A stretch of DNA of 63,625 nucleotides, counting the filler, from Rhabdomonas costata (Eukaryota): assembly GCA_019059605.1 (NCBI GenBank). It is 15 parts of 15 records of this genome, joined end to end, with 100 filler letters (N's around TTAATTAATTAA, not from the genome) between each part and the next. Parts side by side here need not be neighbours in the genome. Positions count along the whole stretch, not along the records: positions 29,754 to 33,898 come from JAHMHO010000341.1; positions 33,999 to 38,140 come from JAHMHO010000342.1; 13 more parts are not named here. One strand, given 5' to 3'. The position numbers and the translations under genes were made by a program. Below the pieces are notes generated by a model that saw only the letters and a program-made list of their open reading frames with translations, made no database searches and was not told where the DNA came from. This document shows positions 1 through 63,625 of this stretch, piece after piece (position 1 is the stretch's first letter; each line of letters begins with the position of its first letter).

Positions 1-1132
1 GTTGGGTGTGCAGTTCCTGAGGTTCGACAATAAGTGAGCGAATGGCAGGGGTTAAGTGCGAACCTCACCGTGTACCGTGTTTCACAGGGGCAAGTGTGTG
101 GTTGTGGTGTTTGATCCTGGGGCCACCTTGAATGAAGGAGGCAGGGGATGTGGTGTCCTACCAATCATGCCACTAGTCATGCCGGAAGCACCTTTGCTCG
201 GAAACTTGGAAGGCGCACGGGAAGACATGTGTATGTGTGTGGAGCGTTTTGTGAGTCTTATGAAGTGCTTTTGTGCCTGAATGGCACCAGCAGTGGTTCT
301 TAAGAATTATCAGAAAGCACTTGTGTGTGTATGTGTGTCTGTTCGATAGCAATGGGTGCGGTCTGTGCGAACGTCGGGGGACAGCCATTCCACCGCTGGA
401 AGAGAAGTGCACGTTTGGTGTACGCCCTCTCTCTCTCCCCTCCCCCACCCCCGCCCTCATTCCTGCGTGCTGTATGATCTGTGCGCTTCATTCTGTGCTT
501 GGTTTTGAGTGGTTGGTGTGTCCCTTTTGTATCATCAGCGCCCCCCACACCGGACGAACCCAGCCCAGCAACCTTTGGTCGGGCTCACCCCCCAATGGGA
601 GGGAGGGCGGTACAGCCTCACCCACTCCCTGTGGTTGTTGTTGTCGTTGTTGTCGATTTTTGTTTTTCTATTTGTGTGCGAGGAAATTTGGCTTGCATTT
701 GGGTTGCATTTGGCTTCGCTTGGGAAGAGTGGATTCTGGTGGGAGCGGGGCGTCAATTGCCAGGTATGTTCTGTGTCACGCGCAAAAGGAGAGGCGAAAA
801 AATACAGCTAAGGTCAAGAGGTTGGGTATACCCAGGAAAAATTAACGGTGTTGACATGATGCATAGGCGAGATTTTTACCATCCCTAAACCCCTAACGCT
901 TCTGAACCTTTCGCTTTTAAGACACGGGCAGTATTTTAGTTTCATTGAATTCAGGGGTGAGTAACTGTGTGCTTCTCAGGCTGCTAATTGCGACTTTTCT
1001 GAGTCATACCGAGGAACGCAAGCATCACTAAGCACTTCCCAGACCTGACCATACACCGCCTAAGCGTGGTACCCGATTGGAGGGAATTCTTTTCACTTTT
1101 TGGTTCATTTGAGGTGAGAGAATGTCCCACGC

Positions 1133-3421
1133 ATGAAAGCTTGTGCTGGATTCTTTGCATTTTCATCCAGTTTTACTGAAGTTGGACCAATTTCGCTTCT
1201 CAGATCATTTTCTATTTTTCACGGGATGTGGAGCTTTTTTGCGGACGATGACTTTACGCTGAAGTCCGCCTTCGCTGCACGCAAAGTTTTGTGCAGCCTC
1301 CCACATGGAACTGACGGCAGGCCGCCGTCAGAGCTCTCCTGCCTGAGCTTGTACCAGCGCAGGGCGTTTTACTTTTGGTGGTCCAACCGTCCAGTGTGTT
1401 CCTTTTGTGGTTACAAGACTGACCGTTGGCTGTCCTCTCCATCTTCCCTGTACATATGTGGCGTCTGCCACACCACAGTGGAGGCGGTTGATCTTCACGA
1501 AGGCGAAGACTTTCGCGAACTCGAGAACAATCCCGACGAGACAGCCATCCATCACTCCGAAATGCCTATCATTGGCACCCGCTTCCAATTTAACCCGTCC
1601 CAGCAACAGCTCGCTCTTGTGGCCAACCAAGCTGTGTCGATCTTCCAGTGTTTGGACAGTGTCGTTCCCTGCCGAATTCACGCCGACGCCTGGAGAGCAA
1701 CCATGGTGTTACTACAGATCGTAGGACTTCATACTACAGGCCCGCGGTTTTCTGTCGACCTCGGGAGCAAGGTGGAGGATGTAACTATCGTCGACGTGGA
1801 TCTTCTGTCATGCATTTTCATCGCCGTGTGCGCGCTGGACAGAGACACTCAGTGCTGGAGCAAGCTTCTTGAGATTTGCCCTGAGCTGTCGTGGCGGCGT
1901 ACACAGACCCTCAGCGAGGCTGCTCTTGGCGACCTGATACCCCCTCCGAACTGGCCCACCCTTCTCACCAATTTGCCCCGCGTCCTGGAGGCCCTGGAGG
2001 AGCTTGATGCGCTGCATGGCCTTGTCTCACGCACCGACATTGTCTCTGCTTGGAATATTTTTGTGTCGCCAGACAGGAGTCACCTTGTTTCAAGCTCTTC
2101 CTCGGTTGATTATGCACTGCACCGCTTAATGCGTGGCTCCGGTCCAGGTCCCCAGCTCTCCGACGAGCACCAGTGCAGCCATTCTTATGCCAGGTTCCGA
2201 AGGTGTCCGGAAATGGCTGAGATGGCCACAATCAGTTCTATTGCAACATTTTTGTCGGAGTGCTGGAAACTGAAAGTTTACAATGACGAATGCAGGAAGC
2301 TTTCTCCAGTCGGGCCGAAGGCCAGCATTAATCGCAAAAAACTGCTGCAAGTTCTGACCGAAGCCAAGAAGTACGTTCCATTTTGCGAAGCTCCCGAAGA
2401 CACCTTGAAACCTTTTATGGAGTTTTCAGACAGCGATGTCTCGGATGGAAAAGTGATGTACCGTTATTCTGTCGAGAGACGACACGCCATGCTTCAAGTT
2501 TATGTCCGTGTTCGTTTGGCACGTCAGCTGAGCCGGCTCGCTCGTTTCACATATGGTGCGGTTCTATTTGAAGACGAGCTCATTCGGCGGGTGCTGAGTC
2601 AAGAGTCACCTCTATTTAATGAAGTGCACGCAATGAGAACTCTGCTGCAATGCGAAGCTCCCACAGTGATAAAGGACCCCACAGCCGTTTTCGGTGTTTT
2701 GAGCTACTCCAGAGAAATAAAAATGGGTGTCCGAAAAGCCGTTCAACAGGAAAGATTGCCTGAGGCTGTGCAAGCTTTGAAACAATCCAGAAACCTCCTC
2801 ACAGTGGGCGTGCTGCGACAGCTTGTTCCAGACCCAGGGATGCTGCACCTTCTTTCGGACTGCGAGCTACGGTTTCAAATGGAGCTCTGGGACCGTCTGC
2901 TCCTTCTTTTGCTTCCCGAGCGACCCTTTATTGGGGACCGGTTAAATTTCTTCCCCCGCGAGCAGATGATCTACTCGCTTGGGCTTCAGCTTGGTGCAGT
3001 TCAAGAAAACCCCCAGTGGCTTGGGATACAGTGGAACAATGACGTGCTCCGCCTGCACGCCGCTTACTTAACCCAGCATGCCGGTGAGGTTACCTCTCGG
3101 GTTGGAGTGCAAGGTTCAGATGTGCCTGCGCTGCTTTCGAAGTCCCTGCTTCTTCAGCATGGAGCGAGTCTTTATTCTCGTGCACACCTGCTCCTGCGGC
3201 GTCTTTATCCAAGCCGATATCGCGCGCTGGAAAACGAGGCGTTGCAGGTGAAGCTTGATGTGCAGACATTTAGCGAAACAGACACAGAGAACTTGGCAAA
3301 GTTCTGCAAGGCTTCCAAAGAGATATGTGAGGGTTGTGTTGGTGAAATGGCAGACGTCGACATCGAAATCCGTGGCAACATTGCTGTTGAGAAGCCCCCC
3401 AAGAGGAGGCGCAAAGAATGA
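1133..3421 (+). CDS. Intronless 762-aa protein with a zinc ribbon, possibly TFIIB-related; C-terminal NLS-like motif
   Basis: Long ORF with CSFC...CGVC, followed by EGEDFRELENN (B-reader-like) and LLSCIFIAVC (resembles the TFIIB cyclin-fold AACLYIAC). Ends PPKRRRKE. The true start may be ATG 1226 if 1113-1170 (GTGAGA...CATCCAG) is an intron. Confidence 0.7.
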   Translation: MKACAGFFAFSSSFTEVGPISLLRSFSIFHGMWSFFADDDFTLKSAFAARKVLCSLPHGTDGRPPSELSCLSLYQRRAFYFWWSNRPVCSFCGYKTDRWLSSPSSLYICGVCHTTVEAVDLHEGEDFRELENNPDETAIHHSEMPIIGTRFQFNPSQQQLALVANQAVSIFQCLDSVVPCRIHADAWRATMVLLQIVGLHTTGPRFSVDLGSKVEDVTIVDVDLLSCIFIAVCALDRDTQCWSKLLEICPELSWRRTQTLSEAALGDLIPPPNWPTLLTNLPRVLEALEELDALHGLVSRTDIVSAWNIFVSPDRSHLVSSSSSVDYALHRLMRGSGPGPQLSDEHQCSHSYARFRRCPEMAEMATISSIATFLSECWKLKVYNDECRKLSPVGPKASINRKKLLQVLTEAKKYVPFCEAPEDTLKPFMEFSDSDVSDGKVMYRYSVERRHAMLQVYVRVRLARQLSRLARFTYGAVLFEDELIRRVLSQESPLFNEVHAMRTLLQCEAPTVIKDPTAVFGVLSYSREIKMGVRKAVQQERLPEAVQALKQSRNLLTVGVLRQLVPDPGMLHLLSDCELRFQMELWDRLLLLLLPERPFIGDRLNFFPREQMIYSLGLQLGAVQENPQWLGIQWNNDVLRLHAAYLTQHAGEVTSRVGVQGSDVPALLSKSLLLQHGASLYSRAHLLLRRLYPSRYRALENEALQVKLDVQTFSETDTENLAKFCKASKEICEGCVGEMADVDIEIRGNIAVEKPPKRRRKE

Positions 3422-4145
3422 GAACTCCTTGTCGCCCATCAATGTTGTGGGCCCACTGCATCTTTTCGTTGTTTTTCATTCCGAAGCATGACGTTTTTTC
3501 TGCGGAATGATGTATCTGGTTGGAATATCCTAATCGCGGGTTAACAGATTTACAAGAGATCCATGGTGGTTGCTTCCATTTGCGCTGTGGATACGTTAAT
3601 TGATTTCGCAAGCGTGCTGCGGGAACGCAGCGCTAGGCCCATGGAGTCCTAGGGATAGCCCTGGATTCCCGAAAAGTCGAATGGGGGCCCATTGGCTCAA
3701 GACAACAAACTGGGTGACCTTCAGATCGGTTGATTTTGGAAATGTGCGTTGTGTGTGTTCCCTAAAACTGCTCGATGGGATTTGAGAAATTGGCAACGCT
3801 CCCCGCCACACGATACTCCCGATCCTGTGATATACCTCAAGCCGATCGGATACCGTCCCAGAACCATTTGCACTCCATCTCAACGGCCACATGGCCCTTG
3901 TAGTCCACACAAAATATCAAGGCCTGGTCACACCCCAAATATCACCCACTATATTGATGAATATCGGCAGATGCATCGGACCAGTGGTCTTTCCAATGCA
4001 TCACTATTGTCTTGTTTGCAATCTGGCCCAGTCATTATCAAGTTAAGTATGTTAAGCTGCATCTATACCCCTTTCTGTCATCCTGTCCTAACCCTCCAAA
4101 AGTATCTGATCTTGTCTGAAACACCACTATTCAATGCCCAAAGTA

Positions 4146-4245
4146 NNNNNNNNNNNNNNNNNNNNNNNNNNNNNNNNNNNNNNNNNNNNTTAATTAATTA
4201 ANNNNNNNNNNNNNNNNNNNNNNNNNNNNNNNNNNNNNNNNNNNN
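4146..4245. other. Artificial contig linker (first of 14)
   Basis: N44-TTAATTAATTAA-N44 (stops in all six frames). The same linker occurs at 8397, 12663, 16911, 21169, 25415, 29654, 33899, 38141, 42421, 46662, 50881, 55104 and 59329, separating contigs of about 4.12-4.20 kb. Confidence 0.98.
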
Positions 4246-4438
4246 GGTGTGGGGGGTGTAATGATGTCCCTGTGGGACTGTTCAAGGTAGGTTCGGGAGT
4301 CCTACTCTGCAGCCCATTCTAACTGAATGGGCGTGTGTGATGTGAGTTATCGGAGGCTCCATCCCGTAACGAAGGGGGCATATCCTATGTTTGTTTACAC
4401 GAACGCTCCACCGCTCTTCCTGTCCCCATCGGCCGCAG

Positions 4439-7404
4439 AGTTGCCCTCGCCGTGTGGGATCTGCAATGGAGTATGCGACCTCGTCTCCGGGAACTGCACA
4501 TGTTCGCCCGACTGGACCGGCCCGAACTGCACCGAGCATAGTTACTGGTGCACCAGTGGCCGCACCCGCGTGTTGACCGAGAGCTCAGGAATTCTCCAGG
4601 TACCGTTTGTCGTGCGCACGGGCCACAAGATTGTAGGAATTTCTAGCTTCCTTGAAACCCGGACCGCTTGCCACTTTTTTTCAGCATTTTCTTGCCGCCA
4701 GGGAATGGGGGTGGGGGGTGCGCTCCTCGTACATTGCCACCCCCATCGTCCTCGGTTACGGTGGCGCAAGGTTTTATAAAAGTTTCTCTTCGAATCTGCT
4801 GAAAAACCTTCGCTCCCCATAAAATGGCAGTGAACCAATGCACCCGCCCCCTCTCTTGTGAAGAAGATTGAGCTGGTGTGCATCTATTTCGTTCGAAGGA
4901 GAACTGTTTGACACTTTTGGGCATATTTCTCCTTTTTCCTTTTTCCTTTCAGGTTACTGGCAGTGAACTTTACTCGAGCAACATGCAGTGCAGCTGGCTG
5001 ATAATCGGGCCCGCAGGCTCTTTGGTCACGCTCGTCTTCGGCGCCTTCTCCTCGCAGTACAACTCTGACAGGGCCACCGTGTACAACACCGCCACCCCGA
5101 ATCCCGATGCAACCCTCGCGACCTACACCGGGAACTACCCGGCGGGGATTACGGTGAGCTCCACCAGCGGCACCCTGCTGCTTATGTTCACCTCGGATGG
5201 CTCTGTGGTCAGCAGCGGATTCACGGCTCATTGGAGCATCGCAGGTACTTTTTTCTTGCGTTGACAAGATACAATCTCAACCCTGCGCAGGAGATAGGTC
5301 ACTTGTTGGACGTCGTTTGTTAAGCTGGAGTAATGATTCCACCTTCTTATAAGCCCGCCCTCGGTCTTTGTTGCTCGTGCGCCGTGCATTTACGTTCTTT
5401 TATTCGTTTGATGCTATGTCCAGTCTTTTCTTCGCAGGCACAGTGACTTGTGACAGCTTTACGTTGACCTGCCCTCCAGGGACTCACCCCGTGAGCAACA
5501 CTACTCGATGCCCGTCAGTGCCTTGCACTCAAGTCGACTGTTGCAGCCATGGTATGGTATTCGAATTGCATTTTCGGTGTGAGAGTGCCCTTGTGCGCAA
5601 GCGAGGGGTGGGGAGTCGGCGTAGGCGCATTTGTTTTTTCCGTACGGTCCGTGATGCCGTCTCGCGGCTCAGCTGCTTGAACAGGGTATGCATTTGGGGG
5701 ACTGTCTTGACAATCTGCACGGTTACTTCTTCAGCAGTGGCTTGACTGGCGAAGGAGGGTCAGGGTGCAGGTTGAGCAGACAGAAGTCGGGACTGCGTTC
5801 AGGTCGAGGAAGTTTCCGGTCGGGTTTTCCGCGGCGCTGAGCAAATGGTTCTTTTTCGTCTGAGGTGAATTGGTTTGGAGCAGCATGCGGCACTTTCATG
5901 TAGTCTGCAATTCGTGTAGTCCTCAGAGAGCCCGGGCACGTGCTGCTCTTTGGAAGGAGATTTTTACTAAATTACCGTTTCACTGCATACAAACATTCAA
6001 TGCCTTGTTCTGCTGAGCGTCCCAACCAGCGCACGATCCCTCGTCGCAGGGTCCCGTAGTGCTGTGCCCATTCTTGTTAGCCCGGAGTGGTTGCCCTTCC
6101 CTCCTCCCTTCTGAGAAGCCAGTACCCTTTCTGGTATAGAAAGCGAACAGTATCCCTAATAATAATAGCCCTGGGTCACATTGCAGCTTACCCCCTTCAA
6201 CTATTTTGCAGGGCAGGGATCCTATATTGGCCTGAGGTACTTTCCCGTTTTTTCGTGGGACATTTTTGCTTGGCTTTTAGTGTATATCTCGTTAGCCACG
6301 AGCCATTCTGCAACCTCGGCCGTTGGTTGCTGCCCTCTTCTGTCCTGTGGTTGCAGGGGGAACCGTCTTCTTTTGTTCTCTTCTTTTTGGCTCTCTCAGC
6401 CTCCGCCCCAGCGTACAACTGCAGCGCCCCAGCCCTTCCGGCCAACGTCAGCAGCCTGTGGTGCGCCTGGAGCTCAGCAGCCAACCTTAGCTACTGTACC
6501 TTTGACTGCGCCCTGGGATTCACTGGTGGAGGTGTTCTAAACTGCACGTCCAGCGGGAATTGGAGCCAGAGTGGCTCCTGCCAAGGCATACGTGTGTGTT
6601 TGCGCGCTAGGGTGGTGTGCTTCGGTTCTATATCCCAGGGTCCTTGAGCCGTCGGATGCAATTTTTCTCGGGTATAGAGACTATTCTAGCTCTTGTACAA
6701 AACATTGTGGATGCCGTCGATAAACTTTCGGAGCTGAGCAGTGCAAGGGGGGGGAGTTTATTTCCCGGGTACCGGCCTGCGGGTGCGAGGACTACGAAGC
6801 GCTGTGGAAGGCCAGGGGCGTGCTTTGGTTTTGCCCTCATACATTTATCGTGCTTTTTAATCAATCAATTCAATCACTGGTTGTGGTGTTGCCAGCGTGC
6901 TGCAGCCTTCGAATATTCGCTCGGGCAAGGTATTGTTCGCGGCCTGTAAGAAACGGTCCGTGCCTGTGCGTGTGTGGGTTGGTGGTCGCGATGGTGTGAA
7001 GGATAGCCTAAGCTTTGCACGATGGATCCACGATGGATTCAGACATTTTTGTTTGGATTTTTCCTGCTTCACTAGCACAGACTTGTCATATATTTATGCC
7101 CATCCGTGGCCCAGATGAGCCCGAGACATACAGATACATAAAGAGTATGATTGTCACCGCTCGCTGCAGTTTTGTATTCCTTCCCGAAGATCTTCCTCTG
7201 CCCCTGCCCATATGTCGGTTCGCTCAGCTGTCATCTGCCTTCCTCCCGGCCTTCCTTCGAACGCCGACACTCTGAGCTGCAACTCGGGGATGGCGCACGG
7301 GCAGAGCTGCACGTTTGGGTGCTCCCCTGGGTTCATGGGCGGGGGCTCGCTGAGCTGCTCCTCCGGGAGAACGTGGACTCAGAACGGCAGTTGCGTCGTG
7401 GCAA
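4439..7404 (+). CDS. Partial multi-exon extracellular mosaic protein: EGF - CUB - 6-Cys module - sushi/CCP - sushi/CCP
   Basis: Phase-consistent exons 4439-4599 (CNGVCDLVSGNCTCSPDWTGPNC), 4953-5244 (YSSNMQCSWLI...FTSDGSVVSSGF, CUB), 5438-5551 (6-Cys), 6400-6585 and 7228-~7404 (C..CxFxCxxGFxGxGxLxC..W..C, sushi). Acceptors are pyrimidine-rich AG sites. Confidence 0.85.
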
Positions 7405-9129
7405 GTATACCCCCTTCTCCCAGTCCCCAGTGCACCCGTAAAATACGCTTAGCTGTGGTCTCTCTCTATAGGTGAGAGTCGGTCGTTCGGGGACCTTCCT
7501 GTGCGCGATGTACTGTTTGACAACCCAGTTTGCAGAGCACACTGTGACCTTTTGTTCCTGGGCTGGCAAGGATAGTTACGCCCCAAAACTCAGAAGAACG
7601 TATGTGACGTATTTCAACCTGGAGTTTTGACAGACCCTATATATTTGGTATCGTCTTCAGCAGTTATATGGTCCGGCGACTCCCCCTGCCATCTTGGCTC
7701 GTACCTCTATCAGAGAAATATTTCGATTTTTGCACCCAGCGGGAATGCTTCCACATCACGCCTGCGGGTTGTGTGGATTTTGGTCGTTACATGGGTAGGT
7801 TTTCTGCTTTGGAAGCACAAAACAGCCGCAATCGATTGCCGCTCAAAACAATGACGCGGAGGAACTCATTGCGGTCCAAAGGTATGAGCTGGTTCGAGCC
7901 GGAGAATACTCGTCGAAGTGCGATTCCTTAAGGACGCGAATAAAAAAACAATGCAATAGATTACACGTGGGGGCAGAGGCTGAGAGGAGAAAATGCAAAG
8001 TGTCACAGGGTGTGGGAGGGGAACCGGATTCCTTGGTAGAGGTAGGGAGAATGGGCACTGCGGCAAAAAGAGATGCCACATCGAATCAGCGCAAAGAGGG
8101 CAAACGGGCATTGATTTTTTAAAGGGTGTAAGGAAATGAGCGCGTTCAGGGAGGGAAAGAAGGGAAAAGGAATGTGGTCGGGGCGATGGATGAAGATGAA
8201 GGAAATGGGGGACGCACGGCTTTTGTCGGGAACGGCAGAGCGCAGCAGCAGACAGGAAGGCAAGGCAGCAAACGCCGGTTTGTTAGGACTGCTGATGTGT
8301 ACGGAGGCCGGCAGGTAGCGGAAAAAGCAACGACGGAAAAGGAAAGGCAGGCTGACGAAGGATGGACTAACATTAAACAAATGGGAACAAAACCCCNNNN
8401 NNNNNNNNNNNNNNNNNNNNNNNNNNNNNNNNNNNNNNNNTTAATTAATTAANNNNNNNNNNNNNNNNNNNNNNNNNNNNNNNNNNNNNNNNNNNNTTTT
8501 GTTCCTCGATTACAGGGCCCCTGAACCACTGTTGCGATTTGCTTTGGAGAGCATGTACAAAAACAAGATTTTGCGGAAGAAAAACACAAACTAACGGGAA
8601 AAGATGGCACTAATGTTTGTGGTACGAAGCCTACACCGCCACTCCGGACTCCACCACTTTGTAAGCCAGACCAGATGGCGGTTGATGAGGGCTGAACATG
8701 CCATAGTACTACATTGTGTTGTTTATATTTGTACCTAGAACACGCTAATTAATAATTTGAAAATTCTTGTTGTTGTTATTGACCGGGTTCCTGCGTGCAT
8801 TTGGATTCAATAAAATTGTCTCATGGGAATAACTATAGAGAGAATAGGGCACAACTCTGCCCAAGAACACTTTATAGCGCGCCGTAAATTTGCGTCAATC
8901 GTGCAAGTTGAGCCGCATGCACATAAATGGATACATATGCAATAAACCGTATGATAAGGGAACGTTTTCGCCATCACGAATGATTACACTGAGAAACTGG
9001 TGCTCGCTAGTGGAGTTTCACTCGCTTTACAGCATGTTTTGAGGTAAGTTTTGATGTGGGGTTGATAAATGGTACACAGAATTGGAAGTAAAGGCACGGG
9101 ACATGCACACATTTGTGACAATTGCACCG

Positions 9130-10370
9130 CCAGCAAAACACCGCCAGAACTGCAGTGGCCAAAACGCAGACCGCTACCACGATCTAAACGTTAACCTTGA
9201 CCACCATCTCAACTCCAACCACAATACTCACCCTGACATCGACCACTACCAAGTCCTCGACCTTTGTATCATCATCTTCTCATCACCCTTACAACCTCAA
9301 TGCATTTTACACCTTAGTGGATGTAAGATACCACATGGTCGTCTTACATGATCTTCCTCTCTATTTTTCATCTTTTTGCATTTTTGTTTTTTGGATTCCT
9401 TTTTTACACGTTTTATCTTTTTCTTCTTCACACAATCACACACACTATCCTATTATACGGATAAGTGCATACAGAGCTTTGATTTTTTGGTGTTTTTCTC
9501 CTGTAATTTTTTTTATAGAATTTAATACAACCACATCTTTCATTTTAACAGGATTTTATGCGTGTTTTTACATTTTTGTGCATTTATTGAGTTCAGGATG
9601 AGGTAGGGATATCAGTGGGTATCAAATTTGCGTAAAAGTGGTGATTTCGGTCTCGGAGATGCACGTATGTTGTGTGAAGGCGTCTTGTTCCAGGCGGTAT
9701 CACTTCAGTATGGAAGTGTATAATTAGGTATCATATTTTGTCTTTGCGGGTTTTTTGACCATGGGGGATGTTTTTTGCGTCGGTGTTTTGTTTTTTGTTT
9801 TTGTGATTCCTGGTTCTGGAATTTGTGTGTGGGCGTCATGGTAGTGAGGGCTTATGGTGTTAGATGGTTCCCTGCATGGTTTCTGCTTGGGTTTGTGGGT
9901 TCGTTTCGTGGATATTGGATGTGATGTCTTGAATATTGGCTGTCTCGGACAATGTTGGTGTTTGGGGGTTTTGTTTCGCGTAAGTGTTTGTGGTTCGATG
10001 GTCATGGTCATGGTCAGGGTCAGGTTTTGGTGTGGAGGTGTCCGGTTCCGGTGTTGCTAGGCTTTCATGCGTGTGGGAATGTGTGATGGCGTGTGCGTAG
10101 GGTGCTTTGGTATGGAGTTAATGGTTTGGGTCTTTAATTTGTGTGCGGATGCGCGTGCTTTATTGTAGTTAGGGTTTAGGTATAGGCGCACATATAGCTA
10201 TAGGTGTTGGGTAGTGTGTTGGAGTAGAGTCGGAATCAGGGGGTAGAATCATGGTGTGAGTTTGCGGTCAGGATCTGGATGATGAGTGAGGGTTCGGAGG
10301 TTGGGGTGTGGGAGGTGATTGTTAGATGTTTGATGTTGGATGTTGTGGTCACGGTCATGGTTTGGTTTTA
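9130..10370. repeat. Strand-biased low-complexity tract of degenerate short repeats
   Basis: An A/C-rich stretch followed by T-rich and G/T-rich stretches with hexamer-like units (ggtcat ggtcat ggtcag; gttagggtttagg). No credible ORF. Confidence 0.6.
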
Positions 10371-10593
10371 ATTGATTGCCTGATTGCCTTTGGTATTCAT
10401 TGATCGCCGCATATGTCTGAAGCGAGTTGCCGCGGCGGGACAGGTCTGCCCTGCCCGATAAGGCCAGTGTCCAGTCCTGGAGCTCGAGATCACTGAAAAT
10501 ATCTTGCTGCGCTGCATCGAGCGAGGAGCGATCCTGAATCGCAAGATATGTACTTTCCCATGCCTGCCTCGGTCCTCTTTCTTGCTGCACACA

Positions 10594-11030
10594 GGTCGAG
10601 GTCGGGGAGGGTCTCCATCTTGTTGCGTCCGCTGACCCAGAGTACCGGCTGCTTCCTGGTGGCGCACCTGTGGACATTGCAGTTCTGATTGTCCAGGGGT
10701 CTCGGGCTGAGCTTGCTGAGCTTCTTCTTCTTCTTTTTTCATGTTCCGCTCTTCCGAGTCCTTGATTTCTCGACTGCAGCGATTCCTCATGTGCGGGCCA
10801 CAATCTATTTTCGTGCTGCGCAGGTCGAGGTTGGGGTGGGTCTCCATCTTGCTGCGTGCGCTGACCCGAAGGACCTTCTACCTGGTGGTGTGGTGGCAGG
10901 AACTGGAATCCTGCTCGAGGCGCTTCGCGACGGCATACTCTCTCCACGGATTGTCCAGGGGTCTCGGGCTGAGCTTGCTGAGCTTCTCCTTTTCTACCTG
11001 TTCCGCTTCTTCCAGTCCTTGATTTCTGGC
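10594..11030. repeat. Imperfect tandem duplication (about 230-260 bp period)
   Basis: gtccaggggtctcgggctgagcttgctgagcttct at about 10691 and 10953; ggtcgaggt..gggtctccatcttg.tgcgt.cgctgaccc at about 10594 and 10823. Confidence 0.85.
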
Positions 11031-11490
11031 GTTTCGACCCTGGCGCAAATGGTATCCTTCTGAAAAAGCGAACAGCACGGGAGCCAGTGCAGGGTGCTGT
11101 GAAGGCAGAGATCTTTCAGGGGTGGCGACATCTATAGAAGGGAAGGTCACACCTTCCCCAATTCCCCAGAGCAAAACAGCACTAGAAAAGAAATGGGCCA
11201 CCACTGCCCACCGCTTCGCATCGCCGTTCCGGAGGACGGGAAGAGGGAGCAAGGAGCTGAAAAGGAATTGGAGAGGGAGGGTGTAAGTACTAGAAATTTT
11301 TCTCAAGAAACAGCACCAGGTCTTTTTAGTTCTCGGCGTCCAGCACACATTCTTCACCATTCTCGTTCTCTGCTTTTTTATGCGAAACCGTCTCGGGGAC
11401 CGCATCAGAGGAGATGCACTTGAGAATGCACGGAATCTGAACGACTGTCCTGCATATTTCAGCGCGCGTGCGCATCACCTCCCTTGGCCC

Positions 11491-11730
11491 TTTCAGGGCC
11501 ATTTTGGGGTATTTTTGAGCCCTTTTTGCCTGCACACAGGCTCGCAAGGGCCCTTTTTGGCCCTTTGCAGGCCTGTGTACTGAACCTAAGCTTTCGGCCG
11601 GGTCAGCTTGGTATCCCGAAGGGCAGAGCCCAGGAGTACTTCATGCTGGCACCGGAGTGGGCCGGAATGCTTCGGTTAAGAGCCACGCTAGAAGCCATTT
11701 CAGGGCCATTTTGGGGTATTTTTGAGCCCT
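11491..11730. repeat. 33-bp perfect direct repeat
   Basis: tttcagggccattttggggtatttttgagccct at 11491-11523 and 11698-11730. Confidence 0.9.
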
Positions 11731-14700
11731 CTTTGTCTTTTTGCTGGCCTTGTCCGCTCTTCATCCTCACCTGACCACTTCGTCACTCTTCTACGTGTTA
11801 AGCTGGATAGGACTGAGTGAAAAGCATCCTTGGAAGAGACGCTTGTCGGGCCCGTCCCGGGGTCCGCCGCTGGTTAAAGAGTCACTTATTAACTCATCAT
11901 CTTACCATTTGATCTGATCGTTGAACTATCGCTTACTTACTATTACCGTTGAAAAGACGATAGGGAACAGAACAAAGACGATAGTAACCTTTTTGTGATT
12001 TTCTTTCCCACCATTGCCTTTTCTCCAACACTCTGATGTTTTGGAATTTTGGGTGTTTTTGTATCCTCCATTAATCATTTGACATTTAGAAGGGGGGGGG
12101 GCGTGGGGACGATGTTTGCTGTAGAGGGGCCACTTTGATGTGAGACGCCCCCCCCATCCACTTCAGCTCACCGAATACGCGCTGATTGGACTGGTGCAGT
12201 GTTTTGACGCTCTCTGGCTCTTCTAAGCTCTCCGTCTTCTTTTTGTTTGCAGGTAAGAGTCCCCTGGGAACCGCCCTCTAAATGTCAGTCCGACGTGCAC
12301 CCCAGGTGCTCGCCTGCCCCAGCCCACTCCTTCCTCCCCGCTTCTCACACACGCTTGCACTAAGTCATACACCCAGAGCGAGGCCAGAGGGCGGGCTGTT
12401 TGGCCTGCTCCTGCTTCCCTTGAAGGGCCTCCTGCTCCGTCGCCTCCTCAAGTTCGAAGACCTTTTCATTTGCAAAGCGCAAATAGAGCGACACTACTGC
12501 GAGTAACCCAAAGGCGGCCCAAAGGTTGACCTGAAAGATGCAGCGAAAGTCCGGAGAGGGGAGAAATAGAAGCTGTGAGGGATGCGAAAGCGTTTCGGCC
12601 GATGTGATATGGCAACATGTTTTCCAAGAGAAGAGCAAAGCCAGCAGGAAAAAATGGACCCTNNNNNNNNNNNNNNNNNNNNNNNNNNNNNNNNNNNNNN
12701 NNNNNNTTAATTAATTAANNNNNNNNNNNNNNNNNNNNNNNNNNNNNNNNNNNNNNNNNNNNGTTGTTTGTGAATGCTGTTGTGTGTTGGGATGGATCTG
12801 ATGCCCAGGGGCTGAGGCCGCTGGTGTCGTGTAGAGGCTGAGGGCTGGCAGGGTGGCCCAATGGAAGGGGGGGGGAGTGGTATCCGTTACCAGTGGTAAC
12901 AGAAAACAGTTTTTTTTTGCTGACTTACCTTAAAACGGCGACGTAAAGTATGCCAGCATTCTCGAAATGACTAGTGACCAGTGCCCCCTAGATGATTGTT
13001 TTTGCTTAGCAGCTGAAAACTACTGCTGGCTAAGGGCTCGCCAATGGCTGGGATATGGGCGGACGAGTAGGACAGCATTAGTTTAGGGGCCGGAGCAGGC
13101 GGCTGGGGCGAAGACGTGACCTGGGGGCTCTTTTTAAATTATTCCAGTGGTCACCGTTATCACCACTCCCCCCTCCCCACTTCCATTCCACCTGCAGGGT
13201 GGGGACATCGGATGGAGAGAATGAATTTAAGAGGCTTTGGTTGGAGGGGTTTGCATGTGATATGGATGTGGGCAAAAGCTCAAAATCCAAACAATACAGT
13301 CGCAGTTTGGTTTCGTGCGGGCTATTTTCTTTTCTGAAGACAGCTTTTGTTGTGTGTTTGTCGAACACTGGGTTGCGTTCCTTACATGCTGCCTTCGCTT
13401 TCTGAAACCTCGACAGGCGAGCGAGGGAGTACCATTATACTTGAACCAAGAGCATTGAATGCATTGAATCGAAAATTCCTAGAAACTGCAGTGGTTGGGG
13501 TATCAACAACACAATCGCTAGGTACCTCTCCGCGTAAAGCTGTGTTTGCTTGTGGAGGTTTTACCTTACGCATGGTACAACACAGCATTTTCGTCTGCCG
13601 CCCACGTCTTTTTGGCCTAAAAAAGGTTCGTGACTCATACCTATCATTGACGCGCATATCACTTCTTCGCATAACTGGAAGCAGGACCACAAAATTTCAC
13701 CAGACCCTCGCATCCCTTGCACAAGTCATGGGAGTCACGCGCGAGCAGCATACGGGAGGGATTCCACCGTTCCTCCCAAGCAAACCACAGGACCGGAAGA
13801 GGAGGACCACGGGCCCACGCCCGGCGCGGAAGCTGCGGCAGAAGTAACCACCGCATTGGCAGTTATGGCGGTGAGGAAATCATCCTCAGTCTCCATCCTT
13901 TTGAAGCTCAGGCTCCGGGAAGGCAGAGGGCACCAATGGTTGGGAATGTGTGAGTGTGAGTGAGGAAGAAAAATAGAAAGCAAAGGAAAATCAAGCGGCC
14001 TGAAAGAATGAGAACAGGCAACTGGAGGCAAGCCGCAAACGCATCTGAAGGGTTTGTCTTCATACCACTGAAGGAAAGTGACGTCAAGTTTCTCTTTTGC
14101 CATCTTTTGCACGTCCGCATCTCGTAAAGAAACGCTGGGTGCACCCGACATTGCTTTCATATGGCGCTTTTTTTTACCTAGGTTTACCTTGGTGCCTACA
14201 CTTTTACGAAAATGAGAACCACCAGTGCTACTTTTGCTGTTTAACGGTGGTAAAGGTTTAACAGGGTTGTTCCTCACAGTCACTTTCTCAGCACGGGGTT
14301 GGGATAACTGTGCCTGTACTCACCAGATGATACTATTTTAGCGAAAGGGGGTTAGATTTACTGTTCTACTGCCCCTTAGATGCCGATTTTTTTTAAGCTT
14401 CGACAGTTTAACGGTGTTAAACGTTTAACGTTCGCCCCCTTCAATACAACAGCCCCTCTTTTTCTTTTGGTGAATACTCTCTTGCGGCACGATATCAGGT
14501 TGATTCGAGGCAACGTCTGGTAGAGAGGATGAGAAGTAATGGACATTGAGGTGTGGGTACCGTTCCTTGGGTGAGCGGAAGCGGAGCGGACGATTGATTT
14601 CCTTCCCCACCACCCATCGCCCCCAATGCCGCAAGGCCTTATAAGGTCAATGGCAACACTTCCAGCGAAAGTGTTGTGATGTGATCACAAGAGGAATTTA

Positions 14701-16508
14701 ACACAAAAAAGAAAAGCTAGGATGAATTGGGGTGGAAGATACAGAAACCTGAGGCTGAGAAGCACAGGTGAGAAGTACGACTGGACATCGGGGCATCGGG
14801 GTCCAACACAAAGAGCATCACAACAGAGAGAGAAAGAGAGAGAGGTTACCCACGTGCTCACGTCTGCACAACGGGAAGTGGGGGACAACGCACAACTTGG
14901 AGAATGCCGGAGACACACGCACCCACAAGGAATTGACAAACGAAAAAAAGCAGTATACAAATTCCAGCCCCCCCAAAAGAACGCAAGCAAAAGGCGGCGA
15001 ATGCGTAGAACGGTGGTGATGGTTGAGAGGTGGGGACCAGAACAACAACAACAAACAAATGCAAGAGGTGTGAAGTGAAGTGCAGTTCCTTTCGCGGTTA
15101 CAGAGCTTTCCCATCAAAAACCAGCGACTGAAATATATCAGCTCCCGTTGTTCACCGGTCTACCGCTCCCATTAAAGCATGGTGTGGTTGCGGACTTACC
15201 CGCACGGCATGCCGCGGAGATTATGGGGCCCCCCACCCCACCCCAACAACGAGCGAGTCATTACATTAACCCTTTGGAGAGGTTATATCGAAGCATATGC
15301 GACAGGTAAACGAGGGGGGGCATGCTTCATAACGGAATATTAGGCGTAACGCCGTTGCACTCGTTTAACTTTTAACTGAGCTGGCCACGCTCGCGCAGCA
15401 CGGGTTGAGGAACGAAAAACGCGCACATGTCTTTGCGATTGTCCTCATTCGTTGGACACAAGAATAAAGTGTGATCATCGGCATTTGCGTGCTTGGGTTT
15501 GGCGGACGAGTGGAATACGTTTATTGCAGGAGCGGAGGCCAGCGCCGCGACTACAAAAAGCCACCCATTTTTGAACATAAGTAGTATACCCCCTGTGGTC
15601 CACTGAGGTGTCTGGGAATCTAGCTGGCTATCTCAACCACCTCCCGCAGAGCTACCCATTTCAAGGATATCCTTAAGTTTTTTTTTGATCAGTTACTTGA
15701 GATAAGGACGGATTGGGGCGGAATGAAAAGGGATGAACATCAAGGGAGCGGGTCAGCAAACACAAGAGAGGACTTGACGAACGAGGGGCCACCGGAGCGG
15801 GCAGGAGGCCCGCATCGGCAGCCGTTGGTGGGGGTTGGCGGATTCTCACAGAGCTTGGGCGGAAACGGGGGCGGAAGTACGGAAGATGGAACGCACGGTG
15901 GGGATCTTGAAGTCCAAGTGGATCACGTTCTGGGCATAGCCCCCCCACCCCCCAAAGGGTGAAGCCCGTCCAAAACCAGGGAACATAGCCATGTAAACCC
16001 CTGCACCGCAGCTATTCAAATTGTGGCCGATAGTTGCCACGAAGTCCTGAAGTTCCGGATGGGACAAAGCAGAGAAATTATCAGCCCGGCGACCACGCGG
16101 TAACAGGGGCATTCACACATTCACTCACTCAAGCTCCATCTCCATCTCTGTAAGTCTTGGTGGGTAAGATTAATAAGTGTCATATTTAGCTGCAGTCTCA
16201 TGTCATCAGGCCTTCCCCACCTGCATCAATGCGTTGCTTTCGCACCTTCACTGTGTGCTGAAATAGTGTTTTCCACTTTTGTTGAGACTGCTTCTCCCTC
16301 CTCCCTTCTCTCCTTCCGAGCAATGGCCGCAGGTCACCTCACGCGATCCAATTGAAATACAGAAGCCAGGGTAATCAGTAACGGCTACCACTGGTTACCA
16401 GTGGTGGTGCGGAGATTTAGTATTTGACTCGAACTGCAACCACTGCGAAAGCCATGAGAACCATGCATTAAAAAGTTCGTCCAAAGGCCCCCAGACCCCC
16501 CGCCGCAC

Positions 16509-16811
16509 CTCTCGGACGTGTGGGGAGAGCCACATGGAATCGCTGGAGGTCAGCACGTGCTCCGTAGGGGAGGCGTCCCCGGAGCCCAGCGCGGGCAGGG
16601 CCACCGTTGTGGCGGGAAGCATGAAGGAGGAGGTGGTGGAAAAGTTCGCCTGCAGCTCCGGGGCGCTACCCACGCGGGGAAGCCCGGAGCCCCGGCGGCC
16701 CTGTCCCAACCGCAGCTGCAGCTCCGTGGGTGCGGCGGACAAAGGCACGGTCATCATGCTGCTGAAGGTGCTGGGGGAGCGGCTTCGGCTGGAGAAGGCC
16801 TCGATGTGGCT
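16509..16811 (-). CDS. Isolated internal exon, Ser/Pro-rich hypothetical protein
   Basis: 303-nt GC-rich open frame (SHIEAFSSRSRSPST...PHVRE) bounded by ctcag| and |gtgcgg, phase 0-0. Confidence 0.55.
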
Positions 16812-16835
16812 CTGAGGCAATGCGCAAGGGATAAA

Positions 16836-16903
16836 GGGAGCAGTCCTGGTCAAGTGCAAACCAGGGAGTCCTTCCTGATTTGCACTTGACCAGGACTGCT
16901 CCC
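16836..16903. repeat. Terminal hairpin with 25-bp perfect arms
   Basis: 16836-16860 is the reverse complement of 16879-16903, 7 nt from the contig end. Confidence 0.9.
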
Positions 16904-17189
16904 CAAAAACNNNNNNNNNNNNNNNNNNNNNNNNNNNNNNNNNNNNNNNNNNNNTTAATTAATTAANNNNNNNNNNNNNNNNNNNNNNNNNNNNNNNNNN
17001 NNNNNNNNNNTGTTTTGTGGAGGATGGGATCCTAGGTCTATTCCCCCTCAGCTTGTTCCCTGTTCCCTGGGTCTCAGGGACTTGAGTTGCTCTCCTCTTG
17101 GGTGTGTGCACTCCAGTGCGTAAGCCGCGTTGTTCAGACAGGAGTTGCCCGCCCGCTGTCTCCAGCCCTCCCTCCTATTTCTCCTGCAG

Positions 17190-17294
17190 GAATCGCCTGA
17201 GCAGTACCGTGCTCACCTCGAGGCCACTGTGGATACCCTCTCCGCGCGTGTGCAGGCGCTGGAGGCCGAGCTAGCTCTTGTGAAGCGCTGCCTG
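17190..17294 (+). CDS. Isolated coiled-coil exon
   Basis: ctgcag|ESPEQYRAHLEATVDTLSARVQALEAELALVKRCL|gtgcag; heptad pattern. Confidence 0.5.
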
Positions 17295-18127
17295 GTGCAG
17301 CACCTCTGCCTCCCCTCCGGTCTGCTACTGCACATACCCGCCTGCGTGCCTGCTGTGGGAGAGCGGCGTCCGTTGTGGGCTTCTCAACGCCCCCCACCCA
17401 CCCAACATTCACGCACACACATGTGGCTAATTTTGAAAATTGCCACCCTTGGGTGATGATATTCCTCGAGGCCATTGGAACGAAGGCGCCAACGCATTAG
17501 ATGGGTCGCTGGTGGTGATACTAGATCTGAATCTGCCGTATTCAGGCATCCCACCTTTACCTTACCTTACCTATTCAGGGTGCGGCTACAAGAAACCAGA
17601 TTGCTCTGCACTTTCAACATTTTAGACTGCCAGCACCGCGATCCTCCCCCCCAACTGCAGAGCTGCCTCTGTAAGTGTAGCTAACCAACGCAATGGCAGG
17701 TAACAATCCGACTCTGACAGACTCCCCTGGTCCTCTGATGGTTCATCTTTGTAAATTTTCCGGGTGTTTCCCATTGAGTACATGTCGAACATGCCCCTCC
17801 AAGTGTACTGCTCTCTCGCTTTCTTGTAGAGAACTTCCCATCGCCAGATTCATATCTAAAATCCCCATTCCTCCCGGACTAATGTCGGCGTTTACGGACT
17901 CGCCGGGGCGCCATGGCGTTTGGTAATATTCGGAACACCTGTGCCAGACGCAAGGAGAAGGCGAGAATATAAATGGCACTTGTGGAGCAGTGTATCAAAG
18001 GTCAGAGGAGAGATTATTAGATCTCGCAGGGGGTTAGGACGAGTTGTATCTGGAGGGGGGAACTTTAGGTTCCCCCCCCCCCCGGGAACTTGTTTCGTGT
18101 TAGGGTTCTTTACACAGCTCTTTCACC

Positions 18128-18811
18128 ATGTTTACTGTTGATGATCTGACTGCTCTTTGCTCTGACCAAGATGCCTTACGAAATTGGCTGACTGATCTGG
18201 GCTTCCAGGACAGAAAACCTGCTTCGTGTCCAAAATGTGGTGGTGAGCTATATGATGAGCTGTGCTTGCATCGTGAAAAGCAGCACTGGAGATGCAACGA
18301 AAAGGCTGTTATAAGCTCATTCCAGTACAGTCTGGACAGCTTGAGGGCTCCAAGCACCCGCCGAAGAAGATACCTCAAGTGCTGTATGTCTGGGCGAGGG
18401 ATACCCACCATATGGACCAACTGCTGGGCCTGGACAGAAAGACTGTTGCTGACTGGTCAGCACGCCTACCGTTGTGTGCACGCCTACGGTTGTCTGCGGC
18501 AAATGGTTTGGATGCTGAGAACTTAACTGTGGGAGGCCGTTCTCACGCGTGGAAGCTGATGAAACAGAGATTGGGCGTAGGCAGAAGGGTGTCCACGGTC
18601 ACAAAACTCTAGTCAAGCGGGGACATATGGGGTTGTGTGGGCCGTGAGTCTGGTGTTCTCATTTTGGAGGTGTACGACAAGGTCAAAGCGGGTGACCTTT
18701 GGGAAAGGAGGTTTGGACCTCCTAGGGCGGATGAGCTCACCACGTTGTGCGAGCATTACATCAGAAAGGGCTCCACAATGTATACTGATGGCGCAAGGGC
18801 CTACGTGATCA
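18128..18811 (+). mobile_element. Merlin / IS1595 (ISXO2)-type DDE transposase, frameshifted, 3' part lost in the gap
   Basis: Joining frames gives CPKCG...WRC.KGC (zinc ribbon), LLGLDRKTVADW (HTH-like), VGG..VEADETEIGRRQKG, IWGCVGRESG, and YIRKGSTMYTDGARAY, matching IS1595/Merlin motifs. Frameshifts at about 18300, 18545 and 18620. Confidence 0.88.
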
Positions 18812-19626
18812 NNNNNNNNNNNNNNNNNNNNNNNNNNNNNNNNNNNNNNNNNNNNNNNNNNNNNNNNNNNNNNNNNNNNNNNNNNNNNNNNNNNNNNNNN
18901 NNNNNNNNNNNNNNNNNNNNNNNNNNNNNNNNNNNNNNNNNNNNNNNNNNNNNNNNNNNNNNNNNNNNNNNNNNNNNNNNNNNNNNNNNNNNNNNNNNNN
19001 NNNNNNNNNNNNNNNNNNNNNNNNNNNNNNNNNNNNNNNNNNNNNNNNNNNNNNNNNNNNNNNNNNNNNNNNNNNNNNNNNNNNNNNNNNNNNNNNNNNN
19101 NNNNNNNNNNNNNNNNNNNNNNNNNNNNNNNNNNNNNNNNNNNNNNNNNNNNNNNNNNNNNNNNNNNNNNNNNNNNNNNNNNNNNNNNNNNNNNNNNNNN
19201 NNNNNNNNNNNNNNNNNNNNNNNNNNNNNNNNNNNNNNNNNNNNNNNNNNNNNNNNNNNNNNNNNNNNNNNNNNNNNNNNNNNNNNNNNNNNNNNNNNNN
19301 NNNNNNNNNNNNNNNNNNNNNNNNNNNNNNNNNNNNNNNNNNNNNNNNNNNNNNNNNNNNNNNNNNNNNNNNNNNNNNNNNNNNNNNNNNNNNNNNNNNN
19401 NNNNNNNNNNNNNNNNNNNNNNNNNNNNNNNNNNNNNNNNNNNNNNNNNNNNNNNNNNNNNNNNNNNNNNNNNNNNNNNNNNNNNNNNNNNNNNNNNNNN
19501 NNNNNNNNNNNNNNNNNNNNNNNNNNNNNNNNNNNNNNNNNNNNNNNNNNNNNNNNNNNNNNNNNNNNNNNNNNNNNNNNNNNNNNNNNNNNNNNNNNNN
19601 NNNNNNNNNNNNNNNNNNNNNNNNNN
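18812..19626. other. Scaffold gap inside contig 5
   Basis: 815 N with no TTAA linker. Confidence 0.95.
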
Positions 19627-19656
19627 CACACACACACCCTCCCGCCGCCCCTGAGA

Positions 19657-21012
19657 ATGTCTGCGCTTTCCGAGGATGCCTTGGTGTGGTGCTTTCGGTT
19701 CCTGGGACTAAAGCCGCAGCTCGCCCTGCGGCTGGTGTCCCGGCATTTTCGAGGACTGGTGGATGCGGTCCTGGCACCGGAGTGGAGGGTTGTGCTTCAC
19801 TTCTTACCGACCCTACAGGTCCCTACCGCTGCGGAAACACCTCCCGGAAGCATGTGGGTTGGATGTCCCGCTGGGGGAATATCGGTGAAAAGCAGTAACG
19901 ATCTGCACCGTTTGATTGAGGTTGGTGCAGAGCATGCTGCACGGTCCTCATGCTCTTTCTTTCCCAACCTGACTTGCTTGGATATGCGCCACACCTTCCT
20001 CACACCCCCGGGAATGGAAGCTTTTGCGACATCGTCTTTCTTCCCCAAGCTCACCTCCTTGGATGTGTCCGACAACCACCTCTTGGCAGCCGGAATGGAA
20101 GCTTTTGCGGCGTCTCCTTTCTTCCCCAAGCTCACCTCTTTGGACGTGACCGGCAACAGCATCGGGGCAGCAGGAATGAAAGCACTTGCTTTGTCCTCTT
20201 CCCTCCCCAACCTCACTTTCTTAAATGTTGGGCACAACCAGATCAAGGTTGGTGGAATGGAAGCACTTGCGGCAAGCTCTTTCTTCCCCAATCTCACCAC
20301 GCTGGTTGTTGGGCACAACCAAATCGGGGCAACAGGAATGAAAGCATTTGCGGCATGCTCCTTCTTCCCCAATGTCAGGTCCTTGTTTGTGAGCAGCAAC
20401 CATATCAAGGATGCAGGAATGAAAGCCCTTGCTGCAAGCTCTTTCTTCCCGAACCTCACCTCCTTAGATGTGAGTGACAACGACGTGGAGGGAACCGGGA
20501 TGCAAGCTCTTGCGGCATCCTCTTTCTTCCCAAAGCTTACCTCCTTGAATTTTTCGGAAAACATCATCAAGGCTGCGGAAATGGAAGCACTGGCGGCATC
20601 CTCTTATTTCCACAACCTCACGTCCTTGAATGCGAGTCACAACGTGATCATGGATGCAGGAATGCAAGCGCTTGCCGCGTCATCTTTCTTCCCCAACCTC
20701 ACCTCCTTGAATGCAAGCAATAACTTTATCCAGGATGCTGGATTGCAGGCCCTTGCAGCATCCTCTTTCTTCCCCAAACTCTCTTCGTTAAATTTGAAGG
20801 GAAACCCTATCAAGGATGCAGGTATGATAGCCCTTGCCACCTCCTCCTCCTTCCCCAACCTCACCTCCTTGTCCATGAGCGGCAGTCGAATTCGGGATGC
20901 AGGAATCGAAGCTCTTGCTGCATCCCCTTTCTTCCCCAACCTCACCTTCTTGGATGTGCAGCGCAGCGGGATTGGGGCCAGTGGGATAGAAGCTCGGCCA
21001 TTGCCTTTCTAG
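19657..21012 (+). CDS. F-box-like plus 13 x 27-aa leucine-rich repeat protein (RNI/GALA-like)
   Basis: N-terminus LSEDALVWCFRFLG...LRLVSRHFRGLV (F-box pattern). 81-nt tandem units encode SFFPNLTSLDVSxNxIxxAGMxALAAS. No introns. Confidence 0.9.
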   Translation: MSALSEDALVWCFRFLGLKPQLALRLVSRHFRGLVDAVLAPEWRVVLHFLPTLQVPTAAETPPGSMWVGCPAGGISVKSSNDLHRLIEVGAEHAARSSCSFFPNLTCLDMRHTFLTPPGMEAFATSSFFPKLTSLDVSDNHLLAAGMEAFAASPFFPKLTSLDVTGNSIGAAGMKALALSSSLPNLTFLNVGHNQIKVGGMEALAASSFFPNLTTLVVGHNQIGATGMKAFAACSFFPNVRSLFVSSNHIKDAGMKALAASSFFPNLTSLDVSDNDVEGTGMQALAASSFFPKLTSLNFSENIIKAAEMEALAASSYFHNLTSLNASHNVIMDAGMQALAASSFFPNLTSLNASNNFIQDAGLQALAASSFFPKLSSLNLKGNPIKDAGMIALATSSSFPNLTSLSMSGSRIRDAGIEALAASPFFPNLTFLDVQRSGIGASGIEARPLPF

Positions 21013-21697
21013 CCCCAAAATTGAAAAGTTGAAAGGAATCATTGGGCCTGGTGAAGGATTTGGTTGAGCAGGTCTATATATTCACGCAGTTACACCGACA
21101 CAGTTTCTTCGTATCTTGTTTTACAGTGGACAGGTAAAACAATCGAACCGCCCCGTCACACGAATTAGNNNNNNNNNNNNNNNNNNNNNNNNNNNNNNNN
21201 NNNNNNNNNNNNTTAATTAATTAANNNNNNNNNNNNNNNNNNNNNNNNNNNNNNNNNNNNNNNNNNNNGTTTGTTGGTCTTTTCATGGAACAAGGTTTTG
21301 TAGGTTTTCAGGGAGAGGATCTTGTGAAACTCAGGATTTTAAAAATTGCACATAACGGTCCGCAGAACGTCCAGACTGGTCAAACGCGAGGTATGAGCAA
21401 GGGAGGTTTCGGGTGGGTCTTGAACCTTACCGAACGATATTTCCTCCTCATTACGCCTTCTTCTTCTTCTTTGCAAAGGCCTTGAAGTAATGGAGCCCTT
21501 TGGTGATGTGACGCCTGTTGGGAGCCTTTTCCGCGCCTTTTCCCGTCCTTCATCTTTCCTTTTCCCCTTCTTTCTTATAAATGATCCCTTTTCACTTTTG
21601 CTTTGACTTTCGAACTGATTGCTATGCCTAAATTTGGCGCTTTTCTTGTGTACACCCTTTTATCGCCCACTTTACCGGTTTGTTTGCGTTGTTGCAG

Positions 21698-23089
21698 GAA
21701 CTCATGCGGAGCTCCTCAAGCAACGTGGCGTGTACTTCGACCTGGTGGAGGCATCTCCGAACTCGCCCACGCCCAACTCCGCCTCCCTGACCAACACTCC
21801 TCCCACACGACCGCAGCCGTCTCGGCTGCAAACCCTCATCAATGAAAAAGAGGACCAGGATTGTTGTTGGATCAAGGCATGTGCACGCACAGCGTGTTCT
21901 GTAGGGCGCGTGCACAGGGTGTGCAAGGAGATGAGACTGGTTCGCAAGCAGAGAATCGCATCTTTTTTCTGGGCTTCAAAAATGAGTAGTTGGTATCGCC
22001 CAAGAAACGAGATCTTCAATCTCCAAGGTTTTTCCAATTGTCCTGGCATTATGTTTGGTTATTGAATATTTATTTGGGTTATTTTATTTGACCTAGAAAA
22101 AGGGAAAAAAGGAGTGTTATCTGGGTTAGCAGCACGGATGCTCATTTCTTTTTCATTATGTATTTTAAGAGCAGACATTTTTGAACTTTGTAAAAGTAGA
22201 CACAGGAAGATAGATGAGCGGTGTAGGTTGTCCCCGCCCACCCCCTTCTTCCTTCCCGGCTCGCAGTCACAGTCGCAGGTCACACGCTGCGACTCCGTGT
22301 GCTTCGAGGAGGAGGGCGCGCGGCTGCAGAACCGCAGCCACACCGTGGACAGCGCGGTGGTGTGCGGGTTCAGCCGCGAGGTGGCCTGCCTGGCCCGCAA
22401 GCTGCACGATCTGCACATCCACTCCAACCCCTTGGAGTACCACCGCGACGTCCGAATGGCTGTGGAGAAGGCTGTGCCACCCTCCCGTCGCCCGCTGTTT
22501 TTGTTTCTGAACTCTGCGATATGTGTTTAATTCGGGTATACAATGCCTTTTTTGTATAGCAATCTGGGCTTGAATGAGAGCAATGCAGGCGGAAATGTGT
22601 GTGTGTGTGTTTACTGGGTTTTACTGGGAAGAGAGATAGACCTTTCTCGGTCTTCATTATCAGTCTCGCAACTGCTCGGCTTATGTCCCCAATCAGGCAC
22701 CTGCTGGCCCCCATGTTTCACAGGGGAAGATGTGGTTGGGGCCAGAGTTGCCTTCAGCCCGATATCCGGGACTGTGGGTGTCGTGCACCCCCGTCCCTCC
22801 CATCAGCCCCACACACTGCACCATGTGCTTCGGGTGCACCAATGGTTTGTTTTGTGTTTTTCGCTCACCATTTTGGGCAATGATGCCACAGGTCATTTCG
22901 GGGCTGCAAGACGCCGCCCGACGGATGGGGTCCACCAGTAGCTGGGAGTGCGCTGCCATGTCTCAGATGTCGCGCTCGCGCCTCAACTGCATGACCTCTG
23001 GCTTCGGGAGGTCCTCGCTGAAGGATGAGCCTCTCTCCCCCCACACCCCTAACTCCCTCTCCGCCTTCTCGATGGAGTTTGGCGTGTGA
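21698..23089 (+). CDS. 3' exons of an ABC transporter (ABCB-like NBD tail) with a C-terminal extension
   Basis: Exon 21698-21876 begins GTHAELLKQRGVYFDLV, the typical end of an ABCB nucleotide-binding domain. Phase-0 exons ~22279-22470 and 22892-23089 (TGA) follow; their linkage to the first exon is inferred. Confidence 0.65.
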
Positions 23090-23685
23090 GCGTTAGCGCG
23101 AGGCCTTTTTTAAGTTTTTCTTTCGGGGTATATAGCTCTGCTTTCGCGGCGGCGGCACGATCTGGAGCTCTGCCCGTCTACCGCTCTACCGCCGTGTGTT
23201 TTTGTGCGAAGTGGTGGAGCTGACTTGTGATGGAAGTGTTGTTGCCGCCGTTGAGAAGTGGTGGTATCGGAATATGCAAACACATCACGAGAATTGCTGC
23301 GTTGGGGAGTGTGGCGAAGTCCGTCTGTCGAAGTCCGTCTGGGCAATGGACCCACAGGATGCGCCTCGGGAGTTGATACATGCCAGTTCGCGCACACTGT
23401 CCAATTGCTGGGTAACTTGCGATTATTTTTAGACGAGGTCTGATATTCTGGCTGCTTCCTTGTCATCATGTTCCAATGCCTGATCACCAAGGCCGCACAC
23501 ATACAACCAGAGGTCAGGTGTGCGCTGGTGCATTATTAGTGCAATGTTGTCTCTGCTGCTCGAACACCTTGGCTCTGGCTTGAGCTTTTTCTCGCTTCCA
23601 ATTTTCATTACCACTTTTCTTGAATTACCTGTGTTGCTGCCTTTTTTTTTTCTTCAGGTTTTTACTGTGTGTACTTTTGTCCGCA

Positions 23686-25414
23686 ATGTCTGACCTGAAG
23701 GCCCAAGGCGACCGAGCCTTCAAGGCCAAGCAGTACACAGACGCGATTGGACTGTATCAGCAGCATCTTCAGCAGAACCCTTCCGCGCTGATTTGCCATC
23801 TTAACATCGCTGCGGCCCTGCTGGAGCAGGGCAAGTGGGACGAGGCTCAGCGTTCCTGCGAGCGCTTCCTGGCACAGTTCGTTCCCAGCGAAGCGAAGGA
23901 CTACCACCTTTTGTGCAAAGCCCACTACCGCGTGGCTCTCGCCGGGGTGTCCCTCGCGGAGTCCTGCAAAGATGTTCTTTTCGGACCTGCGATTTTCTAC
24001 CGGCAAGCAGTGCGGGAGGCGGAGCAGGCATGGAGGCTGGCGAAGGAGCACGCGCCCTCTTTAACGGACACGATCCTGGATCTTCTACAGAAGATTCGAA
24101 TGAACCTATACCGCCAGCAGCTGGATACCGCTAAGGGGCCCAAGGCAACCAACTCCACCAACGACTCGAAGTCCAAACCCCCATTGGTGGTAGAGGTCGA
24201 GATGGCCGCTGAACTTTCGTTTGGAAACCCGGAGGAGTGGGTAGGGCTCGGCTTGCCAGCATCTGAGCTGCGACTGCTATTTGTTGGAAAGACCTGTTCT
24301 TCCAGTGCACTGCACTTTGCCCAGCGGCTCGGGGACATCATTGGTTCCACTTCGTTTGCTGTTACTATTGCTGAAAGCGACGCTCAGACGATCGCGCGGT
24401 TTTCTCTTTTACAGGCCAGCATGTTGGCGGAAGATACCGATGCTGTTGTGTTTCTGCTCAAAAAAGGGGGTGCCTCACTTTCCTCAAAGGTTGTACGCTC
24501 GGTTGCAGAGCGCGTAAGCAGTATCTTGGAAGGTGGATCTTCAACTTGCAAATCCCCTTCTGTGGTTGAAATATTAAATCGGTGGAGGGTTTGCCTGGAC
24601 AAAGCCATGCAGGGATGTGATGCCGATTCCCTGGCGGATCCGGTCTTCGCAGAGCTCCAACTGCCATGTGGCCTTCTGTCGTCTTGTGAACCTTCCTTCA
24701 CCTTCATCCGGTGTGCTAGATTCGTTCACTCCAATGCGATGGAGCTGCGTTCGAACCTGGCTGAAGATGCTACCTTCCACGCGATATTCGCTCGCTACTC
24801 TTTGCCCGCTAGTCTTCTGGTGTCTTCATTGCTGCCAATGATTGTGGCCCTCCCTGCGGCATGCCTTCACATCGTTCCCTGCGATGCTGGCATTCTTTCC
24901 GCCCGCGAAGGTCTCCACATTCAGGAGTTTGAGAGTCTCTTCCACTGCAATGTGTCTGAAGTGACACTCAAAAGCTGTGTCAAAATTTCCTCAGCAGGGC
25001 GTGGGCCCTCAAATGCTTCTCTTCAGCTGCACGCTACCTTTGCTAAGCGGCTTCTGTGTTCCGTGTGCTCTCTGGAAAAGTACACGTCAAGCTTGCGGAC
25101 GGTTTCCACAGCATGTCTCGAGCCAATTCTGGAGCCCCTCTTTAACGCCCCAGAAGCCTTGCTTTCCGTTCTAAGCGCTGAGTGTGGACCTCTCTACCCG
25201 TTGTTTCGGCTGCAAATTCAGGCGTTACTGAGCAGGGCATCTCCTTCGTTTCCCGAGCGCTTTGCTCGAGCCTTGGCCAGAGAGGGCTGGCTGATTCCCG
25301 CGGCTTGTGTCGCGCGCTACCAGTCCGTCTTTTCACAGTTCTCGGCACCCTTTTGCGGTGGGCTTTTGGTTCTCTCCCGAGGAAGGCTTACTCCTCCTGA
25401 GAGAACCAACAAAC
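23686..25414 (+). CDS. TPR-domain protein (3' truncated), possible degenerate DUF4470-like region
   Basis: MSDLKAQGDRAFKAKQYTDAIGLY...HLNIAAALLEQGKWDEA...KAHYRVALA (3 TPRs). Later LRLLFVG...VTIAESDAQTIARFSLL. A polypyrimidine/AG acceptor lies at 23641-23657. Confidence 0.8.
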
Positions 25415-25514
25415 NNNNNNNNNNNNNNNNNNNNNNNNNNNNNNNNNNNNNNNNNNNNTTAATTAATTAANNNNNNNNNNNNNNNNNNNNNNNNNNNNNN
25501 NNNNNNNNNNNNNN

Positions 25515-28500
25515 GGGCGGGGGTTCCTCAGACCTGGAGGCACGATGTTTGTTGTGCGTTCCGCCCGTGCTAAGGCGATCTTCTTTCTCAGCGCATTTGT
25601 CGAGGAACTGGAATGCCTTCTGCCACCGACGGTGTTTTCGATTCGGGACGCACTTCCCGTTTCCATCCTGCGAATGATGGAAATCCAGGGCTCTGTGATG
25701 CTTCTGGAGGACTCTGACCCGTCGCGGAGCGTGGAGCAGTCTCGTGTGGGCTCAGGTAGAGTTCCTTCCCGGTGCAATTCGGTAACTTCGAAGTTGTTTC
25801 TACAGCGTAAGCTGCATTTTTTATTTGAGCCACTTCGGGCCACCCATGTTGTGGTACATGCCACTGCTGACCGTGAGCATCAAGAGGTTCCATACGAGCT
25901 GCAGTCTCGGGTACTTGAAAAGCTTCGGGTTTCTGGCACTGAGAAGGAGAAAATCCCCACAGAAGTTGTGCTGTCATCTGGGGGCACGGGGAAGACCTCA
26001 ACGGCTTTACTGATTCAAGACAGGCTCCTCGACCCAAATGCAGGTTTTGGCTCCATTGCTTGCATTTTTCTGTCGCTGCCTTTGGCAGGAACGAATCTGC
26101 ATGATTGCAATGGCATGGCTCGTTTCTTTGAGACGACCATGAACTTGACTGCTGAAGACTTTGATAATGCCGAAGAGAAGAGTATAGTGATGATCTGTGA
26201 CTCTTGGGATGAGGTTCAGCCAGATGTAGGTCGCGTCGAAGCCTTGCGAAGAATGATTTTAACACGCCAGGAGTGTGTTACCCGGTACAAACTTGAGGCC
26301 AATTTTCATGCTGAAATACTGGGTCGAAAGAAAGGAGAAGAGCTCGTCCAAAAGGTTTTGGACATTCCTGAACTTCGCGAACTCATTGCGACTCCAGTTT
26401 TGGCCACAATGCTCTGCACCGCTGGTGACAGTGTGCTTCAGGAGCTCCGGAAACAGCGGCGACAGGCTCTGAATTGCGGTGAGATTTATCGTATTGTACT
26501 CGAAGCCCAGTCAACGCGTGAGCTCAAGCAGCGTCTGGGGGAAGAGCCAGAAATTACGAAAGGCCTCTTTGTTATCAAAACCTCGTGCCAGGAAATTGCT
26601 TTACAGATGTGCGCGACGCAGACGACTCATTTGCCTATGTTTAATGTGAGGTCAGTTTTCTTGCGCCACCTTCGTTTGTGCGCTAGTGTGTTCACGGGCA
26701 TACATGCAATGGAGGCCCCCGAGTCGTCCGAGGAAAAAGATTTCGTTGATACCCTGCTTTACAGTTCTCCGCTGCGGATGGGTCGTCTCCGAGAACCTGA
26801 AGCCCTCGTCTCGTTTTCTCATCTCAGCCTTCAGGAATTCTTTGCAGCCCAGCTCCTTGTCGTCCACCCATCGATAGTGGGCCATGAAGTTTACGTCTGT
26901 CGACTGGACTTGCGCGGTCTTCCCGCCTTGCGAGCCTTTGTGTGTGATCTGCTGGTGCACCGTCCGATGCAGGAACAACAGCGTTGGGTAGGACTCATGC
27001 GTGATGCTGTTGAGGCTACTCGGGGTGACCCGCACCACAAGACCAGTGAAGGGACTCTAGAAAGCCTTTGGAACTCTGAAGAAGGGGGCCCGCGGTGCCG
27101 CGCCGCAGCTAACGCAATGACCTTGATTGCCGCAGTGAATCACACTATCCAAGGCTGGGACCTTTCAAGGTGTCGCTTCCCTGGGGCCTTCTTGGACGGT
27201 CTGCAGGTTATTCATAGCAATTGGCGTGGTATTGATGCTCGGCATTGCATTTGGACACGGCCGCGGCTTGTCGATGTGGACCTGAGGGATGCATCGCTTG
27301 AGCAGGCTATTTGTGGGGAGGAGCCCCCCCTACTGGGGCACAGTGCCCCAGTGGAAGCGGTTGTGGCGACACCAGACGGAATGCATCTTGTAAGCGGTAG
27401 TAGCGACAATACGATCAAGGTTTGGAATCTGCATACCGGAAAGGAGGAGCGGTGCCTCACCGGACACCGTGGGTCTGTTTTGGCTGTCGTGATAACACCC
27501 GATGGAATGCATCTTGTGAGCGGGAGTAATGACAACTCGATCAAGGTGTGGAACATCCACACTGGGGAAGAGGAGAGGAGCCTGACTGGGCATGGCGGCG
27601 GAGTCATTGCCGTATTGGCGACTCCTGATGGAACTCGTCTTGTGAGCGGGAGCAGCGATAAAACCATCAAAATCTGGAATTTCCAGACAGGCAGGGTGGA
27701 ACGCAGTCTCACTGGCCACACGGGTCCTGTTCGATCACTTGCTCTGTTACCGGATGGGGCTGGTTTGGTGAGCGGAGGTAAAGATAATACCATCAGAGTC
27801 TGGAATATGCAGACTGGACAGGAAGAAAGGTGTCTCGTTGGGCATAGCAGTGGGGTATATACCGTAATAGTGACTCTTGATGGGATGCGCCTTATAAGCG
27901 GAAGCTATGACAGCACAATCAGAGTTTGGAATCTCCAGACTGGAAAAGAGGAGAGAATTATTACTGGGCATGCGCGTCCAGTTACCTCCTTGTCGATCAT
28001 GCCTGATGGGGCGCGTTTTGTGAGCGGAAGTACCGACAATACGGTAAAGGTGTGGAACTTGCAAACCTGGAAGGAAGAGCGCAGCTTGAGCGGACATAGT
28101 GGGTCTGTTATGTCCGTCACGGTTACCCCCGACGGGATGCGCATTGTCAGCGGAAGCTACGACAATACAGTGAAAGTGTGGAATTTGCAGGCCGGAAAGG
28201 GAGAGCGAAGCCTTCCAGGACACATTGGCGCTGTTCATGCTCTTGCAGTCATTTCGAAGTCGGATGAAACACGATTAGTCAGCGGAAGTGCGGACAATAC
28301 CATCATATTGTGGGATTTGAAACTGGGAAAGATGGAGCGCATCCTTAAGGGCCACAACGCCACGGTCTACTGTGTTTCTGTTACTCCAGACGGGACGCGC
28401 CTTGTCAGCGGAAGTGGAGACAACACCATCAGAGTGTGGGATCTTCGTACGGGGGAAGAGCTACGCAGCCTCAATGGCCACAAAGGCTATGTACATACAG

Positions 28501-29180
28501 TTTCGGTGACACCCGATGGGTTGTGGGTTGTCAGCGGAAGCAGCGATAAGTCAATCAAGCTTTGGGCTCTACGCACAGGAAAGGAAGAACGCTGCCTAGT
28601 CGGTCACCGGAGTTCCGTCTTTGCTGTGGTGATTACTCCCGACTGCAAACATATTGTCAGTGGAAGTGGAGACAAATCTATCAGAGTTTGGGAGTGGCAT
28701 AGCGGGAAAAACGTTTGCACTTTTTCAGGTCACCGCTCTTCTGTTCTCACCTTAGCCATGGTTCCCGATGGGATGCATGTTGTGAGCGGAGGTGAGGACT
28801 TTACAATTAAGGTTTGGAATCTGCAGCGTGGAAATGAAGTGCACAGCTTTTATGGCCACCGTGGCCGCATCAGTGCTTTGGCTGTGACTTGCCATGGATC
28901 GCACCTTGTCAGCGGAAGCTGGGACAACACGCTCAGGGTGTGGAATTTGCAAGATAGTAAACCAATCGACCTCCATGACCATGACCGTGGCTGTTCTCTT
29001 GATTGCAGTGCGGCGGGTAAGTTACGCAACGATGCCCACGACTTCCCTGCAGCGTCCCTTTCCCATCGCCCAGGTTGTTGTCAGCTTATTTTGGGCTACT
29101 TTTCCCCAATTGTTGAGGACGTCCTGCTCTCGTCTGATGCTTTTGCACCTTCCCTACTTCGGCATCAATCTGGCAATTAA
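25515..29180 (+). CDS. NLR-like STAND protein: NACHT NTPase - pentapeptide-like linker - 13 WD40 repeats (5' truncated)
   Basis: Walker A SSGGTGKTS, Walker B MICDSWDE, TPVLATM, winged-helix FSHLSLQEFFAA, AAANAMTL followed by DLSRC..DLRDASLEQA, then 13 GH...SGSxDxTIKVW repeats of about 42 aa. The frame is open back to the contig start; first ATG at 25545. Confidence 0.93.
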   Translation, partial: GRGFLRPGGTMFVVRSARAKAIFFLSAFVEELECLLPPTVFSIRDALPVSILRMMEIQGSVMLLEDSDPSRSVEQSRVGSGRVPSRCNSVTSKLFLQRKLHFLFEPLRATHVVVHATADREHQEVPYELQSRVLEKLRVSGTEKEKIPTEVVLSSGGTGKTSTALLIQDRLLDPNAGFGSIACIFLSLPLAGTNLHDCNGMARFFETTMNLTAEDFDNAEEKSIVMICDSWDEVQPDVGRVEALRRMILTRQECVTRYKLEANFHAEILGRKKGEELVQKVLDIPELRELIATPVLATMLCTAGDSVLQELRKQRRQALNCGEIYRIVLEAQSTRELKQRLGEEPEITKGLFVIKTSCQEIALQMCATQTTHLPMFNVRSVFLRHLRLCASVFTGIHAMEAPESSEEKDFVDTLLYSSPLRMGRLREPEALVSFSHLSLQEFFAAQLLVVHPSIVGHEVYVCRLDLRGLPALRAFVCDLLVHRPMQEQQRWVGLMRDAVEATRGDPHHKTSEGTLESLWNSEEGGPRCRAAANAMTLIAAVNHTIQGWDLSRCRFPGAFLDGLQVIHSNWRGIDARHCIWTRPRLVDVDLRDASLEQAICGEEPPLLGHSAPVEAVVATPDGMHLVSGSSDNTIKVWNLHTGKEERCLTGHRGSVLAVVITPDGMHLVSGSNDNSIKVWNIHTGEEERSLTGHGGGVIAVLATPDGTRLVSGSSDKTIKIWNFQTGRVERSLTGHTGPVRSLALLPDGAGLVSGGKDNTIRVWNMQTGQEERCLVGHSSGVYTVIVTLDGMRLISGSYDSTIRVWNLQTGKEERIITGHARPVTSLSIMPDGARFVSGSTDNTVKVWNLQTWKEERSLSGHSGSVMSVTVTPDGMRIVSGSYDNTVKVWNLQAGKGERSLPGHIGAVHALAVISKSDETRLVSGSADNTIILWDLKLGKMERILKGHNATVYCVSVTPDGTRLVSGSGDNTIRVWDLRTGEELRSLNGHKGYVHTVSVTPDGLWVVSGSSDKSIKLWALRTGKEERCLVGHRSSVFAVVITPDCKHIVSGSGDKSIRVWEWHSGKNVCTFSGHRSSVLTLAMVPDGMHVVSGGEDFTIKVWNLQRGNEVHSFYGHRGRISALAVTCHGSHLVSGSWDNTLRVWNLQDSKPIDLHDHDRGCSLDCSAAGKLRNDAHDFPAASLSHRPGCCQLILGYFSPIVEDVLLSSDAFAPSLLRHQSGN

Positions 29181-29753
29181 TGGCTGCCCTCCAATGCCCC
29201 CCCCAAAAACAAATCTTGCAAACATGTTCCTTTACTTTGCTGTTTGGTGTGCAATGTAGAAAAGCTGTTGTTCTATGTATTTACTTTCGACGGTTTGTAA
29301 AATAGATAAGGCTTCGATCATGCTCGTTTCCCGCTGACTTCATGTTTCGCTTTTAAACTGATGAACAGCTTTGCAGCAGGACAATTAGTCTAATGCCCAA
29401 ATGTGCAAAATGTCAAAAGTGCAATAACTCCATCTCGTCAACACAGTCCCGCATGCTAGATGAGGTGAGTCACAGGTTTGGGGTGTCGGCCGCCGTCTCT
29501 CCAAATATTTGATGCTGATTTCTAGCGTAGTTCCGTGTGCCGACAAGAACCAGCTAAGACAATGTGGTGATTCCACTCTTATCATGTACCACCTTCTCGG
29601 TGCAAGCCGCGGTGGGCAACTTTTTGGAGAGACGGCGGCCGACACCCCAACACNNNNNNNNNNNNNNNNNNNNNNNNNNNNNNNNNNNNNNNNNNNNTTA
29701 ATTAATTAANNNNNNNNNNNNNNNNNNNNNNNNNNNNNNNNNNNNNNNNNNNN

Positions 29754-30190
29754 GTTGGTTCTGTCTCCTTCTCCTGTGTTCGTGCTATCGTTGTTGTATT
29801 GCTTGTTGTATTGCTTATTGATGCTGCGTTGGTTCATGGCTCTGTTGATGTGCTTGGGTTGGAGGGTGTGTTGGAGGGTGTGTTGGAGTTGGAGGGTAGT
29901 GGTGTCGATGCTTCCGTTGTTAGTGCTTCCGTAGTGCATGTTGATGGTTCCTGCGTTCTTGGCTCTCAGGGTGTGTTTGTTTCTGTTGGAGAGGATGGGT
30001 TCGTGTGGGTTCGTGGGTTGGTTGATGCTAGTGCTGTGTTAGTGCATGTTCCTGTCTCTGTCTCTAGCGGTATTCTGGACTCTGTTGCTGGTGTTGTGGG
30101 TGTGGTGGTTCGAGGTGCTGAGGGTGTTGGTGGGTTGAGTGGTGACGTGGATGCTGTGGTAGACGTCTTATGGGGCTGGGATGTCACAGA
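29754..30190. repeat. G/T-rich low-complexity tract
   Basis: Repeated ttggagggtgtg and gtgcttccgt units; overlapping ORFs are compositionally biased. Confidence 0.55.
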
Positions 30191-30613
30191 TCACACTGAG
30201 TGAGAGAGAAAGAAAAATGCTGTGAAGGCAGAAAGGCTGGATACGCATATACGGAACCCGGAGTTAACGAAACGATTTACAAAATGTAGGCATCTTTTGA
30301 CCTCCTTTCAAGAAAAGCAGAGAATACACAGAAAGAAAGAACTGCCGGTGGACTCAAGCTATAAATGGACAATGTAATGGAAGCAGGAAGGAAGTTTGTC
30401 TCTCCACCCAACCCTTTTGCCATTGTGCACAGGGAAGAGTGCACACGGAAATCTGGTGGATTGATGGCAGATTTCTGTTATGATTTCAATCATCACGTCT
30501 GCATTGATGATATCTGTTTGTTTTGAACGTTCCTGAGTCAGGTGTTTTTTTTACACCTGGAAAAGACGATAGCGAACGCTATCGTCTTTTCCAGGTGGGG
30601 GGAGGGCAAGGAC

Positions 30614-33600
30614 CAGCTGGCGCGTCCTCCTCGGACGAGAAGTACGGAACAGCAGAAAAGTACAGCACCACGGTGACCATAGGCTTCAGGTCTAGCTGTG
30701 TGCACCCAGCACCTAGCACTCAATCCACGCGCAGCTGGAAATTACAGTTGGAGAAGAACCTTTGAAATAACTACCTGGGAAGGCAGCGGAATGGAACCTA
30801 TTCCTTGATTTGGAGAGCGGGGCATGGAGGAGAAACCACGAGAGGCACCGGCGTACGGGGGAAAGGAAAAGAGAAAGGGCGAGGCGGAGTCAGCAGCCTG
30901 AGCGGAGACGTCGCCGCACCACGGCTCCTCGCGCTGCACGAAGGCCTGCTGCAGCGGGGAGGCGCTGTGACGCTGCAGGAAGTGCAGAACCACGTCCAGC
31001 GCGGCCACGGAGAGGGCGTCCCGCACTGCGGGACCCCGCCAGGCCATCGCCACCGTTCCCTATGGAAAAAGCATCAGGGCGGCGACCCACCCATATTCAC
31101 AGAGTAATGTTCCGCATACCACTGAAAACACTAAAACGGAAAAAAAAAGGCGCAGCGAGAATCCAACCGACAAAATCAGGCATCTGAGAACCCACTGAAC
31201 CCATACCCTACCTCTTCGGCAAAGGAGGACGAGGATGTGCCAAACCAATGGGGGGCGTCTGAATCCAACTTTGAACTGTATGGACTGGCATGAACGACCA
31301 ACCACCGGCTCAAGGGCAGCAGCCTGGCTTGTTCGAAGACAGAGGTCCCCACACAACAAAGCGTTTTGGAAAGTCCTGAGAGAAAGGTGCGCTGCAGGAC
31401 TCATTAACCTGTGAGGTTTCCTCGGAGGGGAACAGCACTGTCTCCATCCGCGACGACAGCAGCTCGGGCTCATAGCACAGCTCCGCGGAGAACAGCTCAG
31501 CCCCCGTGGGGGTCGCGAAGGCAAGATTGGAATTGGGGATGGGATTGGCAGTTTCGGAGTGCCCCCCGTTTTCTGGCGGGGGCACGTCACCCTGGATTCC
31601 TGGCGCTGCAGAGGAGGACAAAGCCTCCCAGGAGGAGTGGATCGCGGCAAGCGCGCCGTTCTCGTCGACGCTGAACGGCACAGAGAGCGAAAGGCTGATG
31701 CGGAGCGGTGAATGGGTGAACGGGTGCACACAGTGCGGTCCGCTGGAGAGGGGACCTGGGGAAGAGAACTAGGCAGCATATTGGTCGCACTGATCACCGC
31801 GTTCCTGTGGTGCCCTTGGTCCACGTTAGAGTTCCGTCCCCCAAGAATTAACAAAATCAACGGGTGGGGTTGGAAAATCGACATCGACAGCAATAGAATT
31901 TCTAGTACACTGACAAACCTTTTGCCTGAGCGGACAGAGATGAAGGAACACAGTCAAACACACACACACACACACACACACACTCACTCACTCACTCACT
32001 CACTCACACACACAGGTAAGCAGGCATGCAGCTGTGACAGCCTTGCGTTATAACCGACATTGACATCCCCGGCCTCAAATACCAAAGCACGACAAGCACA
32101 GAAATGGTTTCCACTTTACATAGTGCAGCAATCCCACGCACACACACACCTTCCCACGATAATCACGCTCAGGCGAGAGAACTGGTAGGCTGCCTTGTGG
32201 AAGGCTCGCAGCGCGCCCACGGTGAGCCCCCGGATCTCAGAGGTGATACCTCCTGTGGGCGGCACGGGTTAAGGGGCACAAAACCCAAAAAGAGGGCGTT
32301 CTCCGGCCAAAGAAGCCCCACTTCTGCACAGATTGGATTATCTCGCACAATGAGAGAAGCCCTGGATTTTATCTGTTTACGGAGAGTAAAGTAGAAAAAC
32401 TTTCAAGCTTTCCTCCAGCCGTATGGACCAGATGACTGAAGAGCTCATTTACGACATGCCAAGATTTTTCATCCAAGACGCATAACGGCGCACCAGAATC
32501 AAAGGCGTAGGTGGACTTCTCCCCGAACAGAAGCCTCCGCAGAGCCAGTTCCAGCAGGCAGCCCTCGGTGTTCTCTATAGCCTGCACGGGAGTGTTGCGC
32601 CCAACGCGCAGCCCAAAAAGCAACGGGGAACCCAAACACAGAGAGGGAGACTGGCGATTGTTCCCAATTGTTTTTTTATCAAGCCACAGCTCATAAAAAA
32701 TGATCTGCTTTTGATCAGCTCCACAGAAAGCTTGCAACGAGACGGGAACAGTTCGTGTTGTTGACGTGAAGAAATGGCTCCCAAACAATGAGGAGATAGT
32801 GTAAAAGCGGATGTGTTTTTATTTACGTGGAATTTGTTTACGGTCTGTGAACCTTCCTCCACCCATAGTCTCTGGCGTGCTCTCGGTTACTCAGCCATTC
32901 CTCTCCTTAAACGTTAAACGATCAAAGTTAACGTAACGTCCGATTCTTTCCCCTCTAGCTCCAGCAGTGCTGAAACAAATCGCATGGGTCATTCCGGAGA
33001 TAACACACCTGCATCTCACAGAACACAACGCCCTGCTCCTTGCCCTCGCCGTCGATGTGGAAAACCTCCGTCGTGAACGACTCAGGGCTAAGCAAGGGAC
33101 TCAGCACGTGATCCATGAACACGGGAAGGACCTGTGCGCAGTGGTAAAAAGATCAGACGGGTCAGCTCATGAGTCATCCGAAAACCCAACAATGAGTGAT
33201 TTTACGGACCTAGGGTCAAAGAGCACTCTGGTATGCGCTAGACGGCTCAGAGATAATAGTGAAAAAACACCACAATGTTTGCGACATTCCACAAAGGGAA
33301 TGCTAAAAAATAGGGGGTAGGCAGTTAGGTTACGTCAATCAGTACAAGAGCATTCCAGGGTGATTAGATGAATCACCTCAAGGACGTAGGGACTCCAATC
33401 GCTTCCATGTGCGAAACGGGCGGGCCGAGCAGTAAGGGCATTTACAGGCCCTGGGAATGCTCTCTGAATCCCCGACGCCCAGGCGGCCAGATCTTGCCAG
33501 AAATAAACACACCTGTGTTCGTTCCAAGCAATTATGACAGCAAAGCAGATCATATCGTATCATATCCTGAACATAACCCACATCAGGTGGAACACGGGGT

Positions 33601-33878
33601 ACACGGGGGTGTTCGTAATGTTGCGGATGCAGAGGTGGCGGAAGGAGGAGAATGGGTGGTCGCGGTGCACAAAAGAGAAAGAGAGAAACAACGGTATCTC
33701 ATTCATACTTTCAGAAGGCCCTCTGCGCTGGCGACGTCGAAGGAATACGTGGTATGGTCGTCGGAGGTGAAGGCATTGGTGCCCCGGGACATGCACCGCA
33801 GCGCCAGGCTGTCGAGGTAGCCCCGGGGGTACCTTGAGGTGCCCAGGAAGCACAGGTGCTCCAGGCAGTGGGGCGAGC
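30614..33878 (-). CDS. M16-family zinc metallopeptidase (insulinase-like, C05D11.1/Sdd3-type), partial, at least 7 exons
   Basis: Phase-consistent exons 33878-33709 (GSPHCLEHLCFLG..GTNAFTSDDHTTY, HxxEH), 33131-33009 (LPVFMDHVLSP..FTTEVFHIDGEGKEQGVVFCEMQ), 32581-32494, 32252-32150, 31670-31409, 31059-30898 (AWRGP..SPLQQAFV) and 30695-30614. Confidence 0.92.
31957..32013. repeat. Compound (CA)n/(CACT)n microsatellite in an intron
   Basis: Seen directly in the sequence. Confidence 0.95.
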
Positions 33879-34136
33879 CTAGAGAGTGTACCCAAACCNN
33901 NNNNNNNNNNNNNNNNNNNNNNNNNNNNNNNNNNNNNNNNNNTTAATTAATTAANNNNNNNNNNNNNNNNNNNNNNNNNNNNNNNNNNNNNNNNNNNNTA
34001 TTCACACTTCGCTCCCACCATTCTTGTACATCTTAGGCATGCGTTCCCGAAGCGAATCCTCCGACTTCACCCATGCGGCAAACGGCACCACTCGCACACC
34101 CACCACCACAACACCCACCATCGACATGCACCCACC

Positions 34137-36170
34137 ATGCACATTCTTGCTCTCCAGGTCACAGCTTCAGGTCTTCCTTTGGGAGCAAAAGCATGCAACA
34201 CCTGCGCCATCAGCAAAGAAGCCAATCTCCCAGATGTTATTGTGGTCCAGCTCAGATCACACGTCAAGCGTGAGTTCGAGGTTCCCTATGTTCTGGGCAA
34301 CGGATACGAAATCTGCTCGATGTGCTTCTCCAGGAGCGCTGGTGCCTTCTCAGGATGGGCAACGCTGCAGCAAAGCAGAACAATGGCGGGAGAAAAGTGC
34401 TGGTTTCAGTGCCATCAGAATTACGTGGATGAAATTGGACAGCACCTCCCTCGCATTACACTCGACAAAGGAAGTCAGGCGATTTTGATATATTCTGATC
34501 CAACTTCCCACCCAGCACCAAGGGATAGCAAGCTGCGCCATATTCCTGAGCACGACAACTCCGACGACGACTCCTCTGACTCTTCCTCTGATGCTGCCGA
34601 CATGGACGACAACTACTCACACAAACAGGACTTGGCTGATGCCTCACTTTACAGTTCGTTGGCTCCCCCAAATGACGACGAGGAAGACGAGAGCAATCCC
34701 GCACCCGTGAGGTCAGAAATTGTGGAATATGAAATTCCTGGAAGAAAGGAAGGACTCCACATTCTCCTGTCATCTCTGGCAGAAGTCAACATGAATCCCA
34801 AGGGCCTCAGCAACTGGGTGAGGAATTTTACATCCTCCGTTACCTCCAGACTTCCCCAAGTTCCAGATGTCACTCAATACCTCGAAGCCTATCTATTCAC
34901 GGGTCACTTCCCCTTGAAAAGCCTAGGCCACTTCCCAGGCTGCATGCCGCTTTACCTCTACTCATCAAGAAATGCACCCCGAAACCCGTTTGTTCGCTTT
35001 CACGACTATGTTAAGCAGGTCATCTGTGATGCAGAGGGCACCAGAGGGGCTGACTCGAGCTGGATTGGCTATGCCTTCAACGTGATGCTAGCCCAGATTG
35101 CTGACCGTGGACCCTCGCTGACGGTGGTAAAAAAAGGCCTTGAGAGCGCCCTCAGGAACAAATTCTCACAAAAAGAGTATGCTGAAAGGTTCGGGGATGC
35201 CATATTGCCAAATATGCTATATGATGCCGCAGAAGCCAAGAGGCATGTCGACGAGCTTTGCGCTGCCATTGCTGCCATCGGAATTCCAACATACTTTCTC
35301 ACCCTGTCCTGCAACCAAACCAGATTTCCAGGAGTATCCATCATCCACGATGCCATGAAGAAATCGGACGGTGACCCCATGGCCTTCGCTGCTTTTCTTC
35401 AGCGTACATGGCACAGAGTAATCACGCTCTTCCTCAAGTGGTTGCAGCATGGAGATGAGAAGCCGCTGGGCAACGTGCGTCATGTTTGGGCTCGACACGA
35501 GTTCCAAACTGATGTAGGAAATCTGAGCCACGTTCACCTGTTTGTATGGACAGACGAGAATGTCGGCGACCCTTCTCTAACCTCGTTCTCTGAACACTGC
35601 GCTCTGGCCTTGAGCAGGATTACGGCAACCATCCTTGGAGCCTTCGACGAAGAGCCTAATTCTGCTGAACTGGAATCTCTGGCGCGAGACATTCAGGTGC
35701 ATAAGTGCAATGCGAAATGTACCCTCAATGGTTACTGCCGATTTGGTGCACCTTGGCCAGAGTGTGACGCACCAGAGGCTGTGCAGATGAAAGTTGAAAT
35801 TCCACCGGAGCTACAACGTACACTCCTGCGCTGCAATTTGGCAACCCAGGAGGCAGGTAAATTCATATTATCTCCAGTTCTCACGGGAATTAAGCACTGT
35901 CCTCCGCGCGGTGTTGGATGCAACAGGGTCAGCATTTTTTGCCCAAAGATTTTCGCGGTGACCCAATCCCACCTCAACATTCAGGTGTGCAACGGAAGGT
36001 TTGTGCTGGCATACCTTGTCAAGTACTGCGCCGAGGAGGAGGAACGCTGCGTGGTGTCGCTCAGAAAGTGTTCGGAGACCTCGTGCACCGCAGAGATCAG
36101 TGATCTGAAGAAACGGAAAAGGAGATTATTGCCAACTCCTTCGGACAACTCTCATGGCTCCGTTATTTAG
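34137..36170 (+). CDS. Helitron Rep (HUH/Y2 endonuclease) part
   Basis: Motif I PTYFLTLSCN, motif II RHEFQTDVGNLSHVHLFVW, QVHKCNAKC...CRFGAP, motif III YLVKY. N-terminal CxxC...CxxC. Confidence 0.9.
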   Translation: MHILALQVTASGLPLGAKACNTCAISKEANLPDVIVVQLRSHVKREFEVPYVLGNGYEICSMCFSRSAGAFSGWATLQQSRTMAGEKCWFQCHQNYVDEIGQHLPRITLDKGSQAILIYSDPTSHPAPRDSKLRHIPEHDNSDDDSSDSSSDAADMDDNYSHKQDLADASLYSSLAPPNDDEEDESNPAPVRSEIVEYEIPGRKEGLHILLSSLAEVNMNPKGLSNWVRNFTSSVTSRLPQVPDVTQYLEAYLFTGHFPLKSLGHFPGCMPLYLYSSRNAPRNPFVRFHDYVKQVICDAEGTRGADSSWIGYAFNVMLAQIADRGPSLTVVKKGLESALRNKFSQKEYAERFGDAILPNMLYDAAEAKRHVDELCAAIAAIGIPTYFLTLSCNQTRFPGVSIIHDAMKKSDGDPMAFAAFLQRTWHRVITLFLKWLQHGDEKPLGNVRHVWARHEFQTDVGNLSHVHLFVWTDENVGDPSLTSFSEHCALALSRITATILGAFDEEPNSAELESLARDIQVHKCNAKCTLNGYCRFGAPWPECDAPEAVQMKVEIPPELQRTLLRCNLATQEAGKFILSPVLTGIKHCPPRGVGCNRVSIFCPKIFAVTQSHLNIQVCNGRFVLAYLVKYCAEEEERCVVSLRKCSETSCTAEISDLKKRKRRLLPTPSDNSHGSVI

Positions 36171-36179
36171 GTCACGGAA

Positions 36180-38140
36180 ATGCTCTTCCATTGCTTAGCT
36201 CTACCGTCCATCTACACCACCTTTGACTCTGTCCACGTCAACACGGGACCAAGCGAGACCCGCTTCGTGACCTTAAAGCCGAGGTGGAAGCCAGGTGCAG
36301 ATTTTGGAGCACGACAACCGGAAGACCCATCCCGGTGCGGAGCAGAGGAAACCGAGAATGGTGGCTATGCCCCCCTCCATCCGACCAGAGAGCCTCACCC
36401 TGATCAAGAACTGTCCATGGGGGAGCTCAGGTGTCAGCGCACAAACGCGGATTCCGTCATGAAATACTGTCTGAGACCACCGGAGCTCTATCATTTCAAG
36501 TTGGACCACTACTACGCTCTCACGATTCCCAGCAACCCTCCAAGATACTCCAGAGACACATGGCGAGTGGAAAACTGGATTGCAAATGGGCTATATGACC
36601 TGCAGGGAAAGCGCATTTATCTCCGTCCAGCAATCGCAGGCTTTCCAACGCTGATTTCGACAATGTTCGACCTTCTTGAAGGCCGTCACCTCGTCGAAGA
36701 GTTTATGCAGTGCTTCCAGAAGGCACCACCTGCAGGACACTGGTTCTACAACCTTGTGGACATAAATGCGAAGTACGCAGTTGTTGTCCATCCGCGTTTC
36801 ACTCCAAGCCAGCCCTGCAATTGGTGGATACAGAAAGCACTGCGCTCCGTGCCATTCGGGAATGAAGGCATCCTGCTTCGAGACCATCTTCCCAGGGTGA
36901 TGAACGAGTTCTCGTCCACACAGGAACTCGTAAGATCGTTTGTCCTGTCCGAGTTGCGGTACTGGCCGATTGGATATCGACTGTTGTTCACCACCATTCA
37001 AAACATCTGGAATGCAGCACAAAGTCCTGAGTTTGCGACCTTCAGCTGGGCATGCTGCGAGGATGAAATCTCTGAAAAGTTTGCTGATTCCTGGAAGGAG
37101 TACAATGAACTCCGGCTTGCTCGGCACGAACAGATGCTACGTCACGTTCCAAACTTTGAAAAACAACCTTCGCAGTCGGTAGCCAGCTGGAACGAGCAGG
37201 TTCAGGCATGGAATGCGATTGAGGCACGGTTTGCACCGCTTGCAAGGGAGCCCCTTTCGTTGGATATGGCACCCTACGTCGCGCCCCTTTACATCTCCGG
37301 GCCCCCTGGAAGTGGAAAGACGTTTCTTCTACTCTCCTTTGCCCGTGCCCTGTCGACAATGCAGTTTCCCGTTAGCTGGGAGATCACTGCTTTATCTGCG
37401 AATGGGGCCTGTGAGCTCGGCGGCGTCCACATCCACCAGCTATTTGGGTTTCGAGTAAAAAGAATCGGGAAGATTGCAACAGCTGCTTCCCTTGCAGCTG
37501 CGGCATACGCAAGGCTCGGACGGCAGCCACTCAGGCGGCGAATCCTTCAAGAAATGCGCGTGCTCATCGTGGACGAATTTTGTCACGTGGGTGCCGTTTT
37601 GCTGAGTGCAATGGACATTTTGCTCCGGAAGGTTAGGCAGTGCAACAAACCGTTTGGTGGCCTTGCTATTTTGGCATGCGGGGATCACTACCAGACGGAG
37701 GCGATTGGGGAGCCCTGTCCTCTTCTCTCTGCTCTTGTCCGATTCCACTTCTCCAGCATCGTGCTCCAGACAATGTACAGAGCAAGAACGGACGAAGATC
37801 TTCAGCGGCTCATTTCGATGATGCGAAAGCCTGTCCTCGCCAAATCGGAGAGCGACCTCATCATTCACATCTTGGAAAGCAGATGCAGGTTCTGCTCCAG
37901 CGTACATATGGTGCCTCCTTCAGCAACCTGGCTTTTGTCCAAAACTGTCGCCGTTGAAGCCGCTCGACATAGGAAATTCACAGATGCTGTGCAGCCCAAG
38001 ACCGCTTTCCACGCTGAAGATTTCTTTCTGGACTGTGGATCCTGGAAAAGCGGGCCACCTTCATGGTGCTCACGAACTTTGGACAAGCAGAGTGGTCTTT
38101 CCTCAACGGTATCAGCCATTACCAACGAACCCAAAAACCC
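36180..38140 (+). CDS. Helitron Pif1-family SF1 helicase part (3' truncated)
   Basis: GPPGSGKT, ELGGVHIHQLF, LIVDEF, KPFGGLAILACGDHYQ, LQTMYRA. Confidence 0.92.
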
Positions 38141-38240
38141 NNNNNNNNNNNNNNNNNNNNNNNNNNNNNNNNNNNNNNNNNNNNTTAATTAATTAANNNN
38201 NNNNNNNNNNNNNNNNNNNNNNNNNNNNNNNNNNNNNNNN

Positions 38241-38633
38241 ATGCCGTTCATGGTGGTGATGGTGATGCTCATGGACCCACCCCTCACCGCCACAACCCTG
38301 TCGTGCAGCACAGGGGAAGGCGAGTAGAGCAGATCCACACCTATGTCAAAACAGGCGCGAACACATGGGGCTTGATGCCGGGGAGGAGCACGACGACCAG
38401 CACCGGCACGAGCACGAGAACCATGATCCACCCCATGGTTGTGGATGGCGTCGTGGATGGGTGCTGGCTGATGTTTTCTTTGTTCTTTCTCTTCGCGTCC
38501 TGTAGCTCCTCCTCCTTCTTTTTCTTCTTCTTCTTCTTCTTTGCGTTTTCGTTGTGTTTCTTCCGGATGCCGTTCATGGTGGTGATTGTGATGCTCATGG
38601 ACCCACCCCTCACCGCCACAACCCTGTCGTGCA
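38241..38633. repeat. 67-bp near-perfect direct repeat, 326 bp apart
   Basis: atgccgttcatggtggtgat...accctgtcgtgca at 38241-38307 and 38567-38633. The contig begins exactly at the repeat. Confidence 0.9.
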
Positions 38634-39022
38634 CAGGAGCACAGCTGAGCGGAAGACAGGAAAGTTTTGGGTTTTTTTCTTTTTGCCCACACGGGGATGA
38701 TTATGTTTAATAGACTTGACTGACGCCACACAGCCATTGTCACTGTCACCACGGTGACATCTAGCGAGAAGCACGCTGCAATGAAAGTGAATCGATTCGC
38801 GGTGCTCTCCAAACATCATACCACGTGGACCGTTTCGAGAGGTTTCGAATTTCGATCCCATCAATCAACATCTTGGGTAGTGTTCGTAACTTTCAAATAA
38901 CTCCAAAAGTTGCCATTTGCAGCACATTGGCCCGCGCGATGCCCATCAATAAAAAGCTTCGAACGATAAGATGATGATATGATGTACAAGTTTCAGTGAA
39001 CCAAAAAAGTTTTCGCCGACGC

Positions 39023-41866
39023 TCACTGTTCGTCATCCTCGGCACTCTTGCGCCTGGTCCGCGATGACTCATGCGAGCGGTGGTGATGCCGGCGGCGGTC
39101 GCTTGCCTGGGCGCTGCCACTGCTGGGCTCCAAATCCACACCTCCCTCCTCGGCGCGACGCCCCTCTCGCTCTCGGTGGCGGTGGTGGCGGTGGGACTTC
39201 TCCCCAGAGCCTGAGTGGCGGTGCCGGTGCCTGTCCTCTGCTCGTCGGGAAGCATCTTCCCCCGCGCCCATTGGCAGCTCCATCGAAGTCTGACTCCTGG
39301 GATCCTTCCCAGCCAGAGGCACGTAATCCTCCACAACGTCACTACCCCGTGTGGAGTAAGAAGGTTGCTGCTGCTGCTGCTGCTGCTGTCTGAGCAGATC
39401 TTCCTCTGCTCGGGCGGCGTCAAGTGCAACTCGGAGAACCTATGCAAAATTCATCGCTTAGTGAAGAGGGGATGAAAAATGGAAGGAGGTTGAAATAAAA
39501 ACAAAATCCACAGCAGCCATTCTTGGATGCCGTCACCTAATCCTGGTCATCAATTCAATGCTTCCATTATGGAAGGAAGCCGTACCAACCCTCTCTAACA
39601 GCAGAGAAGGCCAAAATGACCTGAGATGGGATCCATCTCATCCTCTCATCTCAAGTGGTGTTCTGAACCCAAGTTCGGACTTTCGCACTCTCGCGCTTTA
39701 CCAGCAAGCTTACAATGAAGAAAGAGATGGACCCAACAGGAGGGTAGTCCAGTCCAAGCATTCAAGACTGGCGCGGCCACGAGGCAAGGGGGCATGGGGA
39801 ACCCAAAGCGAGCCCGCATGCTAGAAGTGGATTCAGCCAGGACAGCCCGAAGATCGTCATTTGAATCCCGACACCAATAAGGGTACGAGACAACCAGAAA
39901 AATCGGACCACAACACAAAAAATCAGCATCACATTTTTGGGTCGTCGCACCCCCCATCACATTTAACGTAGAGAACAGCAGAAACCTCCTGTGCGCTTAG
40001 GCTCAGCTGCACGGCACCGGCCTTGCGAGAGGAGAGCCGTCCCCCGGCAGAAGCCGTTCCACCGTCCCCTCGAAGAAGCAGCTCCGGAGGAGTGACGGGT
40101 CGGCTGGACGCTTCTGGGCGGCTGAGCAGGAGGGGAGGTTCCTCGGGCTCTGCGTGTGCTTGCGCGGGGTAGCACGTTTCAGACTTTAGGTCTTCGTCCA
40201 TTGGATCATTGGAAAGCGATGCTGGCGCGACGCCCTGCGGGACGAGAAGGAGGAGGGGGGGGGGGAACTAAAGGAGGAAGACACAGTCGACCATCAACTG
40301 ACCCAGATATCCCATTCATCCGACCCGAAAAACGGTAAAGTGGTGAAGCTGGTAAAGAGGTGAAGGATCAATGTTTTGACACAAACACAAATGCAATGCG
40401 TGCAATTGAACAGGAGATGGAAAAGGGAGTGGAAAAGGAAAAAGTGACGCAGTGATGACGGCATAATGGTAACGACGGGGTATGGTGAGGAGGCTGACAA
40501 GGTTGCTTTCTCATCCGAATGTAACGAGAGTGCACAAATGGCCACTTAAACATCATACAATAAACCTTACGATTCTGAGCGGTGAAGAGGCCCTGTGATA
40601 ATCAACGCTGATGGTCAATGATGGCACAAACCACAATCCGCATTCGCAGCAACCCTTTCCACAAATTCACTGATGGACGCGAAAGCAGACCTCCGGGGCC
40701 TCATCCCGCTCCCTGCCGGCATTACTGCTGCCGGACACCACCCCGCGGTCCGGGCACTGTGCATCGCACGAGATGTGGGTATTTGGGAATTCCCGCCCAG
40801 CCTCGGCAGCGCCGGGGCACACCGGAGGATCGAAGCAGGCGTCCGCCATAGCCCGGATCTCCCCGATGCTCTCCCCGCTGTCAGGGGCCCACCCAACACC
40901 CACCTGACCAGCCGACGCACCACCACTCCCCCTCCTGACCTTACCAGCGGGGGAGGCCGCAGCTGAGGCAGGGGCTTTGGGCTCTTCATCATCGAGGAAT
41001 CCCTCCAGCCCCATGGTGCCCACCTCAACCTCCACCAGAGCCTCCGCCAGGCGAGCAAGCTGCTGCTCAGGAGAAAGAGTCGGCTTCGGAGCCTGCTCCT
41101 GAGCAGATGCAGGGGAACGCCTTTCAGCTGCGGATGGGGGGTCTGGCTGTGACCTCAATGGCACACTGTCCGCCTCTGGAGAAGCGTGCGGCACTCGAGT
41201 CCCTGGCACTACACTTGCCACTGGCCCCTCGGGGGAAGCGGCGCTTCCCGGCGAGGACATCCGGCGAGAGCTCGGAGTGTGGTCGGGACTGGAGCCTGTG
41301 TGCCTCGGCAGAGAAAGAGAGGGTGAGGAGCCTGGGTACTTCTGGCGGTCAGGGGTCCTATATGGGTGAATATCTGCTTCAGGTTCCTCAATGAACGAGG
41401 TGATCGTCCCTCTCGGCGGCCGAGAGTTCATGTCGATACTGCCGGGTTGAGGTGGTCCCGTGCCGGACTCGTGGTCGGACAAGCTCACATCGGCGAAGAA
41501 GCTCTCCATGTTGGTGCCAAGCAAGGTGACAGGAGCTTTGGCAGCCTCTGCACGTGCAGTCTTGGAACTTCTACCGGTTGCCCTGGGCAAGAAGTGGAAT
41601 TTTTGCATTTCTTGCCAAATCCTGCAACACCGTGAAAATGGAAAAAAGCGAAAAGAATAGTCAGAAACAGCTTCACTTAAAGCCATTTCTATGTGCTGTT
41701 TTTCAACTTTGGGCAGCTTTGCTTGAAAATCTAATTCACGCTTCCGCTGTGCAATGCTTCTTGTTGCGGCGGAAGTAGTTTTTGGTGTTGCCTTGTTTCG
41801 ACAGTGGGGATCCATACAGCAAAACAAAGCCACGACCATCATCGAAACCCGCCGCAGACTGAACAC
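39023..41866 (-). CDS. 3' exons of a hypothetical protein with a low-complexity Ser/Pro/Gln/His-Arg C-terminus
   Basis: A large exon ends at 40691 (|gtctgc), then exon 40234-39986 and terminal exon 39439-39023 (TGA). These junctions are phase 0 and GT-AG. The 5' structure is unresolved. Confidence 0.6.
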
Positions 41867-42614
41867 AGAACGCGGACGCTAACACAAGAAACAAACGAAT
41901 GGGTGACCATCCACCGTGCATGGAGATCGGGGAAGCAGATACCTTTACCGGTCATTGCATCCGGCAAAGAGTTCGCCTCATCTCGGGAAATGACAACACC
42001 CTGCATGTTAACCCTTTGTTATCTTGACCTCAACCACGCTATTTTGTCGCATATACATTATATGGAGGATGACAAAAATAAGAATGGCCATCCGCTGGTT
42101 CTCCGCTGCCTGGGCTAACTTTGCTACAGCGAATGGCAAAACACATGGGAGTACCCTCTTGCAGAGGTGGAAGTGCTGCGGGCCTGTGCAACCTAAAATA
42201 CACAAAATAAAGAAATTGAGAATCAATTGACACCGAACGGTATCGAAAGTATTCATTTTCACCGCAAATTCGACAAACCTCACAATTGCCAGCAATGGGA
42301 CCGTGAGTCGTGCCTTGAGAAGAAACCGTTCCCAGCACAGGTCCCGGTGAAGAAGCTGGAATCTGAGAGTATGGTGGTATAGAAGTCCACAAGTTATATT
42401 ATTGGCTTTTTCCACGAAACNNNNNNNNNNNNNNNNNNNNNNNNNNNNNNNNNNNNNNNNNNNNTTAATTAATTAANNNNNNNNNNNNNNNNNNNNNNNN
42501 NNNNNNNNNNNNNNNNNNNNGGGGTGTGGTGTGGAGTAGACTGGAGTATCGGGGATACGGGCACTGGTGGAGAATACTGGAGCTCTTCTCGAGATGGGCC
42601 GGTCCATCTTGCCT

Positions 42615-42773
42615 CTACAAATTCATCAGCTCTTTCCAAAACGAGATGAACACCGAGTCCAGATCACTCACAATGGACCTTGGCAATCCGTGATAACGCA
42701 CCACCTCCCACCAAAACAACTCTGCAATCTGCGCTGCGTTCATGGTACTGTGACACGGAATCAACACTGCCGA
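42615..42773 (-). mobile_element. Ty3/Gypsy LTR-retrotransposon integrase (rve) fragment
   Basis: SAVLIPCHSTMNAAQIAELFWWEVVRYHGLPRSIVSDLDSVFISFWKELMNL* matches the HGLPxSIVSDRDxxFxSxFWxEL core. Isolated relic. Confidence 0.85.
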
Positions 42774-43500
42774 CCTCCGGGCCCTTTCAATCGTCGGGGC
42801 CTCACCGGAAACGGGTGGTGGAGGAATTGTTACCCTTACCTAAAAGTCACGGTATTGGTCTTGCTGGGCGACCAAAACTCATGCTCACGCCTCGGATAAA
42901 GCTGGGGAGCTCAGAGCTAGAGGGACGGGGCTAGAGGGCTGGGACTCAGATTTTGGGGAAATTTTCTTTACGATTCGCAAGGAAGCATCCACAAAGACGA
43001 GTAGTCTAAATACTGAGGTTTTGCCAACGTGTTCGCATGTCACTCTTCCTTCTCTTATATTGCCCGTGCCACCTCAGAGAGATGAAAAACGTTGCCAATA
43101 AGTCAGGGTTTGGACTTTCAGAGTCAGGGTTTAGGGATAATGAAAAATCTCTCCCGCTATGAATCATGGCAACAGTTGCCATGATTGCTTGATTGCCGTC
43201 GAAGCTCTTTATTTCAGGTTGCTTTTTTTTTGTGTATACCCACATTTTCCAGATGTGTGAGTGATCTTTTTTTTGCCTCTTTTTGAGATGGCACAGGTCA
43301 TATATATCTTTGATCTCATATCAAACGGAAATTTTGTAAGGAATACCGTGATTGGATTGGCGCTTCGTAGTGCTTACGGAGTGCTCAGCTACCTCCGTAT
43401 GAAATTGAAGTTTCTGAAGACAACTCCCATTTATGTGTCATGTTTGCAAATTTTTTGGAGGGGGGGTTGCCTTTGGAGTTCTTTTTTCTTCTTTGCGCAG

Positions 43501-44394
43501 GACCAGAAGTCCCTGCAACGGCACCACTCCGCCTCTGACGTGCAGTGGCTGCCTGCGGCCTCGGCTGCTGTGGCTCTGCTGCAGACCACTGCTATGGTGG
43601 GAGTGGCAGCCGCCGCCCGCCGGACCTCCGCGGCGCTGTGCGGGGCGCTTGTGACGGGCCTTGGCGCGGCCCTGGTGGGGGTGCTTCTAGGCATGCAGGC
43701 CTGGCTGGGCCACCCGCTGTGCTCCGTCCAGACCGTCTTCAGGTCTGCCATTCACACTGGCACTCTCTCGCACACCGTTTGAAAAGAGCAGCTGCGTGAC
43801 AAAGGCCCGGGACACGTGGCGCAGAAGGAAGCCCCTCGGCACCGTTCTCTCCGAAGTTATACCTCTCGCATGACGCCGTGGCAAAGAGTGCGTGCGCCCG
43901 TCAGCCCACAGTGCACAGTGGTCACCAACAGTCAGTCAGAGAACAGCCAGCTCGCTATGCGCCCAACACACATACACACACACATCCGCACACTGTTCTC
44001 TGTTGCTGCTATGATGCTCTATGAAATAACCCCAGTGTATGCCATCCTCCTCTGAATTGGCGTGTCTTAATATCAGCTCGCTGATGCGCATCGGCGAGTT
44101 GGCCATGGGGAGAAGTTCGACAAAGTTTGATATGTCGTGCCGACACCCTCATCCTTCTGTGGGGGTTTCAGCTGGAGGGTTGCAGCCCTCTCCTTTGTCG
44201 CGCTTGCCGCGGCGGTGTTCACTGCCTCCTTGGAGACGGGCCTCGGGGCTGGGATGGCCCCCTCGGCGCTCACCGCCGCCGTAGCCGGGCTGTGCTGGAT
44301 CGGGGGCGCGACGTGGAGCGTCAAGCTACATTACTACAGCCCCTGCGGGGCGGACGTCACCCTTACCACTGTCCACGAAGGTCCACAGCAGTAG
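43501..44394 (+). CDS. Two exons of a multi-pass membrane protein
   Basis: Exon 43501-43742 and an exon from 44172 join in phase 2 (AG|C). Several Ala/Leu/Val hydrophobic segments. The 3' end is uncertain. Confidence 0.55.
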
Positions 44395-47263
44395 CAGAGT
44401 GGGGGGGAGGTGCTCTTTGAGCTTCGATTATCGCTTGTATCCCTTTTGGAGGAACCAGCCACGTTTCGTCGCTGGTGATGCGTTGCAGGCAGCCCGCCTA
44501 ACACTGGGTCACACTGGACTGACGCGAGTTTTCATGGATTTCAGTCTCATTTTTCAGTCTGTAGGTAAATTTTTGTTGTTTAAAAAGTGACCAACCAATT
44601 GAAATGTGCCGAATGAGTGATGATTGAAGAGCGTGAATGCAAAGAATAGAGCGGTGAATCGTACTCCAGCCGTGCCTCGAAATTTTGAAACTTCCGCCCA
44701 GCATATAAAAGTTAGTGTCTTACATTCAAGTTGCGACAAGTCAGATTTCAACCTCACCTCCCTCACCTTTTGAAATATCTTCCTCGCAGTACTGTTGGCC
44801 TTGGAGAAGCGGCTTTGCTCGGCTGGAATGCTCAGCCCGCAGTGGACGCGGACAACCAGTGTCTTTTGGAGGAATGGAGTGAGCAGAACCGCGCAAGTGG
44901 GGTCCCTCTGTGGTCACCTGTTTCGCTTAGAGGAGAACACGCGGTATGCCGCTCGCCATCCACCTTTCTCCCCCACCCCCTCACTGCTTTTCTCGACTTT
45001 CTGATTTTTTGGTAACGTGCAGTTTTGTTCCGGGGAGCCTACCGGGCTTGTGAGGAGTTCATGAGACTTTTTTTTGGGTTTTTGGGTTTTTTCCGTGTCA
45101 CTAGCGTTCTTTTTTTTCAGCTGGAATTGTACTCAGAAGGTGACGAGCCGCTCTTAATTTCTGGACCGATTTGTAGCTGTCACATGCTGTTGGGCTCAAG
45201 AATTGATTGGTAACGGTGTAAGTGAACAATGGCGGGGGAAGCAACACCACCACCCAAGCTCATAGGCTTCTCTCCGGGTTTTTCTCGGTAAAGAGGTTTT
45301 TCTCAGTAAGCTGTTTTATGCGGGCATTCCCATGTGTTGATCCGTCCGCACGGACTGGGAAGCGTTGGAAGTAAGCCAACTACTGAGGTACAACACCCAC
45401 TCCAACGAAGAGGTAATGTGCACGGTGTCTCTCGGGTTTCAAGTTGAACCTGACCCACCCATTCCCGTAGGGGGCTCCTCTGTCTTTTTATTCTGTTTGC
45501 TGCTCCAAATCACCGTGAACAGGGTGTTTAGGATTTTGCAGAATTAGCTACACCTGTGCGGCGGCAAAGATAAACTTTAGTCCTTTCTGTTTTCAAACCT
45601 GTGCCTTGCGCTTTTGTCGCCAAGCGCAGCAGACGATCCAAGGCAGCCCAGCGTCACTGTTGGTTGTGTACCTTCTCTTGCCACTCCAAAAGGGTTGGCG
45701 CTTGCAGCAGCCTCTTTCTGGAGACGCGCTCTTCGTGGCAGGCTGCCGTAAAAACCTTGGCGCGGTCCAGCTCGGGCTCGCTGAGCTTCCCTGTGGCCAT
45801 CCCTGGCTCATGGGACCAGGACGATAACCTCTTTGAGGTGGTCCTGTGCTGCTGCTGCTGTTGCGAGAGGAAGGAGCTCCTCGTTTCACAGAGAGACAGT
45901 AAGGAGGACACATCGAAGCCGGACTGGCAGGGGCAGGTGGAGACCCTACATGAGCTCAGCCAAGGCCTTGCCAACGGTATGACGGTGCCCCAATGAAATG
46001 GGGGTGAGCAGACCCCTTTTGCGAGCTGGTGTAGCTTACGAAGCAATGCCTTTGATGCGATGTCTGCTTCGCGCTCCTCCTATGTTAGTGAGGCAGGAGG
46101 GTGTTTTGTTGCGGTCCCTTTGTGCTGAGAGTTCTCCCCCCTTCCCCGCGAGCGTTGTGTTGACGCTAAGATGACCTTGTCCTTGTGGGAGAAACTGGGA
46201 AAAGAATTCGCGCTCGGTCGTGCAATGCCTTGCGTAAGTAGTGGATCTCGGGCTTTGGTGTGCATCACATAGCTCTCCGGAGCGGGAACCCTGGTCTTTA
46301 TACAGCGGAGTGGTTTTTGATGCGTGGAAAAGAAGACTGTGAAGCGAAGAGCGACAAACAGTTTGCGCATTCTGCTATACTCCATGCAAGCTGGAGAACA
46401 ACGGGCAGCAATCGGTTCGAACAGACATCCTGAGAATTATACAGGGAACAAAAATCTTTGTGCGTGGCGAGCGTATAATGCTTCAAAAGGAAAAAAGGAA
46501 GGGAAGAGACTATCACTTTCAGAAGGGGGGCTGCGAGAGTCCTCCTTGCATCCCTGTGGCAGTGAACATCTTTTCCTGTTCTTCAATTCACTGACTTCTT
46601 CTTCTTCTTCTCATCCCGTCTCAGGCTGACCACCAGCTTGTGGAAGAAAACACAACCCAAANNNNNNNNNNNNNNNNNNNNNNNNNNNNNNNNNNNNNNN
46701 NNNNNTTAATTAATTAANNNNNNNNNNNNNNNNNNNNNNNNNNNNNNNNNNNNNNNNNNNNTGTGTTGGGGAGAAAACCCTGGGTGCGTTCGGGAGAGAC
46801 AAAAACCATCACATGGATTCCACCAAGCACCGGTTTTGCGGCGCTAACATCTTTGTATGCATTTTGCGGTGCCGTCCATGCACCGGACGCACTATTCTTC
46901 ATCGCGAAGGAGTAGTTTCACTGCACCCACACAACATTGGGCGCGTTATTATTAGGAAATGGGGTATAGATAAACTTTGCACGCACCTGCTGCGTCTTCC
47001 GACATGGGGACATTGGAACACCTTGGCCGAGGACCCACGACACGAGGAAGGAGCCACCTCCAAAGAGGGGAAATCCTTCCTCGTCTGCTATTGCTATCAT
47101 CACAGTCATCATACGGCGATTAAGATCCGAATAATACTGCGGGTGGCCCTTTGTGCCGTAGTGCTGTGACTTTTTCCTCGTTTATTTCCCTGCGGAGATC
47201 TGTGGGTATTCATGTGGGGACTCCCACAGGCTAAGTTTTTGTTCGGGGCGCACTTTGTTTCAG

Positions 47264-50200
47264 TTTCGGCGTGCAACGTCACCTTGGCGGGTGGCACGCG
47301 GGTGATGAGTATGGTGCTGGGGCAGTACAGTCTTGGCGGGCTCTACCTGGGGCGGCCGTACCACGTCAAGTCCAACTACTACCTGTTCTACGTCCCGGGC
47401 GTGGGTTGGGTGGTGAGCTACGGCCTGGGCCAGACGTACTACTACGCCGTCGGCCCGCAGGACGTCGCGACTCCGGATCTGGTCACGACAACCTGGACTG
47501 CTATCAGTGGAAGTGATCAGCTGTCGGACCCCGGCCTGGGGGCAGCCTGCACACGTGTGCCCCCGATGCCCCTCCCTCTCTAAACATTGTCTTTGGGCTC
47601 TCTTTCGGCAATGCCTGCCGAAATTTTTTTTTGCTGATGCTTGATTTTCTTAGAGTTCGTGTTTTTTTTTGGTGGGGGGGCGGGGTGTGGAGCGGAACCT
47701 TTAGTAGTGAGAAACTACCTTAGCACTGCTGAACTTTTCTTTTGGCTTTTGTGTAGTAGTTGCTTTTTTGAGCAAAAAAAAATCTGCACGGCACGGCACG
47801 GCACGGCACGGCGCCACTTTTTGGTGAAAGGTATATAGCAACTAGGGTATGGTGAACGAGGCATTAATTTCATTGGGGATGGGGGAAGACTAGCACGGAG
47901 TGGATGGCAGGGTTGGAACGTTCGTTGGGTGGACGATGCTCCGTCCTATACGGTGACCGTATAGCAGTTCTAATCCCCTGAATGAGTCACTTTTTACGGC
48001 CTCGGAAGTAAACTGCGGCAACAATGCAATATGCAAAAATGTGTTTAGGCTTACTGATCTTGCTCTCCCGAGAATTGCATGACTAGAGGAATGAATGGGG
48101 GATTAGAGAGTGCCTCCCCCCTCTAAATGTAATACCCCCGGTCATGATGCACCCTTGCTTTTCACCCACAGCACTGGACTGTATAGGCTTCGACGTCGAG
48201 GAACCCGTGTGGTTGTTGTGCGTTTGTTGTGATGTGCAGCGAAGCCGACCTGCGGCAGTAGCGGGCTTGTTTGCTCTCGCGGCTACGCCCTGAACTCCAC
48301 CGTGGTTTGCTCCTCGACGGTTTGCCGGCAGAGCGAATGCTGCTCCGGTACGCTTGCGTGAAATTTCGGGATATGTGTGTATGTGCGATTATCTGTAATA
48401 AAAAAGAGGGTCACCGCTGTTCACTCGTCCCCATGTCCTAGTCAGGCCGTGCGCGGTCGTGTCGTTGCATGGCGGAAAATGGTGGGTATAGAAATGACCT
48501 ACTTAGTTGCTCGGTGATGTCAGTGAACGGGAGGTGGGCCTTCCTCTCATATGGGAACCCCCCCCCCCAAAGAAACGGTCCCTCAGAAGAGGTTCCCCTC
48601 ACCATCTGTGAAGCCGGGTGTGGCGAGGAATGTTCGGGGTGTTTGGATTTTTGTAGATGCTCCGACTTTACCGTTTTTATTTATTTTTGCCCTCGGATTT
48701 TTTTTTACATCAATCCATCCGGCATCATCGTTCCAGCTCACTCTATGTGCCGTTCGCCTTTTACCTTTGGCCTTGGGCTCTCCCGGCTCTGTGAAGTAGT
48801 GTGTTTAGCGGGGGGGGGGGTGAGGGTTGTAGAGGGAACAAGTGGAGAACAGGATCGCCTGTTTGAATATTGCTGGATTCCAATGGAAACTATGCACTTT
48901 ACACGTGCTCCGTCGGATTTCAATAGAGGGGTTAAGGGTAGGAGCATGGTCCAATGATAGAAGCAGATGATTCCAGATTACAGTTTGTCAAGTGCTGCGC
49001 AAGATCCCGGGGGTTTGACGCTCCTTGGCTGCTTATTTCTTTTGTCTTGGGAACCATTTTACTACGTGGGTTCGATGATGTCACTGATACCCCCCCCCCC
49101 GGCACACACGGGCCCGAAAATATGCTCATGGGAAAATTGTTCCCTCCCTCCCCTCACACACACCCCGCACCTCCATCGTCCCTCAAAACATTGCTGCGTT
49201 CATACAACGCTGGTTGACTCCAAGGAAGAACCAGCTAATTTTCCTGGTGGATTTTCATGGACACCATCGGAGGGGAAAACATTGCCGGAGCATGCACCAG
49301 CAATTCATTCCGTTTATGCTGTTCACGGTTTGTTTATGATTTTGGGTTTGGAGATTAGTTAGCCGTTATTACAAAACCCTCCCCACAGTCCCCTTGTGAC
49401 CGTACACACCACTTCACAAGATCCACATCCGCTCACTCTGACTTCTCGTTCTTCTCACTCGCCACAGCGGATCCTTTTCACGCCAAAGCCACCGCCGTTT
49501 CATTTTTTGCGGGCCACCGTGTTGTCATGTTTGTCATGTTTTCCACTCCTGGTTATGATGCCCCTGTGCTGTTTTTTCCTTGCTCAGTTGTGCCGTGCAA
49601 CATCTCGATCAGCGGCCGCGTGGGGTCGAACAGCGTGATCAACGGGGTTTACTTGATCACTGGGGAGTACTCCGGCCGCCCCTACTACCGCAACCCAGGC
49701 ACCTCCACCGTGTTGTACTACGCCCCCACACAAGGGTGGTCGCTCAGCGGGACCTTGGGGATCACCGGGGGGTATGCCTACAACACGCAGAACGTCAGCA
49801 CCCCCGCCATGCTTACCTCGGCGTGGCTCGTATGGAATGGCTCTGCGATGTCCTCGGACTCCGCCGTGAACGCGTACTGCACCAGTGTGTATCCCTCCCT
49901 TGTTGTGCCCGTTTGTGTGTATTGTTGGGTGGAGTAGGATGGGGAATATAGAACTAGTAGTGCCGTGCCCTGTTCTCCGCAAGAGTGTCATGCGCGATGG
50001 AGCGCATAGACAACTTCCGCTTCCAAGTGCACTCTCTCTTGTTGCCGTGCTGTGCTGGGGAACGCTCCCGCCTTGCCCTTCACTTTCCTTTTTTCCCGTC
50101 TATGTTGCGCCTGTCCGCCTTTGTGTCCATGTAACTGCAGCGATCGTGCAAACCTTTTGCTGCCGTAGTGTAATTGTAAAAGTGAAGACCCGTGTGTATG

Positions 50201-50552
50201 TGTGTTTTGGCGTCGCTCGAGGTCCGAAGCTCGACATCTTATGGGTTGTTGTCCACCACGAAAACAGCTGGCAAACGCCGCAGGCGTCTCGCAAAACTTT
50301 TTCGTTCGTGTGGTGCTATGTGTTATGTGTTTTTTGTGCATCCCTATCCGTCTGCCGCGTCGCCGTAAAGAGCGTACAAGGCAAATGGTTCAATCCCTTC
50401 CGCCTGCTTTCTTCCATTCCTGCCCGCCCGCCTGCCCATAGGCCAGCTGTGCTCGTACTTCACGAGGTGTCCTGTGGTGGGGCGATTCCGCAACACCTCC
50501 GCCGTCTGTTCCCAAGACCCCTGCACCTCGACCTCGGAGTGCTGCATTAACG
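47264..50552 (+). CDS. Partial extracellular protein with alternating ~98-aa aromatic beta-type domains and ~36-aa 6-Cys modules
   Basis: Exons 47264-47554 and 49588-49884 (C...GxY...GRPY...LY/FY...GW...TP...W...SD...C) alternate with 48240-48347 and 50442-50552 (C..C..C..C..CC). All are GT-AG and phase 1-1. Confidence 0.85.
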
Positions 50553-51380
50553 GTGGGCCTCCCTGCGCTGTGTCCTTGAGTTTTGTGCAATGCAGTACAA
50601 TCGCGGGTGGCAGTGGAAAGGCTCTTGCGCGGGATTTTTATGCTTTATGCTGATTTGTATGGACAGGTCGTCTTGCAGACAGCTGCCCTGCCCTGCCATC
50701 TGATTTCCCACTTCTTCTTTTGGCCGCTTGACTTTCTGCGTTCAAGTCCTCTTTTCCTCGTTTCCTGATTGCATCCCTGCGTCGTCGTTCAGCTTCCAGC
50801 CTCAACCTCAGTACCAAATGCACCGCCCCAACATGTCCTGACGACGTGCATAGCCATTCCGCTGCCTGTGCTCTTTTTGTNNNNNNNNNNNNNNNNNNNN
50901 NNNNNNNNNNNNNNNNNNNNNNNNTTAATTAATTAANNNNNNNNNNNNNNNNNNNNNNNNNNNNNNNNNNNNNNNNNNNNCCTTTTTGCCGACATCCTCA
51001 TGGGCGCTACCAAGGTTGCATTGGGTTGGTTTCGTGCTCAAAGTTCCTTTTTTGGTTCCACCTGATGATTTCACCAGAACCTTTCACCAGCCTTGCACCA
51101 GCAATCGACAAGGGAGCTGCTGAATCTCTGGAACACCGGAAACAGTACAAAGACCAGTGGCAAGAGGGAGCGGACAAACATCTGATGACACGGGAGGAAG
51201 AGAACCGCGCCTGTGGCAAGGACAAAAGTTCCCAGAATCTGTATGCATAAAGAGAAGTAGCGGTAAGGGAGGCCGAAGCTTTTATGTTCTTTTATATTCG
51301 GAAGGTGCTTCGGACGGCTCCGAAGGCCCATTTGATCTTTCGTTGTGCAGCTTTAGGTTATGGTCTCCGTTGTTCCCCAG

Positions 51381-52492
51381 GTGGATGTTGTGCTGCTGGT
51401 CAGTGGGTCCCTCCGGAAGCCCTCGCTGGGCCCCACGGTGACGTTGGGCGACCTGGAGTCCTTCTTCCCATACGACTCACCGGCGTCCGTGGTGACGGTT
51501 TCGGGGAAGCTGCTACGGAAGATCTTCACCTTCTGGCAGAGAGCGGAGAACCGTCGCCCTGGAAACTGCAACTGCTTCCAAGTGAACCGCGGAGTCAAGG
51601 CTGTAGTATGGATTGTACTTTAGACCTAATTTTACCCTTCTTCTCGCCGATTCCCGCTGCTCGCTACCCTCTTGACCCGAACCGTTTCACGGTTCAAGGT
51701 TCACGTTTCCCGTTAAGCTCAGAGTTATCCCAATTCAGCAGATCCTAGGGCGGTTGCAAATTTGATAGGGGTATTCATGCAGCGAGGCGTGTTATCTCAC
51801 ACGTTGGGCAGTGGGATACGGGAATTTGGGTGTTTCTGGGCTTCATGACCTTGTGGGCCTACGTTTTGCAGTTCTGGGGAATCAGTGAGGTGCAAGTGTT
51901 AGGGTTAGGAAAACCGCGTTAGCGAATTTAGCTGCCTCTATTTGAGTGAAAATGGGATGGTCGAAGTATCTTTCAGCGCCCCCCTAGATCGGCTTGTTTT
52001 TGGGAGGCATTGGTCTTCTGATGATCAGCACTCTTCAATTATTTTTGCTGAATGAATAGCCCAGTCCAAGGCAAGTTATTCAGGTGATCAAGTCATCGCG
52101 GGCCTTATTTTTTGTATTTATACTGATATTCGTCATGTCCTATTCGTTCCGTGTGATAAAGTCACAGTTCTTTACTGTCCACTTCGCTCTCCCCATCTGT
52201 GCAGTATTCGGATGACACGGCCACCCTTCACACCTTGGCGGTCCACGGAAAGCCTGTTGGCGACAACGACACCTTCAGCCTCCTGCTGACGGACTACCCT
52301 CTGAAGAACAGCGAGTCTCAGCTCGGGGTCACCGCTGCGGAGCTGGGCAGCACCTCCACCGCAGCTGTCTCTGTCCGCGGGGTGCTGCTGGAACACCTAA
52401 AGAAGAGCAGCAACCATTGCAGTAGCGTCGAGGGAAGGCTGGTGTACACGACCGCAACCACCTCCAGTGGCAGCGAGCCCCAGCCCAAGTGA
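51381..52492 (+). CDS. 5'-nucleotidase C-terminal domain, last two exons
   Basis: Exon 51381-51605 (SGSLR..VTLGDLESFFPY..VSGKLL..FQVNRGVKAV) joins 52205-52492 (VHGKPV..LTDY..VEGRL, TGA) in phase 0. Confidence 0.75.
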
Positions 52493-53790
52493 GCAGGAAA
52501 ACGCTCGTATGATTCTGGCGGGACTCCGGGATTTTTGACTCCATCTATTACCAGTGACAGATGAAAATTGCTTTTGGGAAGTATTGGGCGGTGGGGCGAC
52601 GCACTTTCGTTTTGCACAGCCAATAGGTTTCGTTGAGTTTTAGCTGTGGTTGTGTGTGCATGTCTGTACAACTGTATGCCCAGGGTTCAGGTGACTCACT
52701 TGTGGTAAGGACACCTTTTCGCGTCACCAGCCCCCCCCACCTCCTCCAGGCAAGCACGCACACTGACACATGCTTGGTGGTTCTTGTTCACCTCGAGGTA
52801 TTGCGCTATCAACGGGCGGTTGTTCCACTGCAGCCCGCATTGGCAGGACGCATTCGCAATTCATGAGCTTACAAGTTGTTGACAACGGGCAGAGCTAAGC
52901 TTTTAGCGCCCCCCCCGAAACAAAAGAATGCAATTGTCCCGGTCCCCCGTCTTTCCGGACACAGCTGACCTCTCTAAACGCGTTTTTAGGAAGTAATGAT
53001 AACTTTCCCTTATTCTTTTTGAAGATACAAACGCCACCCTCACCAGGTCTGGTCCCCATATCCCACAAGTGAGTATGTCCCCGCCCGTTGCTCTCCTCTC
53101 TATCTGTACCTGGATCCAACGGGGCGAGGAAGCACTTGTATCTCTTGTGCTGCCAGCTTCTGCGGTCTCACCGCTCTTCCCGTACCCGTATCTGTACCAT
53201 GTACTCGTTACCATTTGACCGTCTTTCGGGACTGGGGACGGGATGACATAAGGAATTGCTCGTGGGTCAGCCGAAACTGCCCTCCTCAACGGCTGTGATA
53301 TGAGATTCTCATGCCGATCGATTGATTCTTTCTCGTCGGGCAGCGCAATGGGGCGCATTATATGGTCTTAGTGATTTATGGGATTGTTGCTTTTCGTTTT
53401 TGCTCAGAAGAGCAGCTTTTCTCTATGTATTGGGATGTACTTCTCCTCTGCGGGCGAAAAGCCGTACCTTAATTGCCAGGTTTCTCCTATCGGACTGTCG
53501 GATGCCGAGGCTTTTGTGGCCAGAGAGGTGAAGTTTGCAGCAATCAGAGGGGTTGTGGGATGTTTACTTTCCGCCAGTGAGTGTCATCCTGGACGAAAAT
53601 GTCCCAGACATTGCCCTCGAACTTTGCCTTCACCCCGCCTCTGCTTTCGTGCCCTTCACAAGAGTGCTTTCGGCGTTTTTTTCTGCGCTCTTTCCTGTCG
53701 TTCGTCTCACCGGTGGTCAATGGTCAAGCTCCTTTGTTATGGCCATGCCACTCGCTACGCCTCACTGTGCACCCTTTGTACGAGCTGGGA

Positions 53791-53918
53791 ATGAAGTGTG
53801 ACCTCCTGCACATCGTGCTTTTGCTGTGTGCCGGGGTGGCCTGGGTGGTGGGGCAGCCCGCCGTGTTTCGGGCTGGATTCGTCTACGACGGCGCCACGAC
53901 GGACATGGGCTGGACTTG
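53791..53918 (+). CDS. First exon: signal peptide plus start of a BMP/PnrA-like solute-binding domain
   Basis: MKCDLLHIVLLLCAGVAWVVG then FRAGFVYDGATTDMGWT, resembling BMP-family KVGFxYxGxxxDxGWT. Donor |gtatgc. Confidence 0.6.
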
Positions 53919-54467
53919 GTATGCCCTCTTTGCCCTCACCTTCTTTGGGCCTGCACTCCTACGTTACTTTCATGACCCCAGCTCTCGTATTTCATTTACT
54001 ATGACGGCGTTGTAAACCTTTTCAAATTTCAGATCTTTGCCCGCGTTGGCTAAGTATTGTAAACTATCAGGGTTTCTGCATCTGTACTTTAAAAAGTTCT
54101 GATGCCCTTTTGTTTTCTCATGTCTTTTCTTTGAATTGCCGTCTGATACACCTTGTGCGATCCTGGTAATATGCTGCTCTTTTCCCCGTTGTCCGCTTTT
54201 TCTTGCATTCCGTGCACTCGTGGCCATACTTTGTTAACATTATTAAATCTTTTTCAAGATTGCACTTGTTACAATGGGGTTGTTACACTGTTATATACTT
54301 ACAGTAATTATTTAGTCTTTAAATGACTTTACGTTCCACTGAAAAATTTGTAACTTTCTAACGGCTTTTATTTTTCAATTGACTTTTCGTAGCCACCAAT
54401 CCTAGACTACAATCATGTTCTAAGATGCTCTGGTCACAATCCATTCAAATTATCATGCCTGTGTATT

Positions 54468-54743
54468 ATTCTGACCAAAAAACATACCCTCCCAGCGGGG
54501 CGCGGTGGGGGTTAAATTGACTATTTTTGGGTGCAGCGTGCCGTTTTTTCGAGGTTGCAGACCGAGAAAAAAGGGGACACTGCTCCCGAAATACTGACTA
54601 CTACCCCTATACAAAAAATGATGCCCTGTGGTGTCAGTGCGAGTTTCTGAACCAAATATCACCCTTACAGCGGGGTGCGGTGATGGGTTAAATCACCTCT
54701 GACTTGGGTCAGTGTGCCGTCTTTTCGAGGTTGCAGACCGAGA
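54468..54743. repeat. Imperfect ~100-bp direct repeat, about 175 bp period
   Basis: cagcgggg.gcggtg..ggttaaat...gtgccgt.ttttcgaggttgcagaccgaga at 54493-54567 and 54668-54743, with weaker similarity upstream. Confidence 0.8.
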
Positions 54744-54998
54744 GAGCTCCCAAGTTAGCTTAGTACTCTTTCGCCGTCCGTTGCCCACCAATAGCGCCTT
54801 ATCCCCATTTCGGGGGATGGAGGGGCTGCTTTGCTTCACGTGTGCAAAGGGAAGCCTGGGCTTCTGGGGACGGAGTTGTTGGGGTCTTCTGTACTTATTT
54901 TGCGTACAACGAGATGTGGGAGAGACATCAACAACTAAATAGGGGCCAGTCGAGAATCAGTGGAGAGTGATGCCACATCGCGAGTTTTTCTTCGGAGG

Positions 54999-55103
54999 GT
55001 TTGCTCACAAAAAAGCAGTACGAATCAGCCGCCAAGGGGCAACCCATCGATCCGATGGGTTGCCCCTTGGCGGCTGATTCGTACTGCTTTTTTGTGAGCA
55101 AAC
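54999..55103. repeat. Terminal palindrome with 51-bp perfect arms and a 3-nt loop
   Basis: 54999-55049 is the reverse complement of 55053-55103 and ends flush with the contig. Confidence 0.95.
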
Positions 55104-55203
55104 NNNNNNNNNNNNNNNNNNNNNNNNNNNNNNNNNNNNNNNNNNNNTTAATTAATTAANNNNNNNNNNNNNNNNNNNNNNNNNNNNNNNNNNNNNNNNN
55201 NNN

Positions 55204-58200
55204 TTGTTTGGGGGGAGCGCGGGGAGGGAGGCCACCGGAGAGCCCGGGGCGCCCGCCCAGCACCTGCCTCGCAGCTGCACGCTTATCTGTGTGCATGAGT
55301 CCGAAACCAGCACAGCTACGGGCACACACCGTTGCAAGGAGGCACAAATTCGAGCAATTCACCGTTCAGCTTCAAGTTTTCGGTCAAAGCGGCCAATGAC
55401 GGACGAACCTGGCGAGTTTTCGTGAAGCCGGTCTTCAGGACGTTCTCTCACCAGACAGAATCAGTTATTTTCAAAAGGGCACTCACCACAAAAACCGAAG
55501 GGCAGCACTCGGAGGAACGTCCACTTCTTCACGAGCAAAATGTCCCTGTGACCATGCCAGTGGGGGTCTTTCGAAACCCTCAACGGGCTAACCCTCACAT
55601 GGCGCCTTCGATCCACGTCCCTCAAAACACACATGAGACCAGTGTCCATCGAAACACACATGCATGTGCACTCACACTGTCTCCTTGCTTTTCTCTGCAG
55701 ACAACACAAAAACATACCCCCCCCACCGAAAAAGGTGAGAATGACCTTCCCGCGGAGACCAAATTAGCGCACAAGTGCCCTTACAAAGCTCACTGACCTG
55801 GTCGCTGCTCTGGTTCAGCATCAGCCCAGAGACGACCACCTCCACCCTCATATTGGCCACCGCGGAGCCCCACAACACGGGCAGCAGCCACGGCGGGGGC
55901 ACTGCAACAGGTACAGCGGCCGCGCTGAGGCCCGTGGGGCCCCAGGGGAGCACAGTAAGAATGCCAACCGCCACACAGCCCACCACAGAGTCTGCGGCCA
56001 GGCGCTCCAAAGCAGAGGCACTCCACCCCTCCGCCAGGGTTGCGGCGCAGACCTGAAACGCAATGCCCCCCGTCAGGCACTTTATTTTCGATTGACAAAA
56101 AACAGTGGATTGAAAAATAATAAGAATGGTATTTCTTTTCTCAAAAATGTTTCAAAATGTTTGGACCTTTCCCAACAAAACCATGGTAGATTTGAGAGGT
56201 TTCACTTTCAAGGGCCCCGCAAGGGGGGAGAGGGGGCGGAATAGGACCCTCAACCTTTGGCACCGCTCCAGCGATTAAATTAGGTGATGGTGCGGCTAAG
56301 GCCGCAGCGGGGGAGTTACCTGACTCAAAGCAACTCCAAGTTTGTTTCAACCTTTAGCAGGCCAACTCCGCCCAAAATACTCTACGCCACGCAGAAGCAT
56401 CGTTCCTGTTCAGACCGATCTGCCTCCAGTGGGCTTTCAGAATTCATTCCGGCTTCCAGGCTGCAGCTCACACTAACAGTGTAATAGTCCTGACACGACA
56501 CCCTACCCACACATACTTGGAACGTCCCCGAACTATCCACGCTCACGGTCAAGGCGCTAGCGTTGCCCAGGGCCTCACCTCCAATCATGCCAGACACCAC
56601 GCCGAGAGTGTAGTCATCCGAGAGCCATCCCAGAGGCCACCCCAGCCTCCACCACGTCGAGTAATTCCCCGCACCACACCCACAACCCCTGAAGGGGTAC
56701 CCCACAGGGCCCACCGGGTCCAAAGTCTCGCTGGCGTTCTGGCACAGCAGGACTCGAGTGGTAGCTAAGCTGAGACCAGTGCCCTGAACCGTGAGCTGGA
56801 AGGGGGTGCTCACGACGGGCAGGGAGGGGATGGCGGAGGCAGAGACAGGCCCCGACGAGGCCAGAGTGAGGTGGCCCAGGAAGGTCGGCGGAGAGAAGAG
56901 CTGGGCGTAGCACACCCCGTAGGCAGGGCCGGGAAGGGTGAACCGGACGACAACCTGAGAGAAAAGGAGATGACAGGGGGTTCTTAGCACACCTCTTTTA
57001 ACAGAGAGCTCCGGGGATTGGGGACATGCAGCTTACGTTTGCAGCTGCGCTAGGCACTATTGAAGGGACATCTTGGGTGCCCTTAGCAGACCTAAAGATG
57101 AAGCCCAGGATAACAGGATGCTGCGACCGGAAGGCTGCGAATGGGCCCTCTAAAAAGGGCCCATACTTTGGAAGTGGGGGTTCTTTGAGGCTGGCTGCGG
57201 GTCCCTTTGTCCCTTTTGAATGTTAGAGGAGACCCTTCCGACATTGAGTGAACTTCCGGAAAGAAACCCAACTGTAGGCTTCACGCACACACACAACAGC
57301 GGATGCGGGAAGCGACGCGTACAGCATTGCTGCTCTGATGGACGATGCCGTCCCCCTCCGTGGGTCCAGCGTAGGGGTCGAAGCTGGCCACGGTGCCTAC
57401 CACAGCGGTGGCGCTTCCGGGCACGCACTCCCCCAGGTGGGCCGGGTCCAAACTGTACATGTCCCCATCTACCAAGTCCTTCCCCTGGAAGAGCACCTCG
57501 AAGGGCTGCCCAGCCACGGGCTGCGAGGGCAGGAAGCTGGCCGAGCTGCAGCCCAGAGGGAAAAATGGAGCACTGAATGTGGTGTAACGGCGTCATTGGC
57601 TCGACAAATAAAAGTGTCCACCGCGTTATGACCTCGCACCACACAACCACACCACACAAACACACAAAAGTTACTGTGGGGTCCAATGCAAGAGCCATTC
57701 GAAGAGGTCTCTTGTGTTTTTTTTTTGGGCGGGAGAGCGGCGCCCATCACGTTCAGCAGCTCCAAAAGTTTAGCAGTTTTCTTTCCAAGGGCCCGTAAAT
57801 TAGTAATTTAAATCTTGTCTGTATAGGGCGGGAAACCAGTGTAACTGACCCATCCGGGTTCCAGGTAGTGCGCACACTCTACAAAGCACTGCGAGAAAAA
57901 AAAGGTTCAGTTCGGTCGTTGAGCATCCTCAACGATCAGCAGTGCCAACTGGAGCATCACCCATCCAATGGAACGTCCCAACCTACCCGCCCAACAGCGG
58001 CCCTACAATAATCCCGTCCCATTTCTCTGTCAAAGCCCAGCAACGACAATTCCCTAAATTGCGCGCGGAAGCTAAAAACGTTTGCAGTGCTGAACGTTTA
58101 GCAGTACTAAGCATTGAACGCCCCCCCCCTAAAATTGCCCTCGTCACCTTTAATCTGAGAGTTTGTTTTTTGAGATGCAATCTTAAGGAGGCATTTTTAT

Positions 58201-58965
58201 CTTAAATGGGAGTGATATTTTTCAGGGAAAAAGTGTGAAGCGGAAGGTCTGTTAAAAGTTTGCAGTTGAGCAGCATTGCTGTTGGAAGCTATCTTTTATC
58301 TCAAACGGCACTGAAAAGCGATATAGTGACATGGTTTCTTTCAGGGCGCATGGCGCGCTACTTTTTGGGGTGCTTCAGGAATTTTTCAGCTTTTTTGGAC
58401 ATTAAAGCGACCTTATGAATGTCATCACAACCCGCCTTCAGGTTCCGTGGTCATTGTTTTTTGGCAGAAGTATTGCTTCGGATGTAACTCTAACTCATGC
58501 TATGGTCCCATTCAGCTGTGCAAGCGTCCGCGTGAAAGGAAGTAGACTTCGTTGCGTTTCAAATCATAATCTCTGCAGAAACCCATGACAGGTAGTGGTT
58601 TCGGTATCGGTATTGCAGACATCTCCGAGATAGAGGTCAGTGGAAAAAAAGGGAGAAATCTAAATGGAATTCTGGCTTGGAGCTTGGACTCTCCCATTCC
58701 CAAAATCCCCTTCCCTGAAAGAGAAAGTGTGGGTGTGGGAGGAGGCATACGCGACGTAGTGCTGCCTGCACCGCGGATAGCCCGTCCACTTGGGGGCACA
58801 CTCGCTGCAGTTGCGGCCGGAGTAGCCCTCGTCGCAGGTGCAGTAATCTAGGGTGCCGTTGCACGCGCCGTGCCCGCTGCACGAGAAGGCCCGAGTGCAG
58901 AACCGGCACTCCGGGTACGTGTAGAAGTCCGGCTCGCAGTGATCACACTGGGTGGAGTTGTAGCC
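55204..58965 (-). CDS. Partial extracellular protein: laminin-type EGF repeats followed by repeated beta-sandwich-like units
   Basis: Phase-consistent GT-AG exons 58965-58751 (CDHCEPDFYTYPEC..CSGHGAC..CTCDEGYSGRNCSECAPKWTGYPRC), 57545-57323, 56954-56517, 56052-55798 and 55286 to the contig edge. Recurring FxxxxxGxxL...C...GxY/FxVC pattern. Confidence 0.8.
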
Positions 58966-59588
58966 CTACAAAACAATAGGGAGCAAGTCCCGCGCATGAG
59001 AGAAACAGAAACGGGAGCTGTAAGGCGCGACCCAAGCACATAGACACGAGTGCAGCACACACACCACTCTTACCAAAAGTATCCGCCTGGCTTCCTGGAC
59101 TGGGTTACCGTTTTTTGGCACCAGGACACCCCCCCCCCCATACCATTCACAAGCCCCTAGCTTGTTTGCTGGACCGTAAGCTGGTTTCGGCGACACAACA
59201 ACCCTCATGCCCAGCATAACGGTGCCATGAGCGCAGGTACACTTTTTTCTTTCTTCTCTCTCAATTATTGCAGACCGGTTTGCCCCACCACAAAAAAGCC
59301 CTTCGAGACAGCCCAGGCACACCAAGTCNNNNNNNNNNNNNNNNNNNNNNNNNNNNNNNNNNNNNNNNNNNNTTAATTAATTAANNNNNNNNNNNNNNNN
59401 NNNNNNNNNNNNNNNNNNNNNNNNNNNNTTGGGGTTCCCGTAGTAGCCGTCGGGGCTCGTCTGCGCGCGTACCTGGGGCGCGATGCACGGCTTGATATCC
59501 TTGTGGGGTCTCCTGATAAACATTGACCCCGATGCCGGTGACTTGGGTGAAGGCGTGTGTGTGTGTGTGTGTGTGTGTGCTCGCGTAC

Positions 59589-60350
59589 CTCCTCGACGTC
59601 ACAGATCCCGGCAGAAGGGTGACAGACAATGGTGAGCTTGACGTCATGCGGGCACTGAGCGTCGCTCCCAGTGCAGTACTGAAAACGTAAGAAGAAGAAG
59701 AAGAGAGAGAGAGCGCGAGGATGAGGGAGAGAGTTGCTCGCGAGCCGTTCTCATTGCAAATACAATGGCAAGTGAGAATGAATGAAACCTCAATGGCGTC
59801 GCAATCCCCGGCAGCGTTGCGGCACGGGATTGCGACGCCATTGAGGTTTCATTCATTCTCACAAACCTGAGAAGATCAGTCATTTCAGAGACAGTACACA
59901 ATACCACAGAAAGCATGCCACAGAAAGCATGCAAAACGTGCGCGCACCAAGCAAACGCACGCGCATCCCTGAGCAGAACATCGAGCAGAACATGAACGTT
60001 CGTGGGCTGGATAACGGCGACACCGATGGCGACAAAATGAGACAAAGAAATTGAGCATGTACCAATAGGAAGCATGCTGAGCGATCCGCGAGCCGGTTTT
60101 AGGCACAGTTACCACACCACATCGAGGAGAAAGGCAACCATTAATGATGACGCATACGCGCCCTACATGCAATTAGGTCATCTGGAAAGGGCCCCCTCCA
60201 AGCACGCAACAGGCCCACTCCAAAAGTGCCTTCGGCCGTACCTCGGGCGCGTCGCACAGCCCGAGGGCCTTCCTGCACATCGATTTCGCGGGAAGCACCT
60301 CGTCAGGAGGGCAGAATGGGTCGATGTTGTTGCAAGACTCCGCCACGTCG
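59589..60350 (-). CDS. Two exons of a disintegrin-like Cys-rich repeat protein
   Basis: Exon 60350-60242 (DVAESCNNIDPFCPPD..CRKALGLCDAPE) joins exon 59678-59589 (YCTGSDAQCPHD..CHPSAGICDVEE), GT-AG, phase 0. Confidence 0.8.
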
Positions 60351-63300
60351 CTGAGGGCATAAAAGCATATGGAAAGCAAACCGTGCTTGCATTCGCACAC
60401 GCTCCACCCCTCAGAAACCCTCAGAAACCCAGACGTGGTCCTTCAGCTTCTGCTCCTGTTTCAAAGTATAAGTCTGAAATGCAAAATGAGAGATGGTTCC
60501 ACTTGGGCACTTCAAAGATGGGAAAGACGAGGAAGGGGAGGGGAAGCAACACCCAATTTAGTGAGGAAAAGTGAAGGGAGGGTTTGGATGGGACGTGTCC
60601 CGCATCAGAATCGTTGTCAAACATGCCAAACAGACGTGCGCAAACATTCACCAGTGTAAAACGTTGAGGTCACCGCTTGCCCACGCCCACTCTCTGAATC
60701 ATCCTAAAAACCCCACCCCATAGGACCTTTGGTTGTGGGTTACCCGTGACGGTTACCGGAATTACCCTTTTTACTCGTAAGAGCCTGCGCACATTCTGCA
60801 GTTATCCAAATAAACGTGTCGCAGCGATATTTGGGTAAAGGGGTTACATGCACAGTTTTCCATGGGCTAACGCCCAATACTACTGCTTAGTATTGAATTC
60901 TGCTCCCAGCATCCACCATTTTCACGTCAGAGGCTGGGCTGGTTTGTGTGGCTTCACAGGGTACACGTTGATTTCCAATTCCCTTGGGCTGGGCCTGGTC
61001 GCCTACAAGCCCTTTGTAAGTCTCAGCCGTGCGATCTATGAGAACGAGGACCTGTACGCGGAGACGGTTTGGGCGGCACCTCTCTTCTCCTTTCTTGTGT
61101 TGGCTTTCTTCCAAAGCGCTGGTGTATCTGGTTTTTTAAGCCTGCCTGATGGCACTGGTGAGCCCGCTTTTATCTTGCATTATGTGTCCCACTTTGTCTG
61201 TGTTAGTGTGCGACGGCCTTGCCTGCGACACCTTTTCCATGCCACATCCTTGAAGAGGAATCGCTGACTGCGAAAAGTTGCACCGCCCCAAAGCCCGAAC
61301 CCTTGCCCTCATGCGTAATACCTCAGAAGCCTTCAATGCGAATTTCATCACTTCCCCCACCCTCTCACAGCGGGAAATGTCTCTGGTCTTGAACCCCCGC
61401 CTATGTAGTCGCCATGTGTGGCGAGGTAATTTCGCAAAGATGACATTACAAGCATGTCCCCGTTTCGATTGCCTTATTGCCTTCAAGGTTGCAGGCTACT
61501 GCAGAATATTGGTACTATTGGTTTGCGGTTTGATAGGACGCACGTCTCCATCCCAGGTCCGCAGCTTGCCGTCCCAGCAACGCCTGAGCTAATCTAACGG
61601 GTTTCGGGTGTTATGTTGGTCATGTTCATTTTTTACAGGTGTACCTCTCAGGGCATTACGTCACCGAAGGTGTGTAAGTTGTATGGTGTGAATTACGGCT
61701 GTTGTGCCTCCATTTGCAGATCACTACGATGTCTTTCGCTCCACTCTGGTGAACCTAACCCCGTTTTGCAATTTCGAAAGCAAAGAAAGAATGAGAAATC
61801 TCCAAAACCTCCAAATGCTCAAGACCCGAAATCGATGAAAAGACTACGAAGCGACACTTTTGGAGTTGTGTGCGACTGTTTGAATTTGTCTTCAAAGGTG
61901 AGGAAACCCATCGAATTTTCATCAAGGACACCGACCTGGGGAGAGAGCTGGAGATGCAGATTCGGGACCTCAAAACGTACGCTCAGCTTTATACATGAAT
62001 CCTGTGCAGGGGCCTCTTGAATATATCCTTAGCAACGAAATGTCCCCTTCCCCAAAACCGGATTGTAGAAGATCAGCAAATCGACGTCCTCTTTGCTTTT
62101 CTTTGAAAGTTGTTCATCCAGGTTATCCGGTGATTTGAAATGCGTTTTGGTGGACACTTCATCACGCCACTTTCATTGCTGTTGATGGGGTATGCCTCTT
62201 GCCCCCGTGAACTGCGCTTTTTTAGCTGAAAAGCATTTCCACGCGCAACGATGTGGTTTGAATAGTGACATCTTAGGGCGGGGACACTGTTTGTCCTTGC
62301 AAAGGCTGATCCATGCCTATCATGCGGGACAGAAGAGGCAAACCGCGCCCACCACGCACACTCGGGCCCTGCTGCCCTCGGAGTGGCTCCCGAAAAAGTG
62401 ACCGAATAAGGAAGCAATAATTGGGTCCTGATATGCACCTCTGTAATTCTTTTCTTCTTGTCACCAGTGGTTGCTTCTGATCTCTGGGAGGGGGCATAGT
62501 GTATTCTGATATGACGTTAGTGTTTGTGTCACGTGCTAAAAAGCAGGATCGCCTCCTGAGGTGATCTATGCATTGCGGTCTGTGGACTTCCGGGGGTTCA
62601 GTTTTCGATCTTCGTTTACCGCCGAGCACTTTGGCTTTTGGCGAGTGTACAATACAAGCGTGTCTACACGAATTATAGCTAACTTCTGTTACTTGTTCCC
62701 AAATTCTTTTTGGTTTGCTTATCCTCACGAATCTTTCTTACTGTGGTTTACAGCGCAGTACCCCAGGGATGCTGGGGTTTGCGGCTACTTCGGGTTGCGT
62801 TAATGTCTAGTGTGCCCGGGAGTCCACCTCGGCAAATTTCTTTTCGCTTTGCTAGTTGGAGATGCTCAGAGCTGCTTCTCAGCGTTCCTGACTGGTTGTG
62901 CATACGGAGTCTTGTTAAGCTTGGCTTCTTGACGACTGCTTGTACTTGTTTCACATCGAGCAAATGGACCTGAGCTCGCGGTTCTTGTGGTGATAGCTTT
63001 CGCTGGATTCCGAACCGAGCTTCGTTTTCCCGAAGGGTGGGATGAGTGGCCATTTTGTTGGGTTGTGAAACACGGTTGTGAAACAGCTGTTGTTAATCGT
63101 TTGTTGTCACCTGATTGGGAAGCTGAACTGAGGGACCAAAAAAGCAGCAATGAATTGAAAATGTAATCAACCCATTTCTCGGGCCCGCGGGCGCGCTTTG
63201 ACTCCAGTCTCCAGCCTCGTTCCGTCCGGTTTGGATTTTTCATGTGCTTTTGCGAACCGGTAGCTTAACGGCAATGGGTTTTTCAAAAAAGCCCCCACTC

Positions 63301-63625
63301 TGCTAGTAGGCGGGGGGCGCCCAAGCGGACACCAATTACCATTTGTTTGTACACCACTCTCGCCAAAACGACGCCTTCACAAACGGTTGCGCTTCTGGTT
63401 CGACCTTCTTTTGCCAAAAGCTCTTGTTTCACTTGGTTTTTACTCTGTTGGTAGTTTCTGATGTTTGTGTTTCTGGGTAGGTGCCCGCCGGTTCAACCGC
63501 TCCTATTTTGCAAACGTGTCGTTTTGCCCCAATCGGATTTTTCCCGAAATGTGCGCGTATTCGCGCTTAAGCGCTGCTGGTTTTACCTTGCGTCCTCTGA
63601 ACCCCTTCTGATGATTAGATCACAA

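Follow-up and report, generated by a model that had tools for sequence, protein, structure and literature searches.

What is the divergent Rep–helicase element carried by a 4.1-kb contig of the protist Rhabdomonas costata (assembly GCA_019059605.1), whose HUH motif departs from the Helitron consensus: a decayed copy of a known transposon, or a member of a lineage of its own? Helitron classification comprises two clades, HLE1 and HLE2, together with a Paramecium clade published in 2026, and a further large clade would alter this scheme. Here, we analyse the contig within a 63,625-nt stretch of DNA (hereafter, the window). We find that it probably (about 75%) carries an inner segment of a eukaryotic rolling-circle transposon, from a copy that is dead or was damaged in sequencing, and that this transposon belongs to a third major lineage of RepHel elements alongside HLE1 (Helitron) and HLE2 (Helentron/Helitron2). 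The copy is a broken fragment, of value only as a pointer to its family.

Contig and reading frame

The window consists of 15 contigs joined by artificial linkers, and the contig is a complete record of roughly 4.1 kb flanked by N44-TTAATTAATTAA-N44. Because the region is the whole contig between linkers, both element ends and all genomic context are absent. A single frame (34002–38138, plus strand; 1,379 codons with a TAG as the sole stop) contains Rep motifs I, II and III, then Walker A, Walker B and GDHYQTEAI, in this order.

33999–38140, no strand: whole contig with an internal element fragment, termini outside (linkers on both sides, no blastn match to other contigs, no terminal repeats)
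34002–36167, plus: Rep half of RepHel, 722 codons with an open 5′ end at the contig edge (Pfam Helitron_like_N, E 4e-9; model compared with 7LCC)
34179–34442, plus: perhaps the decayed C-terminal half of a UCH/USP-like domain, a weak lead (E 0.01, residues 60–147)
34554–34592, plus: acidic Asp/Ser linker preceding Rep, read from the translation
36168–36170, plus: in-frame TAG breaking the frame, at a column with small residues in relatives
36171–38138, plus: Rep–helicase linker and N-terminal half of Pif1, 656 codons with an open 3′ end at the contig edge (Pfam PIF1, E 1.7e-11)

The preliminary description reported ordered Rep motifs and a Pif1 helicase without introns over 4.1 kb. The motifs and Pfam matches bear out this order, and the contig protein is colinear with a relative, P0004, over residues 157–1366 (36% identity), so that no intron is required in that stretch; the TAG, however, went unmentioned. 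The helicase ends after motif IV, with about 300 residues of P0004 missing. The UCH/USP-like lead was scored against a four-sequence profile from close relatives, one of which, P0016, has a Pfam UCH match at E 1e-20. The contig showed no blastn similarity to the other contigs of the window, no match in tRNA and Rfam scans and internal repeats at chance level only.

The composition of the contig bears on whether it derives from a contaminant or from prey rather than from the source of the rest of the window. Its dinucleotide distance is the largest among 14 contigs (91 versus 29–74), and no physical link ties it to any other. Against such an origin, its GC content (0.524), CpG ratio and codon-position GC resemble those of neighbouring contigs and its tetranucleotide correlation (0.24) lies inside the range of 0.15–0.50, making contamination a decidedly improbable source.

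With the TAG, no full-length protein can be made from this copy, unless the base is an error. Read-through or a sequencing error in a functional copy would fit a single stop in 1,379 codons, the intact state of all the catalytic motifs present and contig ends that appear to resemble random-primed amplification products. However, the 110 other aligned rows have Ser, Ala, Gly, Pro, Thr, Cys or Asn at this column and never Tyr or Gln, and other parts of the window contain stop-free frames of roughly 1,220, 767 and 610 codons, giving no hint of nuclear TAG reassignment, which is unsupported on both counts. A functional copy is thus improbable, and we regard the copy as dead or damaged in sequencing.

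Rep domain and motif II

The Rep half contains the following elements.

35289–35315, plus: Rep motif I, TYFLTLSCN, aligned across the family, HLE1, HLE2 and phage Reps
35499–35537, plus: Rep motif II (HUH), EFQTDVGNLSHVH, with E500, H510 and H512 and a seven-residue loop without Arg-Gly
35700–35744, plus: His/Cys cluster H-x-C-x3-C...C-R (H322, C328 and C334 of alignment A5, at least 90% conserved)
36012–36026, plus: Rep motif III, YLVKY, with catalytic tyrosines Y671 and Y675, aligned with YxxKY of HLE1

Together, the sequence and a structural model indicate a Y2 HUH Rep with motifs I–III in order and a Helitron-like fold. The model (34737–36167) superposes on Helraiser (7LCC) with Z 15.1 and an r.m.s.d. 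of 5.0 over 256 aligned residues at 14% identity; 7LCC was the best match in the fold search, with the runner-up at Z 5.8, and the Foldseek match to it has E 5.7e-5. Helraiser escaped a PDB sequence search based on the Rep profile and was recovered by the fold search alone. The Pfam Rep signal is absent at the E 0.001 threshold in 9 of 20 relatives; this weak signal, together with non-standard ends, would explain why the family goes unnoticed. The first Tyr of motif III is at least 90% conserved, and the His/Cys cluster is probably a zinc site.

In the published consensus, (V/I)ExQxRG(S/L)(P/L)HxH, five residues separate the Gln from the first His of motif II (PMC4067079), compared with seven in the contig. 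The motif had been described as lacking the Arg and having one extra residue; Arg-Gly is indeed absent, but the extra residues number two. This feature extends far beyond the contig: the loop has 7–13 residues in all 105 family rows, none of which has the canonical five-residue xRG loop, whereas it has five residues in 112/112 HLE2 proteins, collected without a motif filter. The motif II Glu, His and His are invariant in all 62 aligned sequences. Decay of one copy is ruled out as the origin of the motif by the loop in all 105 rows, and, judged from the alignments, the long loop is a mark of the lineage. An aromatic-x-Arg element, diagnostic of HLE2, precedes motif II in 93/105 family rows and 111/112 HLE2 proteins (WARHE in the contig). 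The median spacing between motifs II and III is 177 amino acids in the family versus 136 in HLE1.

Pif1 helicase

Helicase motifs on the contig include the following.

37299–37322, plus: Walker A, GPPGSGKT
37563–37580, plus: Walker B
37680–37706, plus: helicase motif III, GDHYQTEAI, a subclade marker (GDHYQ also in P0004, P0005, P0011, P0016 and P0068)

Apart from the TAG, Pif1 lies in the Rep frame, and the two are fused in intact relatives. Median spacing from Rep motif III to Walker A is 499 amino acids in the family, 314 in HLE2 and 352 in HLE1. The best PDB sequence matches of the helicase are cellular Pif1 proteins (E 5e-16). The unusual motif III noted earlier is present as reported, but it marks only the local subclade: GDHYQ[TN]E is limited to that group, and elsewhere in the family the helicase reads GDxxQL or MDxxQ.

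Family extent and phylogeny

Word-index protein searches recovered two relatives each, and a full profile search was needed to reveal the family. This search returned 851 clusters at E ≤ 0.001 (115 at E ≤ 1e-30), of which the best 150 were examined. The preliminary description placed the lineage in a protist, but the family is not confined to protists: its members extend to hagfish proteins and to numerous metagenome contigs. Pattern matches at four loci (L040, L048, L075 and L078) were taken as chance and set aside, and L104 is a duplicate of L103.

Phylogenies of both Rep and Pif1, proposed at the outset as a check, place the family outside the 20 HLE1 Reps, 7 HLE1 helicases and 18 sampled HLE2, the last a thin sample drawn mostly from one sponge-type subgroup plus a few UCH-bearing elements. 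In the Rep tree (102 rows, excluding the poorly aligned PH_L007 and M_L074), support is 99/96 for the family, 98/95 for HLE1 and 100/99 for HLE2; under a mixture model (51 rows, loop columns removed), it is 93/90 (unstarred) for the family and 95/87 for HLE1 plus HLE2. The helicase tree (66 rows, with no usable row from 3 of 9 prokaryotic helicase loci) supports the family at 100/99. Family rows were thinned by identity ahead of each tree. The groupings are partly built in: a canonical-motif pattern served to choose the HLE1 and phage references, and a profile of the query to choose the family rows. The trees were built without AP-endonuclease Helentrons, proto-Helentron, Helitron2 or Paramecium sequences. 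Within this sampling, the aligned sequences identify the family as one clade outside HLE1 and HLE2 in both trees. We found no published description of the family in a literature comparison that left aside the 'unclassified' clusters of HELIANO; together with the family-wide motif and the single clade, this agrees with the initial view of a separate, poorly described rolling-circle lineage.

These trees also bear on whether the family is instead a fast-evolving HLE2 offshoot or a HELIANO 'unclassified' cluster, possibly related to Sphagnum HelenSM92 with its captured GIY-YIG. The best Rep trees pair HLE1 and HLE2 to the exclusion of the family, and the topology tests reject nesting of the family with the sponge-type subgroup of HLE2 (p-AU 0.018). 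A family–HLE2 grouping nevertheless survives the topology tests (Rep, p 0.34; helicase, p 0.40), as does a family–HLE1 grouping (p 0.25), so that any order of the three clades is compatible with these tests. According to HELIANO (PMC11417382), there are four or more further clusters, 19 genomes contain unclassified elements and HelenSM92 carries a GIY-YIG. The aromatic-x-Arg element, OTU/UCH domains and a C-terminal nuclease are likewise HLE2-like traits. However, HelenSM92 has inverted repeats and TT sites like ordinary HLE2, and the domain content and, in the one pair examined, the ends described below differ from those of HLE2. On balance, we consider an HLE2 or unclassified-cluster origin unlikely and favour a third lineage.

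Domain architecture of intact relatives

Full-length relatives encode one protein of roughly 2,100–3,200 amino acids. Their N-terminal domains vary and are UCH- or OTU-like in some. At the C terminus lies a GIY-YIG nuclease domain, matched by Pfam in 14 of 20 relatives and found in 51 of the 54 family proteins with a long enough tail, versus 0/72 for HLE1/HLE2. Its Tyr, Tyr, Arg, His and Glu are invariant in 18/18, and it is nearest to SLX1 (five SLX1 sequences at E 3e-12 to 7e-10; UPF0213 at 4e-7). The contig stops short of the position at which relatives carry this domain, the most striking feature of the family.

An accessory open reading frame, likewise outside the window, is present in 10 of 28 loci of at least 9 kb. 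A low-confidence model of it (mean pLDDT 57.6) shows tandem OB domains, with RPA as the best Foldseek match (E 3e-4; best Z 7.9, r.m.s.d. 3.5, 106 aligned). Pfam detected no AP endonuclease in 20 relatives, and no DUF6570, the HLE2 marker of HELIANO, in the window or in 20/20 relatives. A profile built from the DUF6570-bearing upstream region of HLE2 matched 100/120 HLE2 and 0/192 family rows, which argues against an HLE2 offshoot.

Insertion sites and ends

Two loci, L045 and L054, have about 11.8 kb in common, with sharp ends and differing flanks that carry WD40, PPR, GH47 and DEAD genes; one family has inserted at two different eukaryotic loci. HLE1 elements have a 5′ TC, a 3′ hairpin and CTRR, and insert between A and T. 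None of these HLE1 marks was seen in this single pair, nor were inverted repeats or a T-T target, and the latter two absences again speak against an HLE2 offshoot. The evidence for mobility is this one pair of loci, with no empty site seen; three further sets (L042/L046/L073/L115, L085/L086 and L074/L088) gave no clean common termini.

The genomic setting also argues against family members being extrachromosomal rolling-circle replicons or viruses. Many metagenome contigs are 9–13 kb, about one element length, and the closest outgroup Reps are phage proteins, both in line with such a reading. But terminal overlap indicating circularity was found in 0/121 loci, the viral contigs of IMG/VR yielded neither a motif match nor a family relative, eukaryotic genes surround L045 and L054, one subclade has GT-AG intron candidates at common positions, and relatives occur on contigs of up to 4.1 Mb. 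Replicons or viruses are therefore very improbable, and transposons remain the preferred reading.

Comparison with known systems

Like HLE1 (Helraiser, 7LCC), the family combines a Y2 HUH Rep with a fused Pif1, and it shares the Rep fold, the YxxKY motif III, the TxN motif I and, in some lineages, an RPA gene. It differs in lacking the ExQxRGLPHxH of HLE1, in its longer motif II–III and Rep–helicase spacings, in low Rep identity, in the GIY-YIG domain, in its separate clade and, in the pair examined, in the absence of TC...CTRR. With HLE2 (Helentron, Helitron2 and proto-Helentron; PMC4067079, PMC11417382), it shares the aromatic-x-Arg, OTU/UCH domains in some members, a nuclease fused at the helicase C terminus and a separate RPA-like open reading frame. 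In contrast to HLE2, its nuclease is SLX1-like GIY-YIG instead of an AP endonuclease, DUF6570 is missing, the motif II loop is longer than in ExQxRG(S)xHxH, the single pair has neither short terminal inverted repeats nor a T-T target, and the family falls outside the sampled HLE2 clade.

The Paramecium elements have likewise been described as a third clade, separate from HLE1 and HLE2, with 9–10-kb open reading frames in a protist (Arnaiz et al. 2026, PMC13085455). However, the three motif II variants compared by eye from supplementary file 3 of that study, clade B excluded (EFQERGSIHFH, EWQERGSIHYH and EFQDRGSVHFH), keep the canonical five-residue Arg-Gly loop, and to this extent the motif does not support equating the two. 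Replitrons (Craig 2023, PMC10288648) are HUH transposons of eukaryotes (algae and protists) too; an unusual motif II kept them from notice for long, and they have short direct repeats at their ends that may also exist in the family; they differ in having a Y1 Rep, an HUQ motif and no helicase, versus the Y2, HUH, helicase-fused and Helitron-like Rep here. Unlike SLX1 endonuclease, the family domain is fused to a transposase, and the match covers the nuclease domain only, with predicted activity.

Proposed mechanism

By analogy with known Helitron biology, the Glu and two His would hold a metal with which Rep nicks one strand, and Rep would become linked to that strand through a Tyr. Pif1 would peel the strand away 5′ to 3′, the RPA-like protein would coat it, and the second Tyr would close a circle that is then joined into a new site. 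We hypothesize that the SLX1-like nuclease acts on branched DNA by nicking or trimming it, either at the target or following strand transfer. The same role has been proposed for the AP endonuclease of Helentrons.

A bolder reading, which we put forward tentatively and consider doubtful as it stands, is that the family is a third, ancient, eukaryote-wide RepHel class that split before HLE1 and HLE2, with its own ends, marked by a short direct repeat, CT(C/G)GT...CTGGT, in place of TC/CTRR or inverted repeats, and an SLX1-like nuclease that opens or resolves branched target DNA such as forks and flaps. If true, this would represent a new integration route for rolling-circle transposons, overlooked by current Helitron annotators. 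A second, independent nuclease fusion at the RepHel C terminus makes the role of the extra nuclease in transposition testable, and intact natural copies, such as L045, exist.

The Rep–Pif1 contig and its reading frame

The window joins 15 contigs of roughly 4.1–4.2 kb each through an artificial linker (N44-TTAATTAATTAA-N44), and blastn among the 15 found no match of one to another. The element fills one of them in a single frame of 1,379 codons, broken by one in-frame TAG at 36168–36170:

33999–38140: element contig, whole (one complete contig)
before the TAG: Helitron_like_N (Pfam, E 4e-9)
after the TAG: PIF1 (Pfam, E 1.7e-11)

The motif order (Rep I, II and III, then helicase motifs as far as IV) and these Pfam matches bear out the ordered Rep motifs and Pif1 helicase of the preliminary description. 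The closest full-length relative, protein cluster P0004 (2,663 aa), aligns through its residues 1073–2364 with residues 157–1366 of the frame's product at 36% identity, indicating that the window copy is short by roughly 900 residues N-terminally and about 300 C-terminally. In the 110 other aligned rows, the TAG column is occupied mostly by S (53), A (21) or G (19), otherwise by P, T, C or N, and never by Tyr or Gln; by this alignment, the TAG is a nonsense change or error rather than a recoded codon. Many relatives have an Arg in helicase motif Ia (xERA), but the window sequence (37386–37424, +) is TALSANGA, which may be another mark of decay.

The other contigs encode TPR, WD40, LRR, EGF and CUB domains, as would be expected of a eukaryotic genome. 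The contig with the element is ordinary in GC content but ranks first among 14 contigs in dinucleotide distance, so contamination is a possible, if unlikely, source.

A long motif II loop defines a family

In the motif II consensus (V/I)ExQxRG(S/L)(P/L)HxH, as printed in the available text of PMC4067079, Q and the first H are separated by five residues. The window motif has seven, and thus two extra residues rather than the one originally reported. Our first protein search returned two relatives with 40–41% identity, whose motif II reads EFQTDVGNLSHLH and EWQTDSPNFNHWH. Searching 1.84 billion cluster representatives with a profile of these three sequences yielded 851 matches at E ≤ 0.001, of which 370 remain at 1e-10 and 115 at 1e-30; we examined the best 150 of the 851, the tail of which may include HLE1 (canonical Helitrons) and HLE2 (the Helentron group). 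Across 105 aligned family rows, the loop spans 7 residues in 70, 9 in 27 and 8–13 in 8; the canonical xRG loop occurs in none, and Gly-Asn occurs in 83. HLE2 proteins collected without a motif filter have the motif in 112 of 120 cases, always with a five-residue loop (112/112). All 62 aligned sequences, without exception, retain the motif II Glu and its two His. As a guess, the conserved Gly-Asn may take over the contact with DNA that the missing Arg would make. The helicase motif GDHYQ, also singled out at the outset, is present in the window but confined to the nearest subclade.

Fold and phylogeny

An AlphaFold2 model of the window Rep (62-sequence alignment, mean pLDDT 78.7) matches Helraiser (7LCC) with Z 15.1, rmsd 5.0, 256 aligned residues and 14% identity, the next-best fold match reaching Z 5.8; Foldseek gives E 5.7e-5 against Helraiser.

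For trees, HLE1 references were viral and genome contigs chosen by a canonical-motif pattern, HLE2 references were retrieved with a DUF6570-bearing query and lacked AP-endonuclease Helentrons, proto-Helentron and Helitron2, and phage Reps served as the outgroup. The Rep tree (102 rows and 281 columns under LG+G4, with a bootstrap that had not quite converged) groups the 51 family rows in a single clade (99/96) and also recovers HLE1 (98/95), HLE2 (100/99) and HLE1+HLE2 (95/75). A mixture-model Rep tree with the loop columns taken out (51 rows) recovers the family at 93/90 and HLE1+HLE2 at 95/87, and the helicase tree (66 rows) recovers the family at 100/99. Nesting of the family with a sponge-type HLE2 subgroup is ruled out by the AU test (p 0.018). 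The same test keeps family+HLE2 (Rep p 0.34, helicase p 0.40), family+HLE1 (p 0.25) and, on the helicase, HLE1+HLE2 (p 0.43). The separate Rep and Pif1 trees first proposed as a check thus place the clade outside the sampled HLE1 and HLE2 while keeping a sister grouping with either: these data support a distinct clade, but not its branching order relative to the two.

Features outside the loop point in both directions. An aromatic-x-Arg ahead of motif II, found in 93/105 family rows and 111/112 HLE2 proteins but 0/20 HLE1, points towards HLE2. Pointing away from it, Pfam did not find DUF6570 in the window or in 20 long relatives, and an HLE2 upstream profile matches 100/120 HLE2 but 0/192 family rows. 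In its motif II, the window element carries the signature of neither HLE1 nor HLE2.

Relation to described elements

Our literature search, with most subscription papers and Repbase outside its scope, found no RepHel clade with such a motif II or a fused GIY-YIG domain. Besides its two named clades, HELIANO (PMC11417382, in the text available) describes at least four clusters without names, leaves elements unclassified in 19 genomes and notes that one Sphagnum HLE2 family has captured a GIY-YIG; our family, compared with those clusters by description only, may overlap them. The Paramecium third clade, in the portion of PMC13085455 available, differs in that three of its motif II variants, as judged by eye, have the canonical loop, and Replitrons (PMC10288648, in part) differ in kind. 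The accessible parts of PMC8788227, PMC3627910 and PMC6431247 describe no group like it. The element is best regarded as Helitron-type but distinct by motif II from HLE1 and HLE2. The original proposal of a separate, poorly described rolling-circle lineage is supported, with corrections, and its observations held in part.

Most intact relatives carry a nuclease domain, and some an accessory gene

Pfam places a GIY-YIG domain at the C terminus of 14 of 20 long relatives (UCH in one, OTU in one). A profile built from those 14 matches 51 of the 54 family proteins that have at least 170 residues beyond helicase motif V (seeds included), but 0/70 HLE2 and 0/2 HLE1 proteins. Tyr, Tyr, Gly, Arg, His and Glu are invariant in 18 aligned GIY-YIG domains from metagenome loci, and the alignment best matches SLX1 (E 3e-12), followed by UPF0213 (4e-7). 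SLX1 prefers flaps and forks.

The family motif II DNA pattern occurs in at least 121 stretches of metagenome contigs, mostly family ORFs (several of 2,100–2,970 aa), and in no viral contigs; none of the metagenome loci listed has a circular overlap. A conserved accessory ORF with no Pfam match is present in 10 of 28 loci of at least 9 kb and absent from the window. Its model (mean pLDDT 57.6) has two OB domains; Foldseek ranks RPA best (E 3e-4), and VIA-align matches MCM10, Teb1 and RPA (best Z 7.9, rmsd 3.5, 106 aligned). In a subclade of six loci (L049, L064, L090, L091, L099 and L114), GT-AG intron candidates of the RepHel ORF fall at shared positions, about residues 1710, 2262, 2362 and 2605 in L088 ORF numbering, and absence of introns is hence not family-wide. 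ORFs adjoining the RepHel in L059, L049 and L065 encode a SET domain, a 3′–5′ exonuclease and a UCH domain; the element may have captured them as cargo, or they may belong to the host.

The hagfish Myxine glutinosa is the organism for one of the 22 family clusters checked, and the Helitron_like_N clusters listed in the Atlas are eukaryote-dominated only. Of the 38 matches in bacterial genome bins (L159–L196), about 18 are HLE1 Rep frames, for the most part carried by short contigs; these are probably eukaryotic contamination and could mislead claims of prokaryotic Helitrons.

Insertion boundaries and a possible mechanism

Two metagenome loci, L045 and L054, have about 11.8 kb in common (blocks at 95.8% and 99.3% identity) with sharp divergence on both sides, where the flanks encode WD40, PPR, GH47 and DEAD-box proteins. 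The shared stretch begins CT(C/G)GTTAGAC and ends GTGCTACTGGT; this one pair shows no TC start, CTRR end, terminal inverted repeat or strong hairpin. The five-base repeat, CT(C/G)GT...CTGGT, might represent either a direct repeat at the termini or a word of the target, a lead from this pair only. L054 also has a MITE-like fold-back insert of about 190 bp (~14713–14903), not in L045. The RepHel ORF of L076 lies between two copies of a 177-bp direct repeat (5515–5691 and 14235–14408 in ORF orientation, 93% identity), perhaps a left end in tandem or a long terminal repeat; long hairpins 3′ of the ORF in L106 (6056–6110, stem ~26 bp) and L117 (6262–6306, stem ~21 bp), also in ORF orientation, are possible termination signals.

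The data show a Y2 HUH Rep, a Pif1 helicase and a Helitron fold, together with an SLX1-like nuclease and, in some loci, an RPA-like gene in relatives, and insertion at two loci. By analogy with the Helitron model, as summarized in the available text of PMC6213432, we infer that the window element works like a Helitron: one Rep Tyr would nick a strand, which would be displaced, the second Tyr would form a circle and the circle would join at a new site. The GIY-YIG domain might nick or trim branched DNA at the target, akin to the target role proposed by Thomas et al. for the Helentron AP endonuclease (PMC4067079, in the portion available).

Other features of the window

Most window contigs start G/T-rich and finish C/A-rich, a pattern suggestive of random-primed whole-genome amplification. 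Two further frames were noted:

1118–3421, +: frame of 767 codons that contains a Cys-x2-Cys pair and matches nothing in Pfam
25518–29180, +: stop-free frame of ~1,220 codons; WD40 repeats are numerous, and there is also a P-loop-like motif and a pentapeptide-like stretch; the product looks like a NACHT-WD40 protein

Follow-up and report, generated by a model that had tools for sequence, protein, structure and literature searches.

The window, by which we mean the whole 63,625-nucleotide stretch of Rhabdomonas costata DNA (GCA_019059605.1) analysed here, is a chain of contigs of about 4.1 kb with linkers of the form N-TTAATTAATTAA-N between them. One contig (G000:C345, 46762..50880, lying between N-linkers) holds four predicted exons of a single gene, all on the plus strand. 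Exon 1 (47264..47554; 291 nt, about 97 amino acids) encodes a domain termed module A, and is followed by intron 1 (47555..48239; phase 1, 685 nt, GTGTG...GCAG). Exon 2 (48240..48347; 108 nt) encodes a six-cysteine module, termed B, of the PTCG subtype. Intron 2 (48348..49587; phase 1, 1240 nt, GTACG...TCAG), in which a scan with a codon model found no additional exon-like stretch, separates it from exon 3 (49588..49884; 297 nt), which encodes a further module A. Intron 3 (49885..50441; phase 1, 557 nt, GTGTG...ATAG) leads to exon 4 (50442..50552; 111 nt), which encodes a six-cysteine module termed B'. The lengths of the four exons are all multiples of three, every exon is preceded by YAG and followed by GT, and each is open when read as phase 1-1, that is, with phase 1 introns on both sides.

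Splicing exons 1-4 in silico yields a stop-free frame of 268 amino acids, containing 16 cysteines and six N-glycosylation sequons. The GC3 of the four exons is 0.80-0.90, and the GC content of the introns is 0.49-0.53. The codon model, built from paralogs elsewhere in the genome, gives the four exons scores of 51, 51, 13.5 and 12, the next best score in the contig being 3.0, and ranks the predicted borders first, second, third and first among overlapping candidates, at most 0.3 units below the best. Splice sites, open frame and codon-model scores thus agree with the original prediction of exons of 291, 108, 297 and 111 nt at these borders. Exons 1 and 3 have donors inside GTGTG runs, where further candidate GTs follow 2-4 nt downstream, so that the phase of these two exons is ambiguous when judged by this contig alone. 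The two A modules are homologous (38% identity, E 5e-19), while exons 2 and 4 have six cysteines in common and are otherwise weakly alike (E 0.063). Four symmetric exons carrying one module each had been proposed in the order A-B-A-B; the layout stands, and sequence comparison refines the order to A-B-A-B', exons 2 and 4 being different subtypes of B. The gene is a fragment, a middle part without its ends; neither a signal-peptide exon nor a C-terminal exon was found by the codon model in contig 46762-50880, and no close match to the gene was present among the retrieved proteins. The source assembly comprises 97 Mb in 104,289 contigs, most of them shorter than 3 kb, and complete architectures are therefore seldom seen.

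Module A has an invariant first and last cysteine, and the exon alone is predicted to form a compact all-beta domain (pLDDT 96 for a model of the exon 3 copy). Module B is a small six-cysteine unit, modelled with a pLDDT of 90 and a pTM of 0.50. A Pfam search with the four exons gave no match; across 41 A members the best E-value was 0.0053, with no family in common beyond WW in three, and across 33 B members it was 0.065. For module A, Foldseek found no match in the PDB at E <= 0.001, a PDB sequence search reached E 0.62 at best, and the best row from VIA-align was a DNMT5 segment (Z 7.2, rmsd 2.9, 90 aligned residues), which lies below the level that the tool rates as reliable. A structure search with module B returned no row with Z >= 2, longer proteins searched by words of exon 3 yielded no match, and a protein atlas gave unnamed clusters only, with a low recognition score. 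Blank fold searches of this kind do not demonstrate new folds for A or B; A may have an undescribed beta fold, one that extracellular proteins of invertebrates use as well. A profile search with A reached 1,471 representatives at E <= 0.001, including an astacin-CUB protein of Owenia, MAM-SRCR and trypsin-EGF proteins of Branchiostoma, and proteins of Tigriopus, Salpingoeca, Paulinella, Vitrella and Digyalum. Some of these carriers also have TIR, RING, calpain or kinase domains, and A, as classified by such matches, is a promiscuous pan-eukaryotic domain that is not extracellular in every case. The corresponding search with B found 14 relatives.

The genome carries intron-bearing paraflagellar-rod genes, one exon of which is 100% identical to a Rhabdomonas costata protein (EukProt P0005), compared with 78-83% identity to named kinetoplastid and Diplonema proteins. 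The A and B exons match R. costata proteins at 81-100% identity. Donors of the form GT[AG]TG are used in module genes and housekeeping genes alike; the donor consensus given for Euglena gracilis in the accessible part of PMC11170887 is GTGTG. For R. costata itself, the accessible text of PMC8219788 describes 39,456 proteins predicted from a transcriptome and hand-checked introns with GT/AG borders. The DNA is euglenozoan and not animal, and on these matches it is most likely euglenid. The caveat attached to the original prediction, that the DNA might prove to be metazoan, is largely ruled out by the paraflagellar-rod genes and the R. costata protein matches.

Matches in the genome number 79 for A and 132 for B, and 69 distinct A copies and 58 distinct B copies were examined for the phase of their borders. 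On the acceptor side of A, the nearest YAG before the first cysteine is in phase 1 in 55 of the 57 copies with enough flanking sequence, with none found in the other two, and an AG lies 2 or 8 nt upstream of the first cysteine in 56 of 57. On the donor side, the first GT after the last cysteine is in phase 1 in 49/52 copies, and follows it by exactly 4 nt in 48/52. These cysteine-anchored AG and GT positions match the exon borders of A to its domain borders. The acceptor of B is in phase 1 in 37/43 copies and the donor in 45/55; six of the nine phase 0 calls are a valine codon directly behind CC. Among copies with both ends visible, 42 of 46 for A and 34 of 41 for B are 1-1 exons. The copies are divergent, with a median identity of 35% for A and 50% for B, and since the A exons end with G in 22 cases, with A in 19 and with C in one, the split codon is frequently not glycine. 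The paralogs are not independent of one another and amount effectively to some seven types of module; as the copies are related and some of the families were picked after inspection, Fisher tests on them are given no weight.

A baseline was drawn from paraflagellar-rod, HSP70, CCT and kinesin genes, in which 85 introns were inferred by profile scoring and 77 kept, the other eight being discarded because they overlapped or had a low margin or score. For kinesin, of which viral contigs yielded no reference, the profile came from exons of the genome itself, which leaves the kinesin phases less sure. The 77 introns divide into 42 in phase 0, 25 in phase 1 and 10 in phase 2, and one of the 21 internal housekeeping exons is 1-1. 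The frequency of 1-1 exons among A and B is far above this baseline. A phase-blind predictor trained on housekeeping introns only, with a training-set accuracy of 52/73 for donors and 62/76 for acceptors, made 1-1 calls for 21/40 A, 30/40 B, 4/6 sushi and 3/10 TSP1 exons. For A it placed 23 of 44 donors in phase 1, as against 46 of 49 acceptors; its misses are mostly donor-side, and the GTGTG runs are probably the cause. In an ankyrin control, the same predictor called 1-1 in 2 of 18 exons (from 24 of 169 matches, a sample biased to long exons).

Three paralogous junctions are spanned by transcript-predicted R. costata proteins with both exons on one locus: signal peptide to A (P0173/L010), A to LRR cap (P0265/L065) and B to B (P0277/L057). 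At each of them three splice points would give the peptide, one is canonical, and that one is in phase 1. Two further proteins, P0165 (B'-A-B'-A) and P0143 (signal peptide-A-B'-A), have a spacing of cysteine anchors across their junctions equal to that of the gene model in the window. A hydrophobic, signal-peptide-like N-terminus is present in six of the seven relatives checked, and the phase 1 intron behind the signal peptide was seen in one case, L010.

Several other extracellular modules follow the same rule. A second contig of the window (4246-8396, plus strand) holds an EGF+CUB unit of two exons (4439-4599, phase 1-0, and 4953-5244, phase 0-1), a B exon (5438-5551) and two sushi-like exons (6400-6585, with a GC donor, and 7228-7404), the last three being 1-1. 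The sushi family, searched for independently of A and B, has its donor in phase 1 in 9/9 copies, 4 nt past the last cysteine, and its acceptor in phase 1 in 6/7. For TSP1, with 12 of 13 matches examined, the acceptor is in phase 1 in 9/12 and the donor in 8/12; the phases of both families were read by eye from cysteine anchors, and several of the TSP1 copies are near-identical and three do not fit. PSI-like modules make up a 1-1 exon by themselves in two near-identical loci and are joined to B with no intron between them in seven others, and FAMeT-like exons are 1-1 in L310 and L311. An LRR-cap exon that opens in phase 1 lies behind A in seven loci; in the one locus scanned (L015) it matches Pfam LRRNT_2 (PF08263) and LRR, and the LRRs lie in one frame of 251 amino acids. 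In CUB, the C-terminal border is in phase 1 in 7/7 copies and an internal phase 0 intron splits the domain in 7/7, while the junction of EGF and CUB has no intron. This fusion, together with the phase 0 split, suggests that modularization of the EGF+CUB unit happened locally.

The rule has exceptions. EGF repeats are a classic 1-1 module of animals, in which CUB likewise forms a self-contained 1-1 module. In R. costata, arrays of tenascin-type EGF (EGF_2), examined for 22 of the 49 matches, are 1-1 in 5/19, with exons that cut across the repeats, and two fn3 exons are 0-0. Within the window, the exon of a disintegrin-like repeat (59589-59678) is 0-0, and a gene with EGF-laminin and Ig-like domains (55204-59328) has acceptors in phases 0 and 2. 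Profile searches of the genome returned two matches for fn3, three for SH3 and none for Lectin_C. The 1-1 system takes in a group of small closed modules and does not extend to every surface gene. The original prediction called for a genome-wide excess of 1-1 exons at domain borders in secreted as against cytosolic genes; the excess holds for A and B against housekeeping genes, and the signal-peptide-like N-termini of the relatives agree with a destination outside the cell, but the EGF arrays, the disintegrin-like repeat and the Ig-like gene do not conform.

Modules that move between genes should be found with a variety of partners. The neighbours of A are the signal exon, B', B, A and LRR, and those of B are A, B, CUB, sushi, PSI, FAMeT-like and EGF. 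The PTCG subtype, to which exon 2 belongs, is found elsewhere mostly in tandem-B, PSI, CUB and FAMeT-like genes. In a tree of 81 B rows, 17 B' copies form one clade (support 99/91, and 100/100 in a 39-row subset), all 17 of which, exon 4 among them, flank A; exon 2 falls outside this clade among the other 64 rows, of which four flank A. The trees were built from 35 columns for B and 102 for A, and the B groups were named after the first tree. A sister relationship between exons 2 and 4 is rejected (p-AU 0.017), and the gene in the window is therefore not a simple recent duplication of an A-B pair; a tree in which exon 2 joins the B' clade is compatible with the data (p 0.45). Most of the A tree lacks resolution, a sister relationship between exons 1 and 3 is likewise compatible with the data (p 0.29), and seven of the eight A rows from outside R. 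costata stand apart from most R. costata copies, with weak support. The slot between two A exons is filled by B' in L003, L051, L052 and L089 and by a PTCG-type B in the window, an arrangement that would fit a cassette exchange. No case of a recently inserted cassette with recombination breakpoints was observed.

We judge it rather probable that these genes belong to a system in which class 1-1 modules of secreted proteins are shuffled, one that is probably convergent with that of animals. Convergence is favoured because the EGF arrays and the N-terminal border of CUB differ from the animal pattern. A broader form of the reading, in which euglenids evolved a genome-wide class 1-1 shuffling toolkit for secreted and surface proteins independently of animals, has about an even chance of being correct; the domains of that toolkit would be TSP1, sushi, PSI and CUB, which animals have too, with the unnamed A and B. 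Mobility of modules between genes is likely, and independence from animals is plausible. Exon shuffling as first proposed from the window alone thus gains from the 1-1 layout in divergent paralogs and several domain types, at a frequency above the baseline, and is weakly favoured by the diversity of partners and the tree of B subtypes.

The stretch of four exons would then be the middle of a gene for a euglenid secreted or surface glycoprotein, built from two small disulfide-closed modules. The set of cassettes would comprise A, B and B', sushi-like, TSP1, PSI-like and FAMeT-like modules, the EGF+CUB unit, and a phase 1 entry into the LRR exon. Cassettes that begin and end in phase 1 fit any phase 1 intron of such genes with the frame intact, and recombination inside the long (0.5-1.2-kb) introns could duplicate, delete or insert them with the frame kept. 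A phase 1 intron after the signal peptide may have seeded the class, which later modules would have had to match; this would be the same bias as in animals, where Patthy proposes that the phase 1 intron after the signal peptide fixes the module class (PMC8001218, in the part available). With A placed before the LRR exon in seven loci, a variable extracellular binding or receptor-like role is the likeliest for proteins of the form signal peptide-(A-B')n-A-LRR, and we would give this assignment an even chance; A and B may form in them a stalk that varies in length and serves for spacing or binding.

Tandem exon duplication and duplication of whole genes could also have produced such an arrangement, if a few ancestral secreted genes had chanced on phase 1 introns at domain borders. 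A proto-splice bias towards signal peptides and glycine would favour such introns, symmetric exons would survive duplication, and modules would rarely have moved. Many loci are indeed plain runs of B or alternating A-B', B copies that adjoin each other on a contig frequently group as sisters, every B' copy goes with an A, the A tree has no resolved switches of partner, and phase 1 already accounts for a third of the housekeeping introns (25/77). Duplication alone is nevertheless unlikely, given that B adjoins at least six unrelated module types, that a PTCG-type B occupies a slot between two A exons that is filled elsewhere by B', that PSI is found by itself as well as in fusion with B, and that the codon split at the end of the A exons is often not a glycine codon, their terminal bases being G, A and C in the proportions given above. 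Animal contamination, or chance AG and GT calls on an assembly artefact, might be suspected in that A, CUB, sushi and TSP1 are found in animals, the assembly is very fragmented and the window has fold-back inverted repeats; set against paraflagellar-rod genes with introns, the exact exon match to R. costata P0005, the A and B exons at 81-100% to R. costata proteins and the Euglena-like donors, this explanation is highly improbable.

An ancient shared origin, in which the 1-1 borders descend from an intron-rich early eukaryote or arrived with transferred intron-bearing genes, is also unlikely, marginally more so than duplication alone. The occurrence of A in extracellular proteins of amphioxus, an annelid and a copepod, and in a choanoflagellate, Paulinella, Vitrella and Digyalum, is what such an origin would lead one to expect. 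Against this, EGF repeats are not 1-1 in R. costata as they are in animals, CUB is without an N-terminal border intron, and the outside A rows stand mostly apart in the A tree, as weak as its support is there. TSP1, which is listed with kringle, laminin-EGF and FN1/FN2 among the class 1-1 modules of animals (PMC3927616, accessible part), is class 1-1 in R. costata as well, and this speaks for common descent. For a choanoflagellate and Arabidopsis, the accessible text of the review PMC8001218 gives no signal of shuffling and that of PMC3045794 at most marginal ones, and only one of 15 hsp90 introns is common to two euglenids according to the part of PMC8219788 available, such that intron positions turn over; both points count against an origin of this age.

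Class 1-1 shuffling of the kind proposed for R. costata can be compared with systems described elsewhere. In the accessible text of Patthy's 2021 review, exon-shuffled extracellular proteins of this kind are restricted to animals, and are all of class 1-1 (PMC8001218). The modules of R. costata resemble the metazoan ones in that exon borders coincide with domain borders, phase 1 introns lie on both sides, the modules are of a cysteine-closed, probably extracellular type, a phase 1 intron follows the signal peptide, TSP1 and sushi are held in common, and A is predicted to be mainly beta. They differ in that they belong to a single-celled euglenozoan, A and B fall in no Pfam family, neither EGF arrays nor fn3 exons are 1-1, CUB is joined to EGF and interrupted by a phase 0 intron, a plant-type LRRNT_2/LRR exon is among the partners, and donors are GT[AG]TG. 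Brown algae shuffle exons of ROCO LRR and NB-ARC-TPR genes, using 72-nt phase 2 exons (PMC11378527, accessible part), and offer a second non-animal case of symmetric one-repeat exons in candidate recognition proteins. There, however, the reshuffling concerns a single repeat type and stays inside its family, and each 72-nt phase 2 exon encodes one LRR, whereas in R. costata several unrelated domains are mixed across architectures, the exons are phase 1, and the LRRs lie in one long frame. The succession of A and an LRR-cap exon in seven loci also recalls LRR receptor-like proteins with an LRRNT_2 cap, although the LRR exon is not in the contig of the window's gene and no transmembrane or kinase part is linked to it. 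In 87 of 88 genomes, some protists among them, Smithers, Oates and Gough (2019) described an alignment of exon and domain borders, using a test that ignores phase and citing the strong 1-1 excess as metazoan (PMC6547436, accessible part); border alignment is common to that study and to ours, and phase was counted only in the R. costata analysis. A full-text literature search, largely of open-access papers, listed no report of class 1-1 shuffling in euglenids. The main text of the R. costata paper does not contain 'phase' or 'shuffling', nor do the supplements searched contain 'phase', 'CUB domain' or 'sushi', and the accessible portions of PMC3488318, PMC5560861 and PMC12621601 had nothing further on class 1-1 shuffling outside animals.

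Module A would represent a widespread mobile domain without an entry in the Pfam copy searched. If the reading of a class 1-1 shuffling system in R. costata is true, exon shuffling would be separated from multicellularity, the host being unicellular and very distant from animals. It would break with the view of 1-1 shuffling as an animal-only process, and would provide a natural replicate for the question of why phase 1 wins. The preference for phase 1 would thereby become testable, as convergence under a signal-peptide bias versus inheritance from an early eukaryote.

Genes for surface proteins in the window follow more than one exon layout. The second gene fragment (4439-7404, plus strand) combines an EGF and CUB portion, the small six-cysteine module B and two sushi-like exons, with outer borders that are all phase 1 and a single GC donor. 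The surface-protein gene at 55204-59328 (minus strand), which has laminin-type EGF and Ig-like exons and a C-terminal hydrophobic stretch, is a counter-example to the phase-1 layout: all of its acceptors fall in phase 0 or phase 2. In a stretch of disintegrin-like cysteine repeats (59429-60360, minus strand), a phase 0-0 exon at 59589-59678 has borders that fall within the repeat unit. Repeats also occur in two long open frames, labelled by eye, where no introns split them: a P-loop-like motif followed by WD40-like repeats (25467-29180, plus strand) and an F-box-like stretch followed by leucine-rich repeats (19627-21012, minus strand).

Module B and a PSI-like module are fused in a single exon, with AAG acceptors, in seven loci of the assembly (L322, L323 and L327-L331), and are unfused elsewhere (compared loci L325 and L326), which suggests that the intron between the cassettes was lost. 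In the transcript-predicted protein P0275, PSI follows the B exon, whereas contigs L056 and L058 have a second B after a near-identical B exon; the discrepancy could reflect paralogy, skipping of an exon or a rearrangement of recent date.

Two long frames at 33951-38192 (plus strand), parted by one stop codon, resemble a Helitron-type Rep/helicase in their motifs. Near-perfect fold-back inverted repeats with 3-nt loops lie at 54999-55103 (51-nt arms) and 59772-59862 (44-nt arms); one is at a contig end and one duplicates an exon end, and both look like amplification chimeras. An intronless, AT-rich HSP70-like fragment (L101, G000:C22180) differs in composition from the remaining genome and is possibly foreign DNA within the assembly.

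For the predicted all-beta module A (model of 49590-49883), a segment of Cryptococcus DNMT5 gives the top structural match (7r76, residues 871-1158; rmsd 2.9, 90 aligned residues); its Z score of 7.2 is far higher than that of the next match (4.5) but below the reliable range. At L015, L017, L023, L051, L065, L067 and L089, an A exon is followed by a long exon encoding a plant-type LRRNT_2 cap and leucine-rich repeats (LRRs); these loci probably encode one euglenid family of receptor-like LRR proteins.
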